64,000 nt of DNA, from positions 338,814-402,813 of the forward strand of contig JAKLDG010000001.1 in NCBI GenBank assembly GCA_022703645.1, given 5' to 3'. A program made the translations under genes and the position numbers. The notes beneath the pieces were generated by a model that was not told the origin of the DNA, did no database searches, and saw only the letters and a program-made list of their open reading frames with translations. Below are positions 1 through 64,000 of this stretch, piece by piece. Positions within the stretch are counted from its first letter, which is position 1. The number at the start of each line of letters is the position of its first letter. Origin of the DNA: Patescibacteria group bacterium (lineage in GTDB: Bacteria > Patescibacteriota > JACPGU01).

Positions 1-181
1 AAGGTAAAATTGAGTTATATTTAAAAATTTAGGGAGGGCGAGAATTAAAAATAACTAACAAAGGAATCTATACAATAAAATATATAGTAGGATTTCTTTG
101 TAAAGGAGAAATTTACGAAGTACTTGTAGGGAAATCTTCTAACGAAGATTTTGCGAAAAGTACGTAGTGAATTTAGACGCC

Positions 182-601
182 ATGAATGAATTAGCAAAAA
201 GTCTTATGCTACCACAACAGTATTTTATCGCGTTTAATGTACTCTTGATTATTGCGCTTGTAATAATCCTTTTATTAAAGGGTTTAGCTCTTTGGAGATC
301 AGCAAGAAAAGGGCAAGTCGTTTGGTTCTGGATATTACTATTTGTTAACACATTGGGAATTTTAGAAATAATTTATCTTTTAATCAGCAAAGAAAAAGTT
401 GAAACGATTGATAGTGTTGAAGAATTGGATCAATTAAGCAAGAAAACAAAGAATCAAGAAATCAAAGAAGAAAAGACGGAGAAGGAAGAGAAAAAGGATG
501 GGAAAGTAGTTGAAGAGCCAAAGAAAGAAGAGATAAAAGAGAGTATAATGATTGAGCACGAAACTATTGAAGCACCACAAGAAGAGATAAAAAGCGAATA
601 A
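182..601 (+). CDS. hypothetical membrane protein with lysine/glutamate-rich C-terminal tail
   Basis: ORF track 167..601; hydrophobic TM segments followed by a charged KE-rich tail. ATG at 182 aligns with the start position of the conserved leader motif seen at two other genes. Intrinsic terminator follows. Confidence 0.5.
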   Translation: MNELAKSLMLPQQYFIAFNVLLIIALVIILLLKGLALWRSARKGQVVWFWILLFVNTLGILEIIYLLISKEKVETIDSVEELDQLSKKTKNQEIKEEKTEKEEKKDGKVVEEPKKEEIKESIMIEHETIEAPQEEIKSE

Positions 602-620
602 GATTTAAAAGAATATAGAA

Positions 621-656
621 AAAACTGCTTTCATAAAAAGCAGTTTTTTTATTTTT
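621..656 (+). terminator. intrinsic terminator (aaaactgcttt / aaagcagtttt) plus T-run
   Basis: 11-bp stem, 5-nt loop, T7 run, right after the stop at 601. Confidence 0.65.
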
Positions 657-669
657 TAAAAATGATACA

Positions 670-1221
670 ATGAAATCAAGAAAACAAAAAATCAATAAAA
701 CAACAAATCAAATGAGCATGCAAAAATTCTTTCCAAAAGGAAACCCAAAACCAATTTATGGTAAGATTGCAGATTATGTAAAACAAGAGAAAGAAGAAAG
801 AGGCCAAAAATTTCTTACGGTTTGTCCTAAATGTGGCGCTATCCGCGAGAAGAAAAGATGGTTTTGGGATTCTGAGATAAAAGAAAGTAAACGGGTAGAG
901 CATACCGAGGTACTATGCCCTGGTTGTGAAGCGATTGAAAATGAGTGGATTGAAGGTGAAATAACCCTAAAAAACAAGGTTTTACAAGTAGTCCCTTGGC
1001 AAATTGAGGAAATGATAAATGATATCGAGGAAAAAGAAAGGCATGTAGATACAAAGAATCGGGTTGTAAAAATTAGAAAATCCAAGACCTTTTGGAAAGT
1101 GTATACTGCGAGTGTTTTTTTGGCTGAGAGAATAGGAAAGGAACTTGATCATTCTTATAATGGCAAAACTCATTTTAAGTGGTCAAAAGGGGATAAATCC
1201 CTAAATGTTATCTGGGAATAG
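670..1221 (+). CDS. hypothetical zinc-ribbon protein (CPKCG...CPGCE)
   Basis: 183-aa ORF with two CxxC pairs; no confident family assignment. Start could be an internal Met. Confidence 0.4.
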   Translation: MKSRKQKINKTTNQMSMQKFFPKGNPKPIYGKIADYVKQEKEERGQKFLTVCPKCGAIREKKRWFWDSEIKESKRVEHTEVLCPGCEAIENEWIEGEITLKNKVLQVVPWQIEEMINDIEEKERHVDTKNRVVKIRKSKTFWKVYTASVFLAERIGKELDHSYNGKTHFKWSKGDKSLNVIWE

Positions 1222-1288
1222 CGAAAACCAGCAATAAATAGAGGCTCAATATACTCAGCTTTGAGTCTTTTTTTTTATGAAAAAAGTA

Positions 1289-1317
1289 TTGACATATTAT
1301 AATATTTATGATAAAAT
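1289..1317 (+). promoter_or_regulatory. sigma70-like promoter (TTGACA - 17 nt - TAAAAT)
   Basis: TTGACA at 1289-1294, 17-nt spacer, TAAAAT at 1312-1317, about 55 nt upstream of the ATG at 1373. Confidence 0.5.
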
Positions 1318-1372
1318 TAAAGTATAAAAATAAATACCCTAAATATATATTTTGGGGATAGGAGGAATAAAT

Positions 1373-2254
1373 ATGAAAAGAAGCAACATAACAAAAAAAG
1401 TCGTTATTTTACTGGTTGCGATATCGGTCCTTTTTACTGTTTTTGGTACTTTTCCAAGTTATGCTGGAGCCGCAACTATATTGCCAAGCGATACTTTCAC
1501 GGTCGGGATATTAAATAAAGGTACTTACGGGTACCTTGGCGGAATTTCAAAGAACAGTTCAAAGTCGCTTTCTGCGCGAGTTTATAACTTTTCAACGGGT
1601 AAGATAGCTGATGACAGAAACATTACTTATAAATGGACTGCGGTTGCTCAAGACGCGTCATACAATGGAAGATTAATTTTTAATTTTACAAACCCAAATT
1701 CTCGTAATACAACTTTAAAGATCGTTGATGCCAGCAATATTGGAACAAACGCCAAAATAATCGTAACCGTTAAAGCATATAATTCAGGTGGTTTAATTGG
1801 TTCAGATAGTGGATATTTTGGTGTTTCAAAATTTACGGATAGTTATGACAAAACCCCAAAAACAATTGCCGTTCAAGTAAACAACATTGCTTATGCAAAG
1901 AATATGGTTGTGAATGTAGGTTATAAAGGAGATATCTTGATTGACGCAAGAGTTTTGAATGGTAGCTATAAAGATATGAGTTCCAACTATGACTATAGAG
2001 TTGAGATAACTAATAACCCAAAAGGGCTTGATCTCGATCCAAGAGATACAAAAACTTATGATGCAAAATTCCGAGTATATTCCGCAAATGTTCAAGACGC
2101 GCCGCTGACACTAAAAATTTATGCAGTTAGCAAGGTTGATCCATATCTATCAAAAACCAGTTATGCGTATATAAAAGTAAATGTATCTGGAGATGCTGAT
2201 ACTAAAAGAAGCATACCAAGTAAAATCAGTAAATGGTTTAAGAAAGTATTCTAA
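1373..2254 (+). CDS. secreted hypothetical protein (signal peptide, beta-rich)
   Basis: GGAGG RBS before ATG 1373. N-terminal MKRSNITKKVVILLVAISVLF...SYAGAAT looks like a signal peptide. Terminator hairpin follows. Confidence 0.55.
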   Translation: MKRSNITKKVVILLVAISVLFTVFGTFPSYAGAATILPSDTFTVGILNKGTYGYLGGISKNSSKSLSARVYNFSTGKIADDRNITYKWTAVAQDASYNGRLIFNFTNPNSRNTTLKIVDASNIGTNAKIIVTVKAYNSGGLIGSDSGYFGVSKFTDSYDKTPKTIAVQVNNIAYAKNMVVNVGYKGDILIDARVLNGSYKDMSSNYDYRVEITNNPKGLDLDPRDTKTYDAKFRVYSANVQDAPLTLKIYAVSKVDPYLSKTSYAYIKVNVSGDADTKRSIPSKISKWFKKVF

Positions 2255-2287
2255 GATCTAGAAAAACAAGTTATATTGAAATATAAC

Positions 2288-2320
2288 AAAAAGAGTTCTA
2301 TAAGAACTCTTTTTGTTTTG
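2288..2320 (+). terminator. intrinsic terminator (agagttct-ataa-gaactct + TTTTGTTTTG)
   Basis: Hairpin with T-run after the secreted-protein gene. Confidence 0.6.
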
Positions 2321-2382
2321 TGTAGATTCTGTTATAATAAGAACAATTAAACAAGAAAGAAAAAAAACAATAAAACAAGGAT

Positions 2383-3129
2383 ATGAATGAATGTAATCCG
2401 GGTTTGGTTAGATTAAATAAATTTTTATCAAAGAATAGTTTGATTTCAAGGAGAACTGCTGATAAGCTGATAATACAAGGTAAAATTACGGTAAATGGTG
2501 AAAAGATTAAAGAGCTGGGAATAAAGATTAATCCTGAAAAGGACAGTGTTTTTATTGACGGAAAAAAGATTAAAATTCAAGACGATAAAGTTTATTATAT
2601 TCTCAATAAACCTGTTGGGTATATCACAACTATGAGCGACCCAAGAGGAAGAAAAAAGGTAGTTGATCTAGTGCCGAAATACCCAAAAGTATACCCCGTA
2701 GGACGTCTTGACTATGATTCCAGTGGTCTGCTGATTCTTACAAACGATGGCGACCTAACATATAGACTAACTCATCCAAAGTTTGAAAAAGAAAAGTCTT
2801 ATGAGGTTAAATGCAGAATTATGAATTATGAATCAGGGATTATGAACGATAAAATAATTGTGGGGAAATTTTTAAAGGGAATAAGATTGAAAGAAGGGGT
2901 TGCGAAAGCAGATAATGTAAAAGTTTTAAGCCAGAAAGGCGATATAATAACATTTAATATAACACTTCATCAAGGCTGGAATAGGCAAATTAGACGCATG
3001 TGCGCTACTGTAGGTTTGGACGTGATTTCACTGAAAAGAGTAAGGATTGGTAAATTACTATTAGGAAATATAAAAGAGGGAATGTGGCAAAAAATAAATC
3101 CAAAAGACACAAAAAAGTATTTCGAATAA
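2383..3129 (+). CDS. pseudouridine synthase, RsuA/RluB family (S4 domain + PseudoU synthase)
   Basis: S4-like N-terminus (LNKFLSKNSLISRRTADKLI), catalytic region PVGRLDYDSSGLLILTNDG, and C-terminal NRQIRRM motif typical of the RsuA family. Confidence 0.85.
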   Translation: MNECNPGLVRLNKFLSKNSLISRRTADKLIIQGKITVNGEKIKELGIKINPEKDSVFIDGKKIKIQDDKVYYILNKPVGYITTMSDPRGRKKVVDLVPKYPKVYPVGRLDYDSSGLLILTNDGDLTYRLTHPKFEKEKSYEVKCRIMNYESGIMNDKIIVGKFLKGIRLKEGVAKADNVKVLSQKGDIITFNITLHQGWNRQIRRMCATVGLDVISLKRVRIGKLLLGNIKEGMWQKINPKDTKKYFE

Positions 3130-4070
3130 GAAAAAGATATCTGCTACTATTAACATTATTAATAGTAGGTGGTTTTTGTATTTTTTCACGCGATAAAGCT
3201 TATTCCAGCGCTTCCGCCAAGATTTTTTATGGTGAAAGTTTTATGAAAGAAAACGGTTCCGAAACAAAACTATCGTCTGTCGATAGCGTCGAAATACCAT
3301 TTCAAAAAGAGGGCGCAAATGAACATGTTGCTATAAAAGCGCAAACTTATATTGCAGCTGATCGCGCGACTATGACGCCATTACTTGAAAAAGATGCTGG
3401 AAAAAAGGTCCAAATTGCCAGTATCACAAAATTGATGACCGCCGTTATCACGGTTGAAAACTCAAAACTGGATGATGTGGTTACGATTAACAGCACATTT
3501 AAAGACGCTCCGGATGGCAGAATGGGGCTTTACGTGACAGAAAAAATTACAGTTGAGAATATTCTCAATGGTTTGCTTATCTCTTCTTCAAATGATGCTG
3601 CTGAAGCTCTCGCATATTATATCGGGAAAGGTAATTATAAGTCTTTTATTCAAATGATGAATACAAAAGCGGCTGAAATTGGGATGAGTAATACGCGTTT
3701 TTCGAACGCTATGGGACTTGATAATGGCGAAAACTACTCAACTCCACAAGACCTGGTATATCTAGCAAATTATGCTTTAAAGAATGAATTTATTGCTAAA
3801 ACAGTTAAAACTCAAGAAAAGAGAGTAAAGAATATTGAAGGAACAAGCACTCATTACCTGAAAACTACCGACGAATTGCTCGCTGATAAAGACTTTGAAT
3901 TTTTGGGTTTGAAAACCGGTTCTACACCTGAAGCGGGGGAGTGCCTTCTATCTTTTGCGAAAACAAAAAACGGTCATGAAATCATAACCGTTGTGCTTGG
4001 TTCTATGGATAGGTTCGGTGAAACCAAAGAAATTGTAAAATGGGTAGATGCAAACATTACTTGGGAATAA
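3084..4070 (+). CDS. D-alanyl-D-alanine carboxypeptidase (peptidase S11, PBP5-like)
   Basis: SxxK (SITKLMTA), SxN (SSSND) and KTG (KTGST) motifs. N-terminal TM anchor. Overlaps the upstream gene by 46 nt, so the start is uncertain. Confidence 0.8.
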   Translation: MAKNKSKRHKKVFRIRKRYLLLLTLLIVGGFCIFSRDKAYSSASAKIFYGESFMKENGSETKLSSVDSVEIPFQKEGANEHVAIKAQTYIAADRATMTPLLEKDAGKKVQIASITKLMTAVITVENSKLDDVVTINSTFKDAPDGRMGLYVTEKITVENILNGLLISSSNDAAEALAYYIGKGNYKSFIQMMNTKAAEIGMSNTRFSNAMGLDNGENYSTPQDLVYLANYALKNEFIAKTVKTQEKRVKNIEGTSTHYLKTTDELLADKDFEFLGLKTGSTPEAGECLLSFAKTKNGHEIITVVLGSMDRFGETKEIVKWVDANITWE

Positions 4071-4434
4071 GGTTTTTCCGCAAGTTTTTCAGTATTCCTT
4101 TTATTGTCGCGGGGAGTGTAGTTTTGGTACAAGTATAGTCACAGTATCCTAATTTAAGTAGTTCTCCCCCCTTCTTTTCAAAGGATGTGGGTATAATAAT
4201 TCTTACTTTAGGGTTTTTTTCGCGGATTTTTTCAACTAATTCTTTATAACGAAATCCGCGAATAGCGTCCTTTGAGGTGTACTTCAAAACGATAATGTCA
4301 TACTTAAATTCTTCCAAAACGCTTATATCCTTATTACTTCTTTTGAAAAAGATATCATGTTCCTTTAGTGAGATTGCATAGTGGGCTCGATAATAGTCCT
4401 CTCGTTCAACAATCAAAATCCCTTTCTTTCTCAT
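4057..4434 (-). CDS. pseudo-receiver (REC-like) domain protein lacking the phospho-acceptor Asp
   Basis: CheY-like layout (ILIVERED ... IIVLKYTSKD ... RIIIPTS ... KLGY), but Lys sits where the phosphorylated Asp is expected. Confidence 0.4.
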   Translation of the reverse strand: MRKKGILIVEREDYYRAHYAISLKEHDIFFKRSNKDISVLEEFKYDIIVLKYTSKDAIRGFRYKELVEKIREKNPKVRIIIPTSFEKKGGELLKLGYCDYTCTKTTLPATIKGILKNLRKNLIPK

Positions 4435-4526
4435 AGATATTATACCCCCCTTGTTTTTTTTAAATGAGCATCAAATAAAAAATAAAAAACCAGCATTTTG
4501 GTTTTATTTGTGTTATGTAATTTATA

Positions 4527-5219
4527 TTACAGGTTTTCTTGCCAAATGTCAAGAGCAATCCTTGCTGCCTCCTGTTCCGCAGCTTGTTTTGAAGACCCGG
4601 TTCCATCGGCAATCTTTTTATCTTCAAGATAAACACCCATTACAAAAACTTTTGCATGGTCTGGGCCCGATTCTTTTTCAACCTTATAGATTGGTGTAAT
4701 ACCTACTTTTTCCTGGGCTATTTCCTGAAACTTCGATTTTGGATCATAGTAAAGTTCCTTTGAAATAATCTCCGGTAAATAGGGAATTAAATACTTTTTA
4801 ATAAATTTACCCGCTGCCTCATACCCTTGATCAAGATATATTGCGCCAAGTACTGCCTCAAAGGTATTAGCAAGTATTAACTCTCTTGCTTTTCCAGTAG
4901 ACCTTGATTCTCCGCGCGATAGGAGTAGGTGGCTTTCATAACCAAGTTCCTTTGCTATTTTTGAAATCATAGTTCCTCTTACCAATGCCGCGCGCCAGTT
5001 TGTCAATTCTCCTTCAGGATTTGGGTAATTATTGTATAAATAGTCTGTAACAATTAATTCCATACATGCATCGCCAAGAAATTCAAGCCTTTCATTATGA
5101 TCAAGCTTGAAATCTTTATTTTCATTCAAATAGGATCTATGTACAAAAGCCTGCTGGAGTAAATCTTGATTCTTAAATTTTATACCTATTTTCTTTTCTA
5201 TTTCATTTAAATTGCTCAT
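4527..5219 (-). CDS. rnc: ribonuclease III
   Basis: ERLEFLGDA signature and a C-terminal dsRBD. Terminator hairpin with T-run downstream on the minus strand (about 4478-4506). Confidence 0.9.
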   Translation of the reverse strand: MSNLNEIEKKIGIKFKNQDLLQQAFVHRSYLNENKDFKLDHNERLEFLGDACMELIVTDYLYNNYPNPEGELTNWRAALVRGTMISKIAKELGYESHLLLSRGESRSTGKARELILANTFEAVLGAIYLDQGYEAAGKFIKKYLIPYLPEIISKELYYDPKSKFQEIAQEKVGITPIYKVEKESGPDHAKVFVMGVYLEDKKIADGTGSSKQAAEQEAARIALDIWQENL

Positions 5220-5306
5220 TTGAAATTCGCTTTGCTGAAATTCTAAGAAATTGAGGAAATTCTAATATCTAATTTCTCCAATTTCTTTTAATTTCTATTA
5301 ATTTTA

Positions 5307-6152
5307 TTATTTTAGTCTGCCGATATCTTCTACTGCCTTTTTGAATAAATCTACTAAGTTTGGATAATCTAGGTGATTCAAAACCTCTCCTTCTTCCACC
5401 CATTTAATTTCTTTAATATGAGCTTCCGGATTAATTATAGTATTTACCTGAGTAGTTCGTATAAGATAGAAGTGCACGCTTTTTTTGATAACCTCTTCGC
5501 CGCTTTTATCAGTAAATTTAATTTCGCCAACTTCACCAAGAATTTCAGCCTCAGTTATACCTGTTTCTTCTTGAATTTCTCTTACAGCTGCTTCTTGCCA
5601 AGTTTCTCCTTCTTCAACTTTACCTTTTGGAAAAGTCCATTTATCATAAGGGTTTTTGACAATTATAAAAAAGTTTTTCCCATTTTCTACGCGGTATATT
5701 ATTCCACCAGCGCTAATTATCAAGTTTTCTTCTTCATACTTACTACTTGCGCGGTAAATTGTTCCCAATACACCATTAATGAACTTACCACTGTTTTCTC
5801 CGCCAAATTCCTTACCAAGCTCCACAGCCTCATTAATAACCGCTTTTGGAGGCACTTCTGCATCATAAATCAACTCATAAATACCAATTCGCAATATAGA
5901 GCGGTCAATAGTGGCAATCTGTTCAAGAGGCCATTCGGGAGCAGTCTTTTTGATTAAGTCATTGATCTCTGATATTTTTTCCACCGTTCCTTTTATAATC
6001 TTACGGCAAAATTCCTCATCAACCTTAAAACCGGAATTTTCAATATTCCGTTTTAAAATTTCAGCAATATCTCTTTCTTCATCAAAATCCCACTCGTAAA
6101 GAGATTGTAAAACAACCATTCTTGACTGATGTCTAATAGATAGGTGAGACAT
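5307..6152 (-). CDS. nusB: NusB antitermination factor fused to a C-terminal Nudix hydrolase domain
   Basis: N-terminal 135 aa match NusB (VDRSILRIGIYEL..., INEAVELGKEFGG, FINGVL). The C-terminal 140 aa carry the Nudix box GKVEEGETWQEAAVREIQEETG. Confidence 0.85.
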   Translation of the reverse strand: MSHLSIRHQSRMVVLQSLYEWDFDEERDIAEILKRNIENSGFKVDEEFCRKIIKGTVEKISEINDLIKKTAPEWPLEQIATIDRSILRIGIYELIYDAEVPPKAVINEAVELGKEFGGENSGKFINGVLGTIYRASSKYEEENLIISAGGIIYRVENGKNFFIIVKNPYDKWTFPKGKVEEGETWQEAAVREIQEETGITEAEILGEVGEIKFTDKSGEEVIKKSVHFYLIRTTQVNTIINPEAHIKEIKWVEEGEVLNHLDYPNLVDLFKKAVEDIGRLK

Positions 6153-6160
6153 TTTATTAA

Positions 6161-6373
6161 TTATTTAGTTTTTGTTTTTACTTTACCGCTAGCAATACCG
6201 GGTTTCTTCATTTGTCTGCCATTATAAGTACCGCAAACTTTACACACTTGGTGTGATATTTTTGGTGACTTACATTTTGAACAAATAGAAACGCCTGCTA
6301 ATTTTACTTTGATATTCTGCCCTCTGCGACTCGCAGTACGGGACTTACTCATACGTTTTTTGGGTTCTGCCAT
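6161..6373 (-). CDS. rpmF: 50S ribosomal protein L32
   Basis: MAEPKKRMSKSRTASRRGQN... with CxxC...CxxC, typical of L32. Confidence 0.8.
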   Translation of the reverse strand: MAEPKKRMSKSRTASRRGQNIKVKLAGVSICSKCKSPKISHQVCKVCGTYNGRQMKKPGIASGKVKTKTK

Positions 6374-6511
6374 AGCGTCAGGATCGCGTTAAACATTTCC
6401 AGCGATCTTATTCTCCTTGATTAAATTAATATTCTGTTAACTAATACATTTTACAATAAAATAAAACTTAAGTAAACCCCTTAGAATCCATTTGTATTTT
6501 ACGCTTTTAGT

Positions 6512-6546
6512 AAAAAAACCGCCTTTTGGGGCGGTTGGGGTTTTTA
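6512..6546. terminator. bidirectional intrinsic terminator
   Basis: Hairpin aaccgcc-ttttgg-ggcggtt with an A-run upstream and a T-run downstream. Confidence 0.5.
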
Positions 6547-6578
6547 ATTCCAATTTTCTCAAAACTATTTTACGTTTT

Positions 6579-7145
6579 CTAAGCTCTTTTTGCAATATTC
6601 TTAGGGTTATTCATATCCCGACCCCACGTTGATGGATTTGATTCTATATAAGAATAAATTTCATCGTAAGATTTTTCATTGCGGATAATGTGTTCATAAT
6701 AGTTGCGTTGCCAGATACGATTTTCAAATGGTATTAATATATTTTGTTTAACCCCATCAATGCATTTTTTCGTTGTTAGTGATTTAAAACGTTGAATTAT
6801 TTGCGGCAATGACAGTTGTTTTTCTGTAGGGGCAAACCCCCGTGTTTGCCCGTTTTTAATTGGGCGGACACAGGGGTCCGCCCCTACGATACAGATAATC
6901 AAATGTATATGATTTGGCATAACAGAAAATATATCTACCTCGATATTTGAATAATACTTTGGGATTTCTTCTATCGTTTGGAAAATTATTATCCCAATAT
7001 CATTCAATCTCATCCCTCCATCAACAATTTCTCCGAACAAACACCCTCTATCTTGTGTACATATTGTAATAAAATAATCTCCGGGTTCGGAATAATCATA
7101 ACCTTTTATTCGTATTGACCTTCTGTTTTTGTTTTCTTTTTACAT
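6579..7145 (-). mobile_element. IS200-like Y1 HuH transposase of the REP-associated (RAYT) type, probably inactivated
   Basis: NHIHLII HuH motif and C-terminal YY catalytic region. The N-terminus (YDYSEPGDYFITICT...LFGEIVDG) matches its paralog at 20.9 kb. The ancestral ATG (7145-7143) is followed immediately by an in-frame TAA; the intact ORF only restarts at TTG 7040. A 66-bp GC-rich palindromic element sits in frame at 6824-6889. Confidence 0.65.
6824..6889. repeat. REPIN-like GC-rich palindromic element (two inverted REP hairpins with GTAG-containing termini), in frame inside the RAYT gene
   Basis: CTGTAGGGGC-[gggcaaac/gtttgccc hairpin]-gtttttaatt-[gggcggac/gtccgccc hairpin]-GCCCCTACGA. 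Far GC-richer than the flanks. On the minus strand it encodes VGADPCVRPIKNGQTRGFAPT. Confidence 0.7.
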
Positions 7146-7160
7146 TAGAACAATTGAGAA

Positions 7161-10070
7161 CTATCTCACAAAATTTACCAATCGATTTTTGACGTAAATT
7201 ATTTTTTTATAGTTTGTTGAAATTTCCTTGAATTTCTCCGTATCTTGAATGACTTTCAATGCGTCTTCCTCGCTCGCATCAAAAGGCATCAGAATATTAC
7301 CGCGGTGTTTGCCGTTTTCTTGAATTACTATTTCAATCATATCTTCTTTTATTTTTTCCGGGTCGTGTTTTGGCCAAGTAAATTTTCCGCTAAAAATACT
7401 TTCTTCAAATCCGAATTGTTGCCAGATTTCCTCCGCGATATGAGGGCAAATAGGAGATAGAAGCAGAATCAAAACCATGTATGGCTGCGGGTAATTATAT
7501 AACAGATCTTTTTTGCTAATTAAAAAGTTGGTAAATTCCATTAATGTCGATACGAGAGTGTTTAAGTGCAGGCGATCCAGATCTTCATTAAATTTCTTGA
7601 TTGTTTTATGTGTCATCACTTCCAGTTCCGTTTCTCCAATTTCAAAAGAATCGGTAATTATTTTTGCCGGATCTTTTTCTTCAACCCGAGGCGCAATTTC
7701 TTGGCCAAGATTCCAGACTTTATTTAGAAATCTCGAAACACCCTCTATTCCTTGGCTGCTCCATGCCGCATCTTGCTCGAAAGGACCGATGAACATTTCA
7801 TAAGCGCGGGCGGTATCAGCACCGTATTTTTCGACAATTTCATTCGGGTTTACTACATTTCCAAGGGATTTACTCATCTTTTTCCCATCTTCTGCTAATA
7901 TCATTCCATGATTAATTCTTTTGGCATAAGGCTCAGAAGTTGGCACAAGCCCAAGATCATGAAAGAAAATATTCCAAAATCTAGAATAAAGCAGATGAAG
8001 CGTGGTATGTTCCGGTCCGCCCTCGTAAATATCCACCGGCATCCAATATTTCAACTTTTCAAAATCAGCGAACTGTTTGTCATTATGAGGATCGATGTAG
8101 CGCAAGAAATACCATGACGAACCTGCCCAGTTCGGCATAGTATCTGTCTCTCTTACAGCAGGTCCATTGCACTTTGGGCAAGTCGTATTTACCCAGTCTG
8201 TAATCTTTGCAAGAGGGGATTGCCCGTCCTCGGTTGGTTCGTAATTTTCCACTTCAGGCAATAGCACAGGCAATTGATCTTCCGGTACAGCAACTTCACC
8301 GCAATTAGGACAATATACAATTGGGATAGGCTCGCCCCAATAATGTTGGCGTGAAAATATCCAGTCGCGCAGATGGTAGGTGGTTATAAAATCACCAAGC
8401 TTCTCATCTTTTAATTTTTGGGTAATCTTTTTTCGAGCTTCCTCAGAGCTTAATCCGGTAAAATCTTGCGAATTGATTAGTACACCATCTCTGGTATACG
8501 CCGGGATTTTCGCGCTCATTTTTTCCTGCCAGATGCCAACCTCGGCATGCGTCATATTAGCATAATTCAATTGCGATTCATCAAGCCAAATCACATCGTG
8601 GTCATCTTTTTCTTTTTGCGAAATATCTTCTTGTGTGTGGTCGACTAATTCAAATAGCACAGCAGTGGTATAAGAAATTCGATTTAAATCTTTGTGATTA
8701 GCAAAATACTCGGTTCGCGTTTGACCGAAAAGAACCCTGTCTAATTTTAAGTTTGTAAACCCAGTTTCTTCGGCAACTTCTCTTTTTGCAGCAGTTACCA
8801 CGTCTTCGCCTTCTTCAATGCCACCCATTGGAAAAGTCGTCCAATCAAAGTTTTTCCATTTAAGTCCAAGATATTTTCCAGTTTTTGGATCGCGAACTAT
8901 GGCATGAATATTTTTTCTTTCAACGGTCTTTTTACCCTCAACTGGCGGGTTTCTTTCATCAATAATATTTGGTACGACTACTTCTTCGATTTTAATTCCA
9001 TATTTAACGGCAAAAGCATAGTCGCGTGTATCGTGAGCGGGAACTGCCATGATAGCGCCTGTACCATAATCTGCAAGCACATAATCAGCAACCCAGACCT
9101 CTACTTTGCGTCCATTTATAGGGTTTATAGCAGTAATACCTTCTAATTTTACGCCCGTCTTTTCCTTATCCTCAACCATTCTTTCAATATTTGACTTTTT
9201 CTTTGATTCATTAATGTATTCCTTGACCTCTTCTAAATTCGAGATTCTATCTTCTAAATTCTTTATGTATCCCGATTCCGGTGCCAAGACAATATATGTA
9301 CAACCAAACAACGTGTCTACCCTAGTAGTGAAAACCTTTATACTAGATTCTAAATTCTTTATTCTAAATTCTATTTCGCTTCCTTCAGATTTTCCTATCC
9401 AGTTTTCCTGCATGAGTTTTACTCTTTCCGGATAATCAACATTTTTTAGCCCTTCGAGTAACTTATCTGCATAAGCTGTAATACGCAACATCCATTGATC
9501 AAGTTCTTTTTTACTTGCGGCAGTTCCGCATCTTTCACATTTTTCATCGATTACTTCTTCATTGGCTAGCCCTATTTTGCAGCTTGGACACCAGTTAATC
9601 GCCATTTTCTTTTTGTAAGCAAGGCCATTTTCATAAAATTTTAGAAAAAACCACTGTGTCCATTCGTAATAAGCCGGATCAGTAGTATCGATTTCGCGAG
9701 ACCAATCAAAAGAATAACCAAGACTTTTTTGTTGTTTCGTAAAATTTGCAATGTTTTGAGCGGTAGCAACCGACGGGTGGATTTTATGCTTTATTGCGTA
9801 GTTTTCAGTGGGCAGACCAAAAGCGTCCCATCCAACCGGAAGCATCACGTTGTAACCCTCGAGCCTTTTCTTGCGCGCAATAATATCAGAAGTAGTCTGA
9901 CCTCGAAGATGCCCCATATGCAGACCATCTCCGGATGGATAATTGAACTCAAACAACATATAGAACTTTGGTTTTTTATCAAAGTCTTTCGCATGATATA
10001 GATCGGGAATCTTTTCCCAGATATCCTGCCATTTTTTTTCGATTTCGTGAGGATTGTAGTTGGTTGACAT
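7161..10070 (-). CDS. leuS: leucyl-tRNA synthetase with an inserted Nudix hydrolase domain
   Basis: HMGH and KMSKS class-I motifs, CP1 editing-domain signatures (TTRVDTLFG, AHDTRDYAF), LeuRS-like termini. About aa 383-515 carry a Nudix box, GGIEEGEDVVTAAKREVAEETG. Confidence 0.9.
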   Translation of the reverse strand: MSTNYNPHEIEKKWQDIWEKIPDLYHAKDFDKKPKFYMLFEFNYPSGDGLHMGHLRGQTTSDIIARKKRLEGYNVMLPVGWDAFGLPTENYAIKHKIHPSVATAQNIANFTKQQKSLGYSFDWSREIDTTDPAYYEWTQWFFLKFYENGLAYKKKMAINWCPSCKIGLANEEVIDEKCERCGTAASKKELDQWMLRITAYADKLLEGLKNVDYPERVKLMQENWIGKSEGSEIEFRIKNLESSIKVFTTRVDTLFGCTYIVLAPESGYIKNLEDRISNLEEVKEYINESKKKSNIERMVEDKEKTGVKLEGITAINPINGRKVEVWVADYVLADYGTGAIMAVPAHDTRDYAFAVKYGIKIEEVVVPNIIDERNPPVEGKKTVERKNIHAIVRDPKTGKYLGLKWKNFDWTTFPMGGIEEGEDVVTAAKREVAEETGFTNLKLDRVLFGQTRTEYFANHKDLNRISYTTAVLFELVDHTQEDISQKEKDDHDVIWLDESQLNYANMTHAEVGIWQEKMSAKIPAYTRDGVLINSQDFTGLSSEEARKKITQKLKDEKLGDFITTYHLRDWIFSRQHYWGEPIPIVYCPNCGEVAVPEDQLPVLLPEVENYEPTEDGQSPLAKITDWVNTTCPKCNGPAVRETDTMPNWAGSSWYFLRYIDPHNDKQFADFEKLKYWMPVDIYEGGPEHTTLHLLYSRFWNIFFHDLGLVPTSEPYAKRINHGMILAEDGKKMSKSLGNVVNPNEIVEKYGADTARAYEMFIGPFEQDAAWSSQGIEGVSRFLNKVWNLGQEIAPRVEEKDPAKIITDSFEIGETELEVMTHKTIKKFNEDLDRLHLNTLVSTLMEFTNFLISKKDLLYNYPQPYMVLILLLSPICPHIAEEIWQQFGFEESIFSGKFTWPKHDPEKIKEDMIEIVIQENGKHRGNILMPFDASEEDALKVIQDTEKFKEISTNYKKIIYVKNRLVNFVR

Positions 10071-10109
10071 GGTCTATATTTACTTAATAATTATTTCGCA
10101 GCTAACAAA

Positions 10110-10197
10110 AATATCCAATACTCAATATCCAATATCCAATCAATAACCAATAAATTAAATATCCAATTGGGTATTGGGTGTTGGATATTGGTCATTC
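10110..10197. repeat. array of CCAATA/TATTGG palindromic repeats (ATATCCAAT ... ATTGGATAT) in the leuS upstream region
   Basis: Direct and inverted ATATCCAAT units. Shares the 17-mer GGATATTGGTCATTSSA with the sites at 15.8 kb and 61.25 kb. Confidence 0.6.
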
Positions 10198-10252
10198 CAT
10201 CGTATTATACTACAAAAACTTATTTTTAGAACAGACTTTTGAGAACAAAAAA

Positions 10253-10483
10253 TTATTGAGAAATTATAAGCGCCGGGTTTTGATTTGATGCAAGGTAGAA
10301 GGCAATAAAGGAAACTACAATAATTAGAAATGCCCAGATCCAAACCGGAATCTTTTTCTTTTTTTCCAGGAATTCGATTTCCTCATCAACTGTATCGATC
10401 TCTCCTTCGATATTTGGAACATCATAGTTCTCTGGTTTATCTTCTACATCGTCATCTTCTTGTAAATTGTTTTCAGTTTCCAT
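10253..10483 (-). CDS. small hypothetical membrane protein (acidic N-terminus, C-terminal TM)
   Basis: 76-aa ORF with one hydrophobic helix; weak support. Confidence 0.35.
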   Translation of the reverse strand: METENNLQEDDDVEDKPENYDVPNIEGEIDTVDEEIEFLEKKKKIPVWIWAFLIIVVSFIAFYLASNQNPALIISQ

Positions 10484-10613
10484 AAATATTAATTAATTTT
10501 CAATTTTACAATTCTCAATTTCCAATCAATTCTCAATGATTCAATTTCTAAATGCTATCGCAAAGCGATACCTACAATGAAAATTGCAAAATTGAGAATT
10601 GAAAATTTCCTTA

Positions 10614-11561
10614 TCATTCTACTCTAAAATCATACACGCCGTCAACGATAGGATAAGTTTTTTCGCATTCTTTACATCGTACTTCGGGTTTGAGAAAAAT
10701 CAAATTTTGGCAACCGCACTTTGGGCATTTTAAAATATCTTGGATAGTCAACTCAGTTGGAATTACTTCCGGAATATTCGGATGCTTTTCGGCAAAAATA
10801 TAAATACTTGGCCCAAATTTCAATAAACTAAAGATTGGTTGAAAGAGTTTATCAATGCCAACCATTATAGGCACTGGAAGAATTTTTTTAACCAAAGTAC
10901 TTCTTAAATTCGATACCGAAACCTCTTTGTTGATTTGAAGTTCTTTATTCTTAACTTCATTTCGCATGAATTTTGGATGAAAACCATAAAAAAGATCGCC
11001 CCGCTGTGAAGGTTCGAGTGAAAAAGGCTTCATTTTCGATCTGCCAAATAAAGCGCGGATGACTTCAAAGAAATGCTTTTTATTTGCAAATTCGAGCAGT
11101 AATTTTCCTTTTGGCTTTAGAACTCTTGAAATCTCACTTATCACGCTTGGCACATCCTCCATGTGGTGCATCATACGGATAGAAAGCAGATAGTCCAAAA
11201 CATCGGATTTAAAAGGCGTATGGTACGCATTCATCGCGATAAAAAAAACATTCGGATTAGGATTGCCCTTATCCATAATTCCTAACTCGTGATTCATTAT
11301 TCTATTATGCGCTTTTTTCAAACTGTCGAGTGAATAATCGGCAATAATTGTATTGGTATAAGAGTTCTTATAAACATCATAGAGCCGTCCAAACCCACCG
11401 CCAAGGTCACAGAACCAGCCATCAGTAGTTTCTTTTGGCAGAAACTTTCGGATCGTTGAGCTCTCAATGCGATTTTCATAACCACGCGCTACTTTTTCGT
11501 CCTGCCAATATTTTTCATAGTCATACCCGGCTTTATCATAGTCTGCAATGTTTTGGTTCAT
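10614..11561 (-). CDS. class I SAM-dependent methyltransferase with C-terminal Trm112-like zinc ribbon
   Basis: Motif I DLGGGFGR; C-terminal CPKCG...CKEC. Confidence 0.7.
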   Translation of the reverse strand: MNQNIADYDKAGYDYEKYWQDEKVARGYENRIESSTIRKFLPKETTDGWFCDLGGGFGRLYDVYKNSYTNTIIADYSLDSLKKAHNRIMNHELGIMDKGNPNPNVFFIAMNAYHTPFKSDVLDYLLSIRMMHHMEDVPSVISEISRVLKPKGKLLLEFANKKHFFEVIRALFGRSKMKPFSLEPSQRGDLFYGFHPKFMRNEVKNKELQINKEVSVSNLRSTLVKKILPVPIMVGIDKLFQPIFSLLKFGPSIYIFAEKHPNIPEVIPTELTIQDILKCPKCGCQNLIFLKPEVRCKECEKTYPIVDGVYDFRVE

Positions 11562-11702
11562 AGTGATAAATTTAAAATTTCTAAATTATAAATTATAATA
11601 TCTAATAAAATGTCCAAAGAAAAATTCTAAATATTTTGATTTTTTGTCATTAAGATTTTTATTAGAAATTATAATTTAGATATTATGGGAAAATTATTAT
11701 TT

Positions 11703-12260
11703 TTATGGGCAAATAATCTCATTAATCTTCCATTGGTTATCTTGAAGGATCAACTCTAATTTTATTTTCCTGGATTTTATATAATTCAGATTCATTTCTA
11801 CTGTAGCTGCATCATTTTTAACAGTAATATCACCAAAAGCTACTGTGTCTGGCATCCCAACACCGCAAATAACGGGGTCTATTTTTTTATCAGACTCTTT
11901 TTGCTCAGCTACGTTTTTTTCGATTTTGGCAATTAAATCCGGAGTCAATGTGCCGCGATCTTTGTAGCTAACATCTGAAAATACATCGGTATTACCATGA
12001 ATATACCAGTTATAAAAACTATTTACTGCCACTTCCACAGTCATTTTCTTATCCTGCAGCATGGCAGCTTCTTGATTGGCTTTTTTTGTATTGTTTTTTG
12101 TGCTTGCCATACCTGCAATAGCTATGACCACCGCAGCAATAAACAATATCGCTGCTAGAGAAAACATAGATAAAAGTATATAGAACTTTTTATCCCGACC
12201 AAAAAGTCTTTTTATCTTTGGAAACATTTGAGTGGTTTTCTGAATAATTTGCTTTATCAT
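11703..12260 (-). CDS. membrane-anchored hypothetical protein
   Basis: N-terminal TM (YILLSMFSLAAILFIAAVVIAIAG) followed by a soluble domain. Confidence 0.5.
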   Translation of the reverse strand: MIKQIIQKTTQMFPKIKRLFGRDKKFYILLSMFSLAAILFIAAVVIAIAGMASTKNNTKKANQEAAMLQDKKMTVEVAVNSFYNWYIHGNTDVFSDVSYKDRGTLTPDLIAKIEKNVAEQKESDKKIDPVICGVGMPDTVAFGDITVKNDAATVEMNLNYIKSRKIKLELILQDNQWKINEIICP

Positions 12261-12454
12261 GCTAATATTATAACTTATATTTCAGTAATTAGTCAATTTA
12301 TTTACGAATTATTTTTTTGTCATGTGAAGTTAAGTCTATAATCTGCGAAGGATCCCCATTCCCAGACTTTTTGATGAGTACATCTATGAGCCTGCCTGCC
12401 GGTAGGCTGGTTCTGGGATGACAGCTCTAAGACGATTATATCTTAAATCCCGGT

Positions 12455-12492
12455 ATAAAAAAAGTTCCGCTTTTGGAGCGGAACTTTTGAAG
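12455..12492. terminator. intrinsic terminator (agttccgc/gcggaact hairpin) after the CapA-family gene
   Basis: Perfect 8-bp stem with a T-run on the minus-strand reading. Confidence 0.6.
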
Positions 12493-12510
12493 TTTGTAAA
12501 TAAACCGTGT

Positions 12511-13542
12511 TTAAGGAAGTTTGACTGTCAGTGAATACTTATTAGAATCAAACTTGGTCCCGAAACCCTTACTGATTGATGTGATTCGGTTGATAAGTCT
12601 TGGGTCGTATTCCGGAATCGGACGGCCGTTTTTATCCCAAGCCGGAATAATCTCAATCTTATTGAGTTTATAATCTTCGTATACAACGCGCAGAATCATA
12701 CTTTCAATAATCGAAGACTTGCCGGTAAAAAGGAAATTTCCGAGAGAATAGGCGATAACCTTGCCTTTGTAGATTTCAATTCCCTGAATCCGATGTGGAT
12801 GGTGGCCGATGACGATATCGGCCCCGGCGTCGATAAGCTTGTGAGCGACCACCTTATGATATGCATTTGGATAGTACATGCATTCCGTGCCCCAGTGAAG
12901 CGTGACGACCACTATATCTGCTTTCGTTTTGAGGCTTTTTATCGCATCAGCCATTTCAGGGGAAAAGCCCTTCATCGCGGTATTTAAACCGGGTGAATTT
13001 ATACCGGCCTTTGAATATCCCGGAACTACCATGGTGTAACCGAGATACCCGACGCGGTAGCCTTTCTCAGTAATTATTGCAGGCGCAGCTGCTTCGGCGG
13101 CATTCTTCCCAGCTCCGACATATAGTATCTTGTGCGCTTTCAGAGCTGCCATAGTATCCAGCAGCCCCTGCGCACGATAATCCATCATGTGGTTATTCGC
13201 CAGTGTCATTATATCGAATCTGGCGTTGGGAAGTATCTCAGCGTATTTCGGCGGGGCTTTAAAAATAAAATTTCTTCCGGCCCGCAGCGATGCGGCTGAC
13301 TTTCCCAGCGTTGCATGCGGGTATTCAGTCAGCGGACATTCGAGGTTCCCGAAAGAAATATCGGAATCCTGAAGTGTTAAGCTCGCGAACTCGTACGGGA
13401 AATCATATCCGTTTTTCGCTATGTAACCCGCCATCCGCGCGCCGAGCAGATTGTCGCCCGTAAAAACGAGTTTTAATTTTTCGGCTCTGACGTTCGACGC
13501 AATCACAATGAATATTACGACAAATAGAAAAATTTTTTTCAA
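12511..13542 (-). CDS. CapA/PgsA-family metallophosphoesterase, secreted
   Basis: Signal peptide; motifs GNLECP, ANNHMMD, GHHPHRIQG, YSLGNF typical of the CapA (poly-gamma-glutamate synthesis protein) family. GC-richer than neighbouring genes. Confidence 0.75.
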   Translation of the reverse strand: MKKIFLFVVIFIVIASNVRAEKLKLVFTGDNLLGARMAGYIAKNGYDFPYEFASLTLQDSDISFGNLECPLTEYPHATLGKSAASLRAGRNFIFKAPPKYAEILPNARFDIMTLANNHMMDYRAQGLLDTMAALKAHKILYVGAGKNAAEAAAPAIITEKGYRVGYLGYTMVVPGYSKAGINSPGLNTAMKGFSPEMADAIKSLKTKADIVVVTLHWGTECMYYPNAYHKVVAHKLIDAGADIVIGHHPHRIQGIEIYKGKVIAYSLGNFLFTGKSSIIESMILRVVYEDYKLNKIEIIPAWDKNGRPIPEYDPRLINRITSISKGFGTKFDSNKYSLTVKLP

Positions 13543-13603
13543 AGAACTTTACCTCTCTTTTCTTTAGATTTTGGCTAACTAAAGAGATATTATCACGTTA
13601 GAA

Positions 13604-14923
13604 CTATTTTGTCAACTCGAGTACTACTAAAGCCTCAATATGCGGAGTGCGGGGAAAAAAATTATAGAGCTTCATAAATTTTATATCGTATTTATCTTTG
13701 AGAATACTGATATCGCGGGCTTGTGTGGCGATATTGCATGACAGATAAATTATTTTTTTGGGGGTTACTTCAATCAGTCGATCTAATACTTTATCATGGA
13801 GTCCAGCTCGAGGCGGATCAAATATGATGGTTTTATCTTTTTCAATATAATCAAGAGCTTTTTCAGCAGGGGATAGAGTGGCTTCGCAATTACCGATTTT
13901 ATTTAATCCAATATTTTCTTGCGCAAAACTAACTGCCTCCATATTAGATTCAACTAGTTGGTTCGCGCCTATGGATAAACCAATAGCGCCAACGCCGGAG
14001 TAAAAATCGATAATACGCGAATTACTCGAATTTTGCGAATTTTCGCGAATTGAATCGGAAATGTCTTTTAATGCCATTTCAAAAACGGGAATATTTACTT
14101 GGAAAAATGAATTTATCCCATATTTGAATTGTTTGCCCGCGATTTCCTCTATTAGAAAATCTTGTCCTTTCTGGTATAAAACTTCCGTAATCACAGAAGC
14201 AGGGGACTTGTGTGTCGAATAGTACAGATTAAATCCGATAAATTTTTTATCGAGCATAGGATAGTTATCGAAAGTAAGTTTATCTTTTATAAATAACCCT
14301 GCGACAGTTTCGCCCTTCATATTCGAACGAACGATCAAAGCCTTCATATTGCGCATGGTTAGCGATGTAGAGTTAACCCAATCCAATATCTTTTTTGCGG
14401 TATCGTTTATCGCGTCTGTTGCAAGCTCACAACTTTCGATAGGAATTCTAACCTTTTGTCCGCGTTTGAAAAATGCAAGTGAAATTTTTTCATCCACCCC
14501 TTCAACAAAAGAAAATTCCATTTTATTGCGATAACCGGATTCAACATTGTTGGTTTCGATCTGTAGGGGCAACCCTTGCGGTTGCCCTTTTTTGGCAGGG
14601 GCAAGCCCTGCCCCTACGGATATCCCTCCAATTCGTCGGTATGTTTCGTTCGCGGCTTCTTTCTTCATTTCGTTTTCATAATCAATGTCCATCATTGCCC
14701 AAGCAGAGCATGATAGAAAATGATCTTCATTTGGTTTAATTCGATGGGGCGAAGGTTTGACAAAGTTTACCGCAAGACATTCGTAAATTCCTTTTCGTTT
14801 GTTAATAATTTCCGCTTCAACTTCTTCTCCCGGTAAAGCATTCCAAATAAAATAAGTGTAATCATTCTCATGCGCAATACCCTGGCCGCCATCAACTAAT
14901 TTTTCAATTTTGAGTTTAACCAT
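13604..14923 (-). CDS. RNA (uracil-C5)-methyltransferase, RlmD/TrmA family, carrying an in-frame REPIN-like insertion
   Basis: N-terminal TRAM-like domain; SAM MTase motifs DFYSGVGAIG, FDPPRAG, YLSCNIAT. The element at 14561-14619 encodes VGAGLAPAKKGQPQGLPLQ in frame. Confidence 0.8.
   Translation of the reverse strand: MVKLKIEKLVDGGQGIAHENDYTYFIWNALPGEEVEAEIINKRKGIYECLAVNFVKPSPHRIKPNEDHFLSCSAWAMMDIDYENEMKKEAANETYRRIGGISVGAGLAPAKKGQPQGLPLQIETNNVESGYRNKMEFSFVEGVDEKISLAFFKRGQKVRIPIESCELATDAINDTAKKILDWVNSTSLTMRNMKALIVRSNMKGETVAGLFIKDKLTFDNYPMLDKKFIGFNLYYSTHKSPASVITEVLYQKGQDFLIEEIAGKQFKYGINSFFQVNIPVFEMALKDISDSIRENSQNSSNSRIIDFYSGVGAIGLSIGANQLVESNMEAVSFAQENIGLNKIGNCEATLSPAEKALDYIEKDKTIIFDPPRAGLHDKVLDRLIEVTPKKIIYLSCNIATQARDISILKDKYDIKFMKLYNFFPRTPHIEALVVLELTK
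14561..14619. repeat. REPIN-like GC-rich palindromic element, in frame inside the RNA methyltransferase gene
   Basis: CTGTAGGGGC-[gggcaacc/ggttgccc hairpin]-tttttt-[gcagggg...cccctgc hairpin]-GCCCCTACGG. Same termini and two-hairpin architecture as the element at 6824-6889. Confidence 0.7.
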
Positions 14924-14949
14924 ATGTATAGTTTATCAGAAAATTGGTA

Positions 14950-14990
14950 AAAATAAAAACGGTTCCTTTTTTAAAGGAACCGTTTCGTTG
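14950..14990 (-). terminator. intrinsic terminator (aaacggttccttt/aaaggaaccgttt)
   Basis: 13-bp perfect stem followed by a T-run on the minus strand, downstream of the L,D-transpeptidase gene. Confidence 0.6.
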
Positions 14991-14999
14991 TAAAGATTT

Positions 15000-15620
15000 T
15001 TAATAGATATAAACTTGGGGATAGCTTTTCCCTGATTTGAGAAGCGCTACAACCCAGTTATAAACCACTTCTGCATTCGGCCGTGAGAGACGAATGCATC
15101 CGTGAGATGCGGGGCGTCCGAGTAATCTTTCATACCCAGACATGAAAAGTCCATGGATACCGACTTTTCCGTCCGGAGTTACCGCAAGCCATCGATATAA
15201 GTGACATTTATACATTCTCGAGATAGGATTTGGTGCATGATTATAAACTCTTGAAACACCTTTTGGAGTAGATCCTTTGTACCTTCCCGTAGAAGTTTTG
15301 AATTCGTGGATAATCCGGTAATTCTCAATGACCCGCAGTCTCTGCTCCTTTATGGAAATATCTATGCGAATGCCATCCAGAAGCATTCCGCCCGGTGTTG
15401 CAGTGGCTACTTCGGGAGGCAGAGCTTTTTCGGCTTTTTTGGGTGGCTCGATAATGCCGTCCAAAATTGGCGTTCCCGTTGCGTCAGTTGCCGGCACCGG
15501 TGTAAAAAGAATGGTTCCCGGCACAGCTTTTTCCGTGTCGTTTTCAGCCGCGAAGGCTGGCGCATTATTCAAGATGAGTAACATCAAGAATACGACACAA
15601 TATAGCTTCATACGCATCAC
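15000..15620 (-). CDS. L,D-transpeptidase (YkuD domain), secreted
   Basis: Signal peptide; catalytic HGCIRLS motif. Confidence 0.8.
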   Translation of the reverse strand: MMRMKLYCVVFLMLLILNNAPAFAAENDTEKAVPGTILFTPVPATDATGTPILDGIIEPPKKAEKALPPEVATATPGGMLLDGIRIDISIKEQRLRVIENYRIIHEFKTSTGRYKGSTPKGVSRVYNHAPNPISRMYKCHLYRWLAVTPDGKVGIHGLFMSGYERLLGRPASHGCIRLSRPNAEVVYNWVVALLKSGKSYPQVYIY

Positions 15621-15730
15621 CCCTTTCTGTTTTTAAAATAACGCGCAACAAGTGCGACTTGCATATTATACTACTAATTTTTTGACTTAACAAGAAGGTT
15701 TTTGTAAAAAAAGCGCAGAGGAGGTATAAT

Positions 15731-15838
15731 AAATATCCAATACCCAATACGCAATACTCAATCAATTTTATAATACTCAATACCCATTGGATATTAAATT
15801 ATTGGATATTTATTGGTCATTGGACATTGGAAATTGGG
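15731..15838. repeat. array of CCAATA/TATTGG palindromic repeats between divergent genes, overlapping a candidate promoter
   Basis: aaatatccaatacccaatacgcaatactcaat ... attggatattaaattattggatatttattggtcattggacattggaaattgggtat. A candidate TTGGAC ... TATAAT promoter pair sits at about 15817-15845. Confidence 0.6.
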
Positions 15839-15864
15839 TATTATAATTTTTGCATAAAAATACT

Positions 15865-16347
15865 ATGTATAAAAAAGAAAAAAAAGAGGTTGACAAAAAA
15901 TTACTTGCCGAAGATAGGGCTGGTGGTTTTAAATGTATTAACTGCGGACAGTGGGTAAACTTGGCCGACAGCATCGGCACGGCGCATCGCAACCACTGTC
16001 CATTTTGTTTTTGCTCCTGTCATGTTGACCGCGATAAAAGCGGGGATCGCAGATCTGATTGTTTTGGAAAAATGAAACCAATCGGATTAACTTTCAAAAA
16101 TGAAGGTTTTGATAAATATGGCAAAAAACGCCAAGGCGAGCTGATGTTTATTCATCAATGTACCAATTGCGGTAAAATATCAATTAACCGCATAGCGGGG
16201 GATGACGATGAGAAAGGGATTATGAGATTATTTGAAGAGTCGCAAAAAATAGATCCAAAGATTATTGGTGAAATAGAGAAGGAGGGGATTGTGGTTTTAC
16301 GCGAAAAAGATCGGCAAGCATTAATAAAACAATTGCCAAGTATATAA
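15865..16347 (+). CDS. RNHCP domain-containing zinc-binding protein
   Basis: Literal HRNHCPFC motif with multiple Cys pairs. Start taken at the MYKKEKK Met. Confidence 0.7.
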   Translation: MYKKEKKEVDKKLLAEDRAGGFKCINCGQWVNLADSIGTAHRNHCPFCFCSCHVDRDKSGDRRSDCFGKMKPIGLTFKNEGFDKYGKKRQGELMFIHQCTNCGKISINRIAGDDDEKGIMRLFEESQKIDPKIIGEIEKEGIVVLREKDRQALIKQLPSI

Positions 16348-16380
16348 AAACCCTCGTAGTAATCCCACGAGGGTTTTTGA
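16346..16380. terminator. bidirectional intrinsic terminator between convergent genes
   Basis: aaaccctcgt ... acgagggttt hairpin, flanked by an A-run and a T-run. Confidence 0.6.
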
Positions 16381-16391
16381 AACTTTATAGT

Positions 16392-17141
16392 TTAATTATT
16401 TAATCTGGTTCCTCCGACGACCCCATCAGAGTTAATTGTGGCTGAAGAAACTATTCTTGCAGTAGCGGTGTTAATAAGAAGGGCTGTGCTTGTTACATAT
16501 TTAGTTCCAACAATATAATCCCAGCCATCATTCTCATCGACTGTGTCGGTATTTCTGATGTAAACAATGCAATCATAATCTTTCTCTCTGACCGACTTTC
16601 GCGCGTAAGCGTAAGCTCTCGAAAAGGAATCGCTGTTGGAAGTTTTTGCTCTCTGATCCGCATTGGCCATAATCAAATAGATCTCATATTTTGAGTCAAA
16701 AACTACGGCATGATCTGCCCCTCTGATTTCAGCCTTGGTGGAAGCGGAAAAAGTTATAGCTCCGCTAGAGAGAAAAAATGGCGCCCTTCCCACAACATTA
16801 ACCCCGATTATTTTTGAATACTTGCCGGTGGTATAGTTGAGATAATAGACGCTAATTTGATCGTCCCAACTGGGAGACCCTGATTCGCGAAAGACGAAAA
16901 GCGCGTTTTTGCTCCCTGAAATCTTTAAGTCCGTTACTCCAAAACTACTCAGTCTTTCTTTTTCTGTTTCTTCAACAAATTGCGTATAAGGCTTGATAAA
17001 AGTTATTTGTTTCGCGCCATCGAACAGCTGCCAGAAACCGTTTCCGTCGCGTTTGCGTTCAAGCTTCGCTGATGAGCTGGTTGCGCAAGTGGTGATGAGC
17101 ACGATGACTGTAAGGACTGCAAATAACCATTTGCTTTTCAT
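16392..17141 (-). CDS. putative lipoprotein or secreted hypothetical protein
   Basis: Signal peptide ending in a lipobox-like LITTC. Confidence 0.5.
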   Translation of the reverse strand: MKSKWLFAVLTVIVLITTCATSSSAKLERKRDGNGFWQLFDGAKQITFIKPYTQFVEETEKERLSSFGVTDLKISGSKNALFVFRESGSPSWDDQISVYYLNYTTGKYSKIIGVNVVGRAPFFLSSGAITFSASTKAEIRGADHAVVFDSKYEIYLIMANADQRAKTSNSDSFSRAYAYARKSVREKDYDCIVYIRNTDTVDENDGWDYIVGTKYVTSTALLINTATARIVSSATINSDGVVGGTRLNN

Positions 17142-17292
17142 TATTATTGTCTCCTTTTTTAAGATTGCACGGGCTTTCCCGAATACATAAATATTAGCAA
17201 AAAATGGCTATAAATGCAAGTAAATTATAAAATTAAAAGTGGCTTGACGTTTTGGCGTCAAGCCACCTAAGAACCGTGATAAAAAAATAAAT

Positions 17293-17886
17293 TTATTTTT
17301 CAAGATCATCAATCATTTTGTCGCATTCTTTTCTAATTAATTTGATACCATTATTGCCCTTAGTATTAAGGCAACGTGTGTCAACTTTGTAGGATGATTC
17401 GCAAATTGTAGCTGCACAACCAGAACCGAGTAAGTCGAAGGTCGGTTCTTCTTTGGAATTAAGGCAAAGGTCTATCTTTTTCATAAGCATATAAGCATTC
17501 TTGCAAGATGGCTCTACTCTGTACGCTATCGACACTGGCTTTTTTGCATTATTGCTCAAGTTTCTCAACATTTTAATGCTTTTATCTTGAGAATTCTTAA
17601 TCTGTTTTACCTTTCCGTTAATTTCTTTCGTAGTATTATATAATTCATCAATTTTCTGCGACTGTTCAGGCGTAAAACCTATGCCGAACATGCCCGTGCT
17701 AATGATATCATTACCATTATGCGTGATCCTGTTCATAATTTTACTATGCGCAATAAATGGTATCGCCGGAATCATCAAAATAAAAGCGATAATGACAATC
17801 AATGCTCCGATAGGAAACTTATTCATTTTCACCTCATTCACCTCTATGAGTAGAATTGTATCCTCCAACTGGAGGAGGCCAAACAT
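17293..17886 (-). CDS. membrane-anchored hypothetical protein with a Cys-containing ectodomain
   Basis: N-terminal TM (FPIGALIVIIAFILMIPAIPFIA). Terminator hairpin at 17232-17268 downstream. Confidence 0.5.
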   Translation of the reverse strand: MFGLLQLEDTILLIEVNEVKMNKFPIGALIVIIAFILMIPAIPFIAHSKIMNRITHNGNDIISTGMFGIGFTPEQSQKIDELYNTTKEINGKVKQIKNSQDKSIKMLRNLSNNAKKPVSIAYRVEPSCKNAYMLMKKIDLCLNSKEEPTFDLLGSGCAATICESSYKVDTRCLNTKGNNGIKLIRKECDKMIDDLEK

Positions 17887-18087
17887 TTATATAAGCGAAA
17901 AAATCTTCGCGTTGAACTGATTGTTAGGGTACAAATGTTACACTCGTAATATTATCATTTTTATTTAACATTGTCAAGCCTTTCGTATAATATTCTCGAT
18001 CATATTGCATTATTCACTTATAATCCGCTTTTTGCTTGCGAACCGAACAGAAATATGAGATGATAAAAAGAAAACAAAAATTATAAA

Positions 18088-18507
18088 ATGAAATTCCACA
18101 GAACAAAATTAAACAAATTAGTTGGTAGCACATACCCTGAAGTTTACAGAAATTCACAAACCTTTTATAAGAAAATAGTAAGTAAATCAAAACGAAGACC
18201 TTATATTCGCTCAATATATTTTAATAAGGAGAAAATATTTTTAGGAATATTCTGGCCGCATTTATTTCAAAAAGTCGGATGGGGAGATAGAGAAAGACGG
18301 CTAAAATTATTCCCATGCGCAATAGATCTAATGCAAAATACAAAATTCAATCCAGAATCGAAAGATAACCCAAATAAAAAGTCTGAAATTTTACATCGAT
18401 TTTATGGAATCACTCCGGATGATGAAAAATTTTGTGTACAAGTCAAGGAGGATAAGAAAACCGATGAAAAATTTTTTGTTTCGGTATTCCCATACGATGA
18501 CAAATAA
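18088..18507 (+). CDS. hypothetical protein
   Basis: 139-aa basic protein; no confident family. A perfect terminator hairpin (18612-18646) follows. Confidence 0.4.
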   Translation: MKFHRTKLNKLVGSTYPEVYRNSQTFYKKIVSKSKRRPYIRSIYFNKEKIFLGIFWPHLFQKVGWGDRERRLKLFPCAIDLMQNTKFNPESKDNPNKKSEILHRFYGITPDDEKFCVQVKEDKKTDEKFFVSVFPYDDK

Positions 18508-18611
18508 AAAAGAATCTCCGCCCAAAAGTGTAGTGTATAAACTACGGCTGAAATTCTCTTTATGCGATAAGTATATATCAAATCTCAATTTTTGTCAACA
18601 ACTTTTTGTCA

Positions 18612-18646
18612 AATAAAAAAGCATCGGATTTCTCCGATGCTTTTTA
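18612..18646. terminator. bidirectional intrinsic terminator (aaaaagcatcgga/tccgatgcttttt)
   Basis: 13-bp perfect stem, 3-nt loop, flanking A and T runs. Confidence 0.65.
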
Positions 18647-18665
18647 AAATTTAAAAAAATTAAAT

Positions 18666-19361
18666 CTATTTCGTCGGGATCACGCCGACCATGAAACCTG
18701 TTTCCAACGAATCGCCCTTCCTTTTCTGGAAATACGGTCCGACGTTGAAAATAAATCCGTCGGTTACGATAGCCCCTGTCATGCGGATATCCGTCGTATG
18801 ATTCTTGCTCCGGGATACTTCCACCAACGGCAATTTTTTGCCGGCATAGGAGAATCCGATAATCGAATCGTTCGCGCTTTTTTTCACGTCCATCGTGGAA
18901 AAAACTGTGAGACTGGTCAGAGCTTTCGGCGAATATCTACCCGTCACTCTTACCGTACCGCCTTTTTGCAGCGGCATCAAAACGCCGATACCCGCGCCGT
19001 TCGCGTGGTAATCAACCGCGGTCGTGTGTGTAATCACGGTCGGACCGCCCGTCACCTGCAGAGACATCGTGTAAATCGTCGCGTCCACGCGGCTTCCGAG
19101 CTTCGCGCTCAAAGAGATGTGGTTGCCGGAAAGCATGTCGCGGAAAACGTACTGTTTCACACCGACGCATGCTTTACCATTGAGTACATTCAGGTTCCCG
19201 AAGACGATTTTGCTGCCTCCGTCAGGAATCGAGTAGTACTGCACCAGCGAGGGCATTACTCTGTAGAAAGCCGTGGCGTCCGCTTCGTTGTAGGCGAACG
19301 CTTTCGCTGAAACGAAGAGCAATCCGAACACAAACAACATAAACAGCTTTTTCATAACCAA
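18666..19361 (-). CDS. secreted beta-rich hypothetical protein
   Basis: Signal peptide MKKLFMLFVFGLLFVSAKAFA. GC-richer than the genome background. Confidence 0.55.
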   Translation of the reverse strand: MVMKKLFMLFVFGLLFVSAKAFAYNEADATAFYRVMPSLVQYYSIPDGGSKIVFGNLNVLNGKACVGVKQYVFRDMLSGNHISLSAKLGSRVDATIYTMSLQVTGGPTVITHTTAVDYHANGAGIGVLMPLQKGGTVRVTGRYSPKALTSLTVFSTMDVKKSANDSIIGFSYAGKKLPLVEVSRSKNHTTDIRMTGAIVTDGFIFNVGPYFQKRKGDSLETGFMVGVIPTK

Positions 19362-19513
19362 TCTCCTTTGAAAGGTATTTTGTTAAACAACTTTGTTTGT
19401 CCTTGTGGACACCATAATAATAGCACATTTTTGGCTCTATGTCCAGACTTTTCCTCTCTTGCGCGGATTGTTGAAATGTTGTATATTACAAAAACAATAA
19501 ATAATAAATTCAT

Positions 19514-19837
19514 ATGGGAAATACAGACGAACAAAAAGATAGTATTATGGATGATGAAAAATTCATTAATTTCATGGAATCAAGAGATGAAAAACTTGTA
19601 GATTTTTTAACTACTAAATTCGGCGCAATCGATGGTAGATTTGAGAAAATCGAAGGACGTCTCGATAGAATCGAAACAACTATGGTTACAAAATCCTTTC
19701 TTACTGATGTAATGGCAAATTTCAGAGTTGAAACAAACGAAAAAGTATATAAAACCGTAGAGATTTTGAAAGAGAAGAAAGTTTTTGATGATAAAGATAT
19801 AAAGAGGGTAAAAGAGGCGGGCGTTGCAGTAAAATAG
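19514..19837 (+). CDS. hypothetical coiled-coil protein
   Basis: 107-aa charged, helical protein. Strong terminator hairpin at 19867-19890. Confidence 0.4.
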   Translation: MGNTDEQKDSIMDDEKFINFMESRDEKLVDFLTTKFGAIDGRFEKIEGRLDRIETTMVTKSFLTDVMANFRVETNEKVYKTVEILKEKKVFDDKDIKRVKEAGVAVK

Positions 19838-19854
19838 ATTTTTGGGATATTTTT

Positions 19855-19900
19855 ATTAAAAAAACAACCGCGAAGGCTAAAGCCTTCGCGGCGTTGTGTT
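19855..19900. terminator. bidirectional intrinsic terminator (ccgcgaaggc-taaa-gccttcgcgg)
   Basis: Perfect 10-bp GC-rich stem between convergent genes. Confidence 0.65.
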
Positions 19901-19911
19901 TCAAGAGAAAT

Positions 19912-20508
19912 TTAGGGTTGATTCTGCTCGGGGTGGTCCCAATCCTTTCCGTAGATTTCCGCATTGGGAATGTTTGCGAAATTCTGCCCCTTGGGATAGC
20001 GGCGCGCCGCCATGAACTGCGAAATAGTCATCTTTGTGTTTATCGGTGTGGCATTTGATGACTTTCTCCAACGGTCCATCTCCGAAAAGTACTGCATTTG
20101 GACGCCAGAGAATTCCTCACTGTCGCCGGATCGCCATTTGCAGGTTACTCTGCCGTCTGGGATGGTTTCGCAGTCGTACGCGAGACCAACGGCAGTGAAA
20201 AGATCGTCTTTTGACAGAGATACTGTGAAATGGTGACCGCTCTCGATATCCTCTGCGCTGAGCGTGCGGGTCTTGCAGTGTTTGTTAAGTCCTATCCATT
20301 CGGGATCTTTCAGCCCGCAGTCAGACCCGACCAGAGTGTAGTAGTAGCGGCCGGTCTTGGGTGAATCCGTGCGTTCCATGGACTTTTCCGTTCTAATGAG
20401 CATCAGGACAACTAAAATTAAAATACCCGTAGCAAGCATGGAAAATAGCACTATTCGTTTCATTTCTTTCACCTCGATTTTTCCCATTTTTGGGAGATTT
20501 GCCCGCAT
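19912..20508 (-). CDS. membrane-anchored hypothetical protein
   Basis: TM helix (IVLFSMLATGILILVVLMLI) and a Cys-containing ectodomain. Start may be the internal Met at about 20463. Confidence 0.45.
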   Translation of the reverse strand: MRANLPKMGKIEVKEMKRIVLFSMLATGILILVVLMLIRTEKSMERTDSPKTGRYYYTLVGSDCGLKDPEWIGLNKHCKTRTLSAEDIESGHHFTVSLSKDDLFTAVGLAYDCETIPDGRVTCKWRSGDSEEFSGVQMQYFSEMDRWRKSSNATPINTKMTISQFMAARRYPKGQNFANIPNAEIYGKDWDHPEQNQP

Positions 20509-20599
20509 AAATGCGGGGGATATTGCAGATTGTTATGGTGCAAAATAATACATTTATAATTATATCATAGATAACGCGATGTGTCAAGTACTTTTGTAG

Positions 20600-21183
20600 G
20601 TGTTGGCAATTATAAATTCATGGTATTTTTCCTTAAAATATTCTTAGGATTATTGCTGTCTCGTTCCCACATTTGCGGATTGGATTCTATGTAACTATAA
20701 ATTTCATCGTACGATTTTTCATTGCGAATGATGTGTTCGTAATAGCCGCGTTGAAAAATGGGGTTGCCTGTTTTGTCTAAGATAATATTTATCTTTTTCG
20801 TTGATTGATATTTAAAATACCCAATTATTTGTCCTAATGTTGGTTTTTTATCCCGTAGGGGCGGGGTCTCCCCGCCCTGAATTAAATTGTTTTTGTTACC
20901 TACAAATATCGTTTTTCTCTTCTAATATCCGCAATATAAAATGAATATGATTTGGCATTATCTGAAAAATATCTAATTTTGTATTTGGGAAATGATTCGG
21001 AATTTCGTACCAACATTTTTCTGCAACATTTCCAATCTTATTTAATTCCATTTTCCCATCCACAATTTCCCCAAACAAACATTCTCTGTCTTTTGTGCAG
21101 ATCGTAACAAAATAATCTCCAGGTTCGGAATAATCATATTCTTTAATCCGTATCGATTTTCTATTTCGTTCGATTTTTGACAT
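20600..21183 (-). pseudogene. degraded IS200-like RAYT transposase paralog (N-terminal 95 aa intact, C-terminal part out of frame)
   Basis: MSKIERNRKSIRIKEYDYSEPGDYFVTICT...MPNHIHFIL aligns with the 6.6-7.1 kb copy. DNA downstream (20600-20850) is highly similar to 6579-6830 but no longer in frame. A GC-rich REP-like hairpin sits at the equivalent position. Confidence 0.6.
20851..20903. repeat. truncated REPIN-like element (single GC hairpin plus GCCCCTACGG terminus) inside the RAYT pseudogene
   Basis: On the minus strand: tgtaggtaac-aaaaacaatttaattc-agggcgggg-aga-ccccgccc-ctacggg. Lacks hairpin 1 and carries the stop codon that ends the ORF. Confidence 0.55.
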
Positions 21184-21352
21184 TTTTATTTTGATTATAG
21201 CATATTTTCATTTCCCTCTTGACAAACACTATGATTTTGTAGTAAAATAATGGCTATGTAGGCTATTTTTCGTTTACATGCACGACCCTTAAAAACATAT
21301 TGAGTCAAATACTGTCCTCCTTGAGGGGACTATCAAACAAGGAGGCAACACA

Positions 21353-22270
21353 ATGTCTGAAAACGGAAGGAAGGAAAGATTCGAGGAACTGATGGAAATG
21401 TACGTTGATTACTCAAATGTAGAATGTTTCCCAGAAAGGATAAGGCGGGAGCTTTCATCTACGGAACCTTATGACGAGGATCTTATAAAGTTTTTTAAAC
21501 AAAACTCGCCTGTGGCTGGAGAGATCGCAACAAACCCTGCAAGCGATTTCATAACTCGAACTGTTTACGCTTCTACTCTGCCACAGATGCCGCCTCGTTA
21601 TTCAATTGACGACCTGCTTGTTTATAGCCCTGGCGGCCGCGCACTATTTAACCGGTTGCCAGCCGCAAGTAAAATACTCGCAAAATGGATAACCGAACAC
21701 GAATCGTGCGACATAGTAGACCTCGGAGGCGGTTCCGGTTCTTACGCATTTAAGACAATAGAAATATTGTCAAAAATGAAAGGGTTCAATTCGATCGTCA
21801 AAAGGATTTCATGGACAAGCGTAGATATTGACTCCGGCGCAATCGAACTCGGTAAGGCACGGTCTAAAGCTGATGGACTTACGGGACAAGTTTTTTTCGA
21901 GGAAGGAAATTTTATGTCAAAAAAGTTTCCCACTATCGACGCAGACCTCGTAGTATTAATCGGTGTTCTATGTGGTATGACACCGGAGGTTGCGGTAACA
22001 TGCCTCGAAAAAGTGAGACGCTTTATCGAAACGCGTAACGGCGAAATTTACGCTGCTACACTTCTGACTAGGAGTTTTGAAGAGGATCCGATATGCTTCA
22101 GAATCTTCGCGAAACTCGGCTGGCATCTCAAACCGAAAACCGAGGAAGAGGTCAGAAAGGTCTTTAATGATGCCGGATACGAAATTATCGACATCCACAG
22201 TGAGCGCGACACGGAGACAGAAAGAGTCCCCGGGCAGTACGCAATTGTCAGAGCGCGTTTAAAAGCTTAA
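21353..22270 (+). CDS. class I SAM-dependent methyltransferase
   Basis: Motif I VDLGGGSGSYAF; GC-richer region. Confidence 0.7.
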   Translation: MSENGRKERFEELMEMYVDYSNVECFPERIRRELSSTEPYDEDLIKFFKQNSPVAGEIATNPASDFITRTVYASTLPQMPPRYSIDDLLVYSPGGRALFNRLPAASKILAKWITEHESCDIVDLGGGSGSYAFKTIEILSKMKGFNSIVKRISWTSVDIDSGAIELGKARSKADGLTGQVFFEEGNFMSKKFPTIDADLVVLIGVLCGMTPEVAVTCLEKVRRFIETRNGEIYAATLLTRSFEEDPICFRIFAKLGWHLKPKTEEEVRKVFNDAGYEIIDIHSERDTETERVPGQYAIVRARLKA

Positions 22271-22343
22271 TACTAAAAAAACATCTTTTATTACAATCCC
22301 AACTTTGTTATAATTCTATTATAACTTAGGAGGGATTGTTTTT

Positions 22344-24521
22344 ATGTATTTGTATTTTGCATTTACAGGATTATTTAATGCTATAGTTAGCACTTTATTA
22401 GGTATTTTTGTATTTTTCAATAATTCAAAAAACAATATTAATCGCTCGTTTGCTCTTTTCTGTTTATTTTTTACGATGTGGTCTGCCGCATATATATTTT
22501 GGCCATTATCGCAAAACGCTGAAGGTACACTTTTGTCTTTTAGATTACTGCATATTGGCGCTGCTTATGTTTCTGTTGCTTATTTACATTTTGTTTGTAA
22601 TTTCCTGGATGTATATAAGCAAAAAAAAGTAATAGTTATAATTGGATATATTTTAGCATCTATACTAGTTCCATTTATTTTCACTCCATATTTTATTGCT
22701 GATATGGTTCCAATATTCTCAATGCGCTTTTGGGCAGTTCCTGGGATATTGTACCATTTTTATCTTGTGCACTTTTTTGGATATTTTGCATATTCGTCTT
22801 ATTTGTTATTTAAAAGTTATAAAAAATTATTGGGAGTAAAAAAGGTCCAAATTCTATATATTTTAGTTGGTTTTGTTTTGGCTTTTTTCGGGGGATCAAC
22901 AAACTATTTTTTATGGTATAAAATTAATATACCTCCTTATCTCAATATTCTTGCTTGTTCATTTGTAGTATTTACTGCCTACGCGATTGTAAAGACGCGG
23001 TTTTTAGACATCAAATTCGTTCTTCGTTCCTCTTTTGTTTACATTTCATCTCTTATTACAATTATTATCCCTGCAGTATTAATTAAGTTTATTGTTGGTG
23101 GGGAATCAGTTTTTAAAGCAACTGGATGGATTGATCTAATCATTGTTATTTTTGCCATTGCTGTATTTCCAAAAGTTAAAGAATATTTTTACAAAATCGC
23201 GAATAAGTATTTTTTCTCATCACTCTATGATAGCGCCGAAGTGATTGCAGACCTGTCTGATAAACTGCGATCAACCCTTGATATAAATAAAATTGATGAC
23301 TATATTACGAATGCTTTAATCCAAGCATTTCATTGCAAAGCGATTGGAATTTTGAATTATTCCAGAAGAACCGGGGACTACAACCTTGTCCATAATAAAG
23401 GGTTTGCGTTCAAGGGAAGAAAGAGATTTCTCGGCGATAAGGGATTGCACAAAAAATATGTTATGAAAGATGAACCTTTCCTGACATCCGAAATTAGAGA
23501 TAATCGCAAATATAAAAAGACGGTTTCTGTATTGGAAAAATTTGACGTAGAAGTTTTAACGCCGTTAAACGTTAAAGATAAGACAATCGGCCTTATCGCA
23601 ATCGGAGCAAAAGAATCCGGTGATTCATATAATCAACAGGATATTGAGCTTTTGGGAATTGTCAGCGCGCAGTCGGCAATTGCTATTGAAAACGCTATTT
23701 TATATGAAAAAACACGCAGATTTACAAAAACTCTGCAAGTAAAGGTTGATAATGCAACGGCTCAAATTCGCCACAAGAATGAAGAATTGAAAAAACTCGA
23801 TAAGCTCAAAGACGAATTTATTTCCGTCGCCAGCCATCAGCTGCGAACTCCGCTGACCGCCACGCGCTGGGCGCTGGAATTTCTGATTAAAGATAATAAA
23901 GGAAAACTCAACCGCAAACAGCTTGAGAGCGTTCATGAGCTGGAAGACACAAATTCAAAACTTATAAAACTCGTCAATTCACTTCTGAATGTCTCCCGTA
24001 TTGACGAGGGACGCCTTTCTATCACGCCAGTACCAACTGACATAGTTGCCGTGATGAAAGAAATCATGCATGAATTTGAACCGATTGCGCGCCACAAGAA
24101 TTTGAAAGTTATCACACACTATGATAAATTGCCAAAAATCAAATTTGATCCTGTTGTTATTAATAAAGCGATACATAACTTCGTTTCAAACGCGATAAAA
24201 TATAATAAAGACGAAGGCCGTCTTTGGATAAATGTCGAGAAATATGATAAAGATAATCTGGTTATCAAGGTTCGCGACGAGGGAATCGGAATACCAAAAG
24301 CCGAGCAGGCAAATCTATTTGCGAAATTTTACAGAGCATCTAATGCTGCTACTTCAAATACCGAAGGAACCGGACTTGGACTTTATATTGCCAAAAGCGC
24401 CGTAGAAAGCTCCGGAGGAAAGGTTTGGTTCGAATCAAAAGAAAATGAAGGGACAACTTTCTTTGTGACATTACCACTGAAAGGCAGTAGGGCGAAGAGA
24501 GGAGAAAAGAGCCTGGTCTAA
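22344..24521 (+). CDS. membrane sensor histidine kinase (multi-TM sensor + GAF + HisKA + HATPase)
   Basis: AGGAGGG RBS. About seven N-terminal TM helices, a GAF-like region, H-box SVASHQLRTPLTA, and G-boxes GTGLGLYIAKS. Confidence 0.85.
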   Translation: MYLYFAFTGLFNAIVSTLLGIFVFFNNSKNNINRSFALFCLFFTMWSAAYIFWPLSQNAEGTLLSFRLLHIGAAYVSVAYLHFVCNFLDVYKQKKVIVIIGYILASILVPFIFTPYFIADMVPIFSMRFWAVPGILYHFYLVHFFGYFAYSSYLLFKSYKKLLGVKKVQILYILVGFVLAFFGGSTNYFLWYKINIPPYLNILACSFVVFTAYAIVKTRFLDIKFVLRSSFVYISSLITIIIPAVLIKFIVGGESVFKATGWIDLIIVIFAIAVFPKVKEYFYKIANKYFFSSLYDSAEVIADLSDKLRSTLDINKIDDYITNALIQAFHCKAIGILNYSRRTGDYNLVHNKGFAFKGRKRFLGDKGLHKKYVMKDEPFLTSEIRDNRKYKKTVSVLEKFDVEVLTPLNVKDKTIGLIAIGAKESGDSYNQQDIELLGIVSAQSAIAIENAILYEKTRRFTKTLQVKVDNATAQIRHKNEELKKLDKLKDEFISVASHQLRTPLTATRWALEFLIKDNKGKLNRKQLESVHELEDTNSKLIKLVNSLLNVSRIDEGRLSITPVPTDIVAVMKEIMHEFEPIARHKNLKVITHYDKLPKIKFDPVVINKAIHNFVSNAIKYNKDEGRLWINVEKYDKDNLVIKVRDEGIGIPKAEQANLFAKFYRASNAATSNTEGTGLGLYIAKSAVESSGGKVWFESKENEGTTFFVTLPLKGSRAKRGEKSLV

Positions 24522-24525
24522 AGTA

Positions 24526-24560
24526 AATTAAAAATTAAAAATCAAAATGTAAAATGACAG
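24526..24560. repeat. AT-rich repeat (AAATTAAAAATTAAAAATCAAAATGTAAAATGACA family), left flank of the 4HB gene
   Basis: Matches inverted copies at 24921-24985, 26872-26985, 28725-28765 and 30576-30685. Confidence 0.55.
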
Positions 24561-24919
24561 ATGCAAATTTTAAAAATGAATTTAAGAAAAGATTGTACTC
24601 GTTCGTTTTACGATTAATTAAATATATAAATAGTCTCCCAAGATCACAATCAAACGATGTTATAGGAAAACAACTGTTAAGAAGTGGTACGAGTATATTG
24701 GCTAATTTTATAGAAGCTAATTCAGCCAGCAGTAAAAAAGATTTTACGAACTTTTTTAATCATAGCTTAAAATCTGCCAATGAATCAAAGGTTTGGTTAA
24801 CACTTTTCCGCGATACAAACCCTATAAACAATGAGAATGTTTTTTTGATAAAAGAACTTTGCGAGATTGCAAACATCTTAGCATCAAGTATATTAACTTT
24901 AAAAGGAAAAAAGAAATAA
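24554..24919 (+). CDS. four-helix-bundle protein (23S rRNA intervening-sequence protein family)
   Basis: Family-like helices (GKQLLRSGTSILANFIEANSASSKKDF ... SANESKVWL). Bracketed by inverted AAAATGTAAAATGACA-type repeats; the start codon lies inside the left repeat. Confidence 0.65.
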   Translation: MTDANFKNEFKKRLYSFVLRLIKYINSLPRSQSNDVIGKQLLRSGTSILANFIEANSASSKKDFTNFFNHSLKSANESKVWLTLFRDTNPINNENVFLIKELCEIANILASSILTLKGKKK

Positions 24920-24920
24920 T

Positions 24921-24985
24921 TTTACATTTATTATATGTCATTTTGATTTTTGACATTTACATTTTACATTACATATTTTAACCTT
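24921..24985. repeat. AT-rich repeat (TGTCATTTTGATTTTTGACATTTACATTTTACATT), right flank of the 4HB gene, upstream of cysS
   Basis: Near-identical to 26941-26985. Confidence 0.55.
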
Positions 24986-25047
24986 TAAATTATCGATAAA
25001 TTATGCTAATATTACTATAATTTACAAAAACTAAGCAAACCGACACT

Positions 25048-26397
25048 ATGATTAAAGTATATAATACACTTTCAAGGTCTAAAGAAGAATTCAAACCTAT
25101 CGAAGAAGGTGAAGTTGGCATCTATTCTTGTGGACCTACGGTTTACAACTTTGTTCACATTGGGAACTTAAGAGCATATATTTTTGCTGATATATTGCAC
25201 AGAACTTTCCTTTACAACGGATATAAGGTGAAACACATAATGAATATTACTGATGTTGATGATAAAACGATTCGTGATTCTCGATCCAATGGGTTGACAC
25301 TAAAAGATTTTACAGACAGATATACTACGAGTTTCTTTGAAGATTTAGAAAAATTAAATATTAATAAAGAAGAATATATCTTTCCACGCGCAACTGAAAA
25401 TATTGATGGTATGGTGAAACTAATCAAGAAGCTTTTGGATAAAGGGTTTGCTTATAAAGCAGAAGATGGATCAATATATTTTGCTATTTCGAAATTCAAA
25501 GACTATGGTAAACTGTCCGGTGTCGATTTTGAACGCGACACTAAATCGAGAATATCAAATGATGAATATGCAAAAGATGAGGCGCATGATTTTGCTCTTT
25601 GGAAGGCTTGGGACGAGAAAGATGGGGATGTTTTTTGGGAAACAGATATTGGTAAAGGTAGGCCCGGTTGGCACATAGAGTGTTCAGTAATGTCTGAGGA
25701 TAACCTTGGACAGCCCTTTGATATTCATACTGGTGGAATTGATCTTATATTCCCTCATCATGAGAATGAGATTGCGCAATCTGAAGCTGCTAATGAAAAA
25801 ACTTTTGTAAATTATTGGATGCACAATGAAATGTTAATGGTTGATGGACAAAAGATGAGCAAGTCACTAAAAAACGATTACCGACTGAATGATATTATTG
25901 AAAAAGGTTATGAACCCTTAGTTTTTCGCTATTTAATGCTTTTTACGGGATATAATCAGAAACTTAACTTTACCTGGGATGCTCTAGAAGCGGCAAAAAA
26001 TGGTCTGGGCAATCTAAAAAATAAGATTTTATTATTAGGAAATGATATAGGGGAGGTTAGCGCAAGTCTTGTTGATGATTTCAAAAATGAGATTAACGAT
26101 GATCTTAATACTCCGAAGGCTCTCGCAGTCCTACAGGAAGTCTTGAAATCAGATATTACAAATGCGGATAAGCTCGCAACGGTTCTTGATTTTGATAAAG
26201 TTTTAGGATTACGGCTCGATGAAGTAAAATCAGAAACCATCGATATTCCGGAGGATGTGATTAAATTTGCAGAAGATAGAAAAAATGCTAAACAGGAAAA
26301 AAACTTTGAGCTTGCAGATAGTCTTCGCGCAAAGATAAGCGAAGCCGGATATGAGGTAGAAGATACGAAAGATGGTTATAGGGTTGTGAGAAGATAG
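25048..26397 (+). CDS. cysS: cysteinyl-tRNA synthetase
   Basis: HIGN and KMSKS motifs; CysRS-specific GRPGWHIECS zinc/cysteine-binding region. Confidence 0.9.
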   Translation: MIKVYNTLSRSKEEFKPIEEGEVGIYSCGPTVYNFVHIGNLRAYIFADILHRTFLYNGYKVKHIMNITDVDDKTIRDSRSNGLTLKDFTDRYTTSFFEDLEKLNINKEEYIFPRATENIDGMVKLIKKLLDKGFAYKAEDGSIYFAISKFKDYGKLSGVDFERDTKSRISNDEYAKDEAHDFALWKAWDEKDGDVFWETDIGKGRPGWHIECSVMSEDNLGQPFDIHTGGIDLIFPHHENEIAQSEAANEKTFVNYWMHNEMLMVDGQKMSKSLKNDYRLNDIIEKGYEPLVFRYLMLFTGYNQKLNFTWDALEAAKNGLGNLKNKILLLGNDIGEVSASLVDDFKNEINDDLNTPKALAVLQEVLKSDITNADKLATVLDFDKVLGLRLDEVKSETIDIPEDVIKFAEDRKNAKQEKNFELADSLRAKISEAGYEVEDTKDGYRVVRR

Positions 26398-26464
26398 ATA
26401 CATTTGTAATTTGTCATTCAAATCCATTATGCTATAATCAAGCTATTAGAAATAAACAAAAACT

Positions 26465-26857
26465 ATGCCAACAAAAACCATAAAGAAAAAAAAGAAAGTC
26501 GCCATACTTGAAGATGATAAAATGCTGAATAAATATCTTGCGGCGAGTTTTGCGAAAGAGGGGACTTATGATGTTTGCGCGGCGCTAAATGGGGAAGAGG
26601 GGATAGCGATGATAAAAAAAGAAATGCCTGATCTAGTGCTTTGTGATATCATAATGCCAAAGAAAAACGGTTTTGAGGTTCTTGAAGCGGCAAAAAAAGA
26701 CGCGAAAACGAAAAAAATAATTTTTATAATGTTATCAAATCTTTCCCAAGAATCTGACGTGAAACAAGCAAAAAAAATGGGGGCAAAAGATTTTTGGCTG
26801 AAAGTAGATTTCGATACGGAGGCGATAGTAAAAAAAGTTAAAGATATTTTAAAATAA
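26465..26857 (+). CDS. stand-alone response regulator receiver (CheY-like)
   Basis: EDD acidic pocket, phospho-acceptor LVLCDIIMP, conserved Ser and Lys positions; no output domain. Confidence 0.8.
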   Translation: MPTKTIKKKKKVAILEDDKMLNKYLAASFAKEGTYDVCAALNGEEGIAMIKKEMPDLVLCDIIMPKKNGFEVLEAAKKDAKTKKIIFIMLSNLSQESDVKQAKKMGAKDFWLKVDFDTEAIVKKVKDILK

Positions 26858-26871
26858 CTTTTTTAACTTAA

Positions 26872-26985
26872 ATAAAAAATTAAAAATCAAAGTGCAAAAA
26901 ATTGGGGTTCCTGCGGAATGATATCTAATTTTTAATTTTACATCTGTCATTTTACATTTTGATATTTACATTTTACATTGCATGG
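26872..26985. repeat. AT-rich repeat cluster (AAATTAAAAATCAAAGTG ... TGTCATTTTACATTTTGATATTTACATTTTACATT) upstream of pilB
   Basis: Same family as 24526-24560 and 24921-24985. Confidence 0.55.
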
Positions 26986-27020
26986 GATAATTATTAAAAT
27001 AAAAACAAAACTTTTTAATC

Positions 27021-28724
27021 ATGTTAATTGACGAGAAAAAACTAAAATCTATTCTAATAGACGCTGGAATAGTTGACGAGGCTGCTTGGGAAGATGTGAT
27101 AAAAAACGCTCACAGATTGGAGGTCTCTCCTGAAGATATACTCCGTCAGAAAGACATTATTTCCGGTCATCTTTATTATGAAATATTGGCGAAAGGCTTG
27201 GGAGTAAAATACGTAAACTTGAAGCGCCTCGAGGTTGATGAAGGAGTTCTCGATATTTTCAATGGCGACACTGTTAATAAGTACGGCGCTATTCCATTCG
27301 AGATTTCAAAAGAAAAAGGCTTGGGCAGAGCAAAACTGAAGGTTGCTTTTACCAAACAATGGGACAAGCAGATCTTAAGAACTTTGCAAATTAAAGCAAA
27401 AAGAAAAATCGAGCCTTATTTGACAGACGATATCAGTTTCCGCTCAATATTTGTTTATTACAAAAAAGAAGTCGCCGAAAAACTGAAAGTTCTTATTGAT
27501 AAAAAATCTCACGATCATACACAGTGCGAGGACTGTTTTGATCTTCTTATGGAATACTGCTACTACACCAGACCTTCCGACATTCATGTCGAAGAATTTG
27601 CAAATAGCGGTGTGGTAAAATTCCGTATCGACGGTTTTCTCCATGATGAATTTGAAATGGCGCCGCAATTGATTCAAAAGCTGGTTGAGATAATCAAAAA
27701 ATCTTCTGAAACCACTACCGACGAAGACAATCAAACTGACGACGGAAGATTTAGCGTAGAGGTATTCGATGAAGAATTAGCTTTCCGTGTTTCAATAATA
27801 CCGACTTATTTTGGTGAAAAAGTTTGTCTCAGAGTTCTTGATGATTCCAAACAAAAATTATCTTTGCACGATCTGGGTTTCAACGACTCGGATATTGTGA
27901 TGCTGAAAAAAGAATTCGAAAAACCTTATGGACTAATATTAATCAATGGTCCAACCGGCAGCGGCAAATCTACGACACTTTATTCTGTTTTGAAATTTTT
28001 GAATATTGAAGGCACCAGTATTGCGACAATCGAGGATCCGGTGGAATATCCGATCAAGCATATTAATCAAAGCCAAGTGGATGAGGAAAATGGGTTTACC
28101 TTTTCGCGAGGGTTGAAAGAGCTTCTACGCCAAGATCCTGATATTGTGGTGATTGGCGAAATACGCGACAATGAGACTGCTAGCATCGCCGTAAACGCCG
28201 CTCTGACGGGTCATATAGTGCTATCAACTATTCATTCGAATACTGCCGTAGGGACGATTTCAAGACTGGAGAATATGGGAATTCCAAACTATCTTCTATC
28301 CCCAACGCTCGACTTGGCGATTTCGCAAAGATTGATAAAGAAAATGTGTATTTATTGCCGGGAAAGTTTCACACCGGAGAAAAAATACCTTGATAAATTG
28401 GATCGCGATGTTGGGGTTTACGCATCTCTCGCAAAACTGAAAAAAATGGGGCTGATTAGTTATAAAACCTACAAAGACATTATTTTATTCAAAAACCATG
28501 GCTGTCCAAGATGCGGGGGCAAAGGTTTTACCGGTAGAATCGGTGTATTTGAAATTTTGAATAGCAACAAAGACATTCAAGAAATGATTTTGACCGGTAA
28601 AAGTGAATCACAGATCGCAAAACATGCCGAAAGCCAAGGAATGCTGACGATGTTTGAAGATGGACTTTTGAAGGCTCTAAACGGCATGACAACGATTGAA
28701 GCAGTAATAGATGTGGTCAGGTAA
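27021..28724 (+). CDS. type IV pilus / type II secretion assembly ATPase (PilB/GspE family)
   Basis: Walker A GPTGSGKST; GEIRD; His-box LSTIHSN; tetracysteine CPRCGGKGFTGRIGVFE; N-terminal GSPII_E_N-like domain. Confidence 0.9.
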   Translation: MLIDEKKLKSILIDAGIVDEAAWEDVIKNAHRLEVSPEDILRQKDIISGHLYYEILAKGLGVKYVNLKRLEVDEGVLDIFNGDTVNKYGAIPFEISKEKGLGRAKLKVAFTKQWDKQILRTLQIKAKRKIEPYLTDDISFRSIFVYYKKEVAEKLKVLIDKKSHDHTQCEDCFDLLMEYCYYTRPSDIHVEEFANSGVVKFRIDGFLHDEFEMAPQLIQKLVEIIKKSSETTTDEDNQTDDGRFSVEVFDEELAFRVSIIPTYFGEKVCLRVLDDSKQKLSLHDLGFNDSDIVMLKKEFEKPYGLILINGPTGSGKSTTLYSVLKFLNIEGTSIATIEDPVEYPIKHINQSQVDEENGFTFSRGLKELLRQDPDIVVIGEIRDNETASIAVNAALTGHIVLSTIHSNTAVGTISRLENMGIPNYLLSPTLDLAISQRLIKKMCIYCRESFTPEKKYLDKLDRDVGVYASLAKLKKMGLISYKTYKDIILFKNHGCPRCGGKGFTGRIGVFEILNSNKDIQEMILTGKSESQIAKHAESQGMLTMFEDGLLKALNGMTTIEAVIDVVR

Positions 28725-28897
28725 GGGTCCAATTTTTAATTTTATAATTTTTAATTTTTAAAATTGTCTAAAAAAACACGTACCAAAACCAAAACTTCAA
28801 CCATAACTGGTGTTCAAATGGGGCTTCTCATTTCGACTATTTTTATTATAGTTGGACTTTTTTATGCTGTTTTTAGCTTTTTTCAATAAAATAACAG

Positions 28898-29383
28898 CTA
28901 ATTTAGAAATATTAGAGCTATATTAATCATGATCTCGTAAATAATAACTATCAGATAGGGGACTAAAAGCAGTTCTGCTATTTCTGATATTTTTGAAAAT
29001 TTATATATAGTTAACGCGATAAAAACCAATAAAAGAATTAGGATAATTAAGCTCGCTCCCAAGGATCCTGCGACAAATAGTGATAGCGCAACCATCATAT
29101 TCAGAACGAACTGAGCTATGAAATATGGCATTGCATGAGAAATCTCTTTTGATTTATGATTTTGAACTAAAACAAAAAACAGAGACAGTCCCATCATTAT
29201 GTATATCACAACCCAGATGGAACTCAACGCCCAAGCAGGAGGCATAAAAAATGGCGTATTAGTCTCAGCATACCAGGCGGCTCTATGCGGAATAGCAAAG
29301 ACCGCGCCAAAAAAGGCTGGTATTTGGCATATCAGCATGCTCGAGAGTAATTTTGTACCAATCATTAGCCGGCTATTTTCCAT
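28898..29383 (-). CDS. TspO/MBR family tryptophan-rich sensory protein
   Basis: Five-TM protein with PPAWALSSIWVVIYIMMG; TspO-like. Confidence 0.7.
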   Translation of the reverse strand: MENSRLMIGTKLLSSMLICQIPAFFGAVFAIPHRAAWYAETNTPFFMPPAWALSSIWVVIYIMMGLSLFFVLVQNHKSKEISHAMPYFIAQFVLNMMVALSLFVAGSLGASLIILILLLVFIALTIYKFSKISEIAELLLVPYLIVIIYEIMINIALIFLN

Positions 29384-29422
29384 GTTCTGAAATATTACTG
29401 CTAATTAAACGAAAAGAAGACC

Positions 29423-29647
29423 TCATAAATCGAGGTCTTCTTCGTTGAATTTTAGTTGGAATGAACCTTCTTTTATAATTCTGCCACCGCCGTTTATGCC
29501 ACGAACTAATGTCGCATCATTTAGTTCGATATCGAATTGTTTGGGAGTCCAAGGATGATCTTCCCCAGTTAATTCAAGCGCAGCCTTCTTAATTGCTTCC
29601 CACCCAGGTTGAAATTCATCTTCTTTTTGGGTGTTAGTGTTTTTCAT
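29423..29647 (-). CDS. small hypothetical protein
   Basis: 74 aa; sits downstream of the PspC/LiaF-like pair. Confidence 0.35.
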   Translation of the reverse strand: MKNTNTQKEDEFQPGWEAIKKAALELTGEDHPWTPKQFDIELNDATLVRGINGGGRIIKEGSFQLKFNEEDLDL

Positions 29648-29668
29648 AGGCGTTCCTCCTAATTTTTT

Positions 29669-30085
29669 TTAACTCTTTGTTACCGGTCCATTTTGCAACT
29701 CAAATGGTAAAAATTCCTGTCCAAAAGGATCATTGTTACCAACTGATCCATTCAACCTCATATCTTGATTAATAGGCTTTTGCTCTCCAATAGTTACAGC
29801 GCCGCTTTTGATAACCATAAAGGCTATTGCGGCAATAACCATCAGAAGCACTACAAAACTTGCGATATTCGCCAAGATATTTTTGAATTTCAGCATTGAT
29901 AATCCCAAAAAAACGATCAGAATTGGCCAGAGCTTCCACCATTGGATATCGATATTGAGACTTAGCAAACCGGTGTTTTGTCCTAAAAGTATTAAACCGA
30001 TACCAATAATTAGGATACCGATCAACCATCTATTTGGTGAAAACCCACGATCATGATTACAATTTTCGTTGCATTGATGAGTCAT
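29669..30085 (-). CDS. LiaF/LiaI-like transmembrane protein
   Basis: TM pattern RWLIGILIIGIGLILLGQNTGLL ... WPILIVFLGLSML, as in PspC-associated LiaF-family proteins. Confidence 0.5.
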   Translation of the reverse strand: MTHQCNENCNHDRGFSPNRWLIGILIIGIGLILLGQNTGLLSLNIDIQWWKLWPILIVFLGLSMLKFKNILANIASFVVLLMVIAAIAFMVIKSGAVTIGEQKPINQDMRLNGSVGNNDPFGQEFLPFELQNGPVTKS

Positions 30086-30089
30086 TTTT

Positions 30090-30548
30090 TTATTTTTTAA
30101 AAATAATTGCTACGCCTAATAAAATAATAATCAATGGAAGGAAGATATCCCAAATATTCCAATTAAGAAATTGCTGAAGGAGCAATCCCACACCAATAAA
30201 AATCAGTATAACTGCCACAATATTGCGAGTCTTGGAATAATCTATCTCGCGGTTTTGGGTTTTGATTTCTTTTGCTATATCATTCACTTTGTCTTTTACA
30301 TCCTGCCCAAAATCCTTCAGCTTTTCTTTGATTTCCGGTTCTTTCGCATCAACAGCATCTTCTTCCGGTACAAAAATCGCTAAAAGAATATAAATAATAA
30401 TTCCAACGCCACTAAATAATATTAATAAAACAAAAATGACACGAACCAAAGTTGAGTCCATGTCAAAAAATTCGGCTAATCCTCCGCAAACGCCTAAAAA
30501 AATTCGGTCTTTTTTACTGCGAAATAAAGTTTTCGATTCTTTTTTCAT
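30090..30548 (-). CDS. PspC-domain membrane protein
   Basis: RIFLGVCGGLAEFFDMDSTLVRVIFVL matches the PspC domain consensus. Confidence 0.75.
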   Translation of the reverse strand: MKKESKTLFRSKKDRIFLGVCGGLAEFFDMDSTLVRVIFVLLILFSGVGIIIYILLAIFVPEEDAVDAKEPEIKEKLKDFGQDVKDKVNDIAKEIKTQNREIDYSKTRNIVAVILIFIGVGLLLQQFLNWNIWDIFLPLIIILLGVAIIFKK

Positions 30549-30575
30549 AGTTTTATTATTATATCATAAAAACAT

Positions 30576-30685
30576 ATCAAAATGCAAATATCAAAGTGTA
30601 AAATGACAAATTAAAATTAAAAATGTATAATATGCCAAAGGCATACCAAAATTTTACATTTTGATTTTTAAATTTTAAATTTATC
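30576..30685. repeat. palindromic AT-rich repeat unit (GTGTAAAATGACAAATTAAAATTAAAAATG ... CAAAATTTTACATTTTGATTTTTAAATTTT) with a central tatgcc-aaa-ggcata hairpin
   Basis: Both arms match the AAAATGTAAAATGACA family. Lies between divergent genes (the PspC-domain gene and xth). Confidence 0.55.
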
Positions 30686-31450
30686 ATGAAGATTATTTCT
30701 TTCAATATTAACGGCATCAACTCGGCCATCAAATATGGTTTGCGGGATTTTATATCTCTAGAAAATGCCGATATCTACTTGTTCCAAGAAGTAAAAAATT
30801 CCTGGGATACTATTGATGACTCTTTGCGGAAAATTCCGGGTTACGAAACATATTTTTACCAAGCAGCAAAAAAAGGATATTCCGGACTTCTTGCATACGT
30901 GAAAACGAAGAACAAACCAATCGGATACAAGGAGGGTATAGGGTTTAGGGTTATAGACGAACAAGCGAGAGTGCAGACATTAGAATTCCAGGATTATTAT
31001 TTAGTTAATACCTATCTACCACATTCAGGAAGGGAACTTGAGAAACTTCCATTCAAACGTGAAGTAAACGAAAAATTCCTCGAATACTGTGAGTCTTTGA
31101 AAAAGAAAAAGCCACTTATAATTGCAGGGGATCTGAATGTTGCGCACAAAGATATTGATCTCGCCAATCCTCGCGCCAATATGGGAAACGCCGGATTTAC
31201 GACGGATGAGAGAGATTTTTTCGATAAATTCTTATCCCACGGATATATCGATACATTCCGCGAATTTGTAAAAGAAAATGGCCACTATACCTGGTGGAGC
31301 TGGCGGACAGGGGTACGCGAAAGAAATATCGGTTGGCGCATTGATTATTTTCTCGTCTCTGAAAATATTTCAAAACGAGTGAAAAAGAGTTGGATTCTGA
31401 AAGACATTCTCGGATCCGATCATTGCCCGATAGGATTAGAAATCCTGTAG
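30686..31450 (+). CDS. xth: exodeoxyribonuclease III (AP endonuclease)
   Basis: ISFNINGI; YTWWSWRTG ... WRIDYFLVS; GSDHCPI. The stop codon TAG lies inside a CTGTAGGGGC REP-like terminus. Confidence 0.9.
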   Translation: MKIISFNINGINSAIKYGLRDFISLENADIYLFQEVKNSWDTIDDSLRKIPGYETYFYQAAKKGYSGLLAYVKTKNKPIGYKEGIGFRVIDEQARVQTLEFQDYYLVNTYLPHSGRELEKLPFKREVNEKFLEYCESLKKKKPLIIAGDLNVAHKDIDLANPRANMGNAGFTTDERDFFDKFLSHGYIDTFREFVKENGHYTWWSWRTGVRERNIGWRIDYFLVSENISKRVKKSWILKDILGSDHCPIGLEIL

Positions 31451-31500
31451 GGGCGCAAAATTTTAAGCCCTTTTTTTGGGGCGTTATGTGTAGCATTCCT
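31445..31500. repeat. degenerate REPIN-like element (CTGTAGGGGC-gcaaaattttaa-gccc-ttttttt-ggggcg...) at the 3' end of xth
   Basis: Shares the 10-bp 5' terminus and T-rich spacer with the elements at 6824 and 14561; the 3' half has decayed. Confidence 0.45.
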
Positions 31501-31626
31501 ACAAAACCGTTCTTTCTTTGGCTTTTATAACGTAAAATTAACCATGCGCTTTATATTGGACTTTTTTTAAATTTAGCATAGAATAGGAGATAAGAAAACA
31601 AAAAAGCAATAAATCAATAAATCAAA

Positions 31627-33006
31627 ATGTCTATGCCTAAAACGAATTTGAAATTTGTTTGTAATAATTGCGGGGCGGAGTTCCTTCGCTGGCAGGGGAA
31701 ATGCTCAGCATGTAATGAATGGGAAACCCTCGAAGAAATTAAAATTTCTTCTCGAGTTCAAAGTTCAAAGTTAAAAGTTCAAAGTGGCGGTGTTGCTGCG
31801 CAACTTATTTCTTTAGATAAAGTTGATAGTAAAAATTTTGAAAGAATCAAAACTAATATAAGTGAATTTGACCGCGTGCTTGGCGGGGGGATCGTACTCG
31901 GTTCGCTGGTTCTCTTAGGTGGAGATCCGGGGATAGGAAAGAGTACTTTGCTTCTCCAATCTCTCGTTGGAATTTCACAAAATAAAAGTCTGACGAAAAT
32001 TCTTTACGTCAGCGGCGAAGAATCAGCGCAACAAATAAAGCTTCGCGCGGAAAGACTGAAAATTAAAAATGAAAAGATATTTCTGCTTGCTGAAAGCGAT
32101 CTGGAATCAATCCTTGCAACTATTGAAATGGAAAAACCAAACCTGGTTATTATTGATTCTATTCAAACCGTATATTCCGATCAAATTGCTTCCGCGTCAG
32201 GCAGTATAGTACAGGTGAAAAACGCTACCGAGTCCCTGATGCGCGTTGCAAAAGCCACGAATGTGCCGATTTTTATTATCGGACATGTGACAAAAGATGG
32301 GGGGATAGCGGGTCCAAAAACGCTTGAGCATCTTGTTGATGTTGTTCTTTACCTCGAAGGAGACCGCTATCAATCTTTCCGAATCCTGCGCGGGATAAAA
32401 AATAGATTTGGCAAAACTTCCGAGGTTGGAATATTTGAAATGGAAGAAAATGGCATGACTGAAGTTGCAAATCCTTCAAAGGTTTTTCTCGAAGAACGTC
32501 TTGAAGGGGCGAGCGGTGTTGCAGTTAGTTCGATTATCGAGGGTAACCGTCCGTTTCTGGTTGAAATTCAAGCATTGTGTTCCAAGAGTTATTTTGGTTA
32601 TCCAAAAAGAACGTCTTCAGGAATCGATTTAAATAGATTGAATTTGTTAATTGCAATTATTGAAAAACGCGTGGGTGTGGATATGAGTCAATTTGATTGC
32701 TATCTCAATGTTGTTGGAGGCATCAGAATTCGTGAAAATTCAGTTGACTTGGCAGCTGCTTTATCGATAATTTCGGCGGCAAAAAACAAGCCAATAGACG
32801 ACCACACAGCCATTTTCGGAGAACTCGGGCTTTCGGGCGAAATTCGCTCTATTCCAAATCTGGAAAAAAGAATCGAGGAGGCAATCCGCATGGGGTTTGA
32901 CAAAATAGTCATTCCGAAGCAAAATAGTCAAAGCAAATTGAAGCCTGTGGGAAAAGTGAAATTTATTGAAGTAAGAACGCTAAAAGAGTCAATGGGAAGG
33001 GTATAG
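31627..33006 (+). CDS. radA: DNA repair protein RadA/Sms
   Basis: N-terminal C4 zinc finger; Walker A GDPGIGKST; KNRFG motif; C-terminal Lon-like domain. Confidence 0.9.
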   Translation: MSMPKTNLKFVCNNCGAEFLRWQGKCSACNEWETLEEIKISSRVQSSKLKVQSGGVAAQLISLDKVDSKNFERIKTNISEFDRVLGGGIVLGSLVLLGGDPGIGKSTLLLQSLVGISQNKSLTKILYVSGEESAQQIKLRAERLKIKNEKIFLLAESDLESILATIEMEKPNLVIIDSIQTVYSDQIASASGSIVQVKNATESLMRVAKATNVPIFIIGHVTKDGGIAGPKTLEHLVDVVLYLEGDRYQSFRILRGIKNRFGKTSEVGIFEMEENGMTEVANPSKVFLEERLEGASGVAVSSIIEGNRPFLVEIQALCSKSYFGYPKRTSSGIDLNRLNLLIAIIEKRVGVDMSQFDCYLNVVGGIRIRENSVDLAAALSIISAAKNKPIDDHTAIFGELGLSGEIRSIPNLEKRIEEAIRMGFDKIVIPKQNSQSKLKPVGKVKFIEVRTLKESMGRV

Positions 33007-33025
33007 GGGATAGGGTTTAGAAAAT

Positions 33026-33343
33026 ATGGACAAAATTAGTTTTCCAATAATAATTATTATTACAACGATAGTTTCCTATATATTTATTAGGAAATATTTT
33101 AAGATGAACCCAAAATACCTTACTTACGCTGTAATTGGAATTTTCTTCGGGCTCATCTTTGGCCTGACTGTCGGCTGGCCTGCTCCCGCAATACTTGGCG
33201 CTTATGGAATGGTGATAGCGCCATATATAATGGGGATTGTTTTGATGGGTTTTGTAGAATTTTTTATAATTGATGGTGGTGGAATATTAAAATATCTTAA
33301 AAAGAAAATAGCTTCAAATGATCACAATTCTTTAATAGTTTAA
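33026..33343 (+). CDS. small hypothetical membrane protein
   Basis: Three predicted TM helices. Confidence 0.4.
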   Translation: MDKISFPIIIIITTIVSYIFIRKYFKMNPKYLTYAVIGIFFGLIFGLTVGWPAPAILGAYGMVIAPYIMGIVLMGFVEFFIIDGGGILKYLKKKIASNDHNSLIV

Positions 33344-33361
33344 TAATAATAAATATAAAAA

Positions 33362-33838
33362 ATGAAAACAAAAACACATTATTGGGCGGTTCCTTTGGCT
33401 GTCATAGCCGTAGCAGTGCTGGGCTCACTGGCAACGAATGTTGGAATGAGCTGGTATTATTCACTAAATACTCCGGACTTAACGCCACCGGGAAGCTTTA
33501 TCGGCACAATGTGGACGATAATTTTTACGCTTTCCACTATCGCGCTGATTCTTTTTTATAACTCCAAAACGCTATCCAAAGACAAAAACAAAGCATTATA
33601 TTCGGATGCCTTTATTACCAATGCCGTTTTGAATGTATTATGGAGTGTGCTTTTCTTTGGTCTTAATTCACCATTCATGGGGCTGGTTTGTATCCTGTTA
33701 TTAGAAGCTTCAAATATTTGGATAGAGGTGATATTATGGAAAAAGAATAAAATTGCTTTCGCGCTTTGGTTGGTTTATACCGCATGGGTGTTAGTAGCGA
33801 CTTATTTCAATTTTATGATATGGATACTAAATAAATAA
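33362..33838 (+). CDS. TspO/MBR family protein (second paralog)
   Basis: [25 protein letters not shown] ... [11 protein letters not shown]; same family as 28898-29383. Confidence 0.7.
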
Positions 33839-33857
33839 TACCATTAAATTTAACTGT

Positions 33858-34400
33858 ATGTCTAAAACTCTCGCAATCATTTTCGTGCTAATAATTGGCG
33901 CCGGAATTATCATCGGCTACTTAGCTCTGAATAGTAAAAAAGTTCCTGAAGTAAAAAAAGAAGCAGTAAACAATACTGTTGCTTTGAACCCTGTTGAAGA
34001 AGAGGAACCAACTGATGATACTACAGTAGAAGAAGAGACTGCAACGACTGATTCTGATACCGCAGCAGAAGCAACGGAATTAAAAATCGAGGTGTTGAAA
34101 CAAGGGACAGGGGATGAAGTTACAAAGGTTGGCGACGGTGTCAGCGTTAATTATACCGGCACACTGGTTGATGGAACAAAATTCGATTCTTCTTATGATC
34201 GTGGAACGCCATTCAAATTCGATCTTGGGGCTGGACAGGTAATAAAAGGCTGGGACCAAGGGTTGATCGGTATGAAAGTAGGGGAGATAAGAAAACTTAC
34301 AATACCGCCTTCACTTGGTTATGGTGCAACTGGAGCAGGAAGCAAAATCCCACCAAACGCCACTTTAATATTCGAAGTTGAATTGATGGAGATAATTTAG
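33858..34400 (+). CDS. FKBP-type peptidyl-prolyl cis-trans isomerase, membrane-anchored
   Basis: [38 protein letters not shown] ... LIFEVEL; N-terminal TM and acidic linker. Terminator at 34424-34460. Confidence 0.85.
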
Positions 34401-34524
34401 GAAAGAATTATATAAATATACCGGAGAAAGTCAATATTTCTATTGACTTTCTTTTTAATTTATGTTAGAATTATTCTATTCGCATATTGTGCGCGAACAT
34501 TAAATTTTATAGAAAAAGGAGAAA

Positions 34525-35982
34525 TTGAAAATGCCACTTTCTAAACTTAGAAAACACTTTGCGCAGTTTTGGCCGCATGAGGTGGTTATAGCGATTTTTC
34601 TGCTTGCGATTCTTATGGTTATCACTTTTCGTGACAAAGGATGCAATCAGTCTCCTCGGGAGCAAAAAGTGATTCTACCGCGGTATTTTACCTCGGACTA
34701 TCCGGTTAAGTTCAGCAAAGAGAATTTGATTGCCGGGGCTATCAAAACTTACGATCCGATTATTTTCAATGTAAAAAGAAATGGCGGGCCGCAGGCAATG
34801 ATGGAACGAATCGATCAATACGACTTGGCTATTAATGCTGCAGCCAACAAACACGGCGTCGATGCGCTGACGCTTAAAGGAATTATTTATCTTGAAAGCG
34901 GCGGGGATATTTACGCGCTTTCCGGGTCATCTTGCGCAGGAATTGCGCAGTTTTCTCCCTCCACGGCACGCGGATACGGACTGAAAGTGGCGGGAAACTG
35001 GTATCGATTTTACCTCCGGTTTAAAAAAAGCGGCGCAGATAAGGACGCCATCACGCTTTCACGCATCGATGAACGCTTTGATCCCATAAAAGCAATTGGT
35101 GCTCAAGCCGCGTACATAGCTTCCTTACAGCAAAAATATGGCGAGGTCGATTTCGCGGTTGCGGGATACCATATGGGTGGAAGCAATTTGAGTAATGTTA
35201 TCAGAGAATATCGAGCCGGTTGGCAATCACCCGAAAAAATTACTTGGGAAGATATCGTTTTTGACGCTTCTCCTTCAAAACACCCCAAGACCCATCGGCT
35301 GCTTTTCCATGAGTTGGAAGATTACTCGTGGTCCTACTATTTTCGCGTCCGCTCAGCTATGAAGGCTAGATCTCTTTGGAAAATGGACAAGGCTGTCTTT
35401 GCGCAAAAAGTAGAGCAGCTAAATAATCCAATTCGCAGAACTCAACTGGTAACTGAAACCATCTGGTATCCGGAAGAAAAAATGCCACAATATACAATGG
35501 CGCAGGTAGAGAGGTGGGCTCAGTCGGGACTTTTTGCAAAAATAGAACCCAGTGATTTTCTAAACATCCAGCTTAATAAAGTCAGCGCGCCATATCTGTC
35601 CCAGAATGCTGCCGGCGTGCTTTACCATCTTGCTGGTCAGATGAGGCAAGTAACCGGACACGGAATTACGGTAAATTCTGCTCTGCGCACATACGAAAAG
35701 CAGATACAGTTAGTTCGCCAGGGACTTTCTCCTTCGGTCTATTCATCGCATCTCTGGGGAGAAGGTATTGATATCGATCCTTACAATTCCGACAAGTTGA
35801 ACGATCAGTTGTCATGGTTTCTTGATCAGCTGAAATGGCGCGGCGATATCGTCTGGTATAGAGAAGGCAATCATTTTCACATTACTGTCGCGCCAAATGA
35901 GAAATTCGTTACCCTCGCTAGCAGAGCGATCTTGAACCTTCATGTAAAACAAGCGGAGGAATCTCGTTTCGCCAGCAAGTAA
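34525..35982 (+). CDS. peptidoglycan hydrolase with a lytic transglycosylase (SLT-like) domain and a C-terminal LAS/M15 metallopeptidase domain
   Basis: Glu-containing SLT-like motif (YLESGGD ... CAGIAQF); M15 signatures SSHLWGEGIDID and EGNHFH. N-terminal TM. Terminator at 36003-36034. Confidence 0.6.
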   Translation: MKMPLSKLRKHFAQFWPHEVVIAIFLLAILMVITFRDKGCNQSPREQKVILPRYFTSDYPVKFSKENLIAGAIKTYDPIIFNVKRNGGPQAMMERIDQYDLAINAAANKHGVDALTLKGIIYLESGGDIYALSGSSCAGIAQFSPSTARGYGLKVAGNWYRFYLRFKKSGADKDAITLSRIDERFDPIKAIGAQAAYIASLQQKYGEVDFAVAGYHMGGSNLSNVIREYRAGWQSPEKITWEDIVFDASPSKHPKTHRLLFHELEDYSWSYYFRVRSAMKARSLWKMDKAVFAQKVEQLNNPIRRTQLVTETIWYPEEKMPQYTMAQVERWAQSGLFAKIEPSDFLNIQLNKVSAPYLSQNAAGVLYHLAGQMRQVTGHGITVNSALRTYEKQIQLVRQGLSPSVYSSHLWGEGIDIDPYNSDKLNDQLSWFLDQLKWRGDIVWYREGNHFHITVAPNEKFVTLASRAILNLHVKQAEESRFASK

Positions 35983-36029
35983 CCAATTCAAATTAACTCT
36001 TCAAGCCGTTCTGGTAAAGAACGGCTTTT

Positions 36030-36707
36030 TTGTTTATAATTATATCCATGAAATTAAAAAGATCATTTTTTAATCGCGATACAAATATAGTTGCGCAAGA
36101 GCTTCTCGGCAAAAAAATTGTCCGGGTTCTGCCTGATGGCAGTAGAATTGAGGCTATTATAACCGAAACCGAAGCTTATCATGGATTTGATGATAAAGCC
36201 TCTCACGCAAGCCGCGGTAAAACTGAAAGGAATAAAGTGATGTTCGATAAGGCAGGGTTGGTTTATGTTTATTTAATCTATGGAATGCACTATTGTTTGA
36301 ACTTTACAACAATGGGAAAAGGGTTTCCAGCAGCAGTACTGATTCGAGCTGTTGCTCTCAAAATCCCAAATCATAAATCCCAATGTCCAAACAAATCTCA
36401 AACCCGAAATTCCAAGTTTAAAAATTTAGATTTTGAAAATTATTTAAAAATTACAAAATTAAAAATTAAAAACTTAACTCAAATAAACGGTCCTGGCAGA
36501 ACCTGTAAAGCGCTCCAAATTGATAAATCTCTTTATGGCGAAGATTTGGTTGCCAGTAATCATATTTGGATCGAACCTGTAGAAACACAGATTCGTGTGT
36601 CTAAAAAAATTATCTCATCAAAACGTATAGGAGTTGATTATGCGGGTGAATGTAAGAACTGGGAATGGAATTATAAAGTAGATGCGAAAGCGATAATATT
36701 GTGCTAA
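36030..36707 (+). CDS. mpg: DNA-3-methyladenine glycosylase (Mpg/AAG family) with an AT-rich in-frame insertion
   Basis: ETEAYHG, ASHASRG, NKVMFDKAGLVYVYLIYGMHYCLN, AVLIRA. A low-complexity insert of about 40 aa (NHKSQCPNKSQTRNSKFKNLDFENYLKITKLKIKNLTQI) lies between conserved blocks. Confidence 0.85.
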   Translation: MFIIISMKLKRSFFNRDTNIVAQELLGKKIVRVLPDGSRIEAIITETEAYHGFDDKASHASRGKTERNKVMFDKAGLVYVYLIYGMHYCLNFTTMGKGFPAAVLIRAVALKIPNHKSQCPNKSQTRNSKFKNLDFENYLKITKLKIKNLTQINGPGRTCKALQIDKSLYGEDLVASNHIWIEPVETQIRVSKKIISSKRIGVDYAGECKNWEWNYKVDAKAIILC

Positions 36708-36739
36708 AATAAAATTATAAAAAGTAATATATTTCAAAT

Positions 36740-37165
36740 ATGAATAATGAACAAAATAATATGTCAAAACTGAATGTTTCGGAAATAAAAAAGAGGATGG
36801 CTTCAAGAGAAGGCTTTACTGAAGTTTCGGATAAGATCAAGAAATTTGGTGAGCTCGGGCTGAATATAAGAGAACATCATAGTATTTATAGTACGCCACC
36901 TGGCGATCTGATTCGTAGAATAAAATGCAAAGAAGACGAGGATAAGACTCTTGGGGAGCTAATGAGCGATGAGGAGATATTGGAACGTTTGGATTATTCG
37001 ATAAAATTTTATAATTATTTTAAAGATGATATAATTGATAACCTGCCTGATGATGTAGCTAAAGATACGGTAATGGGCGTCAGAGAAAATCTACCAAAAG
37101 ATATAGCCTACCTTCGCTCAATAGGGCGTCTTCCGGAAAAATACCGTGATTTTCTAAAAGAATAA
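36740..37165 (+). CDS. hypothetical protein
   Basis: 141 aa, no recognisable family. Confidence 0.4.
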   Translation: MNNEQNNMSKLNVSEIKKRMASREGFTEVSDKIKKFGELGLNIREHHSIYSTPPGDLIRRIKCKEDEDKTLGELMSDEEILERLDYSIKFYNYFKDDIIDNLPDDVAKDTVMGVRENLPKDIAYLRSIGRLPEKYRDFLKE

Positions 37166-37193
37166 TATTGTTAATGTAAAAAAGGAGGGGATT

Positions 37194-37613
37194 TTGAAGA
37201 AACTTTGGAAGTGTCCGAAATGCAAAAGGGAGTTCAAAAACCAGAATCAATCACATTCTTGTGTTAAATTTCCTTTGGAAAAACATTTTAAAAATAAAGA
37301 ACTTGCCAAAGAACTATTTTTACACCTGAAAGATGAAATAGAAAAAAATATTGGCAAAGTAAAGATTGAATCTCCGCCTTGCTGCATTCACTTTGTTAGT
37401 AATTACACTTTTGGCGCGGTTTTTCCGATGAAAGATCGGATTAGAATTGATTTTAGAACTGATTTTGAAATCAAAAGTAAAAAAACATGGAAGATGGTAA
37501 AGATCTCAAAAAACCGCTATCTTTATTACCTAGATATTAAGGATAAAAAAGAAATTGACAAAGAACTTATTGGCTGGATCAAAAAAGCTTACTGGATGAA
37601 TAAAGATGAATAA
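37194..37613 (+). CDS. hypothetical protein with an N-terminal zinc ribbon (DUF5655/DUF4287-like)
   Basis: WKCPKCKREF ... HSC, then a conserved-looking alpha/beta region. AGGAGGGG RBS with a TTG start. Terminator at 37611-37640. Confidence 0.45.
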   Translation: MKKLWKCPKCKREFKNQNQSHSCVKFPLEKHFKNKELAKELFLHLKDEIEKNIGKVKIESPPCCIHFVSNYTFGAVFPMKDRIRIDFRTDFEIKSKKTWKMVKISKNRYLYYLDIKDKKEIDKELIGWIKKAYWMNKDE

Positions 37614-37713
37614 AATCCGCAAAAGCGGATTTTATTGTCTCATTGAATATTTTTTTAATTTGACGGGATAAATGCTATAATGGATTTGATTTTAATATTA
37701 ATAAAATTTTTCT

Positions 37714-38025
37714 ATGAAAAAAATGAGCCTGTATCTGCAAGGTCTTATCAACGCGGTTTTGGCAGCGGCCTATGTCTCTCTTATAGCATTAATTATGTCT
37801 CATGGTGAGAACATTTTTGGCAAAGAGGATGGTTTTTTGGTGCCATTTATCATGCTACTTATTTTCGTTCTTTCCGCTGCTGTTATGGGAATTCTAGTCT
37901 TTGCTAAACCGATAATGTTATACATCGACGGACAGAAAAAAGATGCTGTCAAATTACTTGGTTATACTGTTGGATGGATTTCTGTAGTTATCATTATTAC
38001 TATCCTACTAAAAATTGCGATATAA
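37714..38025 (+). CDS. small hypothetical membrane protein
   Basis: Three TM helices. Confidence 0.4.
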   Translation: MKKMSLYLQGLINAVLAAAYVSLIALIMSHGENIFGKEDGFLVPFIMLLIFVLSAAVMGILVFAKPIMLYIDGQKKDAVKLLGYTVGWISVVIIITILLKIAI

Positions 38026-38126
38026 ATATGCGCTATTAATGTTTGCAGGGTGGTTCAATATGAAAATTTCAATAGAGTTGTATGATGCCTCTCGACAAGG
38101 TTTTCGACAAGTGATATTATGCGTTT

Positions 38127-38657
38127 ATGGAAAATAAATCAAATAAATTCGTAATTCTTTTCGCTGGCGCAGTAGGCAGTTCCAAAAGCCCGATTGCGAC
38201 TTATCTCAGTTTCAAACTTGATCTGCCGATTTTTATTCATGACGTCATCCGCACGGAAGTGAAGGAAGACTTGGGGAAAATGGACGTGAATGAATATGCA
38301 AAGCGCAGAGATGAGAGGCTGCGAGAGATTATTGCAAAAGGAGATTCTTTTATTTATGATGCGAGCGTGGATCGGTCTTGGGAGATGAGAAAAGCGCAGC
38401 TGTTGGCTGCCGGGTATAAATATTGCATTGTCAGTCTTGATCTTTCTATTTCATTTCTAGAACAATTATGTAAGATAAAAAACTATACCGAAACATTGAC
38501 AGTCATTGATAATTTTGTTTTGGAACACAATACTTTTTTGAATAGGTTTAAAGACGACGTCATAGTGCATATTACGGATGAAACTTTTCCCAGCCGTCTG
38601 AATATCGCTTATAACGCAGTGAAAAAATGGATTGACGAAAATAGTAAATTAATATAG
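38127..38657 (+). CDS. P-loop NTPase / predicted kinase (AAA_33-like)
   Basis: Walker A GAVGSSKS near the N-terminus. Confidence 0.5.
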   Translation: MENKSNKFVILFAGAVGSSKSPIATYLSFKLDLPIFIHDVIRTEVKEDLGKMDVNEYAKRRDERLREIIAKGDSFIYDASVDRSWEMRKAQLLAAGYKYCIVSLDLSISFLEQLCKIKNYTETLTVIDNFVLEHNTFLNRFKDDVIVHITDETFPSRLNIAYNAVKKWIDENSKLI

Positions 38658-38680
38658 TAATATTATTAACATAAAAACAA

Positions 38681-38890
38681 ATGGTAAAAAAAGACGAAAA
38701 ATGTGAATGCCGCTGTCATCATAAAAAGATGGGCGGTGGATGGAGTGTTTACAGTTTAGGATTTATAGGCGCAGCGGTTTATTACATTGGAACCGCGGCA
38801 ACTTTTTGGATTGGAGTTTTGGGATTTTTGAAAGCGGTTGTTTGGCCGGCACTTCTGGTTTATACATTGATGCAATATATTGGAATGTAG
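38681..38890 (+). CDS. small hypothetical membrane protein
   Basis: 69 aa; N-terminal CECRCHH plus two TM helices. Confidence 0.3.
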   Translation: MVKKDEKCECRCHHKKMGGGWSVYSLGFIGAAVYYIGTAATFWIGVLGFLKAVVWPALLVYTLMQYIGM

Positions 38891-38931
38891 AAGACTAATA
38901 TTATATTAGAAATATTAGTAAAAATAAAAAT

Positions 38932-39333
38932 ATGGCAAAAGGATTTAACGCAAACATCGAGAAGGATACTCTCGAGAACTCTAATTTTCGCAAAGTGCTT
39001 TATACGGCAAAGCATTCACAATTGGTTTTGATGGCTTTAAAACCAAGCGAAGACATCGGGATGGAAGTGCATCCTGATAATGATCAGTTTTTTCGTTTTG
39101 AAGCAGGCGTAGGCAAAGCAATTATTGATGGCAATGAATATGAATTGGCAAACGGATCTGTGATCATCGTTCCAGCCGGAGCGCAGCACAATATTATAAA
39201 TACTTCTGCAACCGATGAATTGAAATTGTACACTATTTACTCTCCAGCTCACCACAAAGATAGGGTGGTCAGAGCTACAAAAGCAGAAGCTGAGGCTGAC
39301 AGTCCTGAATTTGACGGGGCAACAACCGAGTAA
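38932..39333 (+). CDS. cupin domain protein
   Basis: GMEVHPDNDQFFRFEAG ... IIVPAGAQHNIIN, a cupin_2 pattern. Bidirectional terminator at 39349-39382. Confidence 0.7.
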   Translation: MAKGFNANIEKDTLENSNFRKVLYTAKHSQLVLMALKPSEDIGMEVHPDNDQFFRFEAGVGKAIIDGNEYELANGSVIIVPAGAQHNIINTSATDELKLYTIYSPAHHKDRVVRATKAEAEADSPEFDGATTE

Positions 39334-39396
39334 AAAAATCATGAAAAATAAAACCTCCGGAAATTTCGGAGGTTTTTCAATTTGTAAATTGAAGTT

Positions 39397-40479
39397 TTAA
39401 AGTAAATTGAGTACAGAATTGAGCGTTGATCCGATAACCAGCGACATATCAACATCTTTTATCAATCCGCCCGTACTTTTCTCGTATGAACGATAGATAG
39501 TATTGCCGCCGAAAATATGAGTGTACGGAGAATTATCAGTGATATTTCGGCGCCAGCCGGGCGAGAGTACCAAGTGTGTAACTGCGAGGTAGAGTTCCGC
39601 TACGCCCATTTCACGATACCAACGCCCGCGCATTGCTGCTGTTCCGCCGGTATCCAGCTCATCTTCCCGTGAAATTACGACGCTTCCGGAAACCAAATCC
39701 GGCTTCATTAATACTGATTCAACGCCATAATCCTGTTTGACTTTTTTAATTAATGACAGAATCTGTTCGTCAGCCTCTTTATCCATAGTGATTTTGCCTG
39801 TTTGGGATCGTGTCTTAAATTTCTTTAAGTCGAACAATATCGGCAAATTCAGCTCTTTCGCCAAGCTTGCCGCGCGCGGTATAGAACCTTTATCTGGAGC
39901 ATCAATAAATGTCGGGATCAATTCGCCCCGCAGCCGAGAAACCAGATCAAACATTGCCTTTGCGTAAGCTGGAGTCGGATCTACATTGAAAAAAACCAGA
40001 TCGATTTTTTCGGCATTTTTTCTGGTCTGATCCGAATGAACATCGCAAACTATTAGACGGTCAACCCCATTTGCTTTTAGCATCTCCATAAACCAGAGAT
40101 TGCGGTGAATCTCATGTGTTACTTCAGGATGGTCCTGTCTGCGGTAGGACATGAAAGGCATCACGACCGTGAGGCTCTCCGCTTTATATTGGCGCTTGAT
40201 AGCCCACATCAGTTGCAGCGCTTGGGTTACTAAAGGAGTGGTAGAACAGTTGACAAAAAGAACCGCGTGTCTGCCGCTAATTTTAGCCGGAGTGGCAATG
40301 CGGTCGTCCGGCTCGCCATCGCTCCAAAAACCAAAATTAATATTAGAAAGATTAAGGTCTTTTTCTCCGGGACGCGAATTATTGACATTGCGCAACACCA
40401 GATTTGCGAGGCGATTGACCCTGCCCGCGCCGCAAAAAACCACGATTTTTTCCGATCCAGCCATTTTTATACCCTCCAT
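39397..40479 (-). CDS. ribose-phosphate pyrophosphokinase (Prs)-family protein, divergent
   Basis: Aligns with Prs blocks: WSDGEP, VVMPFMSYRRQDH (vs IPYFGYARQDR), CDVHSDQ, REDELDTGGT. GC-richer than flanking genes. Confidence 0.6.
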   Translation of the reverse strand: MEGIKMAGSEKIVVFCGAGRVNRLANLVLRNVNNSRPGEKDLNLSNINFGFWSDGEPDDRIATPAKISGRHAVLFVNCSTTPLVTQALQLMWAIKRQYKAESLTVVMPFMSYRRQDHPEVTHEIHRNLWFMEMLKANGVDRLIVCDVHSDQTRKNAEKIDLVFFNVDPTPAYAKAMFDLVSRLRGELIPTFIDAPDKGSIPRAASLAKELNLPILFDLKKFKTRSQTGKITMDKEADEQILSLIKKVKQDYGVESVLMKPDLVSGSVVISREDELDTGGTAAMRGRWYREMGVAELYLAVTHLVLSPGWRRNITDNSPYTHIFGGNTIYRSYEKSTGGLIKDVDMSLVIGSTLNSVLNLL

Positions 40480-40665
40480 TTTGATTTTTTAAAAAACACG
40501 CAGAATATTCAGATTTAATAATTAAATAATAGTACAAATAAGAGTTTTTTTCAATGCCTTTTGCATTTTATTATTTATGCTATAATGAAAAAATAGATGT
40601 ATTTCTTAAAATATTATTTAACCAAGAAAAAATTTATGCCAGATTATTTGGTATGATTTTTTCTT

Positions 40666-40747
40666 AAAAGGAGGATTTTCACGAAAGCTTACGGAGAATA
40701 AAACTGAAATTTTTTTCTCAAAAGTGGGAGTGGAATTACGACGGGTG
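40666..40747 (+). promoter_or_regulatory. conserved leader motif (GATTTTTTCTTAAAAGGAGGATTTTCACGAAAGCT ... AAAGTGGGAGTGGAATTACGACGG) ending at the mscL start
   Basis: Near-identical over the first 37 nt to 59305-59340 (nusA) and related to 101-184. The GTG start at 40745 aligns with the ATGs of the other two copies. Confidence 0.5.
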
Positions 40748-41056
40748 GAAGGTTTTATTAATTTTATTAAAGAGCAGGGGGTTGTCGGGTTAGCTGTTGG
40801 TTTTATTCTCGGCGGCGCAGTATCAAAAGTTGTTTCGGCTCTCGTAACAGATATTATTAATCCATTTATTGGGTTAGGGCTCGGTGCGGTAGGGGATATT
40901 AAATCCGCTTCTTTTTCCGTAGGTTCGGCTACGATTCTTTATGGAGATATGATTGGCGTGGTTATTGATTTTCTTGTAATCGCGCTCGTTGTGTATTTTG
41001 GAGTTAAGATATTTCGCTTTGACAAGCATGATAAAAAGCCGGTTAAGGCAAAGTAA
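40745..41056 (+). CDS. mscL: large-conductance mechanosensitive channel
   Basis: (M)EGFINFIKEQGVVGLAVGFILGGAVSKVVSALVTDIINPFIG fits the MscL consensus. The track ORF starts at GTG 40724; the biological start is more likely GTG 40745. Confidence 0.8.
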   Translation: MEGFINFIKEQGVVGLAVGFILGGAVSKVVSALVTDIINPFIGLGLGAVGDIKSASFSVGSATILYGDMIGVVIDFLVIALVVYFGVKIFRFDKHDKKPVKAK

Positions 41057-41084
41057 TTTTGTGTTATACTTATTATATTAAACC

Positions 41085-42788
41085 ATGACTCAAGCTGATG
41101 CTCTCAAAATTTTGAAATCCGGAGCTAATGTTTTTATTACCGGAGAACCGGGATCTGGGAAGACTTACACGATTAACCAATATGTGGCATATCTGCGTTC
41201 TCACGGAATTGAACCGGCGATCACTGCTTCAACCGGAATTGCTGCTACGCATATTGGTGGGATGACAATTCATTCCTGGTCTGGTATTGGAATCAAAAAT
41301 CATCTAAGCAAATCGGATTTTCATAACATTATCACGAACGATTATATCGAGAAAAGAGTGGGGGAGGCCAAAGTCTTGATTATTGATGAGATATCCATGC
41401 TCCCTCCCGAAACTTTACAAATGGTAGACGCGATTTGTCGTGGGGTTAAGAAAAACCAAGCTCCATTTGGCGGTATGCAGGTGGTTCTGGTAGGAGATTT
41501 TTTTCAGCTTCCGCCTATCAAAAAAAATGAGTTTAGTGGATATTTACAGGATAACCTTTTTGACGAAGGAGCGCCCGCGCGCTTTGCATATGATTCACGC
41601 ACCTGGCGCGATATGGAATTTATCGCTTGCTATATTGATGAGCAGTACCGTCAGGATGATTTTGAACTTGTTAATCTTTTATCGAAAATCCGTTCCAATT
41701 CTTTTGGAGTTAATGAGTTAGCTCTTATTCAAAGACGACGGGTAGATGCGGTAAAGGCTCCTGATCATGCGCCAAAACTATTTTCGCATAATATCGATGT
41801 GGACACTGTTAATAATCAGATGTTAGAAAAAATTCGCGAGCCAAAACAGAGCTTTCCCATGATTACAAAAGGTCATGAAGCGCTGGTTGCCATAATGAAA
41901 AAAGGTTGTTTATCACCGGAAAATCTGGAATTAAAAATCGGCGCTGCCGTCATGTTTACCAGAAATAATCCGAAAGACGGATATGTAAATGGAACTTTGG
42001 GAGTAGTTGATTCATTCAACCATGATAATGGAATGCCGATTGTAAAATTGAGAAACGGACGTAAAATCGAAGTTTCTTACGCGGATTGGACGGTTGAGGA
42101 AGATGGTAAAGTGAAAGGACGCCTCACACAGATTCCTCTAAGGTTAGCTTGGGCGATAACGGTGCATAAAAGCCAGGGGATTTCGCTCGATGAAGCGGTT
42201 ATTGATCTTTCGAGCGTATTTGAATTCGGCCAAGGGTATGTGGCATTATCACGTGTGCGCAGATTACGCGGAATCTACATTCTAGGATGGAATGATAAAT
42301 CCTTTCAAGTTGACCCTGAAGTACTGAAAAAAGATCAAGAGTTTCGACGCGACTCAAAAGAAGCCGAAGCTTTTTTCTCGCGTTTTTCCGAGCAAGAGTT
42401 AGTAAAAACACAGAATGATTTCATTATATTTTGTGGCGGTGCAATAAATACCGAAGACGTCATTCCAAAGAAAAAAGGTAAAAAAACGCATACGATTAAC
42501 GAAACATTGAAGCTTTGGAAGGAAGGGAAGGGGATTACCCAAATTGCCGAAATCCGCGCCTTGAGTGAAAATACTGTTTTTTCACATATTGAAAGATTGG
42601 TTGAGAAAGGAAAAGTGGAACGCAAGGAACTAATGCGTCTTGCAAGCACAGACCTGAAACGCGCGCTGCCAAAAATTGAAAAGGCTTTTAAAGATTTAAA
42701 AACTAGAAAGCTAACTCCGGTTTTTGAGTATTTTAAGGGCAGACATTCTTATGACGATTTGAGATTAGCACGAATGATAAATAGTTAA
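41085..42788 (+). CDS. Pif1/RecD-family ATP-dependent DNA helicase with a C-terminal HTH domain
   Basis: Walker A GEPGSGKT, DEISML, VVLVGDFFQLPPI, HKSQG. Confidence 0.8.
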   Translation: MTQADALKILKSGANVFITGEPGSGKTYTINQYVAYLRSHGIEPAITASTGIAATHIGGMTIHSWSGIGIKNHLSKSDFHNIITNDYIEKRVGEAKVLIIDEISMLPPETLQMVDAICRGVKKNQAPFGGMQVVLVGDFFQLPPIKKNEFSGYLQDNLFDEGAPARFAYDSRTWRDMEFIACYIDEQYRQDDFELVNLLSKIRSNSFGVNELALIQRRRVDAVKAPDHAPKLFSHNIDVDTVNNQMLEKIREPKQSFPMITKGHEALVAIMKKGCLSPENLELKIGAAVMFTRNNPKDGYVNGTLGVVDSFNHDNGMPIVKLRNGRKIEVSYADWTVEEDGKVKGRLTQIPLRLAWAITVHKSQGISLDEAVIDLSSVFEFGQGYVALSRVRRLRGIYILGWNDKSFQVDPEVLKKDQEFRRDSKEAEAFFSRFSEQELVKTQNDFIIFCGGAINTEDVIPKKKGKKTHTINETLKLWKEGKGITQIAEIRALSENTVFSHIERLVEKGKVERKELMRLASTDLKRALPKIEKAFKDLKTRKLTPVFEYFKGRHSYDDLRLARMINS

Positions 42789-42919
42789 TATTTTATCGAA
42801 CTGAAAAAAACAAAAAATAAGATATAAAGTACCTTGTTTATATTTCAATTTATAGTATATTTTAATAGACCGATATTTAACTGTGGATATCTTTATTTTC
42901 GTATAGATAAAAAGCCCTC

Positions 42920-45001
42920 ATGATAATAAAAAAGAAAGTAAAAAATGAATTTTTCTTCGGATTTATTTCTGTTGCTGTTCTTGTTCTTTTTTTGGGAATG
43001 CTTTCCATGTTTGCCGCCAGTAATGTCGATACCACGGTTAATATAATTTCAGCTGCTCCGGCAATTACTTTTTTTACTGCGACGCCAACATCTGTGAATT
43101 CGGGGGATTCATCGCTATTAACATGGAATTCTACTAATACAACATCTTGCAATAGTAGTGATTTTGCAACAGGCGGCGCGATTAGCAACTTGATCGGTGT
43201 TCCAACTGGCGCGTTAACCACTGCAACTACCTTTACTATTACTTGTTCTGGTCCTGGAGGTCCTGACGCAACTAGTAGCGTTACGGTAACAATCTCCGCG
43301 GGTGGCGGACCATCTTATACTTCTACCCCCCCAACTCCAACTGTTCCAAAAATTACTTCTTTTATTGCGACGCCAGCTCTAGTTGATTCTGGCGGATCAT
43401 CCGTGCTTTCGTGGACTTCGCAGGATGCCACTTCTTGTAGCAGTCCTGATTTTTCAGTTGGATCAAGCTCAAATACAAACGGTTCTATTACATTAAATAA
43501 TATTACTTCAAATAAAATATTTAATCTAATTTGCACTGACGGAATCAGCTCAGACATGGCTAGCGTGGAGGTAAAGATTAATGTGGTTCCAATATTAATC
43601 GCAAATAAGACTTTGGTTGCCCCAGGTGATAGCATTTCTTTGAGCTGGACTGCGGCCGGGGCTGCAGTATGTACCGCTTCGGGAGTTGCTGGTTGGTCCG
43701 GTAGCAAATTTGTTCCAAGCGGAGCGCAAGATGTGGTTTTACCAAGTTCCCCGGGTATTTATGTTTATACACTAACTTGCGATGAAAGTTCAACTTTTGT
43801 AACGATAAACGTTGGATTGCCGCCGGTTTTTATCAGTTTTAATTCAAATAAAACTACTACTGCTCCCAGTGATACCGCATCACTCGCTTGGGATGTAACC
43901 GGAGCTGACACCTGCGAGGCTTCCGGAGCATCTGATTGGAGCGGAAACAAATCTTTATCTGGTACAAGTAGTATAACTTTACCAGACACTATTGGGTTTT
44001 TCTCATATAAATTAAGCTGTTCAAATGTATTTGGCTCTATCAGCCGTACGATCAATATCAATGTTTCAACTGCTGAAAAACCTCCAATTGAAGAACAACC
44101 TCCAATGCCAATTACTAACCCAATAGAAGTTACTAAACCAACTGAAGAAACATTTGGCGGCGCAGGCGGCGGTATTGAAGTAACGATGACAACCGAAAAT
44201 CCTCAGATAGAAATTGGGGCATTGGGAACAACCAAAATATCCTGGACTTCCAAAGGAGCTGATAGCTGCAGCGCTTCGGGTGTTGACGGCTGGGCAGGAA
44301 ACAAGCCAGTTAATGGAAGTGAAACTGTTACAGTTCCGGCTGAAACCGGAATCTATACTTATGTATTGACTTGTGAAAATCAAAAAGGACAAAAAACAGT
44401 TGCTTATGCTAAGATTACCGTAACCGAACCAAATAAAATTGAGGGTTTTTTCAACATCATAGAATCAGAAATCATTCCGGAAGCAGCGGTAACGTCTGGT
44501 GAAGTTTTGCAATATGTTCCAACCCCATCTGAAATAATAGACAAGCTAGGCCTGACGGAAGCTTTTTTGATTTCTGGTCCGCCAAAAACATTTGCGCAGA
44601 ATGTTTTATCCACTATCATTGCCGCTTTGTTGTTGTTGATGGTCCTTTACTTATCGATTTTATACTATAAAAATTCCAAAAACTGGGGTTATATCTTTGA
44701 TGCAGATTCAGGTCGCGCCATATCGGACGCAAAAATTGAAATCCGCAAAGCGTCCAATGGCGAGATACTCCAAACGACTTTATCCGACCATAAAGGAAAG
44801 TTCAGATTTATTTTAAAGAATCTTAAAGATGGGGATTATATTGTTGCGGTTGAAAAAAGAGGGTATCTTTTTCCATCCAAAGTTTTTGGAAGAAAGACTA
44901 CAATACCAAAATTAGTCTATCTCGGAAGAAAAACTAAATTGATTATTAAAAAAGGATTTAAGATGAAAATTCCTATCGACCCAATATCAAAACAAATATG
45001 A
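42920..45001 (+). CDS. surface protein with five tandem Cys-pair Ig-like repeats, a TM anchor and a carboxypeptidase-regulatory-like domain
   Basis: Signal/anchor; five modules of about 90 aa, each with two conserved Cys and W; C-terminal TM; DADSGRAISDAKIE ... KGKFRF ... DYIV CarbopepD_reg-like domain. Confidence 0.6.
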   Translation: MIIKKKVKNEFFFGFISVAVLVLFLGMLSMFAASNVDTTVNIISAAPAITFFTATPTSVNSGDSSLLTWNSTNTTSCNSSDFATGGAISNLIGVPTGALTTATTFTITCSGPGGPDATSSVTVTISAGGGPSYTSTPPTPTVPKITSFIATPALVDSGGSSVLSWTSQDATSCSSPDFSVGSSSNTNGSITLNNITSNKIFNLICTDGISSDMASVEVKINVVPILIANKTLVAPGDSISLSWTAAGAAVCTASGVAGWSGSKFVPSGAQDVVLPSSPGIYVYTLTCDESSTFVTINVGLPPVFISFNSNKTTTAPSDTASLAWDVTGADTCEASGASDWSGNKSLSGTSSITLPDTIGFFSYKLSCSNVFGSISRTININVSTAEKPPIEEQPPMPITNPIEVTKPTEETFGGAGGGIEVTMTTENPQIEIGALGTTKISWTSKGADSCSASGVDGWAGNKPVNGSETVTVPAETGIYTYVLTCENQKGQKTVAYAKITVTEPNKIEGFFNIIESEIIPEAAVTSGEVLQYVPTPSEIIDKLGLTEAFLISGPPKTFAQNVLSTIIAALLLLMVLYLSILYYKNSKNWGYIFDADSGRAISDAKIEIRKASNGEILQTTLSDHKGKFRFILKNLKDGDYIVAVEKRGYLFPSKVFGRKTTIPKLVYLGRKTKLIIKKGFKMKIPIDPISKQI

Positions 45002-46476
45002 AAAAAACAACGTTTAAAAAAATAGCCTACTTATTTTTGTCCACATTGATTTTTTGCGCTCTGATGACGCCTTTTAGCAGCTATGCGGCTGATTTGGCCA
45101 AAAAAAGCGGCAACAATTTTGGTATTACAAGAATTTCTATCGCGGATACTGATTATCCTTTAACTATTTCTATTTCTTCGGATAAAAATATAGTATTTAA
45201 TAATGGTTTAGACATAGCAAATTTAAAAGTTAGAATCGCAAATAGTAAAAAACAAGGCATTTCTGGAATTAATATTAAATTCAGTTCAGGCGGTAGGGAT
45301 ATAATTAATCCACCGGAAAATACCACAGACAATAATGGCATTGCATATTTCAAAGTCAGTTCTACCCAAGAGCATATCTCCAATTTTCAATTTAGCCTTA
45401 GAGACCCTACCAGCGGTGAGATTTATTCAAGTAATGTGGTAGCAATAAAGTTTTTGAGCCAAAGCCGCTTTAGTATGACCGTTAACTCTATCGCGGATTT
45501 CAAAAATAATACCGCCACAAAAGAGGCTGCTGCTTATGTTGTCGCTCCTGCGGCTACAGCTGTAATCGCCGTAAGCGCCTTTTCTCCAATTATTAATTTA
45601 TTAAGTTCTATTTTCCCATATTTGAATTACCTATTTAACGTAATATTACAGTTTTTTGGTATCAGAAGAAAACAAAAACCTTGGGGAATACTTTATGACA
45701 GCATGACAAAAGAGCCGATTGATCTTGGCACTGTCAGATTATTTGACGCAAAAACAAAAAATATCGTTCAAACCGCAACAACCGATAAGTCCGGAAGGTT
45801 TGGTTTTCCACCTTTATCAGGCAAATACTATTTAACAGCTGCTAAATACCAGTTTGGGTTTCCTTCAAAATTACTAAAAGGAGCGGTAGTTGACGGTAAA
45901 TATCACGGTTTATATTTCGGAGATAAGTTTAATTTAAAAAAGAATCAAAAACTTACTATTTCTGTACCAATTGACTTAGCAACCGCGGTAACTGCTCGGT
46001 TAAGATTGATAGACAGACTAAAAGCATTTTCAGAAAAGATATCGCGTCCTTTTTTGGTGGTAAGTCTGATGGTCACGTTGGTTATGCTTTGGATAAATAC
46101 AACCCTATATAATGAAATATTGATCATACTATATATATTGATGATTCTTACTATGAGGCGCATTCGCACATCAGCCATTATTCCATGGGGTATTATTTAT
46201 GATTCAAAGACTAAAAAACCGCTCAAGAGTATGCCGATTAAAGTATTTGATAAAAAATACAATAAATTGTTGGAAACGCGCGTCAGCGATGAAGCTGGCA
46301 GATTTACTTTCATATTACCGAAAGGGGAGTATTATTTCAAAATTGCTGATTTTCATTATCAGATAGATTTAAAAGCAAAAGAGTTAGGCGGCAATAAAAA
46401 CTATCATGGCGAGATTTTCAAGGTAGAAGAGAATGAGGTTTTAAGGTTTAATATTCCATTAAAAAGTTTAAAATAG
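44998..46476 (+). CDS. surface protein with a Big_1-like Ig domain and two carboxypeptidase-regulatory-like domains
   Basis: Signal peptide; invasin-like Big_1 segment; TM segments; two YDS.TK.P ... GRF.F repeats. 4-nt overlap (ATGA) with the upstream gene suggests translational coupling. Confidence 0.55.
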   Translation: MKKTTFKKIAYLFLSTLIFCALMTPFSSYAADLAKKSGNNFGITRISIADTDYPLTISISSDKNIVFNNGLDIANLKVRIANSKKQGISGINIKFSSGGRDIINPPENTTDNNGIAYFKVSSTQEHISNFQFSLRDPTSGEIYSSNVVAIKFLSQSRFSMTVNSIADFKNNTATKEAAAYVVAPAATAVIAVSAFSPIINLLSSIFPYLNYLFNVILQFFGIRRKQKPWGILYDSMTKEPIDLGTVRLFDAKTKNIVQTATTDKSGRFGFPPLSGKYYLTAAKYQFGFPSKLLKGAVVDGKYHGLYFGDKFNLKKNQKLTISVPIDLATAVTARLRLIDRLKAFSEKISRPFLVVSLMVTLVMLWINTTLYNEILIILYILMILTMRRIRTSAIIPWGIIYDSKTKKPLKSMPIKVFDKKYNKLLETRVSDEAGRFTFILPKGEYYFKIADFHYQIDLKAKELGGNKNYHGEIFKVEENEVLRFNIPLKSLK

Positions 46477-46500
46477 CATGAGCAATAAAAACAAAAAAAT

Positions 46501-49500
46501 ATGATTGTGGTAAAGAAAAAGAAAATACCTTTAAGACCGTTTTTAATCCTCTTAGTGTTAATAGCTGGGTTTACTTTGAGTTTGGGTTTAAAACCAAATG
46601 AAAAAATAAAAGCGGCTTATTCTAATCCTTGCAAGACAGCTGGCACGTATGCTGGTTATGTAGTTGACGCGAATCTTAATGTTATTATTCCGGCTTACAA
46701 TAATGCTGTGTTTGGTGACACTTTCTATGATAGTACCAGCAAAGAAATTCATTGTAAAAGCATAACGATAGAAACGGGAGCGACTTTAGATATATCGCCA
46801 AAAACTACCGGTGCAAGTAAAACAGGCGGCACAAATTATAGAAGATTGGTTCTTGATGGTGATTTGAATATCGCAAGCGGTGGAACGCTAAATCTATATG
46901 GCGGCAATATATATAATACCGGCGGACTCAATGGCACTGGGATAACAAATGATGGAAAAGGATATGGTATGAATGTTATGGTTGGTGGAAATGTTTTGGT
47001 TGAATCCGGCGGATGGATATCAGCTGATGGCAAAGGGTATGAACATAGTAAGGGGCCGGGAGCAGGTGTGGCTGAACCCGGTTCACAAGGCGCTGCATAT
47101 GGTGGGGCTGGTCCGGATGGAACCAATTGTTATGGGAAATATTACGGTTCGGTTTCTGACCCGATAGAACTCGGCAGCGGCAGTAGTTTGGGAGTAGGAG
47201 GCGGAGTAGTTGATATAACTGCCGCGGGAACAATATTAATTCGCGGCGTAGGCAAAATTACGGCAAACAGCATTGGAGAGGGATCGGGCGGTTCAGTAAG
47301 ACTCAGCGCCAATACTATTAGTAGTACAATTGACGGCGTAAATATACCTTCTATTACAGCAAATGGCGGTAGTGGGTCTTATTACAGTGGCGGCGGCAGA
47401 ATCGCGCTTTTTTATAATTCATCAAATTTTGGCGGTGATATCAAAGCTATTGCTAACGCCTATGGAGGAGCTGGCACTGTATTCAAGAAAAAAAATATCG
47501 AGGCTTATGGTGATTTAATTATTACAAATAATTATCAGGATCATACCGATAACCCTCCGGACTATACTCCATATGCATATACAAAAATTGGCAAAACAAA
47601 AATCGATTCTGGCACATATAAGAATATCACAGTTAATAAAAGAGCAAACGCTATTATTGAATCTAGTAATATAGTAAACATCAATGGTGGTACTTTTGAA
47701 GTAAATAATTCCAAACTTGAAAATAAAGGCACTTTAGCTTCACAGACTTCCGCAGAAAAATTTCTGGCGAAAAATACCGCTCGGATACTTAATAGCGGTA
47801 CAGGGTTATTTAGCCTGTCCGCGAACTCAAACGCTATATTTGACGGCATAGACACTTATTTTGAGAACCAAAATAATATTATCCAAAATTTCGCCAATTT
47901 AACTATCTCTAACGGGGCTGTCATGAGCCATGCCGTCAATGATGCTACCGGTGTGACAAATTGTCTTAGGAATTCAATTGATAATCCAGTTGGCGGCGCG
48001 ATCCCTCCTTGCGAATATAAGGATTGGGGTGATGGCTATGGGAAACATTGGAATCAAAAATATACCTTAAGGATAAATGCCACAAGTGTTAATATTGATA
48101 ACAAAAGTTCGATAGATGTTTCACAAAAGGGATTTCAAACATTACCTGGAACATCAGGTTTTGGGCCGGGAGGGTCAAGTACGGCTTACTCAATCGGTGG
48201 TTACGCGGGAGGTTCTTATGGTGGCAGAGGTGGTAACGATAATACTGGGGGAGTAAGCGCAGATATTTATGGCGACTCGGATGGAGACCTGAATAATCCA
48301 AATGATCTGGGAAGCAGCGGTGATACCGGCTATACTGCCGGAGGATTAGTAAGAATAACAGTTTTGGGCGATATTGTTAATAATGGCTCTATATTATCAA
48401 ATTCAGGTACGGTTTCAAATGGTTTTGCCGGTGGGTCAGGAGGAGGCATAAGATTGGATGCAGACCGGATTCTCGGAGCTGGAAAAATTTCTGCCAACGG
48501 CATGCCCGGAACGATAGATCTTGCGAAAGGCGGCGGAGGAGGCGGAAGGATCGCGATCACATACAAAACCACAAAAGATTTTTATGGTCCAATTACCGCT
48601 TATGGAGGGTCTACTGATGGGGGACCCGGTACGATACTTTTTGCAAACAATAGCTCGGGAGCCTTAATTGATAAAGAACTTGTTATTTCTAATTCAGTTT
48701 TAAACGACAATCCAACCAAAATAGGAGGCGGTACGTATAAAAATATTACCGTAAAGAATACCTCGCCAACTCTTACTGACCTGACTTTAGCCGCAATCGT
48801 TTCTGGACAATCCGTTGTCATGCAAGATGGTGGGAATTTTGAAGTTAACCAAACTAATTTAACTAATAGCGGAACTATTTCTTTATTAGCCGGAACGTCA
48901 AATTTAGTTATAAAGGGAAAATCAAATTTTATTAATATCGGACCTACCGCCTCTCCTGGCATTAACGCGAATAGTACTTCTAAAGTTATTTTGGACAATG
49001 CCAATTTTGAAAATAAGAATAATATTGAACAGAATTTTGGCAATCTTTATATCCAGAATGGAGCAATATTAACGCATACTCAAAATGATTACTTAACGGT
49101 AAATTGCGTGAATACTTCCTGTACCAACCAAGACCTGGGTGATGGCAATGGAATGCATTACAATCAGGCTTATACATTAAGAATACATGCAAACAATGCT
49201 TTAATTGATAAATTTAGCGCTATTAATGTTGATGGCAAGGGCTATGACATGGGTAGAGGACCGGGTAATAATGGGTCTGCTAATTCTGCCGGAAGTTATG
49301 GCGGAGCTGCGTCAAGCGGCGACAGTACCTATGGTTTAGCGGATAACCCTAATGATTTGGGCAGTGGAGGTTATTCCGGTAGTTATGGTGATAATACCGG
49401 CGGCGGTTTAGTAAGAGTTAGGGCAGACGGTAATATAACAGTTGATGGCTTTATTTCTTCGGATACAACATCTGCCGGATCTTTTGACGGCGCTTCAGGA

Positions 49501-52500
49501 GGCGGTATAAAATTAATAGCAAATAGTATTCTTGGCTCCGGTTCTATTTCCGCTAGTTCTAATTTGACAAGCGGGAATATTGGCGGAGGTGGCAGAATAT
49601 CTCTCATAGCTACGCAAAAAAATTACAGCGGCACCGTCTCTGTGAATAGAGGTGGAACTGGAGCGAATTACGGTACTATTTATGATTCTCTGGCTATCCC
49701 TACGACTTATGGTCCGAGCGCAACACCATTAACTTATAATACAAAATTAAGTAATAATACTCCATATATAAAAGCCGATAGTTCAGCAACAACGATAGGT
49801 GTTGATGAAGGCAATGCAGTTAGCACTGGATATACTCCAGATTCTGATACCTCACTTCTTTTGAAAATGGATAACTGGGGAGATGGTCTTATTTATGATT
49901 CTTCCGCAAAATCAATACCTGTTATTAAATATGGCACAACTTCCTTCTCTGATACTGTTTTGAAAACTGGAACGCATTCACTATTATTTAATGGTTCCAC
50001 AGGTCGTTTAATACCTGATGGTACTTTTACATCAAATTTCCAGTATGGCACCGGAGCTTTTACTATTGATACTTGGATTTATCCAAAATCTGTTACGACA
50101 CTTCAAACAATTTATTCTCAAAAAAATAGCGCGACACCAACAACTAATGCATCATCATTACAAATTACTACTACCGGTCAGCTAAAATATACTGAAAATG
50201 GAGTTTCTATTATTTCTCCTGTCAGTACTATAAAACTAGGCAGTGATGTCGGATGGCAACATGTTGCTTTAGTTAGAGATAATTTAGGGGTTGAAAGATT
50301 ATTTTATAATGGTTCCGTAGTAGGAACACAGTCGTCTACATACTCCAAATTCAGCGATGTCGGTATCGGATGTTTATACCAGTCTACTAATACATTATTT
50401 TATAATGGCTATATGGATGAGTTCCGTATCAGTAAAGGAGTGGCGCGCTGGACCTCTGATTTTATTCCATTATCTGATGATGGCAACTGGGAAAAATTAA
50501 ATTTGAGAGCAACAAGGACTAACCCTAGCTCCGATACTAAGCTTTTGCTTCATCTCGATGGAACAAATGGATCAACTACCTATACTGACAGTTCTCCTTC
50601 AAACCATACAATATTGCGTTACAACACACCAACAATTTCCACTAACACTAGTAAATTTGGCGGCGCGTCAGGCGCTTTCCCGAGAGTAACCTCTCCATAC
50701 TTTGATTATATTTATGCTAATGATAATGTTAATGATTGGACTTTTGGCGCGGGTGATTTTACGATAGATTTTTGGGCTAACTTTTCAGATAATGTCAGGC
50801 AAGGTGTTCTTGCCATCGGCTCCGGCGCTTATGCTCCAATTGCTTTTGAAGTAGTAAGCAACAATCTTAACGTCTACATGACTAGTAATGGTAGCAGTTG
50901 GGATATCGCTAGCGGTCAACCAGTTGGCCAAACATTTGGTCCGGTAACACCAGGCGTTTGGGTACATTATGCGCTAACAAGGAATGGAAATACTTTTTAT
51001 CTTTTTGTTAATGGTACTACTGTAAACTCTTTTATGTCATCATTAAGTTTATGGAATAATAGCGGCGCTTTATATATAGGGCAATATTTTGGGTCTGTTA
51101 CAGCCTTTAAGGGCTATCTGGATGAATTTAGAATTATAAAGGGAAGAGCGGCTTGGAGTAATAATTTTACTCCTTCTACAACTCCCTATGAAATTTATGA
51201 TGACCCGTCTTTCAATGGAACGGTAGATATTGGCATAATAGATAATCTTGCAGGTGAATATGTTTTTTCCGGCTGCAACGGAGCGAACTGTACTTTTTCA
51301 GATTCAAAAGTTACAGCGAGATTCATAAATGGTATTGCTAATTTAGCAGTAAAAGTAAAAGACAAAAGAGATGGGCAGATAAAGCATCACGGTTTTTCAG
51401 GGCTAAAAATTAACTCCGTTTCAAATGTATCTTATATAAATAATAATCAAATAACCGGAGCTATCGAAATTCAAGATAGAACCCCAGAAAGATCAATACC
51501 ATCAGGTCCTGCCCCCGCAGGAAGTATTACTAAAGGAACTGCTGGCGCTACTATTTTTCCAATGGGAGCCGGTTTTAGTATTATAAATAATTCCAAAGGA
51601 ACCAGTCAGAGCCAACAAGATTTGGGTGGTAATTTAGTGGTTCGAGGTCCATTAGCATCCGCGCCATATCGTCTTTACCTTGATAAAAACATAATGTATA
51701 AAAGAGGTGATTATTTGAATAGCGACGGAACTATTAGCAGCGTGGCAACAGATTATCAAGTGGTTTGTGTTAATACAGCGGACTATACCCAAACAAAAAT
51801 AAGATGTAATGATGATCTGAGCACCAGCGCTATTCCATCAGGATTGCGAAATTATGGTATATATACATTTAATAAAACTTATAATTTCTATACCCAGAAC
51901 GAAACCTCTAATTATTCAGCGCCTTCAATATCTCAAGTTCTTATACCAGCTAGCAACCCAACTGTGCCTGTTATTTCTCCTTTAACAATAACTCCGACTA
52001 ACGGAAAATTAAATCTCAGCTGGAATAATCCAATTGATAATATCGGGCAAACAAAAACTTTGATCGTTAGAGGTATCGATAGTATTCCTACTTTCGTTCC
52101 AAGTGATGGGACGGATTATAATACCTGGTCAAATACTACTGTAACCGGAGAAGAGATGATCTATGACAGCACTAATGTCGGGGCGGGAAGTGAAGTAAAA
52201 AACTTTGACGATGCCAATGTATTTTTTGGAACCAGATACTGCTATACAATCTATGCTCAATATATTGGTTATATTTATTCGGTAGGGACTTCTGCTTGCA
52301 GCACTCTAACATCAATTATTGATCCGCCAGTCAACCCAACTATCACGATTCAAGGAATGATGATAAATATCGGATGGACAGCGCCACCTTCCGGCAATCC
52401 TGATAATTACCTGATTGTTAGAAAAAAAGGCACAACAGAACCAAACTGGAATCCAACCGGGGAAACTGCTGACTATAATATTGGTGATACGGTTGGCGAT

Positions 52501-55500
52501 GGTGTTGTTGTCTGTAAAGGATTTTCATGCACTGATCAAAATGTAAATGTAAATACTTTGCCAACCCAGTATTATTATAAAATTTATGCTCAGTATGGAA
52601 CCGCGGCTCCCTTCAGTTATTCTGTCGGTTCAACGGCAGTAAGCGGAAATCCTAACCCGGAAAACCCCCAAAAGTTTGATAATACCAATGAAGCAACACC
52701 AAGTGTAACACTGGACAATCTATCAGGACCTTACACGCCTCTTAATACATTTAAGATTGCAAATTATCTTGTCTGGAAAGCAACAACTCCGGCTGATTGC
52801 TCAGGGGCTTGGACGCCAACCAATGGAGCTGACTATTCAGGAGTGCAAGGAACTGGAAATATCATTTACAAAAACCCAGCAGCGCCAATATCATATATTG
52901 ATACTGCAGTTACAAATGGCGTTGGTTATTGTTACAAAATCTTTGTCCAATATAATGGTGAAACAATCAATACTACTGATCTAATGTATTCTTCTGGATT
53001 AAGTCTTTGGACTCAACCGCCAAATCATAATCCAACAATTAGCGTAAATAGCATCACCCAAACGATCGGCACGGATAATGTGGTAATTAACTTTAATGTA
53101 AATGATATTGATCCATCTGATAATGGCAAGCTTTCTGTTGGCTTTGCTGTTACAAATCCGGTTTCAGGATGCAGTATTAGCACTTTAACCGGACCAATAA
53201 CTAACCTCGGTGTCGGAGCTCATAGCGTTACTTGGACCGCCACTACCACTAATGGAACCGCGGGGGATTGTCCAGGCGTAGAAATGTTAGCCGGTTCTGC
53301 TCAACTGACAGCCACTGTTTCCGATTTTATCGGAGCCACCGGTACCGCTAGTCCAACTTTCTCTCTTGACACCAAAGCTCCCATTGCAAGTTCCAGCCTT
53401 ATTTTGTCCTCCAAAAACAGCAACTCCATTACTGTCGCTACCGGAGCTACCGGGGCTACTGATGGAAACATAAAAACTACCGCTGCCTATAAAGTCTATT
53501 ACAAGCAAGGATCAACGGTAGACGAAGTAAGCGGTACGCAAATACTACCAAATATTAATAGTTATGTTGCGGGACAGATATTTACTGCTTCCTCGCTAAT
53601 AACTAACCAGCAATATTCATTTAATATCTGGGCTTATGATAACTATGGACATAAAACTGCTGCTACGGTATTAAATGTCAGCACAAAAGGAAAATCTGTT
53701 ACAGGATTTACAGCTATAGTTCAAGGTATGAGAGTCCATCTGAGTTGGGACGCAATGCTGCCGGCGCCAGATAAGCATCTGGTTATTCGTAAGAAAGGAA
53801 CATCCGCGTCTACTTGGACGCCAACAGATGGTATTGGAATATATGCTGCTGGCAACACGGTAGATGCAGATACGATAGTAGTTTACCATGGCACAGGCGT
53901 CACTCTGGATGATGATGCAGTTGATGGAGCAGCCTATACCTATACTATCTTTGCCAACTATTCTGGAAATCTATATTCAGAGGGGGTTTCAGCTCCATCG
54001 ATAACACCGAATGCTCTGAACGCGTCGTTATCTGCTCCTGCCTATATACCAAATGGATCAAATTATGATATCGCACTCAACTGGGTAGCCCCCACACCAA
54101 GTTACAGTTTACAAAAATATGTAGTAGTTAGAGAAGTTGGGTCTCCTACTTGTTTAATCGAATGGACGCCAACCAAGGATAATAACTATAATGCATTAGA
54201 TCCAACCGGCTTTACTAATGAAGAAATTATCTATTCCGGAACCGGAACCACTACTACTGATAATATGGGAGGAACGGGAGTTTCTTCTGGTACAAATGTT
54301 TGCTATAAGATCTTTACTCAATATCTGGGAGATGATTTAGCGGTTCCAACAAACTTAGTTTATTCCGCTGGAATTGCCGCTACCTATGTACCGCCAAATC
54401 TGCCTCCAGAGATAGAGATTGGTTCAGTCACAGCGCTACAAACTACCGGAACTGAAAATATTGTTATAGCTTACCGTGTTAGAGATTCCGACTCAACCAA
54501 TTTGAATATTACATTTAGCATGATTGATCCGGGAGGCTCCACTTGCCAAATGAATTTAACTGATAATTTGGCGGGGATTGATGGCACTTACTATACTCAT
54601 ACCGCTACTTGGAATGCAGGGCTGGCAGGAGAGTGCCCGGGATTTGAAGTAACAAATGCTGTTATCCAAGTAACTGCCAGCGATAGTCTTAATTCTGTTT
54701 CGCAAAACTCCGCTCCATTTCTGCTTGATACTCTATCCCCAAGGCTTCCAACTCCAACTGTTTCTAACTTTAATTTAACTAATTTTTCATCAACAGGAGA
54801 TAAGATATTCTTCAATCTAGGATCTAATTCAACAACTGATACTAATGCGCTTAACTACAAGATATACTATGCTTCTGGGGGAAGTGTTGATGAAACAGGA
54901 ATACTCATAACAGGAGCTCCTATAGCATTTACTCCTGGAGCTGCATATTCGGTAACCGGATTAACACCGGGACAAAACTATACATTTAATATTTGGGCTT
55001 ATGATAAATATGGGCATAAAACTTCTGCGACTTCCGTAACATATTCAACTATTGTGCCTGCTCCGGCAAGCTTCTCTGTAACTCCGCATGGAATGAGATT
55101 ATCACTTACTTGGACGGCTCCTGTCGGTGGAACCCCAGACTATTATCTGATAGTTAGAAAAGCTAATTCAGATCCAATAATAGCTCCCGCTAATGGTTCT
55201 ACATACAACCTGGGGGATATTTTGAGCGGGGGAATGGTAGTCTACAATTCAACCGGGACAAGCCTTGACGATGATAATATTGATGACGGTCCTTACTATT
55301 ACCGAATTTATGCGCATTATTCAAATGGCAATTTCTCACCAGCCTTGGCTGGCAATGCGATTGCAGTGGCGGAAGGACCAAATACATTCAGCGCAACCTC
55401 AAGCCCAGCGCCAGTAGTCACATACATAGACACTCCACCAACAAATAATTTCAGTTTCGAGAACTATCTTATTTGGAAGAAAGAACAACCTAGCTGTACT

Positions 55501-57534
55501 ACTGATGGCAATCTGGTAGACGGTACGGTATATAATTATCTTGATTCAGTAGATGGGGGAACGATTATTTATAAATCAAACATTGATCCTAATGGTATGT
55601 CTGATATCTCAACTACAATAACTGGCCATACTTACTGCTACAAGATGTTCGTAGAGTATAATGGAGAAACTACTAATACTATCTATTCTAATGAAATGTA
55701 CTTTCAAATCACTCCTCCAAATAATCCTCCGACTCTTTCCGCTCTTTCTGTTGTTCAAACAATAGGTAGTGACGATGTTGTAATCGGATTTACTATTAAT
55801 GATCCGGATGGAATTGACGCTGGCAATCTCTCAGTCGCTTTATCAATTGTTAACCCTCCAGAAGGATGCAGTATCGGTACAATATCTGGTTCTTTGACTG
55901 GTTTATCAAATGGTAGTTATTCGGTTACTTGGACTGATGCCGATACTACTTGCCCTGGGCTTGAATTATCTAATGCTGGTTTAGAGTTTATTGCTCACGA
56001 CCTGATAGATTATTCATCTGCGCAGATAAGCAGTTTTTTACTCGACACTAAAGCGCCTACACTAATAGAGGGGCTAACATATGACCCACCAACCGCAGAT
56101 ACTATTGTAGTACGCCTAAGCACCAATACATTCTTCTTAAATCCTTTGAGTGTTGATCAAAATCTAAAAGGAGGAGGAAATAGCTTTAAGATTTACTACA
56201 AACAAGACAGTACCGTTTCAGAATCCGATACACAATTAGCTGCCTTTGATAATTATATCTTAGGGCAAGACTATACGGCCACACCATTAGGATCTAATTC
56301 ACAATATTCATTTAATATCTGGGCTTATGATAACTATGGACATAAGACAGCATATACTGATCCAGTCAAGCCAACTACCAGCGGTCTCAACGGACCACCA
56401 GTAGTACAATATGTTGCTCAACCAGTCCAAGCTGCTGGTACTGGTAATATCAATTTCAGTTTTGAAGTAAAAGATCCAGACTCGGATGGTTTAACTATCA
56501 CATTCTCACTAATTAATAATCCAGTCGGTTGCAGTATCTCTGGCGTTACTGGGTTTACCAATCCTGTATCCTCCACCAGTACTTTTGCAACAATTATCTC
56601 CAGCTGGAATGCGAAATTAACTTGTGATGGAGCGGATCAGTCTGACCTCAAGATCAGAATTAGCGCGGATGATGGAAACGGACATACAGCAACTATTGAT
56701 TCAGATCCATTTACTATCGATACGAAAAATCCTGTCTCTCCAGGAAACCTATCATTCCCAGCAGGAACTACTTTTGCGAATCAGGTTAGTGTAAAGACAA
56801 ATACTATTTCCGGTAGCGATACTAATGCCGATGATTGGCATGTATATAGGGTTGATGGAAATACTTTCCCAACGGATCCATTCTCTCCTGCTCTAACTCC
56901 AATTAAATTATATGATCCTTATATACCAGATGACGTATTTATTGATTCGGGGTTAACGCCAGATTCTGATTATACTTATAATATCTGCCTGCATGATACT
57001 TTTATGAACTTTACCTGCGCAACATCGCAAACTATTCATACACCAGCTTCAATATTAAGCTTTAATATTCTTGGTATTGCCAGTGGAATATCGGTTGGAG
57101 TTGAAACAACTAATATCACTACTACTTCTACAACAATTCCTTTTGGCAGTACTACAGTAGGGGATACAAAGGTTGGAGCGCTTGATCTACAAGGCACAAC
57201 AAATCTGGTTAATGGATATACTATTGATATCAGACAAGACCAAGATTTAACATCAGGAGGCAACACTATTCCTGCCCTTACCTCTACTAACGCTAGTCCG
57301 CAAGTATGGCCACCAACTCCAATTAGTTCTTTCTTTGGATATTCATCAATCAATCTTTCCAGATTTTCAAATGGCGTTAATTGGGCAGGATTAACTTTGT
57401 CTGACCTACCGATAGTAACACAGATAAACGGGACTCATGATGATGATGTTTTATTCAAATTATCCACCAAGAGTCCTCAACCAGCAGGAACTTATCAAAA
57501 CACCATTACTTTCTCAATAATGGCGAATCCGTAG
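46501..57534 (+). CDS. giant surface/adhesin-like protein (3677 aa): signal-anchor, Gly-rich beta-helix-like repeats, two LamG (Laminin_G_3) domains, tandem Ig/FN3-like modules
   Basis: Single uninterrupted ORF. N-terminal TM; duplicated ~400-aa Gly-rich module; LamG motifs (LLLHLDGTNGSTTYTDSS ... DFTIDFWANF; AFTIDTWIYP); four ~120-aa modules plus three FN3-like modules ending ...NIWAYD.YGHKT. Confidence 0.7.
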   Translation: MIVVKKKKIPLRPFLILLVLIAGFTLSLGLKPNEKIKAAYSNPCKTAGTYAGYVVDANLNVIIPAYNNAVFGDTFYDSTSKEIHCKSITIETGATLDISPKTTGASKTGGTNYRRLVLDGDLNIASGGTLNLYGGNIYNTGGLNGTGITNDGKGYGMNVMVGGNVLVESGGWISADGKGYEHSKGPGAGVAEPGSQGAAYGGAGPDGTNCYGKYYGSVSDPIELGSGSSLGVGGGVVDITAAGTILIRGVGKITANSIGEGSGGSVRLSANTISSTIDGVNIPSITANGGSGSYYSGGGRIALFYNSSNFGGDIKAIANAYGGAGTVFKKKNIEAYGDLIITNNYQDHTDNPPDYTPYAYTKIGKTKIDSGTYKNITVNKRANAIIESSNIVNINGGTFEVNNSKLENKGTLASQTSAEKFLAKNTARILNSGTGLFSLSANSNAIFDGIDTYFENQNNIIQNFANLTISNGAVMSHAVNDATGVTNCLRNSIDNPVGGAIPPCEYKDWGDGYGKHWNQKYTLRINATSVNIDNKSSIDVSQKGFQTLPGTSGFGPGGSSTAYSIGGYAGGSYGGRGGNDNTGGVSADIYGDSDGDLNNPNDLGSSGDTGYTAGGLVRITVLGDIVNNGSILSNSGTVSNGFAGGSGGGIRLDADRILGAGKISANGMPGTIDLAKGGGGGGRIAITYKTTKDFYGPITAYGGSTDGGPGTILFANNSSGALIDKELVISNSVLNDNPTKIGGGTYKNITVKNTSPTLTDLTLAAIVSGQSVVMQDGGNFEVNQTNLTNSGTISLLAGTSNLVIKGKSNFINIGPTASPGINANSTSKVILDNANFENKNNIEQNFGNLYIQNGAILTHTQNDYLTVNCVNTSCTNQDLGDGNGMHYNQAYTLRIHANNALIDKFSAINVDGKGYDMGRGPGNNGSANSAGSYGGAASSGDSTYGLADNPNDLGSGGYSGSYGDNTGGGLVRVRADGNITVDGFISSDTTSAGSFDGASGGGIKLIANSILGSGSISASSNLTSGNIGGGGRISLIATQKNYSGTVSVNRGGTGANYGTIYDSLAIPTTYGPSATPLTYNTKLSNNTPYIKADSSATTIGVDEGNAVSTGYTPDSDTSLLLKMDNWGDGLIYDSSAKSIPVIKYGTTSFSDTVLKTGTHSLLFNGSTGRLIPDGTFTSNFQYGTGAFTIDTWIYPKSVTTLQTIYSQKNSATPTTNASSLQITTTGQLKYTENGVSIISPVSTIKLGSDVGWQHVALVRDNLGVERLFYNGSVVGTQSSTYSKFSDVGIGCLYQSTNTLFYNGYMDEFRISKGVARWTSDFIPLSDDGNWEKLNLRATRTNPSSDTKLLLHLDGTNGSTTYTDSSPSNHTILRYNTPTISTNTSKFGGASGAFPRVTSPYFDYIYANDNVNDWTFGAGDFTIDFWANFSDNVRQGVLAIGSGAYAPIAFEVVSNNLNVYMTSNGSSWDIASGQPVGQTFGPVTPGVWVHYALTRNGNTFYLFVNGTTVNSFMSSLSLWNNSGALYIGQYFGSVTAFKGYLDEFRIIKGRAAWSNNFTPSTTPYEIYDDPSFNGTVDIGIIDNLAGEYVFSGCNGANCTFSDSKVTARFINGIANLAVKVKDKRDGQIKHHGFSGLKINSVSNVSYINNNQITGAIEIQDRTPERSIPSGPAPAGSITKGTAGATIFPMGAGFSIINNSKGTSQSQQDLGGNLVVRGPLASAPYRLYLDKNIMYKRGDYLNSDGTISSVATDYQVVCVNTADYTQTKIRCNDDLSTSAIPSGLRNYGIYTFNKTYNFYTQNETSNYSAPSISQVLIPASNPTVPVISPLTITPTNGKLNLSWNNPIDNIGQTKTLIVRGIDSIPTFVPSDGTDYNTWSNTTVTGEEMIYDSTNVGAGSEVKNFDDANVFFGTRYCYTIYAQYIGYIYSVGTSACSTLTSIIDPPVNPTITIQGMMINIGWTAPPSGNPDNYLIVRKKGTTEPNWNPTGETADYNIGDTVGDGVVVCKGFSCTDQNVNVNTLPTQYYYKIYAQYGTAAPFSYSVGSTAVSGNPNPENPQKFDNTNEATPSVTLDNLSGPYTPLNTFKIANYLVWKATTPADCSGAWTPTNGADYSGVQGTGNIIYKNPAAPISYIDTAVTNGVGYCYKIFVQYNGETINTTDLMYSSGLSLWTQPPNHNPTISVNSITQTIGTDNVVINFNVNDIDPSDNGKLSVGFAVTNPVSGCSISTLTGPITNLGVGAHSVTWTATTTNGTAGDCPGVEMLAGSAQLTATVSDFIGATGTASPTFSLDTKAPIASSSLILSSKNSNSITVATGATGATDGNIKTTAAYKVYYKQGSTVDEVSGTQILPNINSYVAGQIFTASSLITNQQYSFNIWAYDNYGHKTAATVLNVSTKGKSVTGFTAIVQGMRVHLSWDAMLPAPDKHLVIRKKGTSASTWTPTDGIGIYAAGNTVDADTIVVYHGTGVTLDDDAVDGAAYTYTIFANYSGNLYSEGVSAPSITPNALNASLSAPAYIPNGSNYDIALNWVAPTPSYSLQKYVVVREVGSPTCLIEWTPTKDNNYNALDPTGFTNEEIIYSGTGTTTTDNMGGTGVSSGTNVCYKIFTQYLGDDLAVPTNLVYSAGIAATYVPPNLPPEIEIGSVTALQTTGTENIVIAYRVRDSDSTNLNITFSMIDPGGSTCQMNLTDNLAGIDGTYYTHTATWNAGLAGECPGFEVTNAVIQVTASDSLNSVSQNSAPFLLDTLSPRLPTPTVSNFNLTNFSSTGDKIFFNLGSNSTTDTNALNYKIYYASGGSVDETGILITGAPIAFTPGAAYSVTGLTPGQNYTFNIWAYDKYGHKTSATSVTYSTIVPAPASFSVTPHGMRLSLTWTAPVGGTPDYYLIVRKANSDPIIAPANGSTYNLGDILSGGMVVYNSTGTSLDDDNIDDGPYYYRIYAHYSNGNFSPALAGNAIAVAEGPNTFSATSSPAPVVTYIDTPPTNNFSFENYLIWKKEQPSCTTDGNLVDGTVYNYLDSVDGGTIIYKSNIDPNGMSDISTTITGHTYCYKMFVEYNGETTNTIYSNEMYFQITPPNNPPTLSALSVVQTIGSDDVVIGFTINDPDGIDAGNLSVALSIVNPPEGCSIGTISGSLTGLSNGSYSVTWTDADTTCPGLELSNAGLEFIAHDLIDYSSAQISSFLLDTKAPTLIEGLTYDPPTADTIVVRLSTNTFFLNPLSVDQNLKGGGNSFKIYYKQDSTVSESDTQLAAFDNYILGQDYTATPLGSNSQYSFNIWAYDNYGHKTAYTDPVKPTTSGLNGPPVVQYVAQPVQAAGTGNINFSFEVKDPDSDGLTITFSLINNPVGCSISGVTGFTNPVSSTSTFATIISSWNAKLTCDGADQSDLKIRISADDGNGHTATIDSDPFTIDTKNPVSPGNLSFPAGTTFANQVSVKTNTISGSDTNADDWHVYRVDGNTFPTDPFSPALTPIKLYDPYIPDDVFIDSGLTPDSDYTYNICLHDTFMNFTCATSQTIHTPASILSFNILGIASGISVGVETTNITTTSTTIPFGSTTVGDTKVGALDLQGTTNLVNGYTIDIRQDQDLTSGGNTIPALTSTNASPQVWPPTPISSFFGYSSINLSRFSNGVNWAGLTLSDLPIVTQINGTHDDDVLFKLSTKSPQPAGTYQNTITFSIMANP

Positions 57535-57575
57535 AAACAATTAATCAAGAAAACAAAAAAAACAACAAATCAAAT

Positions 57576-58289
57576 ATGCTAAAAAAAATATCTACAACCC
57601 TTCTCATTACTGCTTCCATATTAATATTCTCCAACCAAGCCTTGGCGCAAGAAACTACTAACACTATCAGCTCTTCTGTTTCTCCAGCGTTAATTAGTCT
57701 CAAATTAGATAAAGGAGAAACTAAAAGCTCTTCTTATGAGTATGTCAATGGTACTGATGATAATCTTATAATTACTATTAGCACTAGAGCCTTTGCTCCT
57801 AGTAATGGGGAACATGGAACCCCGCTATTTATAGACAAAGATGGAAAAAAGGTTACTTCACCCTTAACCAGTTGGATTAAATTAAATGAGAGTAGTATGA
57901 GTGTTAAGAAAGGGGAGAAAGCAACTGTAAACTTTCAGATTAATGTTCCTTCTGATGCAAAAGAAGGCAAATACTTTGCAGCTATATTTAATACAGAAAC
58001 TGATGGGGGGTCAGATAGCGGTTCATTAGTAAAGAAAGAGTTGGGAGTTACTCTGGTTGTTGAAGTTCTCGCCCCCAAACCAATACCAGGCACTACTACA
58101 ACCACATGGCAGAAAGACAATCTTCTTTCCTATATTATTTTTGGTGCTGCGTTATTGGCATTACTATTATTAATTGCTGCGATATTTAAGAGGAAAAAGA
58201 AAACTCCAAAATTCTTCCCGGAAGAGGAAAGGAAAGAGTTAGTAAAGAAAGTAAAACGAAAAGTAAAAATCACCAAAAATAAAAAATAG
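57576..58289 (+). CDS. secreted protein with a C-terminal TM anchor and basic tail
   Basis: Signal peptide, beta-rich body, C-terminal hydrophobic helix plus KRKKKTPKFF. Confidence 0.5.
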   Translation: MLKKISTTLLITASILIFSNQALAQETTNTISSSVSPALISLKLDKGETKSSSYEYVNGTDDNLIITISTRAFAPSNGEHGTPLFIDKDGKKVTSPLTSWIKLNESSMSVKKGEKATVNFQINVPSDAKEGKYFAAIFNTETDGGSDSGSLVKKELGVTLVVEVLAPKPIPGTTTTTWQKDNLLSYIIFGAALLALLLLIAAIFKRKKKTPKFFPEEERKELVKKVKRKVKITKNKK

Positions 58290-58321
58290 CTCTAATTCGC
58301 TCTAAATGATATAATATAGCA

Positions 58322-59179
58322 ATGAGCAATCAAGACGATGTCCGCATAAATATTTTAGGAATTCCTATCGATCGGGTAGGTTATATTGATGTTTTAGATA
58401 AGATTGAATACTATATAAAAAAAGGCGGGTATCACTATATCGCAACGGTTAATCCAGAGTTTATTATGCACGCGGCGCAAGATAGCGAGTTTAAAAAAGC
58501 ACTACAAAATTCGAACTTAAATACAGCTGATGGCGTCGGAATCGTATGGGCAAGTAAATATCTTGCGAAAACTCAAAAATCAAATCTCAAATCTCAAAAT
58601 TTAAGCATCACTTCGCGATTTATTTATAAAATCAAAAAGATATTCTGGTTGAAAATTTCTTTGTTCTCAATTTTATTTAACCGTCGTTGGCTCTATTCTG
58701 AAATTCCGGAGCGTGTTACCGGAGCAGACCTGATCTGGAAAATAGCAAAAAAAGCGCAAGATGAAGGCTGGAAAATTTTCCTACTTGGAGCAGGGGAGGG
58801 AGTCGCGGGAAACGTTGCGGGAAAATTGAAATCAAAATTCCCGAAAATTAATATTGTCGGTACTTATTCAGGCCGCCCGGAAGAAGAGGGGATTGCTGAT
58901 AGAGTTGCCGGATATGAACCGGATATTTTGTTTGTTGCTTTTGGCTCTCCTCGACAGGAAAAATTCATTTATAACAATTTGGATAAGCTCAATGCAAAAG
59001 TTGTTATTGGAGTCGGTGGAACATTTGATTTTATTGCTGGGCTAGCAAGAAGAGCGCCAAGATTTATGAGGAGATTCGGAATTGAATGGTTATGGAGACT
59101 TGTCTGCCAACCATTTCGAATCGGCAGAATTATCAACGCTTTTCCAAAATTTGTCTGGAAAGTTTGGAGGGGTAAATAA
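58322..59179 (+). CDS. WecB/TagA/CpsF-family glycosyltransferase with an AT-rich in-frame insertion
   Basis: ILGIPID, ATVNPEF, ADGVGIVWASKY, ILFVAFGSPRQEKF, GVGGTFDF, GIEWLWRL. An insert of about 45 aa (KTQKSNLKSQNLSITSRFIYKIKKIFWL...) lies between conserved blocks. Confidence 0.85.
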   Translation: MSNQDDVRINILGIPIDRVGYIDVLDKIEYYIKKGGYHYIATVNPEFIMHAAQDSEFKKALQNSNLNTADGVGIVWASKYLAKTQKSNLKSQNLSITSRFIYKIKKIFWLKISLFSILFNRRWLYSEIPERVTGADLIWKIAKKAQDEGWKIFLLGAGEGVAGNVAGKLKSKFPKINIVGTYSGRPEEEGIADRVAGYEPDILFVAFGSPRQEKFIYNNLDKLNAKVVIGVGGTFDFIAGLARRAPRFMRRFGIEWLWRLVCQPFRIGRIINAFPKFVWKVWRGK

Positions 59180-59310
59180 TTTGACAAGTAAATTTGGATG
59201 TTGTAAAATAGAAATATAATAGAGTAGAAATACTCTGTTTTTTTGTTTTTAAAATTAATACGAAGAAAAAATCTATACCAATAATTAATATACTATAATA
59301 GGATTTTTTC

Positions 59311-59396
59311 TTAAGAGGAGGAATTTTACGAAAGCTGGAGCAAACAAAATTTTTTAAATTTTGGATGCGAAAGTGAGAGTAAAATTGTGACGAATG
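59311..59396 (+). promoter_or_regulatory. conserved leader motif (GATTTTTTCTTAAGAGGAGGAATTTTACGAAAGCT ... AAAGTGAGAGTAAAATTGTGACGA-ATG) in front of nusA
   Basis: TATAAT at 59294-59299 places a likely transcription start at the conserved GATTTTTTC. Internal AT hairpin caaaattt/aaattttg. Matches 40666-40747 and 101-184. Confidence 0.5.
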
Positions 59397-60602
59397 AACG
59401 AAGAATTTATTTCCGCTCTCGAACAAATCGCTGAAGAGAAAAAAATTAGCAAAGAATCTATTCTGGAGGCTACTGAATCAGCCCTAGCGGCAGCATACCG
59501 TAAAGATTATGCAAAGCCGTCCCAGACAATCAGATGTAAAATCGACCCCGTAAAAGGTACTACAGAATTCTGGTTGGAGAAGAAGATTGTCGAAGAAGTT
59601 GCCGACGAAAACGCAGAAATATTGCTTGCTGACGCGCTAAAAGAAGACAAAGATGCGGTTATCGATGGTGTTATCAAATACCCGCTGCCAACCAAAGAAG
59701 ATTTTGGCAGAATAGCAGCGCAGACTGCAAAGCAGGTTATTATCCAGAAGCTTAAGGAGGTTGAGCGCGAAGTTGTATTTGATGAATACAAAACACTTGA
59801 AGGCAAACTTTTAAATGGAGTTGTCCAACAGATTGAAGGCGGAAATATTATTGTTGATTTGGGAAGAGCAAATGGCGTTATGTTTCCATCAGAACAAATC
59901 ACCGGTGAAAATTACCGGGTGGGACAAAGAATAAAAGTACTACTTCTACGAGTTGAACAAACAAACAAGGGTCCGCAAATTATGGTTAGCCGCGCGGCTG
60001 ATGATGTTATTAAATATTTATTTATGATTGAAGTTCCAGAAATTGAAGCTGGGTCAGTCGCTATAATGGGAATCGCAAGAGAAGCGGGGGTAAGAACAAA
60101 AATGTCAGTGCGAGCGCTTCAGGAAGGTGTTGACCCAGTTGGATCTTGCGTTGGACAACGTGGCACACGCGTACAAGCAGTTCTTGGTGAAATTGGCAAC
60201 GAAAAAATAGACATTGTGCTCTGGAATGAAGAACCGGAAACATATATTGCAAATGCATTATCTCCGGCCAAAATAGATAGTGTTAAATTAAATAAGAGAG
60301 CAAAAGAAGCTTTAGTTATTGTAAACCCAGACCAATTATCTTTAGCAATCGGTAAAAACGGACAAAACGTTCGCCTTGCCGCTAGATTAACTGATTGGAA
60401 AATAGATGTTATTGAAGTTGGTTCTGAGGCGGCAAAAAGTTTTAAAGAAGATAAAGATGAAGAACAAGAAAAGAAGAAAGTAAAAAAAGAAGAAAGTAAA
60501 AAGAAAAAGAAAAATATAAAGGAGGGAAAAGAGAAAGAACCGGAGAAAAATAAGAAAGAGAAAAAGTCTGCAACAAAGAAAAAAGAAACTGAGAAAAAAT
60601 AA
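59394..60602 (+). CDS. nusA: transcription termination/antitermination factor NusA
   Basis: N-terminal domain, S1 and tandem KH domains (GSCVGQRGTRVQAV ... ALSPA); Lys/Glu-rich C-terminal tail. Confidence 0.9.
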   Translation: MNEEFISALEQIAEEKKISKESILEATESALAAAYRKDYAKPSQTIRCKIDPVKGTTEFWLEKKIVEEVADENAEILLADALKEDKDAVIDGVIKYPLPTKEDFGRIAAQTAKQVIIQKLKEVEREVVFDEYKTLEGKLLNGVVQQIEGGNIIVDLGRANGVMFPSEQITGENYRVGQRIKVLLLRVEQTNKGPQIMVSRAADDVIKYLFMIEVPEIEAGSVAIMGIAREAGVRTKMSVRALQEGVDPVGSCVGQRGTRVQAVLGEIGNEKIDIVLWNEEPETYIANALSPAKIDSVKLNKRAKEALVIVNPDQLSLAIGKNGQNVRLAARLTDWKIDVIEVGSEAAKSFKEDKDEEQEKKKVKKEESKKKKKNIKEGKEKEPEKNKKEKKSATKKKETEKK

Positions 60603-60629
60603 AACACTATAAAAGGAGGTTACCTTTTA

Positions 60630-60851
60630 ATGGCGTATTTTAACATCGCGCTATTTTTGAAAGCATTTGTACCTGCGTGTGTGATTGCCAGTGCTTATGA
60701 TTTTTTATTTATATGGATATATAGAAAAAAGGAAAAAGATGTAAAATATCTGAGGTCATACATCTATGTAATCCTAATCTTCGCAGCGGTTTTTCTTGTT
60801 AGTTATTGGGTTAATTCCGACATAACGGTTTTTACGGATAGTTTAAAATAA
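60630..60851 (+). CDS. small hypothetical membrane protein
   Basis: AAGGAGG RBS; two TM helices. Confidence 0.4.
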   Translation: MAYFNIALFLKAFVPACVIASAYDFLFIWIYRKKEKDVKYLRSYIYVILIFAAVFLVSYWVNSDITVFTDSLK

Positions 60852-60872
60852 ACCGAAAAATTAGAATAGGAG

Positions 60873-61091
60873 GTGGTTGCTATCGATATCAATCTATATC
60901 TTATATTTATTTTTATTGCCGCCTTTCCCGCCTCATATATCGGATTATTAATTAAGAATTATATAGATTATAAAGAAAAAAGAGGGTGGCAGTGGAAGGC
61001 AGCACACCTTCTAATTGATCTTACTGTCTGGGCGCTATTTTTCTTGATTATTCAATTTATTGCAATCCATATTTTTAAATTAAAAGTCTGA
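60873..61091 (+). CDS. small hypothetical membrane protein
   Basis: Two TM helices; no internal Met, so a non-ATG start; terminator at 61110-61140. Confidence 0.35.
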   Translation: MVAIDINLYLIFIFIAAFPASYIGLLIKNYIDYKEKRGWQWKAAHLLIDLTVWALFFLIIQFIAIHIFKLKV

Positions 61092-61151
61092 GATTCAAAG
61101 ATATAATTTCCTTAGCCGCTTTAAAGCGGCTTTTTATTTTTCAATGAAATA

Positions 61152-61180
61152 TTGACAAATATTTTGCGTATTTATATAAT
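61152..61180 (+). promoter_or_regulatory. sigma70-like promoter (TTGACA - 17 nt - TATAAT) for clpC
   Basis: TTGACA 61152-61157, spacer 17 nt, TATAAT 61175-61180; immediately followed by CIRCE. Confidence 0.6.
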
Positions 61181-61184
61181 AGAG

Positions 61185-61211
61185 TTAGCACTCAACAGGA
61201 CAGAGTGCTAA
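61185..61211 (+). promoter_or_regulatory. CIRCE element (HrcA operator) TTAGCACTC-N9-GAGTGCTAA
   Basis: Perfect match to the CIRCE consensus inverted repeat with a 9-nt spacer, 4 nt downstream of the -10 box. Confidence 0.75.
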
Positions 61212-61221
61212 AGCACTCTAA

Positions 61222-61286
61222 ATAACCAATACCCAATTGAATATTGAAAAATTGGATATTGATTGGATATTGGTCATTGGATATTA
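61222..61286. repeat. CCAATA/TATTGG palindromic repeat array in the clpC 5' UTR
   Basis: ataaccaatacccaattgaatattgaaaaattggatattgattggatattggtcattggatatt; shares GGATATTGGTCATTGGA with 10.18 kb and 15.8 kb. Confidence 0.6.
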
Positions 61287-61362
61287 AACATTTTTATTCA
61301 AACAAAGTATTACTTAAATAAAATTTATATAGTAAGATTATAACTACAGGAGGATTAATTAT

Positions 61363-63876
61363 ATGAATATTTTTGGTTTTGATCGATTTAGCTCAAACGC
61401 TCGCAATATCCTTACTGAAGCGCAAGGCATCGCGGGAAACAACTCTGGAGTCATCGGAACAGAGCATATTCTGCTTGCAATATTAATGAACAAAAACTGT
61501 CTAGCAAATTCTATGCTGGAAAGTTTTGGCGTTGACCATGACAGAGCTGAACTCGCGATGAATTTTATGCCACAGTTTAATAATATCTATACGAATAAGA
61601 AAAGTGTCAATATTAATGAAGAAGTAAAAAAAGCTCTCGAAGCCGCGATTTTGACTGCAAAAAGATTTAACCATTTTTATCTTGGATCTGAACACTTGCT
61701 TTTGGGAATATTAGCAGACCCGAGCTTCAAAGCATTTCAAATCATTCAAAACATCGATGTTAATCCTGATAGCATAAAAAAACAATTAATTGAATTATTG
61801 CAAAATGCACCTCAACAGGACATTGAAATGATGGGTGAAACATCAGGAATGGGACCGGATAACCAGAATAAGAAAAAATCAATGCTCGCCCAATATTCAA
61901 TTGATCTGACAGCTGAAGCAGAAAATAATAGATTTGACCCTGTAATTGGTAGAACAACTGAAATCGAAAGAATAATTCATATACTTTCGCGCAGAACCAA
62001 GAACAATCCTGTGCTAATCGGCGATCCAGGCGTTGGAAAAACTGCTATTGTCGAAGGGTTAGCTTTGAAAATTATAAAAGGCGAAGTACCAATAAAACTA
62101 AAAAATAAAAAGATTTATTCGCTCGACTTGGGGAGTATGATAGCCGGTACGAAATTCCGCGGTGAATTTGAAGACCGCTTAAAAAAATTAATTAATGAAG
62201 TAGAGAAAGACCGCGATGCGATTCTTTTTATCGATGAAATTCACACGATAATTGGTGCTGGAGCAGCTGAGGGTTCAATGGATGCGAGTAATATGTTAAA
62301 GCCTGCTCTTTCTCGCGGTAAGATTACTTGCATTGGCGCGACTACGATTGAAGAATACCGCAAAAATATTGAAAAAGATGCGGCATTCGAAAGAAGATTT
62401 CAGCCTGTTGTAATTGAAGAACCGACAGTAGCTGACACCATTGAAATTTTGAAAGGTATTGCGCAAAACTACGAAGATTTTCACCAAGTTGTGATTGAAC
62501 CGGAAGCTGTCATGATCGCAGCAAAACTATCGCATAGATATATTGCCGATAGGTTCCTTCCTGATAAGGCAATTGACTTGATTGATGAAGCTGCGTCTGG
62601 TGTAGTAATAAAAGAAAAGATAGGGGAGAGCGCTGAAATTAAAAAGCTTGAAATAAAACTCAAAACAACTATCGAAGGGAAAAACAAAGCGATAGCTGAA
62701 CAAGCATACGAATTGGCTGCTCAGCTACGCGATCAAGAAAATTTCATAATAGAGGAAATTGAAAAAAAGCGAAAAGAAAAAAATGACATCCCAAGAGAAA
62801 AAAGAAAAATAGTTACTAAAGAAGATATTGCTAGGGTTGTAAATACTTGGACTGGAATTCCAGTTTCGAAATTAATTGAATCAGATTATGATAAATTTTC
62901 AAATATTGAAAATATCCTGAAAAAGAAAATTATCGGACAAGATGAAGCTATTGAAGTTATCGCCAAAGCGATAAAAAGAAGCCGTGCTGGAATTGGCAAT
63001 CCTAGAAGACCGATCGGATCTTTTATATTTCTTGGACCGACTGGGGTAGGAAAAACAGAATTGGCAAAAGTCTTGGCATCTGAAGTTTATGAGAGTGATA
63101 ATGCATTGATTAAGATTGATATGAGTGAATTTATGGAAAAGCATAATGTTAGCCGCCTTGTTGGCGCGCCGGCAGGTTACGTTGGTTATGAAGATGGCGG
63201 AAAGCTGACTGAAGCTGTGCGCAAAAAACCATATTCAATAATTCTTTTTGATGAAATCGAGAAAGCGCATCCGGAAGTTTTCAATCTTTTATTGCAAATT
63301 CTGGAAGATGGGGTTCTAACGGATGCTAAAGGAAGAAAGGTTGATTTTCGTAATACAATAATAATTATGACTTCGAATATTGGCGCGAATGAGCTAACAC
63401 GTTCCGCCGCGCTTGGATTTAAGATTGAAGATAATGATTCCGTAGAGATACAAAATCTTGCGTCTAACAATACCGATTATGAGAAAATGAAAGACATTGT
63501 TCTTGAACAGGTAAAGAGAAAATTTAATCCAGAGTTCCTAAATCGTATTGATAAAGTCGTTGTTTTTAAACCTCTTGGTAAAAAAGAGATCGCAAAAATT
63601 GTTGAAATAAATCTTGCTGAGTTAAAGTTACGATTGAAAAACGAAAAGGGAATAACTCTTGAAATCACAAAAAAAGCGATTGATTGGATCTCAAAAAACG
63701 GTTTTGATGCGGAATTTGGCGCGCGTCCAATCAGACGCTTGATCGAAAATGAAGTCGAAAATCAAATAGCAGAAAAAATCGTGAGTGGCGAGATAGAGGA
63801 GGGAGAGAAGGTTTCTATGGATCTGAAAAACGATAAAATAGTTTTTGTAGAAAAGAAAGTTTCGGTTCGTAAATAA
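61363..63876 (+). CDS. clpC: ATP-dependent Clp protease ATP-binding subunit ClpC (class III heat-shock AAA+ chaperone)
   Basis: Two Clp_N repeats; two AAA+ modules ([15 protein letters not shown]; [17 protein letters not shown]); short linker between D1 and D2 (ClpC-like rather than ClpB). Confidence 0.85.
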
Positions 63877-64000
63877 AAATACCTCCCCTTAAGTAATTAA
63901 AGAGGAGGATTTCTAAGAAAATCGAAAAAGGGTCCATTATCCCTTTTCATCAAATTTTGAAAAAGGGGCGCGCAATGAGCAATCATCACGCGCCAAATCC

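Follow-up and report, generated by a model that had tools for sequence, protein, structure and literature searches.

A NusB–Nudix fusion protein encoded next to RNase III in Patescibacteria

The window, by which we refer to the whole 64-kb stretch of DNA that was analysed, contains a locus on the minus strand where genes for the ribosomal protein L32, for NusB carrying an additional Nudix domain and for RNase III follow each other in close succession. It is composed of these features:

5307..6152, minus strand: nusB-nudix gene, a lone open reading frame of 281 aa plus stop codon, with both Pfam domains in one protein
5748..6152, minus strand: NusB domain (aa 1–135), all-helical, assigned by PF01029, TIGR01951, the AF2 model and Foldseek
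5724..5747, minus strand: linker (aa 136–143, SSKYEEEN), where the pLDDT dips to 83–88
5310..5723, minus strand: Nudix domain (aa 144–281), predicted to be of the Ap4A-hydrolase / aq_158 type (PF00293, E 1e-19)
5556..5624, minus strand: Nudix box G177–I199 (GKVEEGETWQEAAVREIQEETGI), a strict regex match with the catalytic residues E183, R191, E192, E195 and E196
6161..6373, minus strand: rpmF (ribosomal protein L32; PF01783, E 2e-16), 8 nt upstream of nusB-nudix
4527..5219, minus strand: rnc (RNase III; Pfam Ribonucleas_3_3 and dsrm), 87 nt downstream of nusB-nudix
5237..5295, minus strand: long hairpin in the spacer between nusB-nudix and rnc (MFE –18.8 kcal/mol, z –2.9)

Both halves of the 281-residue protein exceed the curated cutoffs of their families. 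Residues 8–134 match the Pfam NusB model PF01029 with an E-value of 4e-34 and 118 bits against a cutoff of 23.1, in an alignment that spans the complete model (positions 1–133), and the same N-terminal domain scores 131 bits with the nusB equivalog TIGR01951 (cutoff 88.35). In the C-terminal region, which the earlier note had proposed to submit to a Nudix HMM, residues 156–261 are detected by PF00293 at 71 bits (cutoff 21.1), and the segment GKVEEGETWQEAAVREIQEETGI (aa 177–199) is an exact fit to the Nudix box GX5EX7REUXEEXGU, one of two strict boxes that a regex search finds in the window, the other being located inside LeuRS. The description of a complete NusB that runs without a stop into a full Nudix domain is thus confirmed. 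The coordinates 5307–5735 previously assigned to the fusion encompass the Nudix half and the stop codon, the whole gene extending to 6152. The proximity to rnc, on the same strand, equally holds, whereas L32 follows the gene in plus-strand coordinates only, rpmF being located upstream on the coding strand. The canonical NusB motifs (R7/H8/R11, INEAVELGK and KFINGVLG) are invariant or nearly so across 41 fusions, and the N-terminus MSHLSIRHQSR is common to homologues of 278–282 aa. As this conserved N-terminus includes R7, H8 and R11, we place the start at the ATG at 6152 in preference to the shorter JGI gene call of 270 aa. Antisense open reading frames at 5373..5957 and 5911..6099 on the plus strand show no Pfam match and were treated as shadow ORFs of an AT-rich gene.

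The open reading frame at 5307..6152 is a genuine NusB–Nudix fusion with two bona fide domains. That an assembly or sequencing error has joined two separate genes, which are known to occur as such in some lineages, is extremely improbable, since the identical fused gene is found with the same neighbours in two other JGI assemblies (in one of which a LeuRS of 969 aa is called as one gene) and each of the 120 best database relatives, at 37–100% identity and with lengths of 211–336 aa, contains both Pfam domains. Together, these observations exclude a read-through artefact, for which the earlier note had singled out the region near nt 5740. The junction near nt 5735–5750 shows neither a stop codon nor a frameshift, and fused orthologues at 60–77% identity originate from many samples.

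The Nudix box within LeuRS had been described as strikingly similar to the one following NusB, with the suggestion that a single domain had been copied and joined to two RNA-handling proteins. Such a local duplication, which would make both domains recent copies of each other, might be expected from their distance of about 3 kb, the perfect Nudix box in either domain and a pairwise BLASTP E-value of 1e-9, but it is refuted by the comparisons that follow, and we consider it highly improbable. The pattern common to both boxes is essentially the universal Nudix box. Over 127 aa, the two domains share 30% identity, and in a like-for-like comparison with phmmer the NusB-linked domain scores 27.7 bits with the LeuRS domain as opposed to 59.9 bits with aq_158 from Aquifex. 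When the LeuRS insert (aa 364–539) was used as query in an exhaustive search, 476 representatives were identified at E ≤ 1e-3. The 151 closest comprise 111 LeuRS proteins, carrying one (98), two (11) or three (2) Nudix copies, and 40 short proteins or fragments; none contains a NusB domain. Members of the insert's own family score at least 68 bits (median 88), whereas 120 NusB–Nudix proteins do not exceed 36 bits (median 23), which places the similarity between the families at background level. The signature of the LeuRS insert, TF.(M/V)GG... (TFPMGG) together with F(A)xHKDxNR, is absent from the NusB-linked domain, whose own signature is W-T-F-P-K-G. Finally, a syntenic relative from the Microgenomates (L085) shows the order leuS-rpmF-nusB-nudix-rnc and contains the fusion, but its LeuRS of 835 aa has no Nudix domain, and among other genomes every combination of fusion and LeuRS insert is found. 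Judged from their sequences, the LeuRS inserts are a separate, LeuRS-specific Nudix family.

The survey of NusB architectures that had been advised for related genomes was carried out on GTDB species representatives, where the scan found 80 loci, each in a MAG of the Patescibacteria type. The fusion is present in 38 of them, with genes of about 290–336 aa, and about 36 contain a plain nusB of 141–179 aa. Including more than 120 protein clusters from sequence databases besides these 38 GTDB species, the fusion is distributed across Patescibacteria, with hosts among the Komeili-, Kaiser-, Ryan-, Niyogi-, Zambryski- and Nomurabacteria, the Paceibacterota, CPR2-like bacteria and Microgenomates groups, so that the named hosts span both the Microgenomates and the Parcubacteria groups. 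Database relatives, where named, are annotated as plain 'NusB' and come from Microgenomates, CPR2, Komeilibacteria and 'Patescibacteria group' bacteria. In five Saccharimonadia-like loci (L011, L052, L055, L060 and L063), both parts are encoded by adjacent open reading frames, each with its own stop and its own start, in the order nusB-nudix-rnc, and the separate Nudix proteins share conserved basic N-terminal extensions. A further candidate for a separate Nudix protein (P0272, 138 aa, 70% identity) turned out to be a fusion cut by the end of a contig and provides no evidence of a recent split.

The surroundings of the gene are similarly conserved. In 72 of the 80 loci, rnc is found directly downstream of either nusB or nusB-nudix, and this near-universal adjacency upholds the link to rRNA processing that the earlier note had drawn. 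LeuRS and L32 are encoded upstream of nusB in a subset of the 80 loci, and the order of rpmF followed by nusB recurs in L004, L045, L080, L082 and L085. The plain nusB of other Patescibacteria resides in the same rpmF/leuS-nusB-rnc setting, and because it fills the same slot upstream of rnc, the fused gene is, by its genomic position in the 64 kb of this genome that were analysed, the nusB orthologue. The association of nusB, nudix and rnc is old, and its occurrence both as operon and as fusion constitutes classic genome-context evidence for a joint function.

Terminator-like sites are few in the window and none is located between nusB-nudix and rnc, which suggests co-transcription of these genes; rpmF and nusB-nudix are probably co-transcribed as well. 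The number of promoter-like sites in the window corresponds to the expectation from shuffled sequences. The hairpin in the spacer preceding rnc is not followed by a T-run, and none of 200 shuffled sequences folds equally well. At the same place, L085 contains a different, likewise long hairpin (z –3.4). On a speculative note, the spacer hairpin could be an RNase III site in the leader of rnc, possibly of an autoregulatory kind.

The arrangement of both domains was investigated in an AF2 model built on an alignment of 41 fusions. The model shows a mean pLDDT of 93.7, yet a pTM of just 0.57, a combination that points to two confidently predicted rigid domains, connected by a flexible tether, whose mutual orientation is not fixed. 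In the NusB half, residues 6–135 are modelled exclusively as helices with a pLDDT above 90, and a Foldseek search relates this half to NusB from T. maritima (1tzv) and to Aquifex NusB in the complex with NusE and boxA (3r2c_A) at TM-scores of 0.86–0.87. The Nudix half is predicted to contain strands and helices across residues 144–280, in the alpha/beta/alpha arrangement of the Nudix fold. In this model, the 8-residue linker would serve as flexible tether, and the equivalent region in other lineages is far longer and of low complexity.

As to the kind of Nudix enzyme, the best match of this half in the PDB is the Aquifex Ap4A hydrolase aq_158 (3i7u, E 2.6e-15), which leads a group of top sequence matches also including 1vc8, 9cxx and 1kt9; besides aq_158, the nearest proteins of solved structure are the Ap6A hydrolase Ndx1 from Thermus, the Nudix domain of mycobacterial MutT1/Rv2985 and the Ap4A hydrolase from C. 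elegans. A comparison of the predicted structure with 3i7u by Foldseek yields a TM-score of 0.91 and an rmsd of 1.7 Å at 33% identity, and the following ranks are occupied by Rv2985/MutT1, by the Ap4A hydrolases of C. elegans, Chlamydia (CT771), human (NUDT2) and Plasmodium and by Ndx1, with NrtR Nudix domains also among the fold matches. By sequence and modelled fold, the Nudix half is of the ApnA (Ap4A/Ap6A)-hydrolase type and belongs to the group of aq_158, NUDT2 and Ndx1. In the alignment to aq_158, E196 is equivalent to E51 of this enzyme, and a HMMER alignment pairs Phe213 with a tyrosine of aq_158 at the position of ApnA-type specificity. The motif for this specificity consists of a conserved tyrosine past the Nudix box, which stacks on adenine (PMC5389931). 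Fusions from Paceibacterota contain a conserved ENEY(V/I)A at the position of Phe213, and other fusions are variable in this region.

The functional repertoire of aq_158 is broad, and the protein has been renamed 'Omnivore RNA pyrophosphatase' (PMC13145063). In vitro, it converts 5'-tri- and diphosphorylated RNA to 5'-monophosphate, strips m7Gp3, Ap4, NAD, FAD and sugar caps off RNA and hydrolyses Ap4A–Ap6A, and its mutant E51A is inactive, whereby the authors stress that the substrate preference of Nudix proteins is not readable from sequence (PMC13145063). Curated models of RppH are not reached by the Nudix half of our protein, which scores 38.3 bits with NF001936 (cutoff 118) and 36.9 bits with TIGR02705 of YtkD (cutoff 154.4), and RppH chains in the PDB match with E-values of 2e-6 to 2e-5 compared to the 2.6e-15 of aq_158. 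As all RppH cutoffs are missed, we do not file the domain as RppH. An RppH-like action on RNA 5' ends, as had been envisaged before, remains the favoured putative function; the closest solved relative, aq_158, exhibits such activity in vitro.

Whether the domain is catalytically competent throughout the family was assessed at the five residues of the Nudix box listed above. All five are retained in 32 of 41 fusions from sequence databases and in 15 of the 38 GTDB fusions, latter mostly of the Paceibacterota type. At the position of the 'RE' glutamate, E192, 21 of the 38 GTDB proteins carry K, V, A, S, I or G instead, and E196 is kept in 36. In a few members of the family (P0110 and P0022), the Nudix box is wholly lost. 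Flanking motifs, among them LALVHDVFGHWTLSKGK, are conserved despite the replacement of E192. The equivalent of E192 in E. coli RppH is E53, the residue mutated in the standard inactive variant. The Nudix half also diverges faster than its partner, with a median identity to the protein of the window of 57% compared to 77% for NusB in close relatives, and of 34% compared to 50% in distant ones. With the full set of residues in 15 and a replaced E192 in 21 of the 38 GTDB fusions, catalysis cannot explain the association of both domains in every lineage, and the Nudix domain may, in part of the radiation, have moved towards a role in binding or structure. Lineages devoid of the 'RE' glutamate have probably kept nothing but such a role. 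The Nudix half of the protein described here is predicted to be catalytically intact.

NusB belongs to the core of the rRNA antitermination complex and has been studied well. Long-lasting fusions in reduced genomes usually reflect a joint function. We know of no accessory catalytic domain in NusB of model bacteria. The NusB half described here shares with canonical NusB the seven-helix fold, the Arg-rich N-terminus and the INEAVELxK/FxNGVLG motifs, and differs by a C-terminal Nudix domain of 140 aa that the proteins of model bacteria do not contain. RppH (NudH in E. coli, and YtkD-type proteins in B. subtilis) comprises Nudix enzymes which, by making 5'-monophosphate ends, prime RNA for decay or processing. 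These resemble NusB–Nudix in the activity proposed for it and in weak matches to their models, but they are not tethered to a transcription factor. The fusion and aq_158 both have a full Nudix box introduced by W-x-F-P-K-G, whereas aq_158 is a free-standing enzyme of 134 aa from a thermophile, and the 33% identity is no guarantee of a common substrate range. A precedent for the architecture is found in RsmB/Sun, the 16S rRNA m5C967 methyltransferase, where an RNA-binding domain of the NusB fold is placed N-terminal to an rRNA-directed enzyme, and RsmB models match residues 9–138 of NusB–Nudix. In this case, the catalytic partner is a SAM methyltransferase and the NusB-like domain is a paralogue, unlike the nusB orthologue found here. 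Dcp2 was considered and rejected as full-length structural relative. In this eukaryotic decapping enzyme, too, the N-terminal regulatory domain is entirely helical and precedes a catalytic Nudix domain that acts on RNA 5' ends, and Foldseek aligns 232–250 columns, but with an rmsd of 12–15 Å and an identity of 13–18%, indicating that the domain order alone matches.

On this basis, we propose that NusB tethers an aq_158-like enzyme acting on RNA 5' ends to the boxA-bearing nascent pre-rRNA, a reading to which we assign somewhat less than an even chance. In the proposed mechanism, NusB and NusE/S10 would bind boxA in the leader of the nascent pre-rRNA and remain with the elongating polymerase, thereby keeping the tethered Nudix domain near the 5' end of the same transcript. 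There, the enzyme would trim the transcript to a 5'-monophosphate by taking off either pyrophosphate or a non-canonical cap. Once the processing stem is cleaved by the co-encoded RNase III, nucleases that depend on such a 5' end might then be able to remove the leader. Free ApnA would be a possible additional substrate. In E. coli, the antitermination complex forms a bridge from the 5' to the 3' end of rRNA and boosts co-transcriptional cleavage by RNase III (bioRxiv 10.64898/2026.03.17.712431; PMC10250234). An Rfam scan of the whole 64-kb window returned no match, and no rRNA operon or boxA was found within it.

The proposal has to be weighed against two other explanations. The Nudix half could be a housekeeping nucleotide hydrolase, acting on Ap4A/ApnA or on oxidised or alarmone nucleotides, that was fused merely because it is a gene neighbour in a streamlined genome and is not coupled to transcription. 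The nearest characterised relatives were all originally described as hydrolases of Ap4A/Ap6A or 8-oxo-GTP, a state with separate genes exists, the linker is either short or of low complexity with no fixed orientation of the domains, and related stand-alone Nudix genes in bacteria outside the CPR do not adjoin nusB, all of which would be in line with this explanation. Conversely, the adjacency or fusion has persisted over very divergent classes of Patescibacteria while most of the surrounding genes have changed, and such persistence in reduced genomes counts against a reading based on co-expression only. The adjacent but split genes for NusB, Nudix and RNase III indicate a functional coupling of NusB and the Nudix protein, and the retention of the domain after loss of the 'RE' glutamate argues against a purely metabolic role. 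A housekeeping function without coupling thus appears rather unlikely to us.

Alternatively, the domain could be a non-catalytic module that binds nucleotides or 5' ends, or that acts as scaffold to stabilize or regulate NusB on the transcript, in analogy to SuhB or to the ligand-sensing Nudix domain of NrtR. The frequent replacement of E192 and the loss of the box in a few members, with the domain and LALVHDVFGHWTLSKGK remaining conserved, as well as the NrtR Nudix domains among the fold matches, would comply with such a module. SuhB would offer a parallel as an enzyme-fold protein placed beside the NusB/NusE–boxA assembly, where it is an integral subunit that stabilizes the E. coli complex and promotes rRNA maturation (PMC6614797; bioRxiv 10.64898/2026.03.17.712431), although SuhB, with its unrelated inositol monophosphatase fold, is not part of the NusB chain and joins the complex through NusA. 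Against this explanation stand the perfect Nudix box in the protein of the window and its clade, the complete set of residues in most database relatives and the near-invariance of E196, a conservation which suggests that hydrolysis is under selection in the majority of lineages, the present one among them. A non-catalytic module is less likely for this particular protein, and as general explanation we find it improbable.

Returning to the tethered 5'-end enzyme, a more extended version would regard NusB–Nudix as an elongation factor that brings its own enzyme for deprotecting or gripping the RNA 5' end, rides on boxA, operates together with RNase III and fills the stabilizing role of SuhB in Patescibacteria. 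We put this version forward tentatively and with considerable doubt. If true, it would be the first case in bacteria where chemistry at the RNA 5' end is physically linked to the elongation complex, and lineages with degenerate boxes would represent a transition from an enzyme to a pure 5'-end- or nucleotide-binding subunit. The distribution of the fusion suggests that the 5'-end status of pre-rRNA, or the sensing of dinucleoside polyphosphates, may be wired into the machine for transcription and processing in these reduced bacteria. We found no description of a NusB–Nudix protein in open-access papers and preprints, and a large survey of the Nudix clan contains no mention of NusB. The architecture is thus apparently undescribed, though its proteins have resided for years in public databases as 'NusB', a label that leaves the Nudix half invisible in current annotation. 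The protein offers an entry point into rRNA maturation in ultra-small bacteria and into the natural substrates of Nudix enzymes of the Ap4A-hydrolase type.

The Nudix insert of LeuRS is a sizeable phenomenon of its own, with up to three copies in one protein, for which we found no description in open-access papers and preprints. An apparent rarity of both Nudix domains in word-index searches, with 2 and 35 matches, was an indexing artefact, as evident for the LeuRS insert from the 476 representatives of the exhaustive search. Two proteins initially taken as stand-alone relatives of the insert (P0121 and P0122) are fragments of LeuRS, the former originating from a low-coverage, frameshifted contig. 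Between leuS and rpmF, the window contains an IS200-like open reading frame that is absent from the syntenic relative L085. The site of insertion in LeuRS is a surface loop of the CP1 editing domain, located between the motifs AVPAHDxRDxxFA...V and GVLINSxxF(T/S)G.

The Nudix domain found within the leucyl-tRNA synthetase (LeuRS) of the window is a member of a family separate from the Nudix domain linked to NusB. It occupies a surface loop of the CP1 editing domain and contains a perfect Nudix box:

8454-8981, minus strand: Nudix insert in LeuRS (aa 364-539), inside leuS (7161-10070)

At a search cutoff of E ≤ 1e-3, this family comprises 476 representatives. LeuRS proteins account for 111 of the 151 closest ones, and some of the LeuRS among these 151 have 2 or 3 copies of the Nudix domain, placed at different sites. 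The LeuRS of the syntenic Microgenomates relative L085 lacks the insert, and our search of open-access papers and preprints for a LeuRS that contains a Nudix domain turned up no description of it.

In the NusB-linked family, the glutamate of the 'RE' pair in the Nudix box (E192 in the window) is substituted in 21 of the 38 GTDB fusions, where the pair reads RK, RV, RA, RS, NK or AK, while the EE pair and surrounding fold motifs are kept. Among the Paceibacterota-type fusions (loci L008-L053), the Nudix half with an altered box may have shifted from an enzyme to a binding module. In five GTDB Saccharimonadia-like MAGs (L011, L052, L055, L060 and L063), nusB adjoins an unfused Nudix gene resembling the Aquifex aeolicus Ap4A hydrolase aq_158, with rnc, encoding RNase III, following next. 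In these split-gene loci, the C-terminal tail of NusB is rich in Lys, Glu and Pro, and the Nudix ORF bears a conserved basic N-terminal extension.

Three further features surround the fused gene:

6579-7040, minus strand: 153-aa IS200-like ORF with a weak Y1 transposase match (PF01797, E 1.7e-6)
5237-5295, minus strand: long imperfect hairpin in the nusB-nudix/rnc spacer (-18.8 kcal/mol, z -2.9)
4057-4434, minus strand: 125-aa ORF immediately 3' of rnc

The 153-aa ORF, located between leuS and rpmF (ribosomal protein L32), is probably a transposase remnant; its PF01797 match is restricted to the C-terminal part, and the corresponding interval in L085 contains no gene. An Rfam scan of both strands of the window (1-64000) at the gathering threshold identified no RNA family, whether tRNA, rRNA, riboswitch or leader. 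The hairpin, which lies immediately upstream of the rnc start and lacks a T-run, could be an RNase III autoregulatory site resembling the one in the Escherichia coli rnc leader. The equivalent spacer of L085 holds a different, AU-rich and even longer hairpin (z -3.4). The 125-aa ORF is without Pfam match, and an ORF of equal size and position is called in the relatives L002 and L084.

Follow-up and report, generated by a model that had tools for sequence, protein, structure and literature searches.

GTAG-type REP doublets read in frame within RAYT and housekeeping genes of a small Patescibacteria genome

Four elements and the genes that carry them

The window, a 64-kb stretch of DNA, comes from a Patescibacteria group bacterium with a small genome of ~0.87 Mb (866-867 kb) and ~37% GC, which agrees with an earlier characterisation of the genome as AT-rich and reduced. 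Two RAYT (TnpA_REP) genes, referred to here as paralogs A and C, lie on the minus strand at 6579-7145 and 20610-21183. The same strand carries a gene of the RlmD/RumA family of RNA U5-methyltransferases (13604-14923), and xth, a gene of the exonuclease III family, is found on the plus strand (30686-31450). Each of these genes is associated with one palindromic element, named A to D in the order of their positions.

Element A (6826-6887), within RAYT paralog A, is a double-foot REP doublet of the form GTAG…CTAC, made up of two inverted REPs at 6826-6851 and 6862-6887. The plus strand reads GTAG-GGGCAAAC-ccccgt-GTTTGCCC-gtttttaatt-GGGCGGAC-acaggg-GTCCGCCC-CTAC, where GGGCAAAC/GTTTGCCC and GGGCGGAC/GTCCGCCC form two perfect 8-bp stems with a T-rich spacer between them, and the element is bounded by CTGTAGGGGC (6824-6833) and GCCCCTACGA (6880-6889). 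The minus strand is translated in frame as VGADPCVRPIKNGQTRGFAPT, a peptide of 21 aa and not 22 aa as first counted. As DNA, the element folds at -21.5 and -23.9 kcal/mol (z of -5.2 and -5.7).

Element B (14563-14617), in the RlmD gene, is a REP doublet composed of two different inverted hairpins separated by a TTTTTT spacer. It reads GTAG-GGGCAACC-cttgc-GGTTGCCC-tttttt-GGCAGGG-gcaag-CCCTGCC-CCTAC, with an 8-bp stem (GGGCAACC/GGTTGCCC) followed by a 7-bp stem (GGCAGGG/CCCTGCC), and it encodes VGAGLAPAKKGQPQGLPLQ in frame on the minus strand. The preliminary description regarded the elements as REPINs. This fits element A, which has arms that are 81% complementary and which folds in its entirety into one REPIN-like hairpin, but it does not fit element B, since its arms are different REP variants that fold as two separate hairpins, unlike the REPIN definition. 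Elements A and B, both GTAGGGGC…GCCCCTAC double hairpins, are the only intact doublets among the four. As had been proposed, they are read in the same frame, GTA GGG GCx giving V-G-A, in the minus-strand ORFs 6579-7040 and 13604-14923.

Element C (20855-20903) lies in RAYT paralog C. Its first REP (20855-20877) is intact, and its second half, with CCTAC at the 20903 end, has decayed. The intact unit, GTAG-GGGCGGGG-tct-CCCCGCCC, forms a perfect 8-bp hairpin. Element D (31447-31502), at the 3' end of xth, is probably a decayed REP doublet; it retains GTAGGGGC, a T7 spacer, GGGGC and a terminal CCTAC, has no intact stem, and is assigned by its layout, its predicted structure being insignificant. 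It provides the final codon of xth and, as noted before, the stop: the TAG at 31448-31450 lies within the GTAG at 31447-31450, the ORF ends at 31450, and the C-terminus reads …GLEIL*, versus …GLEIKE* in the ortholog at the syntenic locus L082. The four elements had been described as one family. They do share one layout, but only A and B are intact, with C half decayed and D stemless and extending to 31502.

In the repeating unit, a GC-rich hairpin of 7-9 bp comes after a GTAG foot, and two inverted units make up the double-foot doublet GTAG…CTAC. GTAG-type REPs are recognised (Quentin 2018; Di Nocera 2013) by a GT[AG]G foot that stands 0-2 nt upstream of a GC-rich stem, the stem being fully paired over 7 bp or more and closed by a short loop. 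Elements A, B and C have this arrangement, and D lacks it. The loops are 6 nt in A, which exceeds the 2-5 nt search rule by 1 nt, 5 nt in B and 3 nt in C; the second unit of B has GTAG, one further nucleotide, and then the 7-bp stem. GTAGGGGC occurs six times in the 64-kb window, versus 0.57 expected from 100 dinucleotide-preserving shuffles, none of which reached six (maximum 4). When the plus strands are folded as ssDNA, A, B and C exceed their shuffles (z of -5.2, -4.6 and -3.9, with 0 of 200 shuffles equal), but D does not (z of -0.9, not significant), so the check by folding that had been recommended succeeds for three of the elements. The sequences are as first described, and with the excess of GTAGGGGC and the folds of A, B and C the elements are real, GTAG-footed REP doublets.

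A scan of the 64 kb for GC-rich islands, half-sites and one-mismatch patterns gave no additional copies, and the matches to GTAGGGG that it returned are chance occurrences in ordinary coding sequence. No match to Rfam at gathering thresholds was found anywhere in the window, and the hairpins thus belong to no described RNA family. Aligned with copies from related DNA, the copies in the window form one family with conserved feet and with stems that vary yet remain self-complementary. Every GTAG foot is preceded by two pyrimidines, which are CT in A, B, D and the copy at the related locus L083. Of the three frames that start at GTAG, one gives the stop codon TAG and the others give VGA and xRG; at the CTAC end none of the three frames is closed.

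The insert in the RlmD gene

The RlmD product (100% identical to P0121) contains element B as residues 103-121. The catalytic motifs (DPPR and the SCN cysteine) are retained. Removal of the segment in the manner of an intein or intron was also considered as a possibility; both NCBI and JGI call the ORF as one continuous product. It had been proposed that this copy is an in-frame insertion, to be checked by aligning orthologs. In an alignment of 22 sequences, 18 of the 21 orthologs have no counterpart of the insert. REP-like sequence at this site is confined to P0122 and P0124, the two nearest relatives of the window protein with the feature, and the others have a short variable loop. In the AlphaFold model of RlmD (mean pLDDT 89.5), the insert is placed between helix 80-97 and strand 121-123, and the sole long stretch of low confidence, residues 105-117, falls inside it. 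The alignment and the model both indicate that element B is a true, lineage-restricted in-frame insertion into a variable surface loop, which upholds the proposed in-frame insertion.

The related loci vary in what they carry at this codon position. The RlmD gene of L081 has a single REP, GTAGGGGCGATTCatGAATCGCCC. That of L083 has a doublet, GTAG-GGGCAGAC-ccctgt-GTCTGCCC…GGGCGAAC-acgggg-GTTCGCCC-CTAC, which differs from element A by one compensatory base pair per arm (GGGCGGAC/GTCCGCCC versus GGGCAGAC/GTCTGCCC, and GGGCAAAC/GTTTGCCC versus GGGCGAAC/GTTCGCCC). In the syntenic L082, with an RlmD that is 68% identical, the site is essentially empty and reads ATT GAT CTG GGG TCG CTA GAG ATT. This may be a collapsed REP remnant, judging from the stretch CTG GGG TCG CTA GAG, which agrees at 10 of 15 positions with a collapsed GTAGGGG…CCTACAG. 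RlmD orthologs of the clade also have REP-like peptides at several further sites, in both open frames (VGA… and CRG…), and two of these sites were verified at the DNA level.

The common RlmD site could reflect repeated, site-specific homing, or one ancestral insertion followed by sequence turnover. Homing would account for the presence of three different REP variants, in the window, L081 and L083, at exactly one codon position, and the further occupied sites in orthologs of the clade also speak for it. However, a single old insertion would fit the relationship of the three hosts, which are each nearest to the other two (63-75% identity); the remnant-like sequence of L082 suggests loss over primary absence; and no conserved target is apparent past the pyrimidine pair 5' of GTAG. 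On balance, homing appears rather unlikely.

The internal REP of the RAYT genes

The assignment of the two neighbouring genes to RAYT/TnpA_REP-type HUH-Y1 proteins is upheld. The ORF of paralog A matches Pfam Y1_Tnp (PF01797) with 28.6 bits against a cutoff of 23, and its best NCBIfam match is REP_Tyr_transpos (NF047646), at 59.2 bits (E 4e-16), which is under the cutoff of 80; the match to this model is split in two by the REP insert. Paralog A has the motifs PNHIH (HUH), IWQRNYYEH (WQ) and YIESNP (Y), and the RAYT is 186 aa in length, versus a median of 194 aa for TnpA_REP subclass 2.4. Paralogs A and C have the HUH motif MPNHIH, and P0044 and P0112, two intact paralogs encoded outside the window, have MPNH[IL]H, in accord with the subclass signature NH[IFV]H. 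The Y motifs (YIESNP in A and C, YIESNS in P0044, YILSNP in P0112) are close to the signature YIxNNP and not exact matches to it.

The two RAYT genes reported for the window are present, but both look inactivated. Codon 2 of paralog A, right behind the ancestral ATG (7145-7143), is the stop TAA (7142-7140); in paralog C it is TCA. The longest ORF of paralog A that opens with a start codon spans 6579-7040 on the minus strand, and its product of 153 aa exactly matches P0001. Because of this TAA, paralog A is probably a pseudogene, or N-terminally truncated. Paralog C is otherwise complete; its frameshift lies within the decayed half of its REP, with the stop of the upstream frame at 20896-20898, and it has FQ for the WQ motif. 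To judge by its sequence, paralog C is probably a pseudogene too.

Element A corresponds to residues 85-105 of the RAYT. In the AlphaFold model (mean pLDDT 81), residues 87-105 are disordered and lie between the HUH strand (77-84) and a helix (111-131). According to this model, the RAYT-internal REP codes for a disordered linker that connects the HUH beta-strand with helix alphaC.

This arrangement recurs among relatives. A protein search gave 5598 RAYT homologs, and in an alignment of 28 of them (from Patescibacteria, Chloroflexi, Deltaproteobacteria, Acetothermia, Edwardsbacteria and others) a segment VGAxPxxxP…GQxQGxAPT is found at the same place, directly after MPNH(I/V/F)HGII. W143, Q144, Y164, I165 and N168 are invariant in this alignment, and V85, G86, A87, G97 and G101, within the segment, are nearly so. 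The length of the segment is highly variable, with tandem expansions present. Nearly all homologs have the segment, be they from Patescibacteria, Chloroflexi, Deltaproteobacteria, Bacteroidetes, Cyanobacteria or other groups. At the DNA level, a profile scan of genome contigs with the RAYT alignment listed 80 loci, of which 76 have a recognisable HUH motif. In 57 of these 76 listed loci, a perfect hairpin with a GTAG foot and a stem of 7 bp or more occurs within 260 nt past the HUH codons, at a density of 5.3 per kb past the HUH motif versus 0.21 per kb in the flanks. Among the loci listed, the 5' foot is read as VGA in 47 and as xRG in nine, and in none as TAG.

Element A had been interpreted as a local insertion into the RAYT gene. 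A GTAG-footed, GC-rich hairpin stands at the same place in homologs from many phyla, and on this comparative evidence the RAYT-internal REP is a subfamily-wide hallmark and not a local invasion. The reading of element C changes in the same way. It had been seen as disrupting the second RAYT gene; by sequence comparison, it is paralog C's own family-typical internal REP, half decayed and frameshifted, and not a disrupting new insertion.

The same genome encodes at least four diverged RAYT paralogs (53-61% mutual identity), each with a different internal REP. The internal REP of P0044 is single and double-footed (GTAGGGGCGGGTTTgaAACCCGCCCCTAC). P0112 has a doublet, of which both 24-nt arms are identical to those of element B, and mnmA at the P0112 locus contains an in-frame doublet coding for VGAGISPARIKGRPQGSPLR. 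Besides the internal copies, no GTAG hairpin was found within 1 kb of paralogs A and C, P0044 and P0112. Altogether, seven elements were seen in ~105 kb (the window, L084 and L086), and every intact copy is intragenic; as this is ~105 kb of ~867 kb, copy number and intragenic share for the genome are extrapolations.

The 24-nt arm of element B, GTAGGGGCAACCCTTGCGGTTGCC, is also present, without mismatch, in more than 120 unrelated metagenome contigs. The contigs with the exact 24-mer span 30-69% GC (80 analysed among the matches listed). Some of the copies are in RAYT genes, and others are in other ORFs or in non-coding DNA. The arms shared by element B and the P0112 doublet were considered as proof of recent copying and rejected as such; a recent origin of B from P0112 is weakened because the exact 24-mer is this widespread.

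It is tempting to speculate that the internal REP is a functional cis element, serving as a protected 'master' source copy, as an autoregulatory site or mRNA hairpin, or as both. Its position is conserved across phyla, and its hairpin potential is kept by compensatory changes while the peptide varies. An identical 24-nt arm occurs in RAYTs that are merely 48-68% identical as proteins, the arms of the RlmD doublet are those of the P0112 internal doublet, and all RAYTs in the ~105 kb have an internal REP, with no clean intergenic flanking REP. Against this, seven of the 76 listed loci have neither foot (an 'empty' state) and 19 have no perfect hairpin, and their ORFs look intact. Furthermore, the contigs that share the 24-mer were chosen by that exact 24-mer and are a biased set, and the segment is away from the DNA-binding and catalytic sites and is likely neutral according to Quentin et al. 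(PMC6006769). A cis function is therefore regarded as improbable.

The same low probability is given to a broader proposal, in which the in-frame REP doublet of subclass 2.4 would be the protected source, gene and REP would form a self-contained unit moving between phyla, and the copies seeded in the CPR would be essentially intragenic. If this doubtful scenario were true, such a unit would account for the identical 24-nt arm across contigs of 30-69% GC and in RAYTs that are ~50% identical, and copies seeded in gene-dense CPR genomes would survive chiefly in housekeeping genes, inserted in frame into loops.

Hardly credible, finally, is the idea that the 19-21 aa segments are ancestral coding sequence for a Gly/Pro/Ala-rich linker, with palindromy as a side effect and DNA that is not mobile: the peptide motif VGA…APT is indeed conserved among RAYT homologs, in line with a refuting condition set in the preliminary description, but it is the foot and the stem complementarity of the DNA, not the peptide, that are conserved, the stems varying by paired changes; from one gene to another, the frame and orientation in which this DNA is translated differ (VGA versus CRG; APT versus PLQ versus PY); the segments are ~70% GC within a ~37% GC genome; the same element is found in the unrelated RlmD and MnmA and where xth ends, and most orthologs lack it and do not generally encode the segment by non-palindromic, AT-rich codons; and the exact arm also occurs in non-coding contexts of many contigs. 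Ancestral coding sequence was rejected on the variation in frame and orientation, the compensatory stem changes and the GC contrast.

Origin of the elements and comparison with known systems

The four elements are most probably a GTAG-type REP population belonging to a system of TnpA_REP subclass 2.4, the counterpart of RAYT group 4. By analogy, we infer that the REPs would be mobilised by their cognate RAYT. Cleavage and re-joining have been demonstrated in vitro for the TnpA_REP proteins of E. coli, Stenotrophomonas and Marinomonas, a precedent that concerns enzymes of groups 2 and 3 (PMC8266576). For this REP population of subclass 2.4, an intact RAYT encoded elsewhere in the genome (P0044 or P0112) might bind the folded hairpin on ssDNA, as the in vitro precedent suggests. 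It would cleave at a CT/YY dinucleotide 5' or 3' of the REP, with GTAG acting as the guide, and then re-join the ends, and cleavage together with re-joining would seed new REP copies. In a gene-dense genome, most landing sites would be coding. Selection would then retain copies that have a length that is a multiple of three, are outside the TAG frame, and sit in tolerant loops or at gene ends. Later, copies would decay toward AT, as may have happened to C and D. The in-frame state is probably best explained by such survivorship in a gene-dense genome; the GTAG foot is a stop in one of three frames.

The preliminary description considered intragenic REPs to be new. This claim fails because both the internal REP trait (Quentin et al. 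2018, PMC6006769) and in-frame intragenic REPs (Di Nocera et al. 2013, PMC3733652) were already published. What we describe is a new example of a published phenomenon, a known RAYT/REP system in a new host phylum; in the literature searched, no REP or RAYT reports from Patescibacteria were found. The host range of group 4/subclass 2.4 RAYTs and of in-frame intragenic GTAG REPs is extended to the Candidate Phyla Radiation. New are the Patescibacteria host of ~0.87 Mb, the exclusively intragenic location of the intact copies in ~105 kb, and the related RlmD genes with REP-derived inserts at several sites. For annotation, this means that peptides of the type of VGAxxxxxP, GQxQGxAPT, GNRKGCPY and CRGxxxxxP, where they occur in CPR and metagenomic proteins, represent REP DNA in translation and not functional motifs, and that translated REPs inflate the apparent 'insertions' in housekeeping proteins, for example RlmD and MnmA. 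The intragenic copies, together with one arm found across differing base compositions, make the role of the internal REP as a source copy or a horizontal vehicle testable. RAYT group 4 was reportedly defined by Bertels, Gallie and Rainey in 2017.

The closest known system is subclass 2.4 as described by Quentin et al. 2018 (PMC6006769), with NH[IFV]H, WQ and YIxNNP motifs and a median length of 194 aa. It is found in Cyanobacteria, Bacteroidetes and various other phyla, has 'long' and 'double foot' REPs, and has REPs in frame inside tnpA_REP, in the HuH-Y interval, in a loop between beta3 and alphaC (PMC6006769). The REP table of that paper includes GTAGGGGC 105 times, the excerpted rows being from subclass 2.4, and no Patescibacteria are among its entries (PMC6006769). 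The RAYTs described here are alike in their NHIH, WQ and YIxNNP-like motifs, their size of ~190 aa and the lack of a C-terminal extension. The REPs likewise start with GTAGGGGC and have the reverse foot CTAC at the far end, and one lies in frame between beta3 (HUH) and alphaC, variable in length and predicted to be peripheral and disordered. In both cases there is more than one diverged copy per genome, and the distribution is scattered across phyla. The differences are the Patescibacteria/CPR host, the departures of the Y motifs from YIxNNP, the inactivation of two of the four paralogs, and the absence of clear RAYT-flanking REPs from the DNA inspected; such REPs are described by Quentin et al. 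in 'the large majority' of cases and not in every one (PMC6006769).

In-frame intragenic GTAG REPs were described in many species by Di Nocera et al. 2013, with hosts that include Opitutus terrae, Pseudomonas putida and Xanthomonas, and with dimers that encode 20-30 aa (PMC3733652). Similar to the present elements, these are hairpin monomers or dimers in frame in housekeeping genes, RNA-modification and tRNA-related genes included, and the GTAG-1 peptides of P. putida likewise start with VGAG… (PMC3733652). Their hosts, however, have large GC-rich genomes in which intragenic copies are a small minority among hundreds of REPs. The present genome, in contrast, is small and AT-rich, and all intact copies so far (in ~105 kb) are intragenic.

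The palindromic elements of Rickettsia (RPEs) are about 100-150 bp long, and they are not known to have an associated RAYT gene. They resemble the present elements as in-frame palindromes in essential genes of a reduced genome, placed in surface loops (Ogata et al. 2000, cited in PMC3733652). The short intragenic RPE-4 and RPE-6 of R. conorii differ in being CGTC-tagged, and RPE-1 is a longer palindromic insertion (PMC3733652).

The REPIN-RAYT systems of Pseudomonas and E. coli (groups 2 and 3; Bertels & Rainey 2011) share with the present one inverted GTAG pairs linked to an HUH-Y1 gene. Those REPINs differ in being extragenic, in their counts of hundreds, in flanking a RAYT of single copy, and in the near-identity of their two arms. 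Relative to them, element A is REPIN-like, whereas element B has two different arms and two separate hairpins.

REP-derived peptides in RlmD and MnmA

In RlmD orthologs of related CPR bacteria, REP-derived peptides occupy several distinct sites (alignment A2), with up to four in a single protein (P0124). Both open frames of the GTAG foot are used, giving peptides that begin VGA or CRG; examples are the ortholog genes of two relatives, L083 (594-1985) and L081 (6001-7284). At one such site, the segment 'RENSQNSSNSR' of the window RlmD may be a fully decayed copy. RlmD is joined by MnmA, the tRNA 2-thiouridylase: in L086, a further locus of the window's species, the mnmA gene (4417-5706) carries an in-frame REP doublet at 5533-5590, VGAGISPARIKGRPQGSPLR. 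The encoded protein also contains AT-rich low-complexity inserts, NIKYQKKSKISHLSFEIDSKFDICNL and FNFQFSIFNQYSIPNIQ.

RAYT genes and their internal REPs

The two RAYT copies of the window are probably both pseudogenes, despite the 153-aa product called by JGI for paralog A. In paralog A, the ATG is followed at once by TAA (window 7140-7145); paralog C has a frameshift within its own decayed internal REP (window 20896-20905), and the W of its conserved WQ motif is replaced by F.

The REP-coded linker of many RAYT homologs contains tandem expansions of short units, among them VAPIVAQND x5, VAPNDA x7, AVVQN x8, and PRAYPDSG x4 (loci L108, L147, L168, L202, and L142; proteins P0117, P0070, and P0095). 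[quoted passage not shown]

The intact RAYT paralog P0044, located elsewhere in the genome, has a tyrosine recombinase (Phage_integrase) gene 20 nt upstream (L084 6926-10528; L085 222-1590), and in L084 it is adjoined by a HaeIII-type restriction-modification pair. These neighbours suggest an island-like genomic context.

Other features of the window

In the leucyl-tRNA synthetase (window 7161-10070, minus strand), the editing domain is followed by a NUDIX domain at residues 407-506 (NUDIX hydrolase family, Pfam PF00293, E 3.6e-12). The same match is found in the LeuRS of the syntenic relative (L082 12447-13263).

Intergenic inverted repeats of a second type, which is AT-rich, occur at window 10110-10189, 10502-10608, 11582-11685, 15728-15846, and 30579-30683. 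These repeats have CAAT/ATTG-rich units, such as AATATCCAATACTCAATATCCAAT / ATTGGGTATTGGGTGTTGGATATT, and are unrelated to the GTAG elements. An Rfam scan of both strands of the whole 64 kb window (1-64000) returned zero families at the gathering score.

Distribution of the element B arm in metagenomes

The 24-nt REP arm of element B (the doublet inside the window RlmD gene), GTAGGGGCAACCCTTGCGGTTGCC, has exact matches in more than 120 metagenome contigs among the matches listed. The 80 contigs analysed (loci L088-L167) range in GC content from 30% to 69%, and the positions of their matches include RAYT genes, other ORFs, and DNA outside coding regions. Very different organisms share a single REP sequence.

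Follow-up and report, generated by a model that had tools for sequence, protein, structure and literature searches.

A Nudix hydrolase module inserted into the CP1 editing domain of leucyl-tRNA synthetase in Patescibacteria

The leucyl-tRNA synthetase (LeuRS) encoded in the stretch of Patescibacteria DNA analysed here (the window, 64,000 nucleotides) is almost certainly a normal bacterial enzyme, with intact synthetic and editing sites, that carries a 158-residue Nudix module in a surface loop of its mobile CP1 domain. The module represents a distinct subfamily tied to aminoacyl-tRNA synthetases, which occurs once, twice or three times within the CP1 domain of Patescibacteria LeuRS, and also in prolyl-tRNA synthetase (ProRS) of likely DPANN archaea and as free-standing proteins. 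The gene has the following features.

7161..10070, minus strand: leuS, 969 amino acids, complete bacterial-type LeuRS with Nudix insert (open reading frame, HMM and alignment)
9909..9920, minus strand: HMGH, the HIGH-type signature of the class I catalytic core (residues 51-54; translation)
8976..9407, minus strand: CP1 editing domain, N-terminal part (residues 222-365; PF13603)
9312-9329, minus strand: T-rich motif TTRVDT of CP1 (residues 248-253; translation)
9030-9038, minus strand: AHD motif of CP1 (residues 345-347; translation)
8502..8975, minus strand: inserted Nudix module, comprising an N-terminal beta-strand extension, the Nudix fold and a C-terminal helix (residues 366-523)
8757..8825, minus strand: canonical Nudix box, GGIEEGEDVVTAAKREVAEETGF (residues 416-438; translation)
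8706..8708, minus strand: Y455, the aromatic residue 17 positions after the box, at the X-loop or Ap4A-hydrolase signature position (alignment)
8679..8696, minus strand: subfamily motif HKDLNR, consensus [HP]KxxNR (residues 459-464)
8376..8501, minus strand: CP1 editing domain, C-terminal part, after the insert (residues 524-565; translation)
7866..7880, minus strand: KMSKS loop (residues 731-735; translation)

The length of 969 residues given in the initial annotation agrees with the open reading frame, and an identical protein (P0121) is present in NCBI, encoded on a contig of 867 kb from a Patescibacteria MAG. The bacterial leucine--tRNA ligase model TIGR00396 (leuS_bact) matched the protein with 972.5 bits against a cut-off of 548.4, in two stretches with the insert between them; this match, the HIGH and KMSKS signatures and the CP1 domain place it in that family. 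It was collinear throughout with the LeuRS of Thermus thermophilus (1H3N/2BYT) and E. coli (4AQ7/4ARC), the alignment with 1h3n giving E=6e-221, and it shares with them the ZN1 cysteines, a CP1 domain with T-rich and AHD motifs, and the anticodon-binding and C-terminal domains. Residues H51, G53 and H54 of the HMGH signature showed no variation among 91 aligned LeuRS. The CP1 residues T253, H346, D347, R349 and D350 were also invariant in this alignment, and on this evidence the editing site looks intact.

Two stretches distinguish the protein from T. thermophilus LeuRS. The Nudix module takes the place of the loop formed by Thermus residues 363-375, and the leucine-specific domain (Thermus 581-636) is gone: residues 727 and 731 align with Thermus 580 and 637, leaving no such domain ahead of KMSKS. 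The LeuRS of Thermus and E. coli have a leucine-specific domain, which is neither universal nor family-defining. It was missing from all 91 aligned relatives, Nudix-bearing or not. The Nudix module was considered as a stand-in for the missing domain, and this was rejected because the relatives without a Nudix module lack the domain too. The converse possibility, that the inserted segment is itself a standard LeuRS-specific insertion, was ruled out, as no such alignment was obtained and the leucine-specific domain is absent.

The ends of the module were set by aligning T. thermophilus LeuRS and relatives that have no insert. The stretch ahead of the module aligned with Thermus residues 3-362, and residues 524-727 with Thermus 376-580. 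The CP1 profile PF13603 (207.7 bits) matched residues 222-371 with its positions 1-146 of 185 and is split at about position 146, and some 40 CP1 residues (524-565) follow the insert. The module therefore sits inside CP1. The initial annotation had placed a Nudix domain of about 130 residues at 8526-8924, after the CP1 signatures. That span does translate to residues 383-515 and does hold the box, and TTRVDT and AHD do lie upstream; the module, however, is longer than was supposed, and CP1 continues beyond it.

The Pfam NUDIX profile PF00293 matched residues 407-506 of LeuRS (E=3.6e-12). Its score of 46.9 bits, where the gathering cut-off is 21.1, puts the Nudix match far beyond chance. The predicted fold of the module is the alpha/beta/alpha sandwich of Nudix proteins. 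As originally read, the box is canonical: GGIEEGEDVVTAAKREVAEETGF is an exact fit to G-x5-E-x7-REUxEExGU. Among 88 homologues, box residues G416, G417, E422, R430, E431, E435 and G437 were invariant, and E434 was found in 87. The mean identity of the module in this set was about 51%, compared with 0.60 for the LeuRS editing domain and 0.40 for the anticodon-binding and C-terminal domains, so that its constraint is on par with that of genuine LeuRS domains. The profile match, the motif, the fold prediction, the clean ends of the insert and its conservation among relatives thus agree that LeuRS contains a complete Nudix domain, as first proposed.

A survey of related LeuRS for the same insertion, which the initial annotation had advised, was made with the whole protein as query. 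The insert was present in 115 of the 120 closest LeuRS, with a canonical box in 113. A scan with two patterns found LeuRS-Nudix proteins in at least 153 species genomes; this is a lower bound, since the patterns were narrow and came from a narrower alignment. The insert junctions were the same in 77 of 80 independent species genomes. The fragment nearest to the insert (P0002) was left out, as the genes on its contig are broken and the coverage there is 0.5x. Two or three Nudix copies are present in some LeuRS, all of them inside CP1; two different CP1 loops serve as insertion sites, and tandem copies are also seen.

The idea that the insert stems from chimeric assembly, or is a mobile or intein-like element, can be dismissed for practical purposes. 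Apart from an IS200-like ORF that lies downstream of leuS at a distance of 120 bp, nothing speaks for such an artefact. The insert keeps the reading frame, its GC content (0.38-0.40) is like that of the remainder of leuS and gives no compositional sign of recent transfer, and no intein or endonuclease motifs were found in it. The conservation of insert and junctions across genomes refutes the artefact reading.

By its sequence features the module is a distinct Nudix subfamily. These features are an N-terminal P...R strand, a W-x2-F-x2-GG stretch leading into the canonical box, the aromatic residue at +17 and the motif [HP]KxxNR, which is common to the LeuRS, free-standing and ProRS-embedded copies. 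In the 88 homologues position 455 was Tyr in 71 and Phe in 17; K460, N463 and R464 were invariant, and H459 was present in 87. Among the clusters at 50% identity that matched the module, LeuRS made up 105 (70%) of the best 150. A few archaea, likely DPANN, have a member of the same subfamily inserted in their class II ProRS, where it follows the anticodon-binding domain and precedes the C-terminal one. One free-standing gene lies 2 bp upstream of leuS and another 30 bp downstream of cysS; because translation genes are dense in small genomes, these neighbours are weak evidence. Descent of the LeuRS module by recent duplication of a neighbouring NusB-fused Nudix domain was considered and rejected, since the two are 30% identical and the NusB copy has no HKxxNR.

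The module is apparently an active enzyme: conservation of the box residues in the 88 homologues makes catalysis probable. A Nudix fold might instead have been kept as a nucleotide sensor, a regulator, or a structural or tRNA-binding lobe, and non-enzymatic Nudix proteins do exist (PMC5389931). The box is altered in copies of the PKxxNR type (E7->Q and R15->A) and weakened in three ProRS inserts out of five, where E7 and R15 are missing; up to three copies per LeuRS would also suit binding. Against this, the box is canonical in the present protein and in nearly all of its closest relatives, with its glutamates E431 and E435 unchanging, which is the pattern expected for catalysis. We regard a non-catalytic module as very improbable.

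As to substrate, our tentative preference, on sequence and predicted structure, is for an active pyrophosphohydrolase that depends on Mg2+ and belongs to the ApnA-hydrolase/RppH-like class, with dinucleoside polyphosphates as its most likely substrates. A Tyr or Phe 17 residues past the Nudix box is the adenine-stacking signature of Ap4A hydrolases (PMC2425470; PMC6856373), and the position-17 aromatic signature also appears in PMC5389931. The module carries this residue, as does RppH, so it does not tell ApnA from RNA 5' ends. A Pro at +16 marks the ADP-ribose class and SQPWPFPxS the NADH class (PMC6856373). Position +16 of the module (residue 454) was Glu in 73 of 88 homologues and Pro in none, and SQPWPFPxS was not found in the insert, so the module fits neither ADP-ribose nor NADH pyrophosphatases.

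The closest structural neighbour of the module was 2azw, followed by RppH, T. thermophilus Ndx1 (an Ap6A hydrolase), DIPP/DDP1, the lupin and C. elegans Ap4A hydrolases and Rv2985. The 2AZW entry is a free-standing MutT/nudix family protein of Enterococcus faecalis from structural genomics, 18% identical to the module; it has no known function and gives no functional lead. RppH/NudH (YgdP) and the Ap4A/ApnA hydrolases (lupin 1F3Y/1JKN, C. elegans 1KTG, human NUDT2, T. thermophilus Ndx1 and Chlamydia CT771) were 16-22% identical to the module. It differs from these free-standing enzymes in its own [HP]KxxNR motif, its N-terminal extension and its place within a synthetase, and it scored under every RppH and ApnA family HMM cut-off. 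Sequence matches to characterised enzymes were confined to the box: the match to 1f3y (E about 1e-3) covered 32 residues, all within it, and full-length similarity to characterised Ap4A/ApnA hydrolases was not found. A profile search against the PDB gave E=4e-5, and was rejected as a means of functional assignment since the box region alone matched. The +17 aromatic and the structural neighbours among RppH and the Ap4A/Ap6A hydrolases nevertheless point to polyphosphate-linked nucleotides. The step from an active Nudix domain to Ap4A we only infer.

Many aminoacyl-tRNA synthetases that form aminoacyl-adenylate without tRNA produce Ap4A; to our knowledge, LeuRS is not among the strongest producers. 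Ap4A-type side products would arise when ATP or another NTP attacks the enzyme-bound aminoacyl-adenylate. The module would cleave such dinucleoside polyphosphates (Ap4A, Ap3A, Ap4N), so that LeuRS would degrade its by-product where it is made and replenish the pool with AMP and ATP, which would be useful where nucleotide metabolism is minimal. The same logic is seen where LysRS/LysU makes Ap4A and a separate hydrolase (ApaH, YqeK, NUDT2 or HINT) removes it; here the hydrolase would be fused into the synthetase.

The main rival to this reading is an RppH-like pyrophosphohydrolase or decapping activity, stationed on CP1, by which tRNA(Leu) or other RNAs would lose a 5'-triphosphate, NAD or Np4A cap. 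CP1 is the domain that docks the acceptor end of tRNA. The RppH HMMs (NF001934-NF001938), however, gave at best 28.5 bits against cut-offs of 116-259, and only in the box region; the ProRS copy is not on the domain that handles the acceptor end; and the NusB-fused Nudix belongs to a different subfamily. We also know of no capped or 5'-triphosphate tRNA in the host organisms. This role is unlikely. Both Ap4A turnover and action on capped RNA, as suggested at the outset, are compatible with the +17 aromatic, the RppH and Ap4A-hydrolase neighbours and the recurrence in other synthetase contexts, none of which amounts to proof.

Generic nucleotide house-cleaning, for example of oxidised or non-canonical NTPs, would need no mechanistic coupling, the fusion to LeuRS serving merely to co-express the two in a genome that is streamlined. 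A free-standing copy (P0015) is clustered with genes for Ham1 (ITPase), two other Nudix proteins, a HAD protein and a His-phosphatase; another Nudix gene and MazG are close to the ProRS-Nudix locus; and the structural neighbours include MutT1, NudI and NUDT15. Repeated recruitment to synthetases (two CP1 loops, tandem copies, class II ProRS, and positions beside leuS and cysS) is not predicted by random fusion, and the predominance of LeuRS among the nearest clusters also argues against it. We consider this explanation distinctly unlikely.

The module might also add a site for pre-transfer proofreading, in which (non-cognate) aminoacyl-adenylates are hydrolysed. It is embedded in the editing domain, some relatives have an alpha/beta-hydrolase (esterase-type) insert in LeuRS as well, and both of its host enzymes (LeuRS and ProRS) misactivate near-cognate amino acids. 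An aminoacyl-adenylate, however, is an acyl-phosphate and not a nucleoside diphosphate linked to X, and we know of no precedent for its hydrolysis by a Nudix enzyme. With the post-transfer editing site of CP1 intact there is no evident need for an extra site, and we think proofreading by the module very improbable.

Proteins of this architecture are common in public databases, already tagged with PF00293 and labelled only 'class I tRNA ligase family protein'; no curated family or model for LeuRS plus Nudix was found. NCBIfam NF040702, a curated 'exception' model for 'isoleucine--tRNA ligase, N-acetyltransferase domain-containing', likewise describes a class I housekeeping synthetase with an extra catalytic domain, in a different host enzyme and with a different added domain. 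The initial annotation knew of no described bacterial LeuRS with a Nudix insertion. This holds for papers, if not for sequences: in full-text searches of the openly accessible literature, no description of a LeuRS-Nudix or other synthetase-Nudix fusion was found, and the design seems to be undescribed. A review of the Nudix clan from 2017 (PMC5389931) makes no mention of tRNA synthetases.

Taken more broadly, it is possible, though less likely than not, that a synthetase-associated Nudix subfamily works in cis with both classes of aminoacyl-tRNA synthetase in ultra-small CPR bacteria and DPANN archaea, disposing of adenylate-derived products (Ap4A-type alarmones or aminoacyl-adenylate) or working on the bound tRNA at its 5' end. 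If so, LeuRS would have a third catalytic activity beside aminoacylation and post-transfer editing, and a substrate at the RNA or tRNA 5' end, or aminoacyl-adenylate, would mean a new quality-control step in translation. It is an old question whether the Ap4A that synthetases make serves as a signal or is only a harmful by-product. A synthetase joined in nature to a Nudix domain of the ApnA-hydrolase kind, in a fusion that is conserved over a large bacterial radiation and echoed in archaeal ProRS, would connect the two activities in the manner of a 'Rosetta stone', and LeuRS-Nudix offers a directly testable system, with Ap4A output, fidelity and tRNA charging as its readouts.

The window encodes an intact leucyl-tRNA synthetase (LeuRS) with a Nudix module, canonical and conserved among relatives, inside its CP1 editing domain. 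The 969-aa product of leuS matched TIGR00396 with 972.5 bits in an HMM search (cut-off 548.4) and Thermus thermophilus LeuRS with E=6e-221 in phmmer, and is a bacterial leucyl-tRNA synthetase. Motifs were located in the translation, and the insert by alignment to Thermus LeuRS.

7161-10070, minus strand: leuS ORF, 969 aa
aa 51-54: HMGH signature
aa 248-253: editing-site T-rich motif TTRVDT
aa 345-347: AHD editing motif
8502-8975, minus strand (aa 366-523): Nudix insert, ~158 residues
aa 731-735: KMSKS

An identical NCBI protein, named merely 'class I tRNA ligase family protein', comes from an 867-kb contig of a Patescibacteria MAG, and the GC content of the insert (0.38-0.40) is like that of the remainder of leuS. 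The probability that the arrangement is an artefact is negligible.

Clean alignment to the T. thermophilus (Tth) enzyme was obtained for residues 4-365 (Tth 3-362), 524-727 (376-580) and 731-968 (637-875), with the Nudix insert in the place of a CP1 loop of ~13 residues in Thermus. The insert breaks the Pfam editing-domain model at position ~146 of 185, leaving ~40 CP1 residues on its C-terminal side, and its boundaries were the same against three close insert-less LeuRS (P0124, P0148 and P0167). P0124 (824 aa) has 74% identity to the window LeuRS over only 46% of the length, and its Nudix-less CP1 is divergent (VVGVPGHD); either an exchange of CP1 or secondary loss of the module could account for this. 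The leucine-specific domain of Thermus LeuRS (Tth 581-636) is missing from the window protein and from 91/91 aligned relatives, irrespective of whether they carry Nudix, and the insert is therefore unrelated to its absence.

The initial annotation had placed a Nudix domain at 8526-8924. This span translates to aa 383-515, and its identity was confirmed by the Pfam NUDIX search proposed there (aa 407-506, E=3.6e-12, 46.9 bits, gathering score 21.1) and by the Nudix box, GGIEEGEDVVTAAKREVAEETGF (nt 8757-8825), which is canonical as claimed and a perfect match. A model of the module alone, predicted from a 34-sequence alignment (pLDDT 93.8, pTM 0.87), has the strand and helix order of the Nudix fold with an additional short N-terminal strand and C-terminal helix. 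In the predicted full-length structure (mean pLDDT 90.1), the insert and both junctions score 90-96 and contain no low-confidence linker, which suggests that the module would be a firmly attached lobe of LeuRS. Sequence similarity to characterised enzymes was confined to the box region and RppH models scored far under their cut-offs, so that the module is a Nudix subfamily of its own.

Among the 120 best LeuRS matches (45-70% identity), PF00293 was found in 115 and a canonical box in 113. Across 88 aligned homologues R385, G416, G417, E422, R430, E431, E435, G437, K460, N463, R464 and W495 are invariant, and W410, F413, E434, H459 and E487 nearly so. At 0.51, mean pairwise identity of the insert is lower than in the editing domain (0.60) and higher than in the anticodon/C-terminal part (0.40); judged from these alignments, the insert is therefore under purifying selection, as for a working domain. 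The module would thus be catalytically active, and a non-catalytic sensor or structural lobe is improbable.

A genome scan with two peptide patterns only, taking one genome per species, found the module in 153 genomes, including Paceibacterota/Parcubacteria (Yanofsky-, Yonath-, Kaiser-, Vogel-, Taylorii- and Moranii-bacteria) and Kerfeldbacteria. Of 80 loci retained from the scan, 77 have it within a LeuRS-like frame of 550-1300 aa. Searching 1.84 billion cluster representatives gave 186 matches at E<1e-10; the best 150 of these comprise 105 LeuRS, and most of the others are stand-alone proteins of 155-190 aa. The arrangement extends across the clade, and the module belongs to an aaRS-associated Nudix subfamily.

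Some LeuRS contain two or three Nudix copies, some of them in tandem, and a second insertion site lies in a different CP1 loop, directly after the first editing-domain strand. The subfamily motif [HP]KxxNR, downstream of the box, occurs in two forms: HKxxNR copies have a canonical box, and in PKxxNR copies the box has E7->Q and R15->A, with all three metal-binding glutamates retained. Five Patescibacteria LeuRS (P0177, P0197, P0204, P0224 and P0244; 1143-1336 aa) combine Nudix with an alpha/beta-hydrolase (PF06821/PF12697), and P0195 additionally has a PF04480 domain.

Other features of the window were also recorded. At 1 kb downstream of leuS, Pfam identifies another fusion, of NusB (aa 8-134) with a Nudix domain at the C-terminus that likewise has a canonical box; this copy shares just 30% identity with the LeuRS insert and has no HKxxNR. 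A syntenic relative, L057 (63% identity), has both the fusion and the order methyltransferase-leuS-nusB/Nudix-rnc, and lacks the transposase-like ORF at the matching position. The hairpins upstream of leuS are made up of short CAAT/CCAATAT-type repeats, with arms of 24-30 nt that are 77-90% complementary, and may be REP-like elements or terminators.

5307-6152, minus strand: NusB-Nudix fusion
6579-7040, minus strand: IS200/Y1-transposase-like ORF between leuS and nusB-Nudix, 153 aa, PF01797 28.6 bits
10110-10196 and 10495-10608: two long imperfect intergenic hairpins
46501-57534, plus strand: giant ORF, 3677 aa

At position 455, 17 residues downstream of the box, 71 of the 88 homologues have Tyr and the other 17 have Phe. 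This region is the specificity-determining 'X-loop' (PMC5389931). In Nudix Ap4A hydrolases, adenine is stacked against the Tyr or Phe at +17 (PMC2425470), and the diadenosine polyphosphate subfamily is recognised by an invariant Tyr; ADP-ribose pyrophosphatases have Pro at +16 and NADH pyrophosphatases SQPWPFPxS (PMC6856373). Pro at +16 was not found in the 88 homologues, nor SQPWPFPxS in the window insert. Together with the structural neighbours, which include RppH and Ap4A/Ap6A hydrolases, these results favour polyphosphate-bearing substrates, namely ApnA, NTPs or RNA 5′ ends. Since E. coli RppH presumably also has Tyr at +17, the aromatic residue does not distinguish ApnA from RNA ends, and an RppH-like activity on the 5′ ends of RNA or tRNA is an unlikely but appreciable alternative. 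The likeliest substrates would, tentatively, be Ap4A-type dinucleoside polyphosphates produced by the synthetase itself.

One free-standing copy of the subfamily lies just 2 bp upstream of a leuS that itself contains Nudix, and another follows cysS at a distance of 30 bp; others were found near pth, adjoining sua5/tsaC, and in a nucleotide house-cleaning cluster (locus L082). This cluster holds a PF06821 serine hydrolase, a family also co-inserted in some LeuRS; its free-standing gene (L082 6065-6631) is two genes away from the Nudix copy. House-cleaning uncoupled from LeuRS is rather unlikely as the role of the module. Five class II prolyl-tRNA synthetases (P0342 and P0389-P0392) also contain an insert of the same subfamily, complete with motif and N-terminal extension; it separates their anticodon-binding domain from the C-terminal one. 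The Nudix-less ProRS closest to them carry Nanoarchaeota or Woesearchaeota annotations, and the five are probably from DPANN archaea. At one such locus (L086, ProRS-Nudix at 3720-5744) the gene neighbours include another Nudix and MazG. The recurrent acquisition of this subfamily by class I as well as class II synthetases favours a substrate shared across aaRS chemistry or tRNAs over a role specific to leucine. Hydrolysis of aa-AMP by the module is very unlikely.

The initial annotation knew of no bacterial LeuRS with a Nudix insertion. Full-text searches of the literature readable without a subscription likewise turned up no paper on a fusion of Nudix to LeuRS or to any other aaRS, and tRNA synthetases go unmentioned in a comprehensive 2017 review of the Nudix clan (PMC5389931). 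LeuRS-Nudix sequences are already public and machine-tagged PF00293. LeuRS-Nudix, a synthetase with an extra, presumably catalytic domain, is real and widespread, and apparently not yet described in print.

Follow-up and report, generated by a model that had tools for sequence, protein, structure and literature searches.

A REPIN of the subclass 2.4/RAYT group 4 family has very probably become part of the coding sequence of an m5U methyltransferase in a CPR genome. The element lies in frame within a gene of the RlmD/RlmCD type, in a window of 64,000 nucleotides (the whole stretch of DNA that was analysed). The features on which the argument draws are as follows.

6579–7139, minus strand: RAYT-like Y1 transposase frame, copy 1, with an internal REPIN at 6824–6889 straight after the HUH motif (MPNHIHLII); assigned from PF01797, NF047646 as best family, and the translation
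13604–14923, minus strand: intact gene for a 439-residue TRAM-containing (uracil-5)-RNA methyltransferase, RlmD/RlmCD type; assigned from PF05958, TIGR00479, PDB relatives, AlphaFold and Foldseek
14561–14619, minus strand: REP doublet (REPIN), in frame as methyltransferase residues S102–Q121; assigned from sequence and codons, a two-hairpin fold, a GC peak and a 55/60-identical copy at another site of the orthologous gene P0004
14563–14587, plus strand: REP unit 1 (25 nt), with a GTAG foot, stem GGGCAACC/GGTTGCCC and loop CTTGC
14588–14593, no strand assigned: T6 spacer, AAAAAA (Lys-Lys) in the sense of the gene
14594–14617, minus strand: REP unit 2 (24 nt), inverted, GTAGGGGCAGGGCTTGCCCCTGCC on the minus strand
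20600–21183, minus strand: RAYT-like copy 2, frameshifted inside its internal REP region; assigned from a profile match and the translation
31447–31505, plus strand: degenerate REPIN-like element, the GTAG of which provides the TAG stop of an exodeoxyribonuclease III gene (30686–31450)

Anatomy of the element and its relatives in the window

The methyltransferase cassette consists of two GTAG-type REP hairpins and so forms a REPIN; it shows the defining anatomy, with a GTAG foot, two inverted units and a stem whose base has at least three G-C pairs. Its 59 bp read CTGTAGGGGCAACCCTTGCGGTTGCCCTTTTTTGGCAGGGGCAAGCCCTGCCCCTACGG, and the 9-nt termini, GTAGGGGCA/TGCCCCTAC, are exact inverted repeats. 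GTAG is present at 14563–14566 on the plus strand and at 14617–14614 on the minus strand, with a stem adjoining each, which gives both units the 5' GT[AG]G foot. According to Quentin et al. (2018, PMC6006769), the source of the stem-base criterion used here, REPs of the subclass 2.4 tnpA-REP genes have this foot, and their stems begin with three consecutive G-C pairs. Both units form GC-rich palindromes within the short size range of such repeats (20–40 bp) and have a stem base of this type; their stems, of 8 and 7–9 bp, begin GGGC/GCCC. In unit 1 the GTAG is followed by an 8-bp stem with a 5-nt loop, and the reverse complement of the unit is the 24-mer GGCAACCGCAAGGGTTGCCCCTAC. Unit 2 has the same foot and loop, and its upper stem is different but compensated. 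The two units are inverted around a 6-nt spacer, as in a REPIN. GTAG REPs and REPINs are usually extragenic, whereas this element is found in frame inside an ORF; published exceptions exist, however, so that an intragenic position does not exclude membership.

When folded as single-stranded DNA the element forms two hairpins closed by its termini (−19.8 kcal/mol; z = −3.9), and none of 200 shuffles folded as well. The sense RNA folds at −36.3 kcal/mol (z = −2.75). The first-pass annotation described the GC content as far above that of the AT-rich surroundings, and sliding 50-nt windows bear this out, with values of up to 0.66 at the element against a window mean of 0.376 (sd 0.095). This peak, about 3 sd above the mean, ranks within the top 35 of 63,951 windows.

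Other classes of element were considered. A MITE is not indicated: there are 9-nt terminal inverted repeats, but the flanks (...gatct / gata...) contain no direct repeat, and comparison with empty orthologues revealed no target-site duplication. A self-splicing intron, an intein or translational bypass can likewise be set aside, as the 20 residues lack intein blocks, the frame is continuous and an Rfam scan of the whole window found no family at gathering score.

The 64-kb window contains four REP sites, no two of which share an upper stem. The likeness claimed for the element within the Y1-transposase ORF (6824–6889) holds, both in its termini, GTAGGGGC/GCCCCTAC, which are the same, and in its two-hairpin layout. 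To call the methyltransferase insertion the second of its kind is apt only in this respect, as the RAYT-internal REPIN is a hallmark of a transposase subfamily rather than an accident. Indeed, all of the 60 RAYT homologues fetched carry REP-coded inserts at the place corresponding to the REPIN of copy 1. NF047646 is the best family for both RAYT-like frames, with scores of 54 and 22 bits that are below its 80-bit cut-off. The two genes probably belong to subclass 2.4, judging by shared traits rather than phylogeny. In copy 1 a TAA at codon 2 comes directly after the ATG; copy 2 retains an intact REP at 20855–20878, the partner of which has decayed to AT-rich sequence. With this early stop and the frameshift in copy 2, both RAYTs of the window look defective, so that neither stands as an active mobilising enzyme for this genome. 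An intact close RAYT relative carrying this very doublet was found on another contig, L167.

The host enzyme and the REP-coded loop

The host was proposed to be a uracil-5 RNA methyltransferase, and this identification is sound. PF05958 matches with 70.4 bits against a cut-off of 23 (E = 2e-19), RlmCD and RumA are the best solved relatives (5xj1 and 1uwv), and Foldseek aligns the AlphaFold model with RlmCD 5zq0 and RumA 2bh2 at TM 0.86 and 0.79, respectively, in the three-domain fold of TRAM, central and catalytic domains. The Pfam TRAM match itself is weak (18.7 bits; cut-off 21). The rumA equivalog TIGR00479 scores 170.7 bits, under its cut-off of 183.55, so that the substrate could be U1939, U747 or tRNA U54. 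RumA coordinates a 4Fe-4S cluster through C81, C87, C90 and C161 (numbering of PMC5614603), whereas the corresponding stretch here has a single Cys (FLSCSAW). The absence of RumA-type cluster cysteines is shared with RlmCD, for which no iron-sulfur cluster is described (PMC5614603). On this evidence the host appears to be a non-iron-sulfur, RlmD/RlmCD-like m5U RNA methyltransferase of a Patescibacteria (CPR) genome.

The twenty codons from S102 to Q121 (14620–14561) read SVGAGLAPAKKGQPQGLPLQ. Translated in frame, the element is predicted to give a loop of 20 residues (Gly/Pro/Ala/Gln) within the linker that joins the TRAM domain to the central domain. The frame is kept, as was first noted, but a length of 59 does not divide by 3; the frame-keeping unit is either 60 nt, or 57 nt plus flanks. 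The TRAM domain does precede the site, and SAM motif I (DFYSGVG, residues 306–312) follows it. The site does not fall in the catalytic half of the protein, where it had been placed, since residues 102–121 of 439 belong to the N-terminal quarter. The insert maps to the inter-domain region 64–127 of RlmCD, just ahead of the YRNK strand which opens the central domain. A Gly/Pro-rich surface loop was expected at this place if the insertion was recent. The loop is indeed rich in Gly, Pro and Ala and is the only low-confidence stretch of the model: pLDDT falls below 50 at residues 105–109, and block means are 60–62 for residues 101–120 compared with at least 93 almost everywhere else. Recency, on the other hand, is not established, as described below. 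The peptide itself probably has no function. A search of a protein database with it as a 40-residue concatenate returned no candidate with shared words.

m5U1939 methylation is dispensable in E. coli, which makes it conceivable that the insertion inactivated the gene and that a decaying pseudogene is still open by chance. A second low-complexity insert, at residues 295–303, is in keeping with such decay. Nevertheless, this is very unlikely. All 439 codons are open, the protein retains each residue that is invariant in the family alignment, including D306, G310, G312, D369–P371, R372 (DPPR 369–372) and C396 of the catalytic domain, together with the nearly invariant E430, and the model has a mean pLDDT of 94.4. 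Furthermore, comparison with the sister orthologue, P0002, gives 78% identity in protein but 52% at third codon positions, a signature of purifying selection. The identical protein was also recovered on eight contigs from independent assemblies (ENA, JGI and Logan), which rules out an assembly artefact as well. Outside the loop, the enzyme as modelled keeps its invariant residues and a confident fold.

Occupancy of the site and spread of the family

Among 119 homologues the site is occupied only in the methyltransferase of the window, in P0004 and, by a shorter sequence, in P0002. All three occupants are REPs, and those of P0004 and P0002 differ from that of the window. The segment is missing from the other 116, so that no conserved segment, which would have spoken against an insertion, is found at this position among the 119. 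The empty orthologues P0003, P0006, P0007 and P0012 have six codons at the site. In P0004, the protein of which is 67% identical, a copy of the element (55 of 60 positions; 92%) lies elsewhere in the gene, just before SAM motif I, whereas the two genes are 69% identical overall and 48% identical at third codon positions.

These comparisons bear on whether the loop could be native to the protein, having evolved in place, with its resemblance to a REP being coincidental. The flanking VG and LQ do resemble the ancestral residues D-V-G-D-L-Q, and loop length varies among homologues. Against this stand the 92%-identical 60-mer of P0004 in a gene so diverged at third positions, the lack of the segment in nearly all homologues, the local GC peak and the exact occurrence of the 24-mer in many unrelated genomes (see below). 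A native origin is already contradicted by this evidence and is scarcely credible.

The age of the insertion is a separate matter. P0002 has a single, different REP at the very codon of the insertion, and the site may therefore have been occupied since the common ancestor of the two genes; accordingly, the recency that the first-pass annotation raised as a condition is not established. Relative to empty orthologues, an element of 55–59 nt has lengthened the gene by just 14 codons net, and a codon gain far below element length is general among the methyltransferase orthologues: at a further position, site 4, the 24-nt REP of P0002 lengthens the gene by a single codon and lies over the ancestral NCEA codons. 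The terminal residues coded by the element, VG...LQ, match those of the ancestral D-V-G-D-L-Q. Simple cut-and-paste insertion does not obviously explain this combination of small net gain and matching ends. Neither a clean empty-site junction nor a target motif can be defined from filled and empty orthologues, because these are too diverged (63–78% protein identity) and their loops vary in length.

It is tempting to consider that the m5U methyltransferase gene is a preferred landing place of GTAG REPs in this CPR clade, its loops being rewritten by a process under the direction of sequence, whether guided by a RAYT or working through conversion from other REPs, rather than by random insertion and selection. 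Different REPs may then recur at the same four or five codon positions, overwriting host codons at a few sites which resemble REP ends (GTWGG...CTWCAR). The three different REPs at an identical codon position in P0002, P0004 and the window, for which the tree needs at least two gains, suggest as much, as does a net codon gain that is always much smaller than the element. So does the concentration of REPs in this gene: about 12 of about 18 stringent REP sites lie in the methyltransferase ORF, which makes up 7.4% of the 194.6 kb considered, although this is a hand count at loci chosen around the gene. With a relaxed pattern the ORF contains 14 of 33 sites (binomial p = 3e-8), a figure in which shared ancestry inflates the number of events. 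The relaxed pattern, which allows one mismatch in GTAGGGG and accepts any hairpin, also brings in AT-rich false positives, both within the gene and beyond it, and the stringent count is given for this reason. However, trimming of loops after insertion, along with relaxed constraint on a dispensable enzyme, would look alike, and there is no definable target motif. Site-directed replacement is thus considered unlikely, and capture of a mobile REPIN in a tolerant loop remains the favoured account.

A further suggestion is that the element has been co-opted at the nucleic-acid level, its hairpins serving translation or stability of the mRNA or blocking antisense transcription, and is kept by selection. 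Both hairpins are perfect and show no decay to AT, even though the site seems to have been occupied before the split from P0002, and REPs with intact stems persist at the same four sites of the gene in several orthologues. On the plus strand, TTTTTT directly follows unit 1. Yet a terminator scan did not flag this hairpin and T6, the sense strand has an A-run rather than a T-run, no Rfam family matches, and the close orthologues P0003, P0006, P0007 and P0012 do without the element at the site. Co-option must also accommodate the same doublet in unrelated genes in either orientation, and is regarded as improbable.

The distribution of the doublet beyond this gene is more readily understood if a mobile REP family has been captured. 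The 24-mer occurs exactly in more than 119 genome stretches of unrelated genomes from many phyla, among them Chloroflexi, Bacteroidota, Planctomycetes and Chlorobi, and in other phyla too it is preceded by a partner hairpin of the unit 2 type. The full doublet is present in 52 metagenome stretches. Six of these have it within a RAYT gene, immediately downstream of the HUH motif; others place it in frame in unrelated enzymes, in various frames and on either strand. Taken together, these other host genes translate this DNA in at least five combinations of frame and strand, the evidence being confined to low-GC contigs, as open frames arise by chance in high-GC ones. Such variety places the constraint on the DNA hairpin, which is the conserved entity, and not on the peptide. 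Relatives at other positions and in other genes, meanwhile, suggest that the REP family is or was mobile, the case for mobility resting on these copies at different sites.

Comparison with known systems and biological meaning

In-frame GTAG REPs and RAYT-internal REPs have both been published, and the event is therefore of a known kind. Intragenic dimers of GTAG REPs encoding 20–30 residues in frame occur, for example, in Opitutus terrae (Di Nocera, De Gregorio & Rocco 2013, PMC3733652). Like the element described here, the REPs of that study have a GTAG foot and a short GC-rich stem-loop, are often inverted dimers, and lie in frame in genes for known proteins, the hosts including RNA-binding and RNA-modifying enzymes. 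The present element differs in its low copy number within the 64 kb analysed and in upper stems that vary from copy to copy. For GTAG repeats the survey listed Proteobacteria, Cyanobacteria, Chloroflexi and the PVC superphylum, with CPR bacteria not included, and neither 'RumA' nor 'uracil' turned up in its supplementary files.

TnpA-REP subclass 2.4 corresponds to RAYT group 4 of Bertels et al. 2017. Its REPs include 'double-foot' forms, are inserted in frame in the part of the transposase gene that separates its HUH and Tyr motifs and are patchily distributed over many phyla; REP insertions in unrelated genes are mentioned by citation only (PMC6006769). The two RAYT-like genes of the window and the fetched homologues show the same REP-in-transposase layout, although both copies in the window, unlike those published, look disrupted. 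Classical REPINs of Pseudomonas and Enterobacteria similarly consist of two inverted REPs with a short spacer and are thought to be mobilised in trans by RAYT (Bertels & Rainey 2011, PMC3116915). They are, however, located outside genes, number hundreds of near-identical copies in a genome and are associated with single-copy RAYTs of groups 2 and 3, whereas the present element is intragenic, with few copies visible and varying stems. A parallel is provided by the Rickettsia palindromic elements, palindromic selfish DNA which also inserts in frame into surface loops of functional proteins in a small, gene-dense genome (PMC3733652). Identity with these is rejected, as the sequences are unrelated: RPE-4 and RPE-6 carry a CGTC tag and RPE-1 is described as a longer palindrome (PMC3733652), while the element here is GTAG-tagged and of 59 bp, and no link to a RAYT is described for RPEs.

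We infer that copies of the family would be made by a RAYT acting on single-stranded DNA, in the manner of IS200/IS605 transposases and E. coli TnpA-REP. The insertions that survive would be those which keep the reading frame, avoid the G-TAG frame and fall in permissive surface loops. In a gene-dense CPR genome, coding loops may be among the few landing places available.

The methyltransferase REPIN is a clear but fairly ordinary example of a known event. It offers a neat and well-supported instance of selfish hairpin DNA that an ultra-small, gene-dense CPR genome carries as protein sequence, and it links the element to a RAYT subfamily which carries its REPs inside its own gene; among the papers found, none had catalogued GTAG REPs in CPR bacteria. 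The element marks a permissive loop in enzymes of the RlmD/RlmCD type. REP-coded peptides (VGAGLAPA, GQPQGLPLQ, VGATLAVA, RAGASPAPT and the like) give rise, furthermore, to spurious 'insertions' and to loops of low confidence in CPR proteins. Should the clustering of REPs in a single gene and the apparent substitution of host codons be confirmed, they would carry more weight, since both concern the way in which REPs select and enter target sites.

A two-hairpin element in an RNA methyltransferase gene

The element at 14561-14619 (CTGTAGGGGCAACCCTTGCGGTTGCCCTTTTTTGGCAGGGGCAAGCCCTGCCCCTACGG) is a REPIN, a doublet of two inverted REPs, each of which is a hairpin with a GTAG foot:

14563-14587: REP unit 1, with GTAG foot, stem GGGCAACC/GGTTGCCC and loop CTTGC
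14588-14593: T6 spacer between units 1 and 2
14594-14617: REP unit 2, in inverted orientation; the minus strand reads GTAGGGGCAGGGCTTGCCCCTGCC

Both units have the same foot (GTAGGGGC...GCCC) and the same loop; four upper stem pairs differ between them and are fully compensated. The 9-nt termini of the element are exact inverted repeats which, when the element is folded as single-stranded DNA, close its two hairpins (-19.8 kcal/mol, z = -3.9, with 0 of 200 shuffles folding equally well), whilst for the sense RNA the folding energy is -36.3 kcal/mol (z = -2.75). The local GC content, described in the first-pass annotation as far above that of the surroundings, indeed peaks at 0.66 in 50-nt sliding windows against a mean of 0.376 (sd 0.095), within the top 35 of 63,951 such windows.

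The host is a minus-strand ORF (13604-14923) encoding a protein of 439 aa, the query, which matches PF05958 (tRNA/rRNA uracil-5-methyltransferase, E = 2e-19) and, weakly, TRAM; its top NCBIfam model is TIGR00479 (rumA), at 170.7 bits slightly below the cut-off of 183.55. The closest solved relatives are RlmCD (5xj1, E = 2e-30) and RumA (1uwv). An AlphaFold model, for which 119 homologues were used (mean pLDDT 94.4, pTM 0.91), has TM scores of 0.86 to RlmCD (5zq0) and 0.79 to RumA (2bh2). The family-invariant residues are all kept, including D306, G310, G312, D369-P371, R372 and C396. Identity to the nearest orthologue, P0002, is 78% in protein and 52% at third codon positions, and an identical protein is encoded on eight contigs from independent assemblies of a Patescibacteria MAG. 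Apart from the element, the host protein looks functional, to judge by its sequence.

The element keeps the frame, as had been proposed, and is read as the twenty codons S102-Q121 (SVGAGLAPAKKGQPQGLPLQ). In the model these residues are flanked by helix 80-97 and by the strand preceding a conserved YRNK motif, and only they and residues 291-300 are poorly predicted (pLDDT block means of 60-62 for residues 101-120, below 50 at 105-109); the expected loop thus appears as a low-pLDDT stretch in an otherwise confident model. Since S102-Q121 aligns with residues ~103-121 of RlmCD, in which TRAM, the inter-domain region and the central domain span residues 1-63, 64-127 and 128-261 (PMC5614603), the element falls in the inter-domain region between TRAM and the central domain. 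Its earlier placing between TRAM and SAM motif I therefore holds, but not its assignment to the catalytic half.

A second lineage-specific insert (14015-14047, residues N295-R303) immediately precedes SAM motif I: a run of AATTCG repeats (CGCGAAAATTCGCAAAATTCGAGTAATTCGCG) which encodes NSQNSSNSR (pLDDT ~75), with no further copy within the window. Among the orthologues, P0004 has a REPIN at this site, P0002 a decayed single REP, P0011 another palindrome (LPAGRQGS) and P0009 a similar stretch rich in NS.

REP units in the orthologous genes

Rather than being a conserved segment shared by unrelated lineages, the insertion is limited, in the alignment of 119 homologues, to the query and P0004, with a shorter form in P0002. 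At the DNA level these inserts are all REPs and all different: the 14561-14619 doublet in the query, a single perfect hairpin (GTAGGGGCGATTCATGAATCGCCC) in the sister P0002, and another doublet (GTAGGGGCAGACCCCTGTGTCTGCCC...GGGCGAACACGGGGGTTCGCCCCTAC) in P0004. Six ordinary codons are found at this site in P0003, P0006, P0007 and P0012. The neighbour-joining tree gives ((query, P0002), P0003), with P0004 in another subclade, next to P0006 and P0007, which are empty here, so the site has been occupied at least twice. Short lineage-specific inserts in the homologues P0036, P0049, P0059, P0082 and P0117 (PLTPLLQGEGK, HPPTPSLENRGGDHG, NCLPLSKGEMEEGVA) look as if they were translated from GC-rich palindromic repeats of another family.

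Across the clade, REP units are concentrated in the methyltransferase gene. In 194.6 kb from eleven loci, 7.4% of which is methyltransferase ORF, this ORF holds 14 of 33 matches to a relaxed pattern (binomial p = 3e-8), 13 of 25 with the window left out (p = 1.6e-7) and, by a stringent hand count, about 12 of 18 REP sites, statistics which are weakened by shared ancestry and by the sampling of loci that surround this gene. Very few REP units occur in the genes flanking the orthologues. The sites which recur in several orthologues follow RIGGI, FIKDK-L and LNK or precede motif I: the P0004 gene (594-1985 of contig L006) has five units at three sites, the P0002 gene (10001-11284 of contig L004) three single REPs, and P0009, P0010, P0013 and P0011 (contigs L181, L182, L183, L184) one or two units each, at recurring positions.

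The gain in codons is always far below the element length. It amounts to 14 codons for 55-59 nt at the query site, and to one codon for the 24-nt REP after LNK in P0002, which overlays ancestral NCEA codons; moreover, the REP-coded end residues (VG...LQ) match ancestral residues. A targeted, codon-replacing mode of REP entry would fit such a pattern, albeit it seems to us improbable; both the concentration and the small codon gain could be due to the trimming of loops in an enzyme that is dispensable.

Mobility and association with RAYT genes

To judge by copies at different sites, the element belongs to a family that is, or once was, mobile. Immediately before SAM motif I, P0004 carries a copy identical to the query's element at 55 of 60 positions, a match which includes the TCC 5' of the element; overall identity between the two genes is 69%, and at third codon positions 48%. 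Exact matches to the 24-mer GGCAACCGCAAGGGTTGCCCCTAC are present in more than 119 stretches from a set of one-genome-per-species contigs, often paired with the identical partner hairpin, in Chloroflexi, Bacteroidota, Planctomycetes, Deltaproteobacteria, Acidobacteria, Cloacimonadota, Clostridia and a cultured Chlorobaculum, and the full doublet is present in 52 metagenome stretches. Evidence on frame was taken from low-GC stretches, because long open frames are not expected there by chance. Six low-GC doublets lie within genes for REP-associated tyrosine transposases (RAYTs), directly after the HUH motif. Others are in frame in Pfam-confirmed genes for chorismate synthase, an aspartate-oxidase-type FAD-binding oxidase, a Ser/Thr kinase, an RsmE-type methyltransferase, a PUA-SAM RNA methyltransferase (here too immediately before motif I), a poly(A) polymerase/CCA-type nucleotidyltransferase, a prolidase-like peptidase and HrcA:

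L132, L144, L147, L155, L163, L164, L170, L180, either strand: non-RAYT doublet hosts on metagenome contigs (GC 0.39-0.44)

Depending on frame and strand, the doublet is read as VGAGLAPA...GQPQGLPLQ, CRGRACPCP...ATARVAPT, VGATLAVA...RAGASPAPT, VGATLAVAQKGQGQALPL or CRGNPCGCP..., and the frame in which G-TAG is a stop was never seen among in-frame doublets. Since frames and strands differ, the constraint is on the hairpin DNA and not on the encoded peptide. Directly 3' of the exodeoxyribonuclease III (exonuclease III) gene of the window lies a degenerate REPIN-like element (31447-31505), and the TAG of its GTAG foot (31448-31450) is the stop codon of that gene.

The window itself holds two RAYT-like genes:

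6579-7139, minus strand: RAYT-like copy 1, top family NF047646 (REP-associated tyrosine transposase)
20600-21183, minus strand: RAYT-like copy 2, top family NF047646, paralogue of copy 1

In both frames a REP or REPIN directly follows the HUH motif (MPNHIH...), copy 1 reading ...HLIICI[VGADPCVRPIKNGQTRGFAPT]EKQLSLPQIIQRFKS. A full HMMER search returned 25,704 representative relatives (E <= 0.001), and nearly all of 60 that were fetched have a variable-length REP-coded segment after this motif, with a VGA-like start and an APT-like end. Such internal REPs are known as the hallmark of TnpA-REP subclass 2.4 (RAYT group 4): its REPs, which have three G-C pairs at the base of the stem and include 'double-foot' forms, are inserted in frame in the transposase gene, downstream of the HUH motif and before the Tyr motif (PMC6006769). 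Both window copies look defective: in copy 1 the ATG is followed at once by TAA, with no alternative start codon upstream of L37, and copy 2 has a frameshift within its internal REPs, one hairpin of which is now degraded AT-rich sequence. On contig L167, a close relative that is intact contains exactly the query's doublet. The element is associated with this RAYT subfamily.

Elsewhere in the window, leucyl-tRNA synthetase (7161-10070, minus strand, 969 aa) has a NUDIX domain (PF00293, residues 407-506) after the editing domain, as does the orthologue on contig L005 (983 aa); it is absent from those on L009, L182, L183 and L184 (830-910 aa). An AT-rich direct/inverted repeat family (e.g. AAATTAAAAATTAAAAATCAAAATGTAAAATG; 24519-24575, 26864-26979, 28719-28782, 30568-30686, 36443-36487) recurs in the intergenic spaces that flank the genes of the 24.5-30.7 kb segment, amongst them a 23S_rRNA_IVP-type four-helix-bundle gene (24554-24919). 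A giant ORF of 3677 aa occupies 46501-57534 on the plus strand.

Possible route of insertion and relation to known elements

The RAYT would, as is established for the IS200/IS605 transposases and for TnpA-REP of E. coli, recognise the hairpin and GTAG foot on single-stranded DNA, and cut and join it. Selection would purge insertions which cause a frameshift, are read in the TAG frame or fall in structured parts of the protein, and in a gene-dense genome the survivors would end up in permissive loops.

GTAG REPs lying in frame inside genes, their dimers coding for 20-30 residues, were reported in 2013, above all from Opitutus terrae, in a paper which also treats CGTC-type Rickettsia elements (PMC3733652), and REPs inside RAYT genes in 2018 (PMC6006769); the present event is thus of a known kind. 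What is new is the host group (CPR) and the host gene: 'RumA' and 'uracil' are absent from the supplement of the 2013 paper (PMC3733652), and a literature search for in-frame REPs in CPR found nothing relevant. The observation of the first-pass annotation is confirmed and its interpretation supported, with the position corrected, and the gene-specific accumulation of REPs somewhat raises the interest of an otherwise known event.
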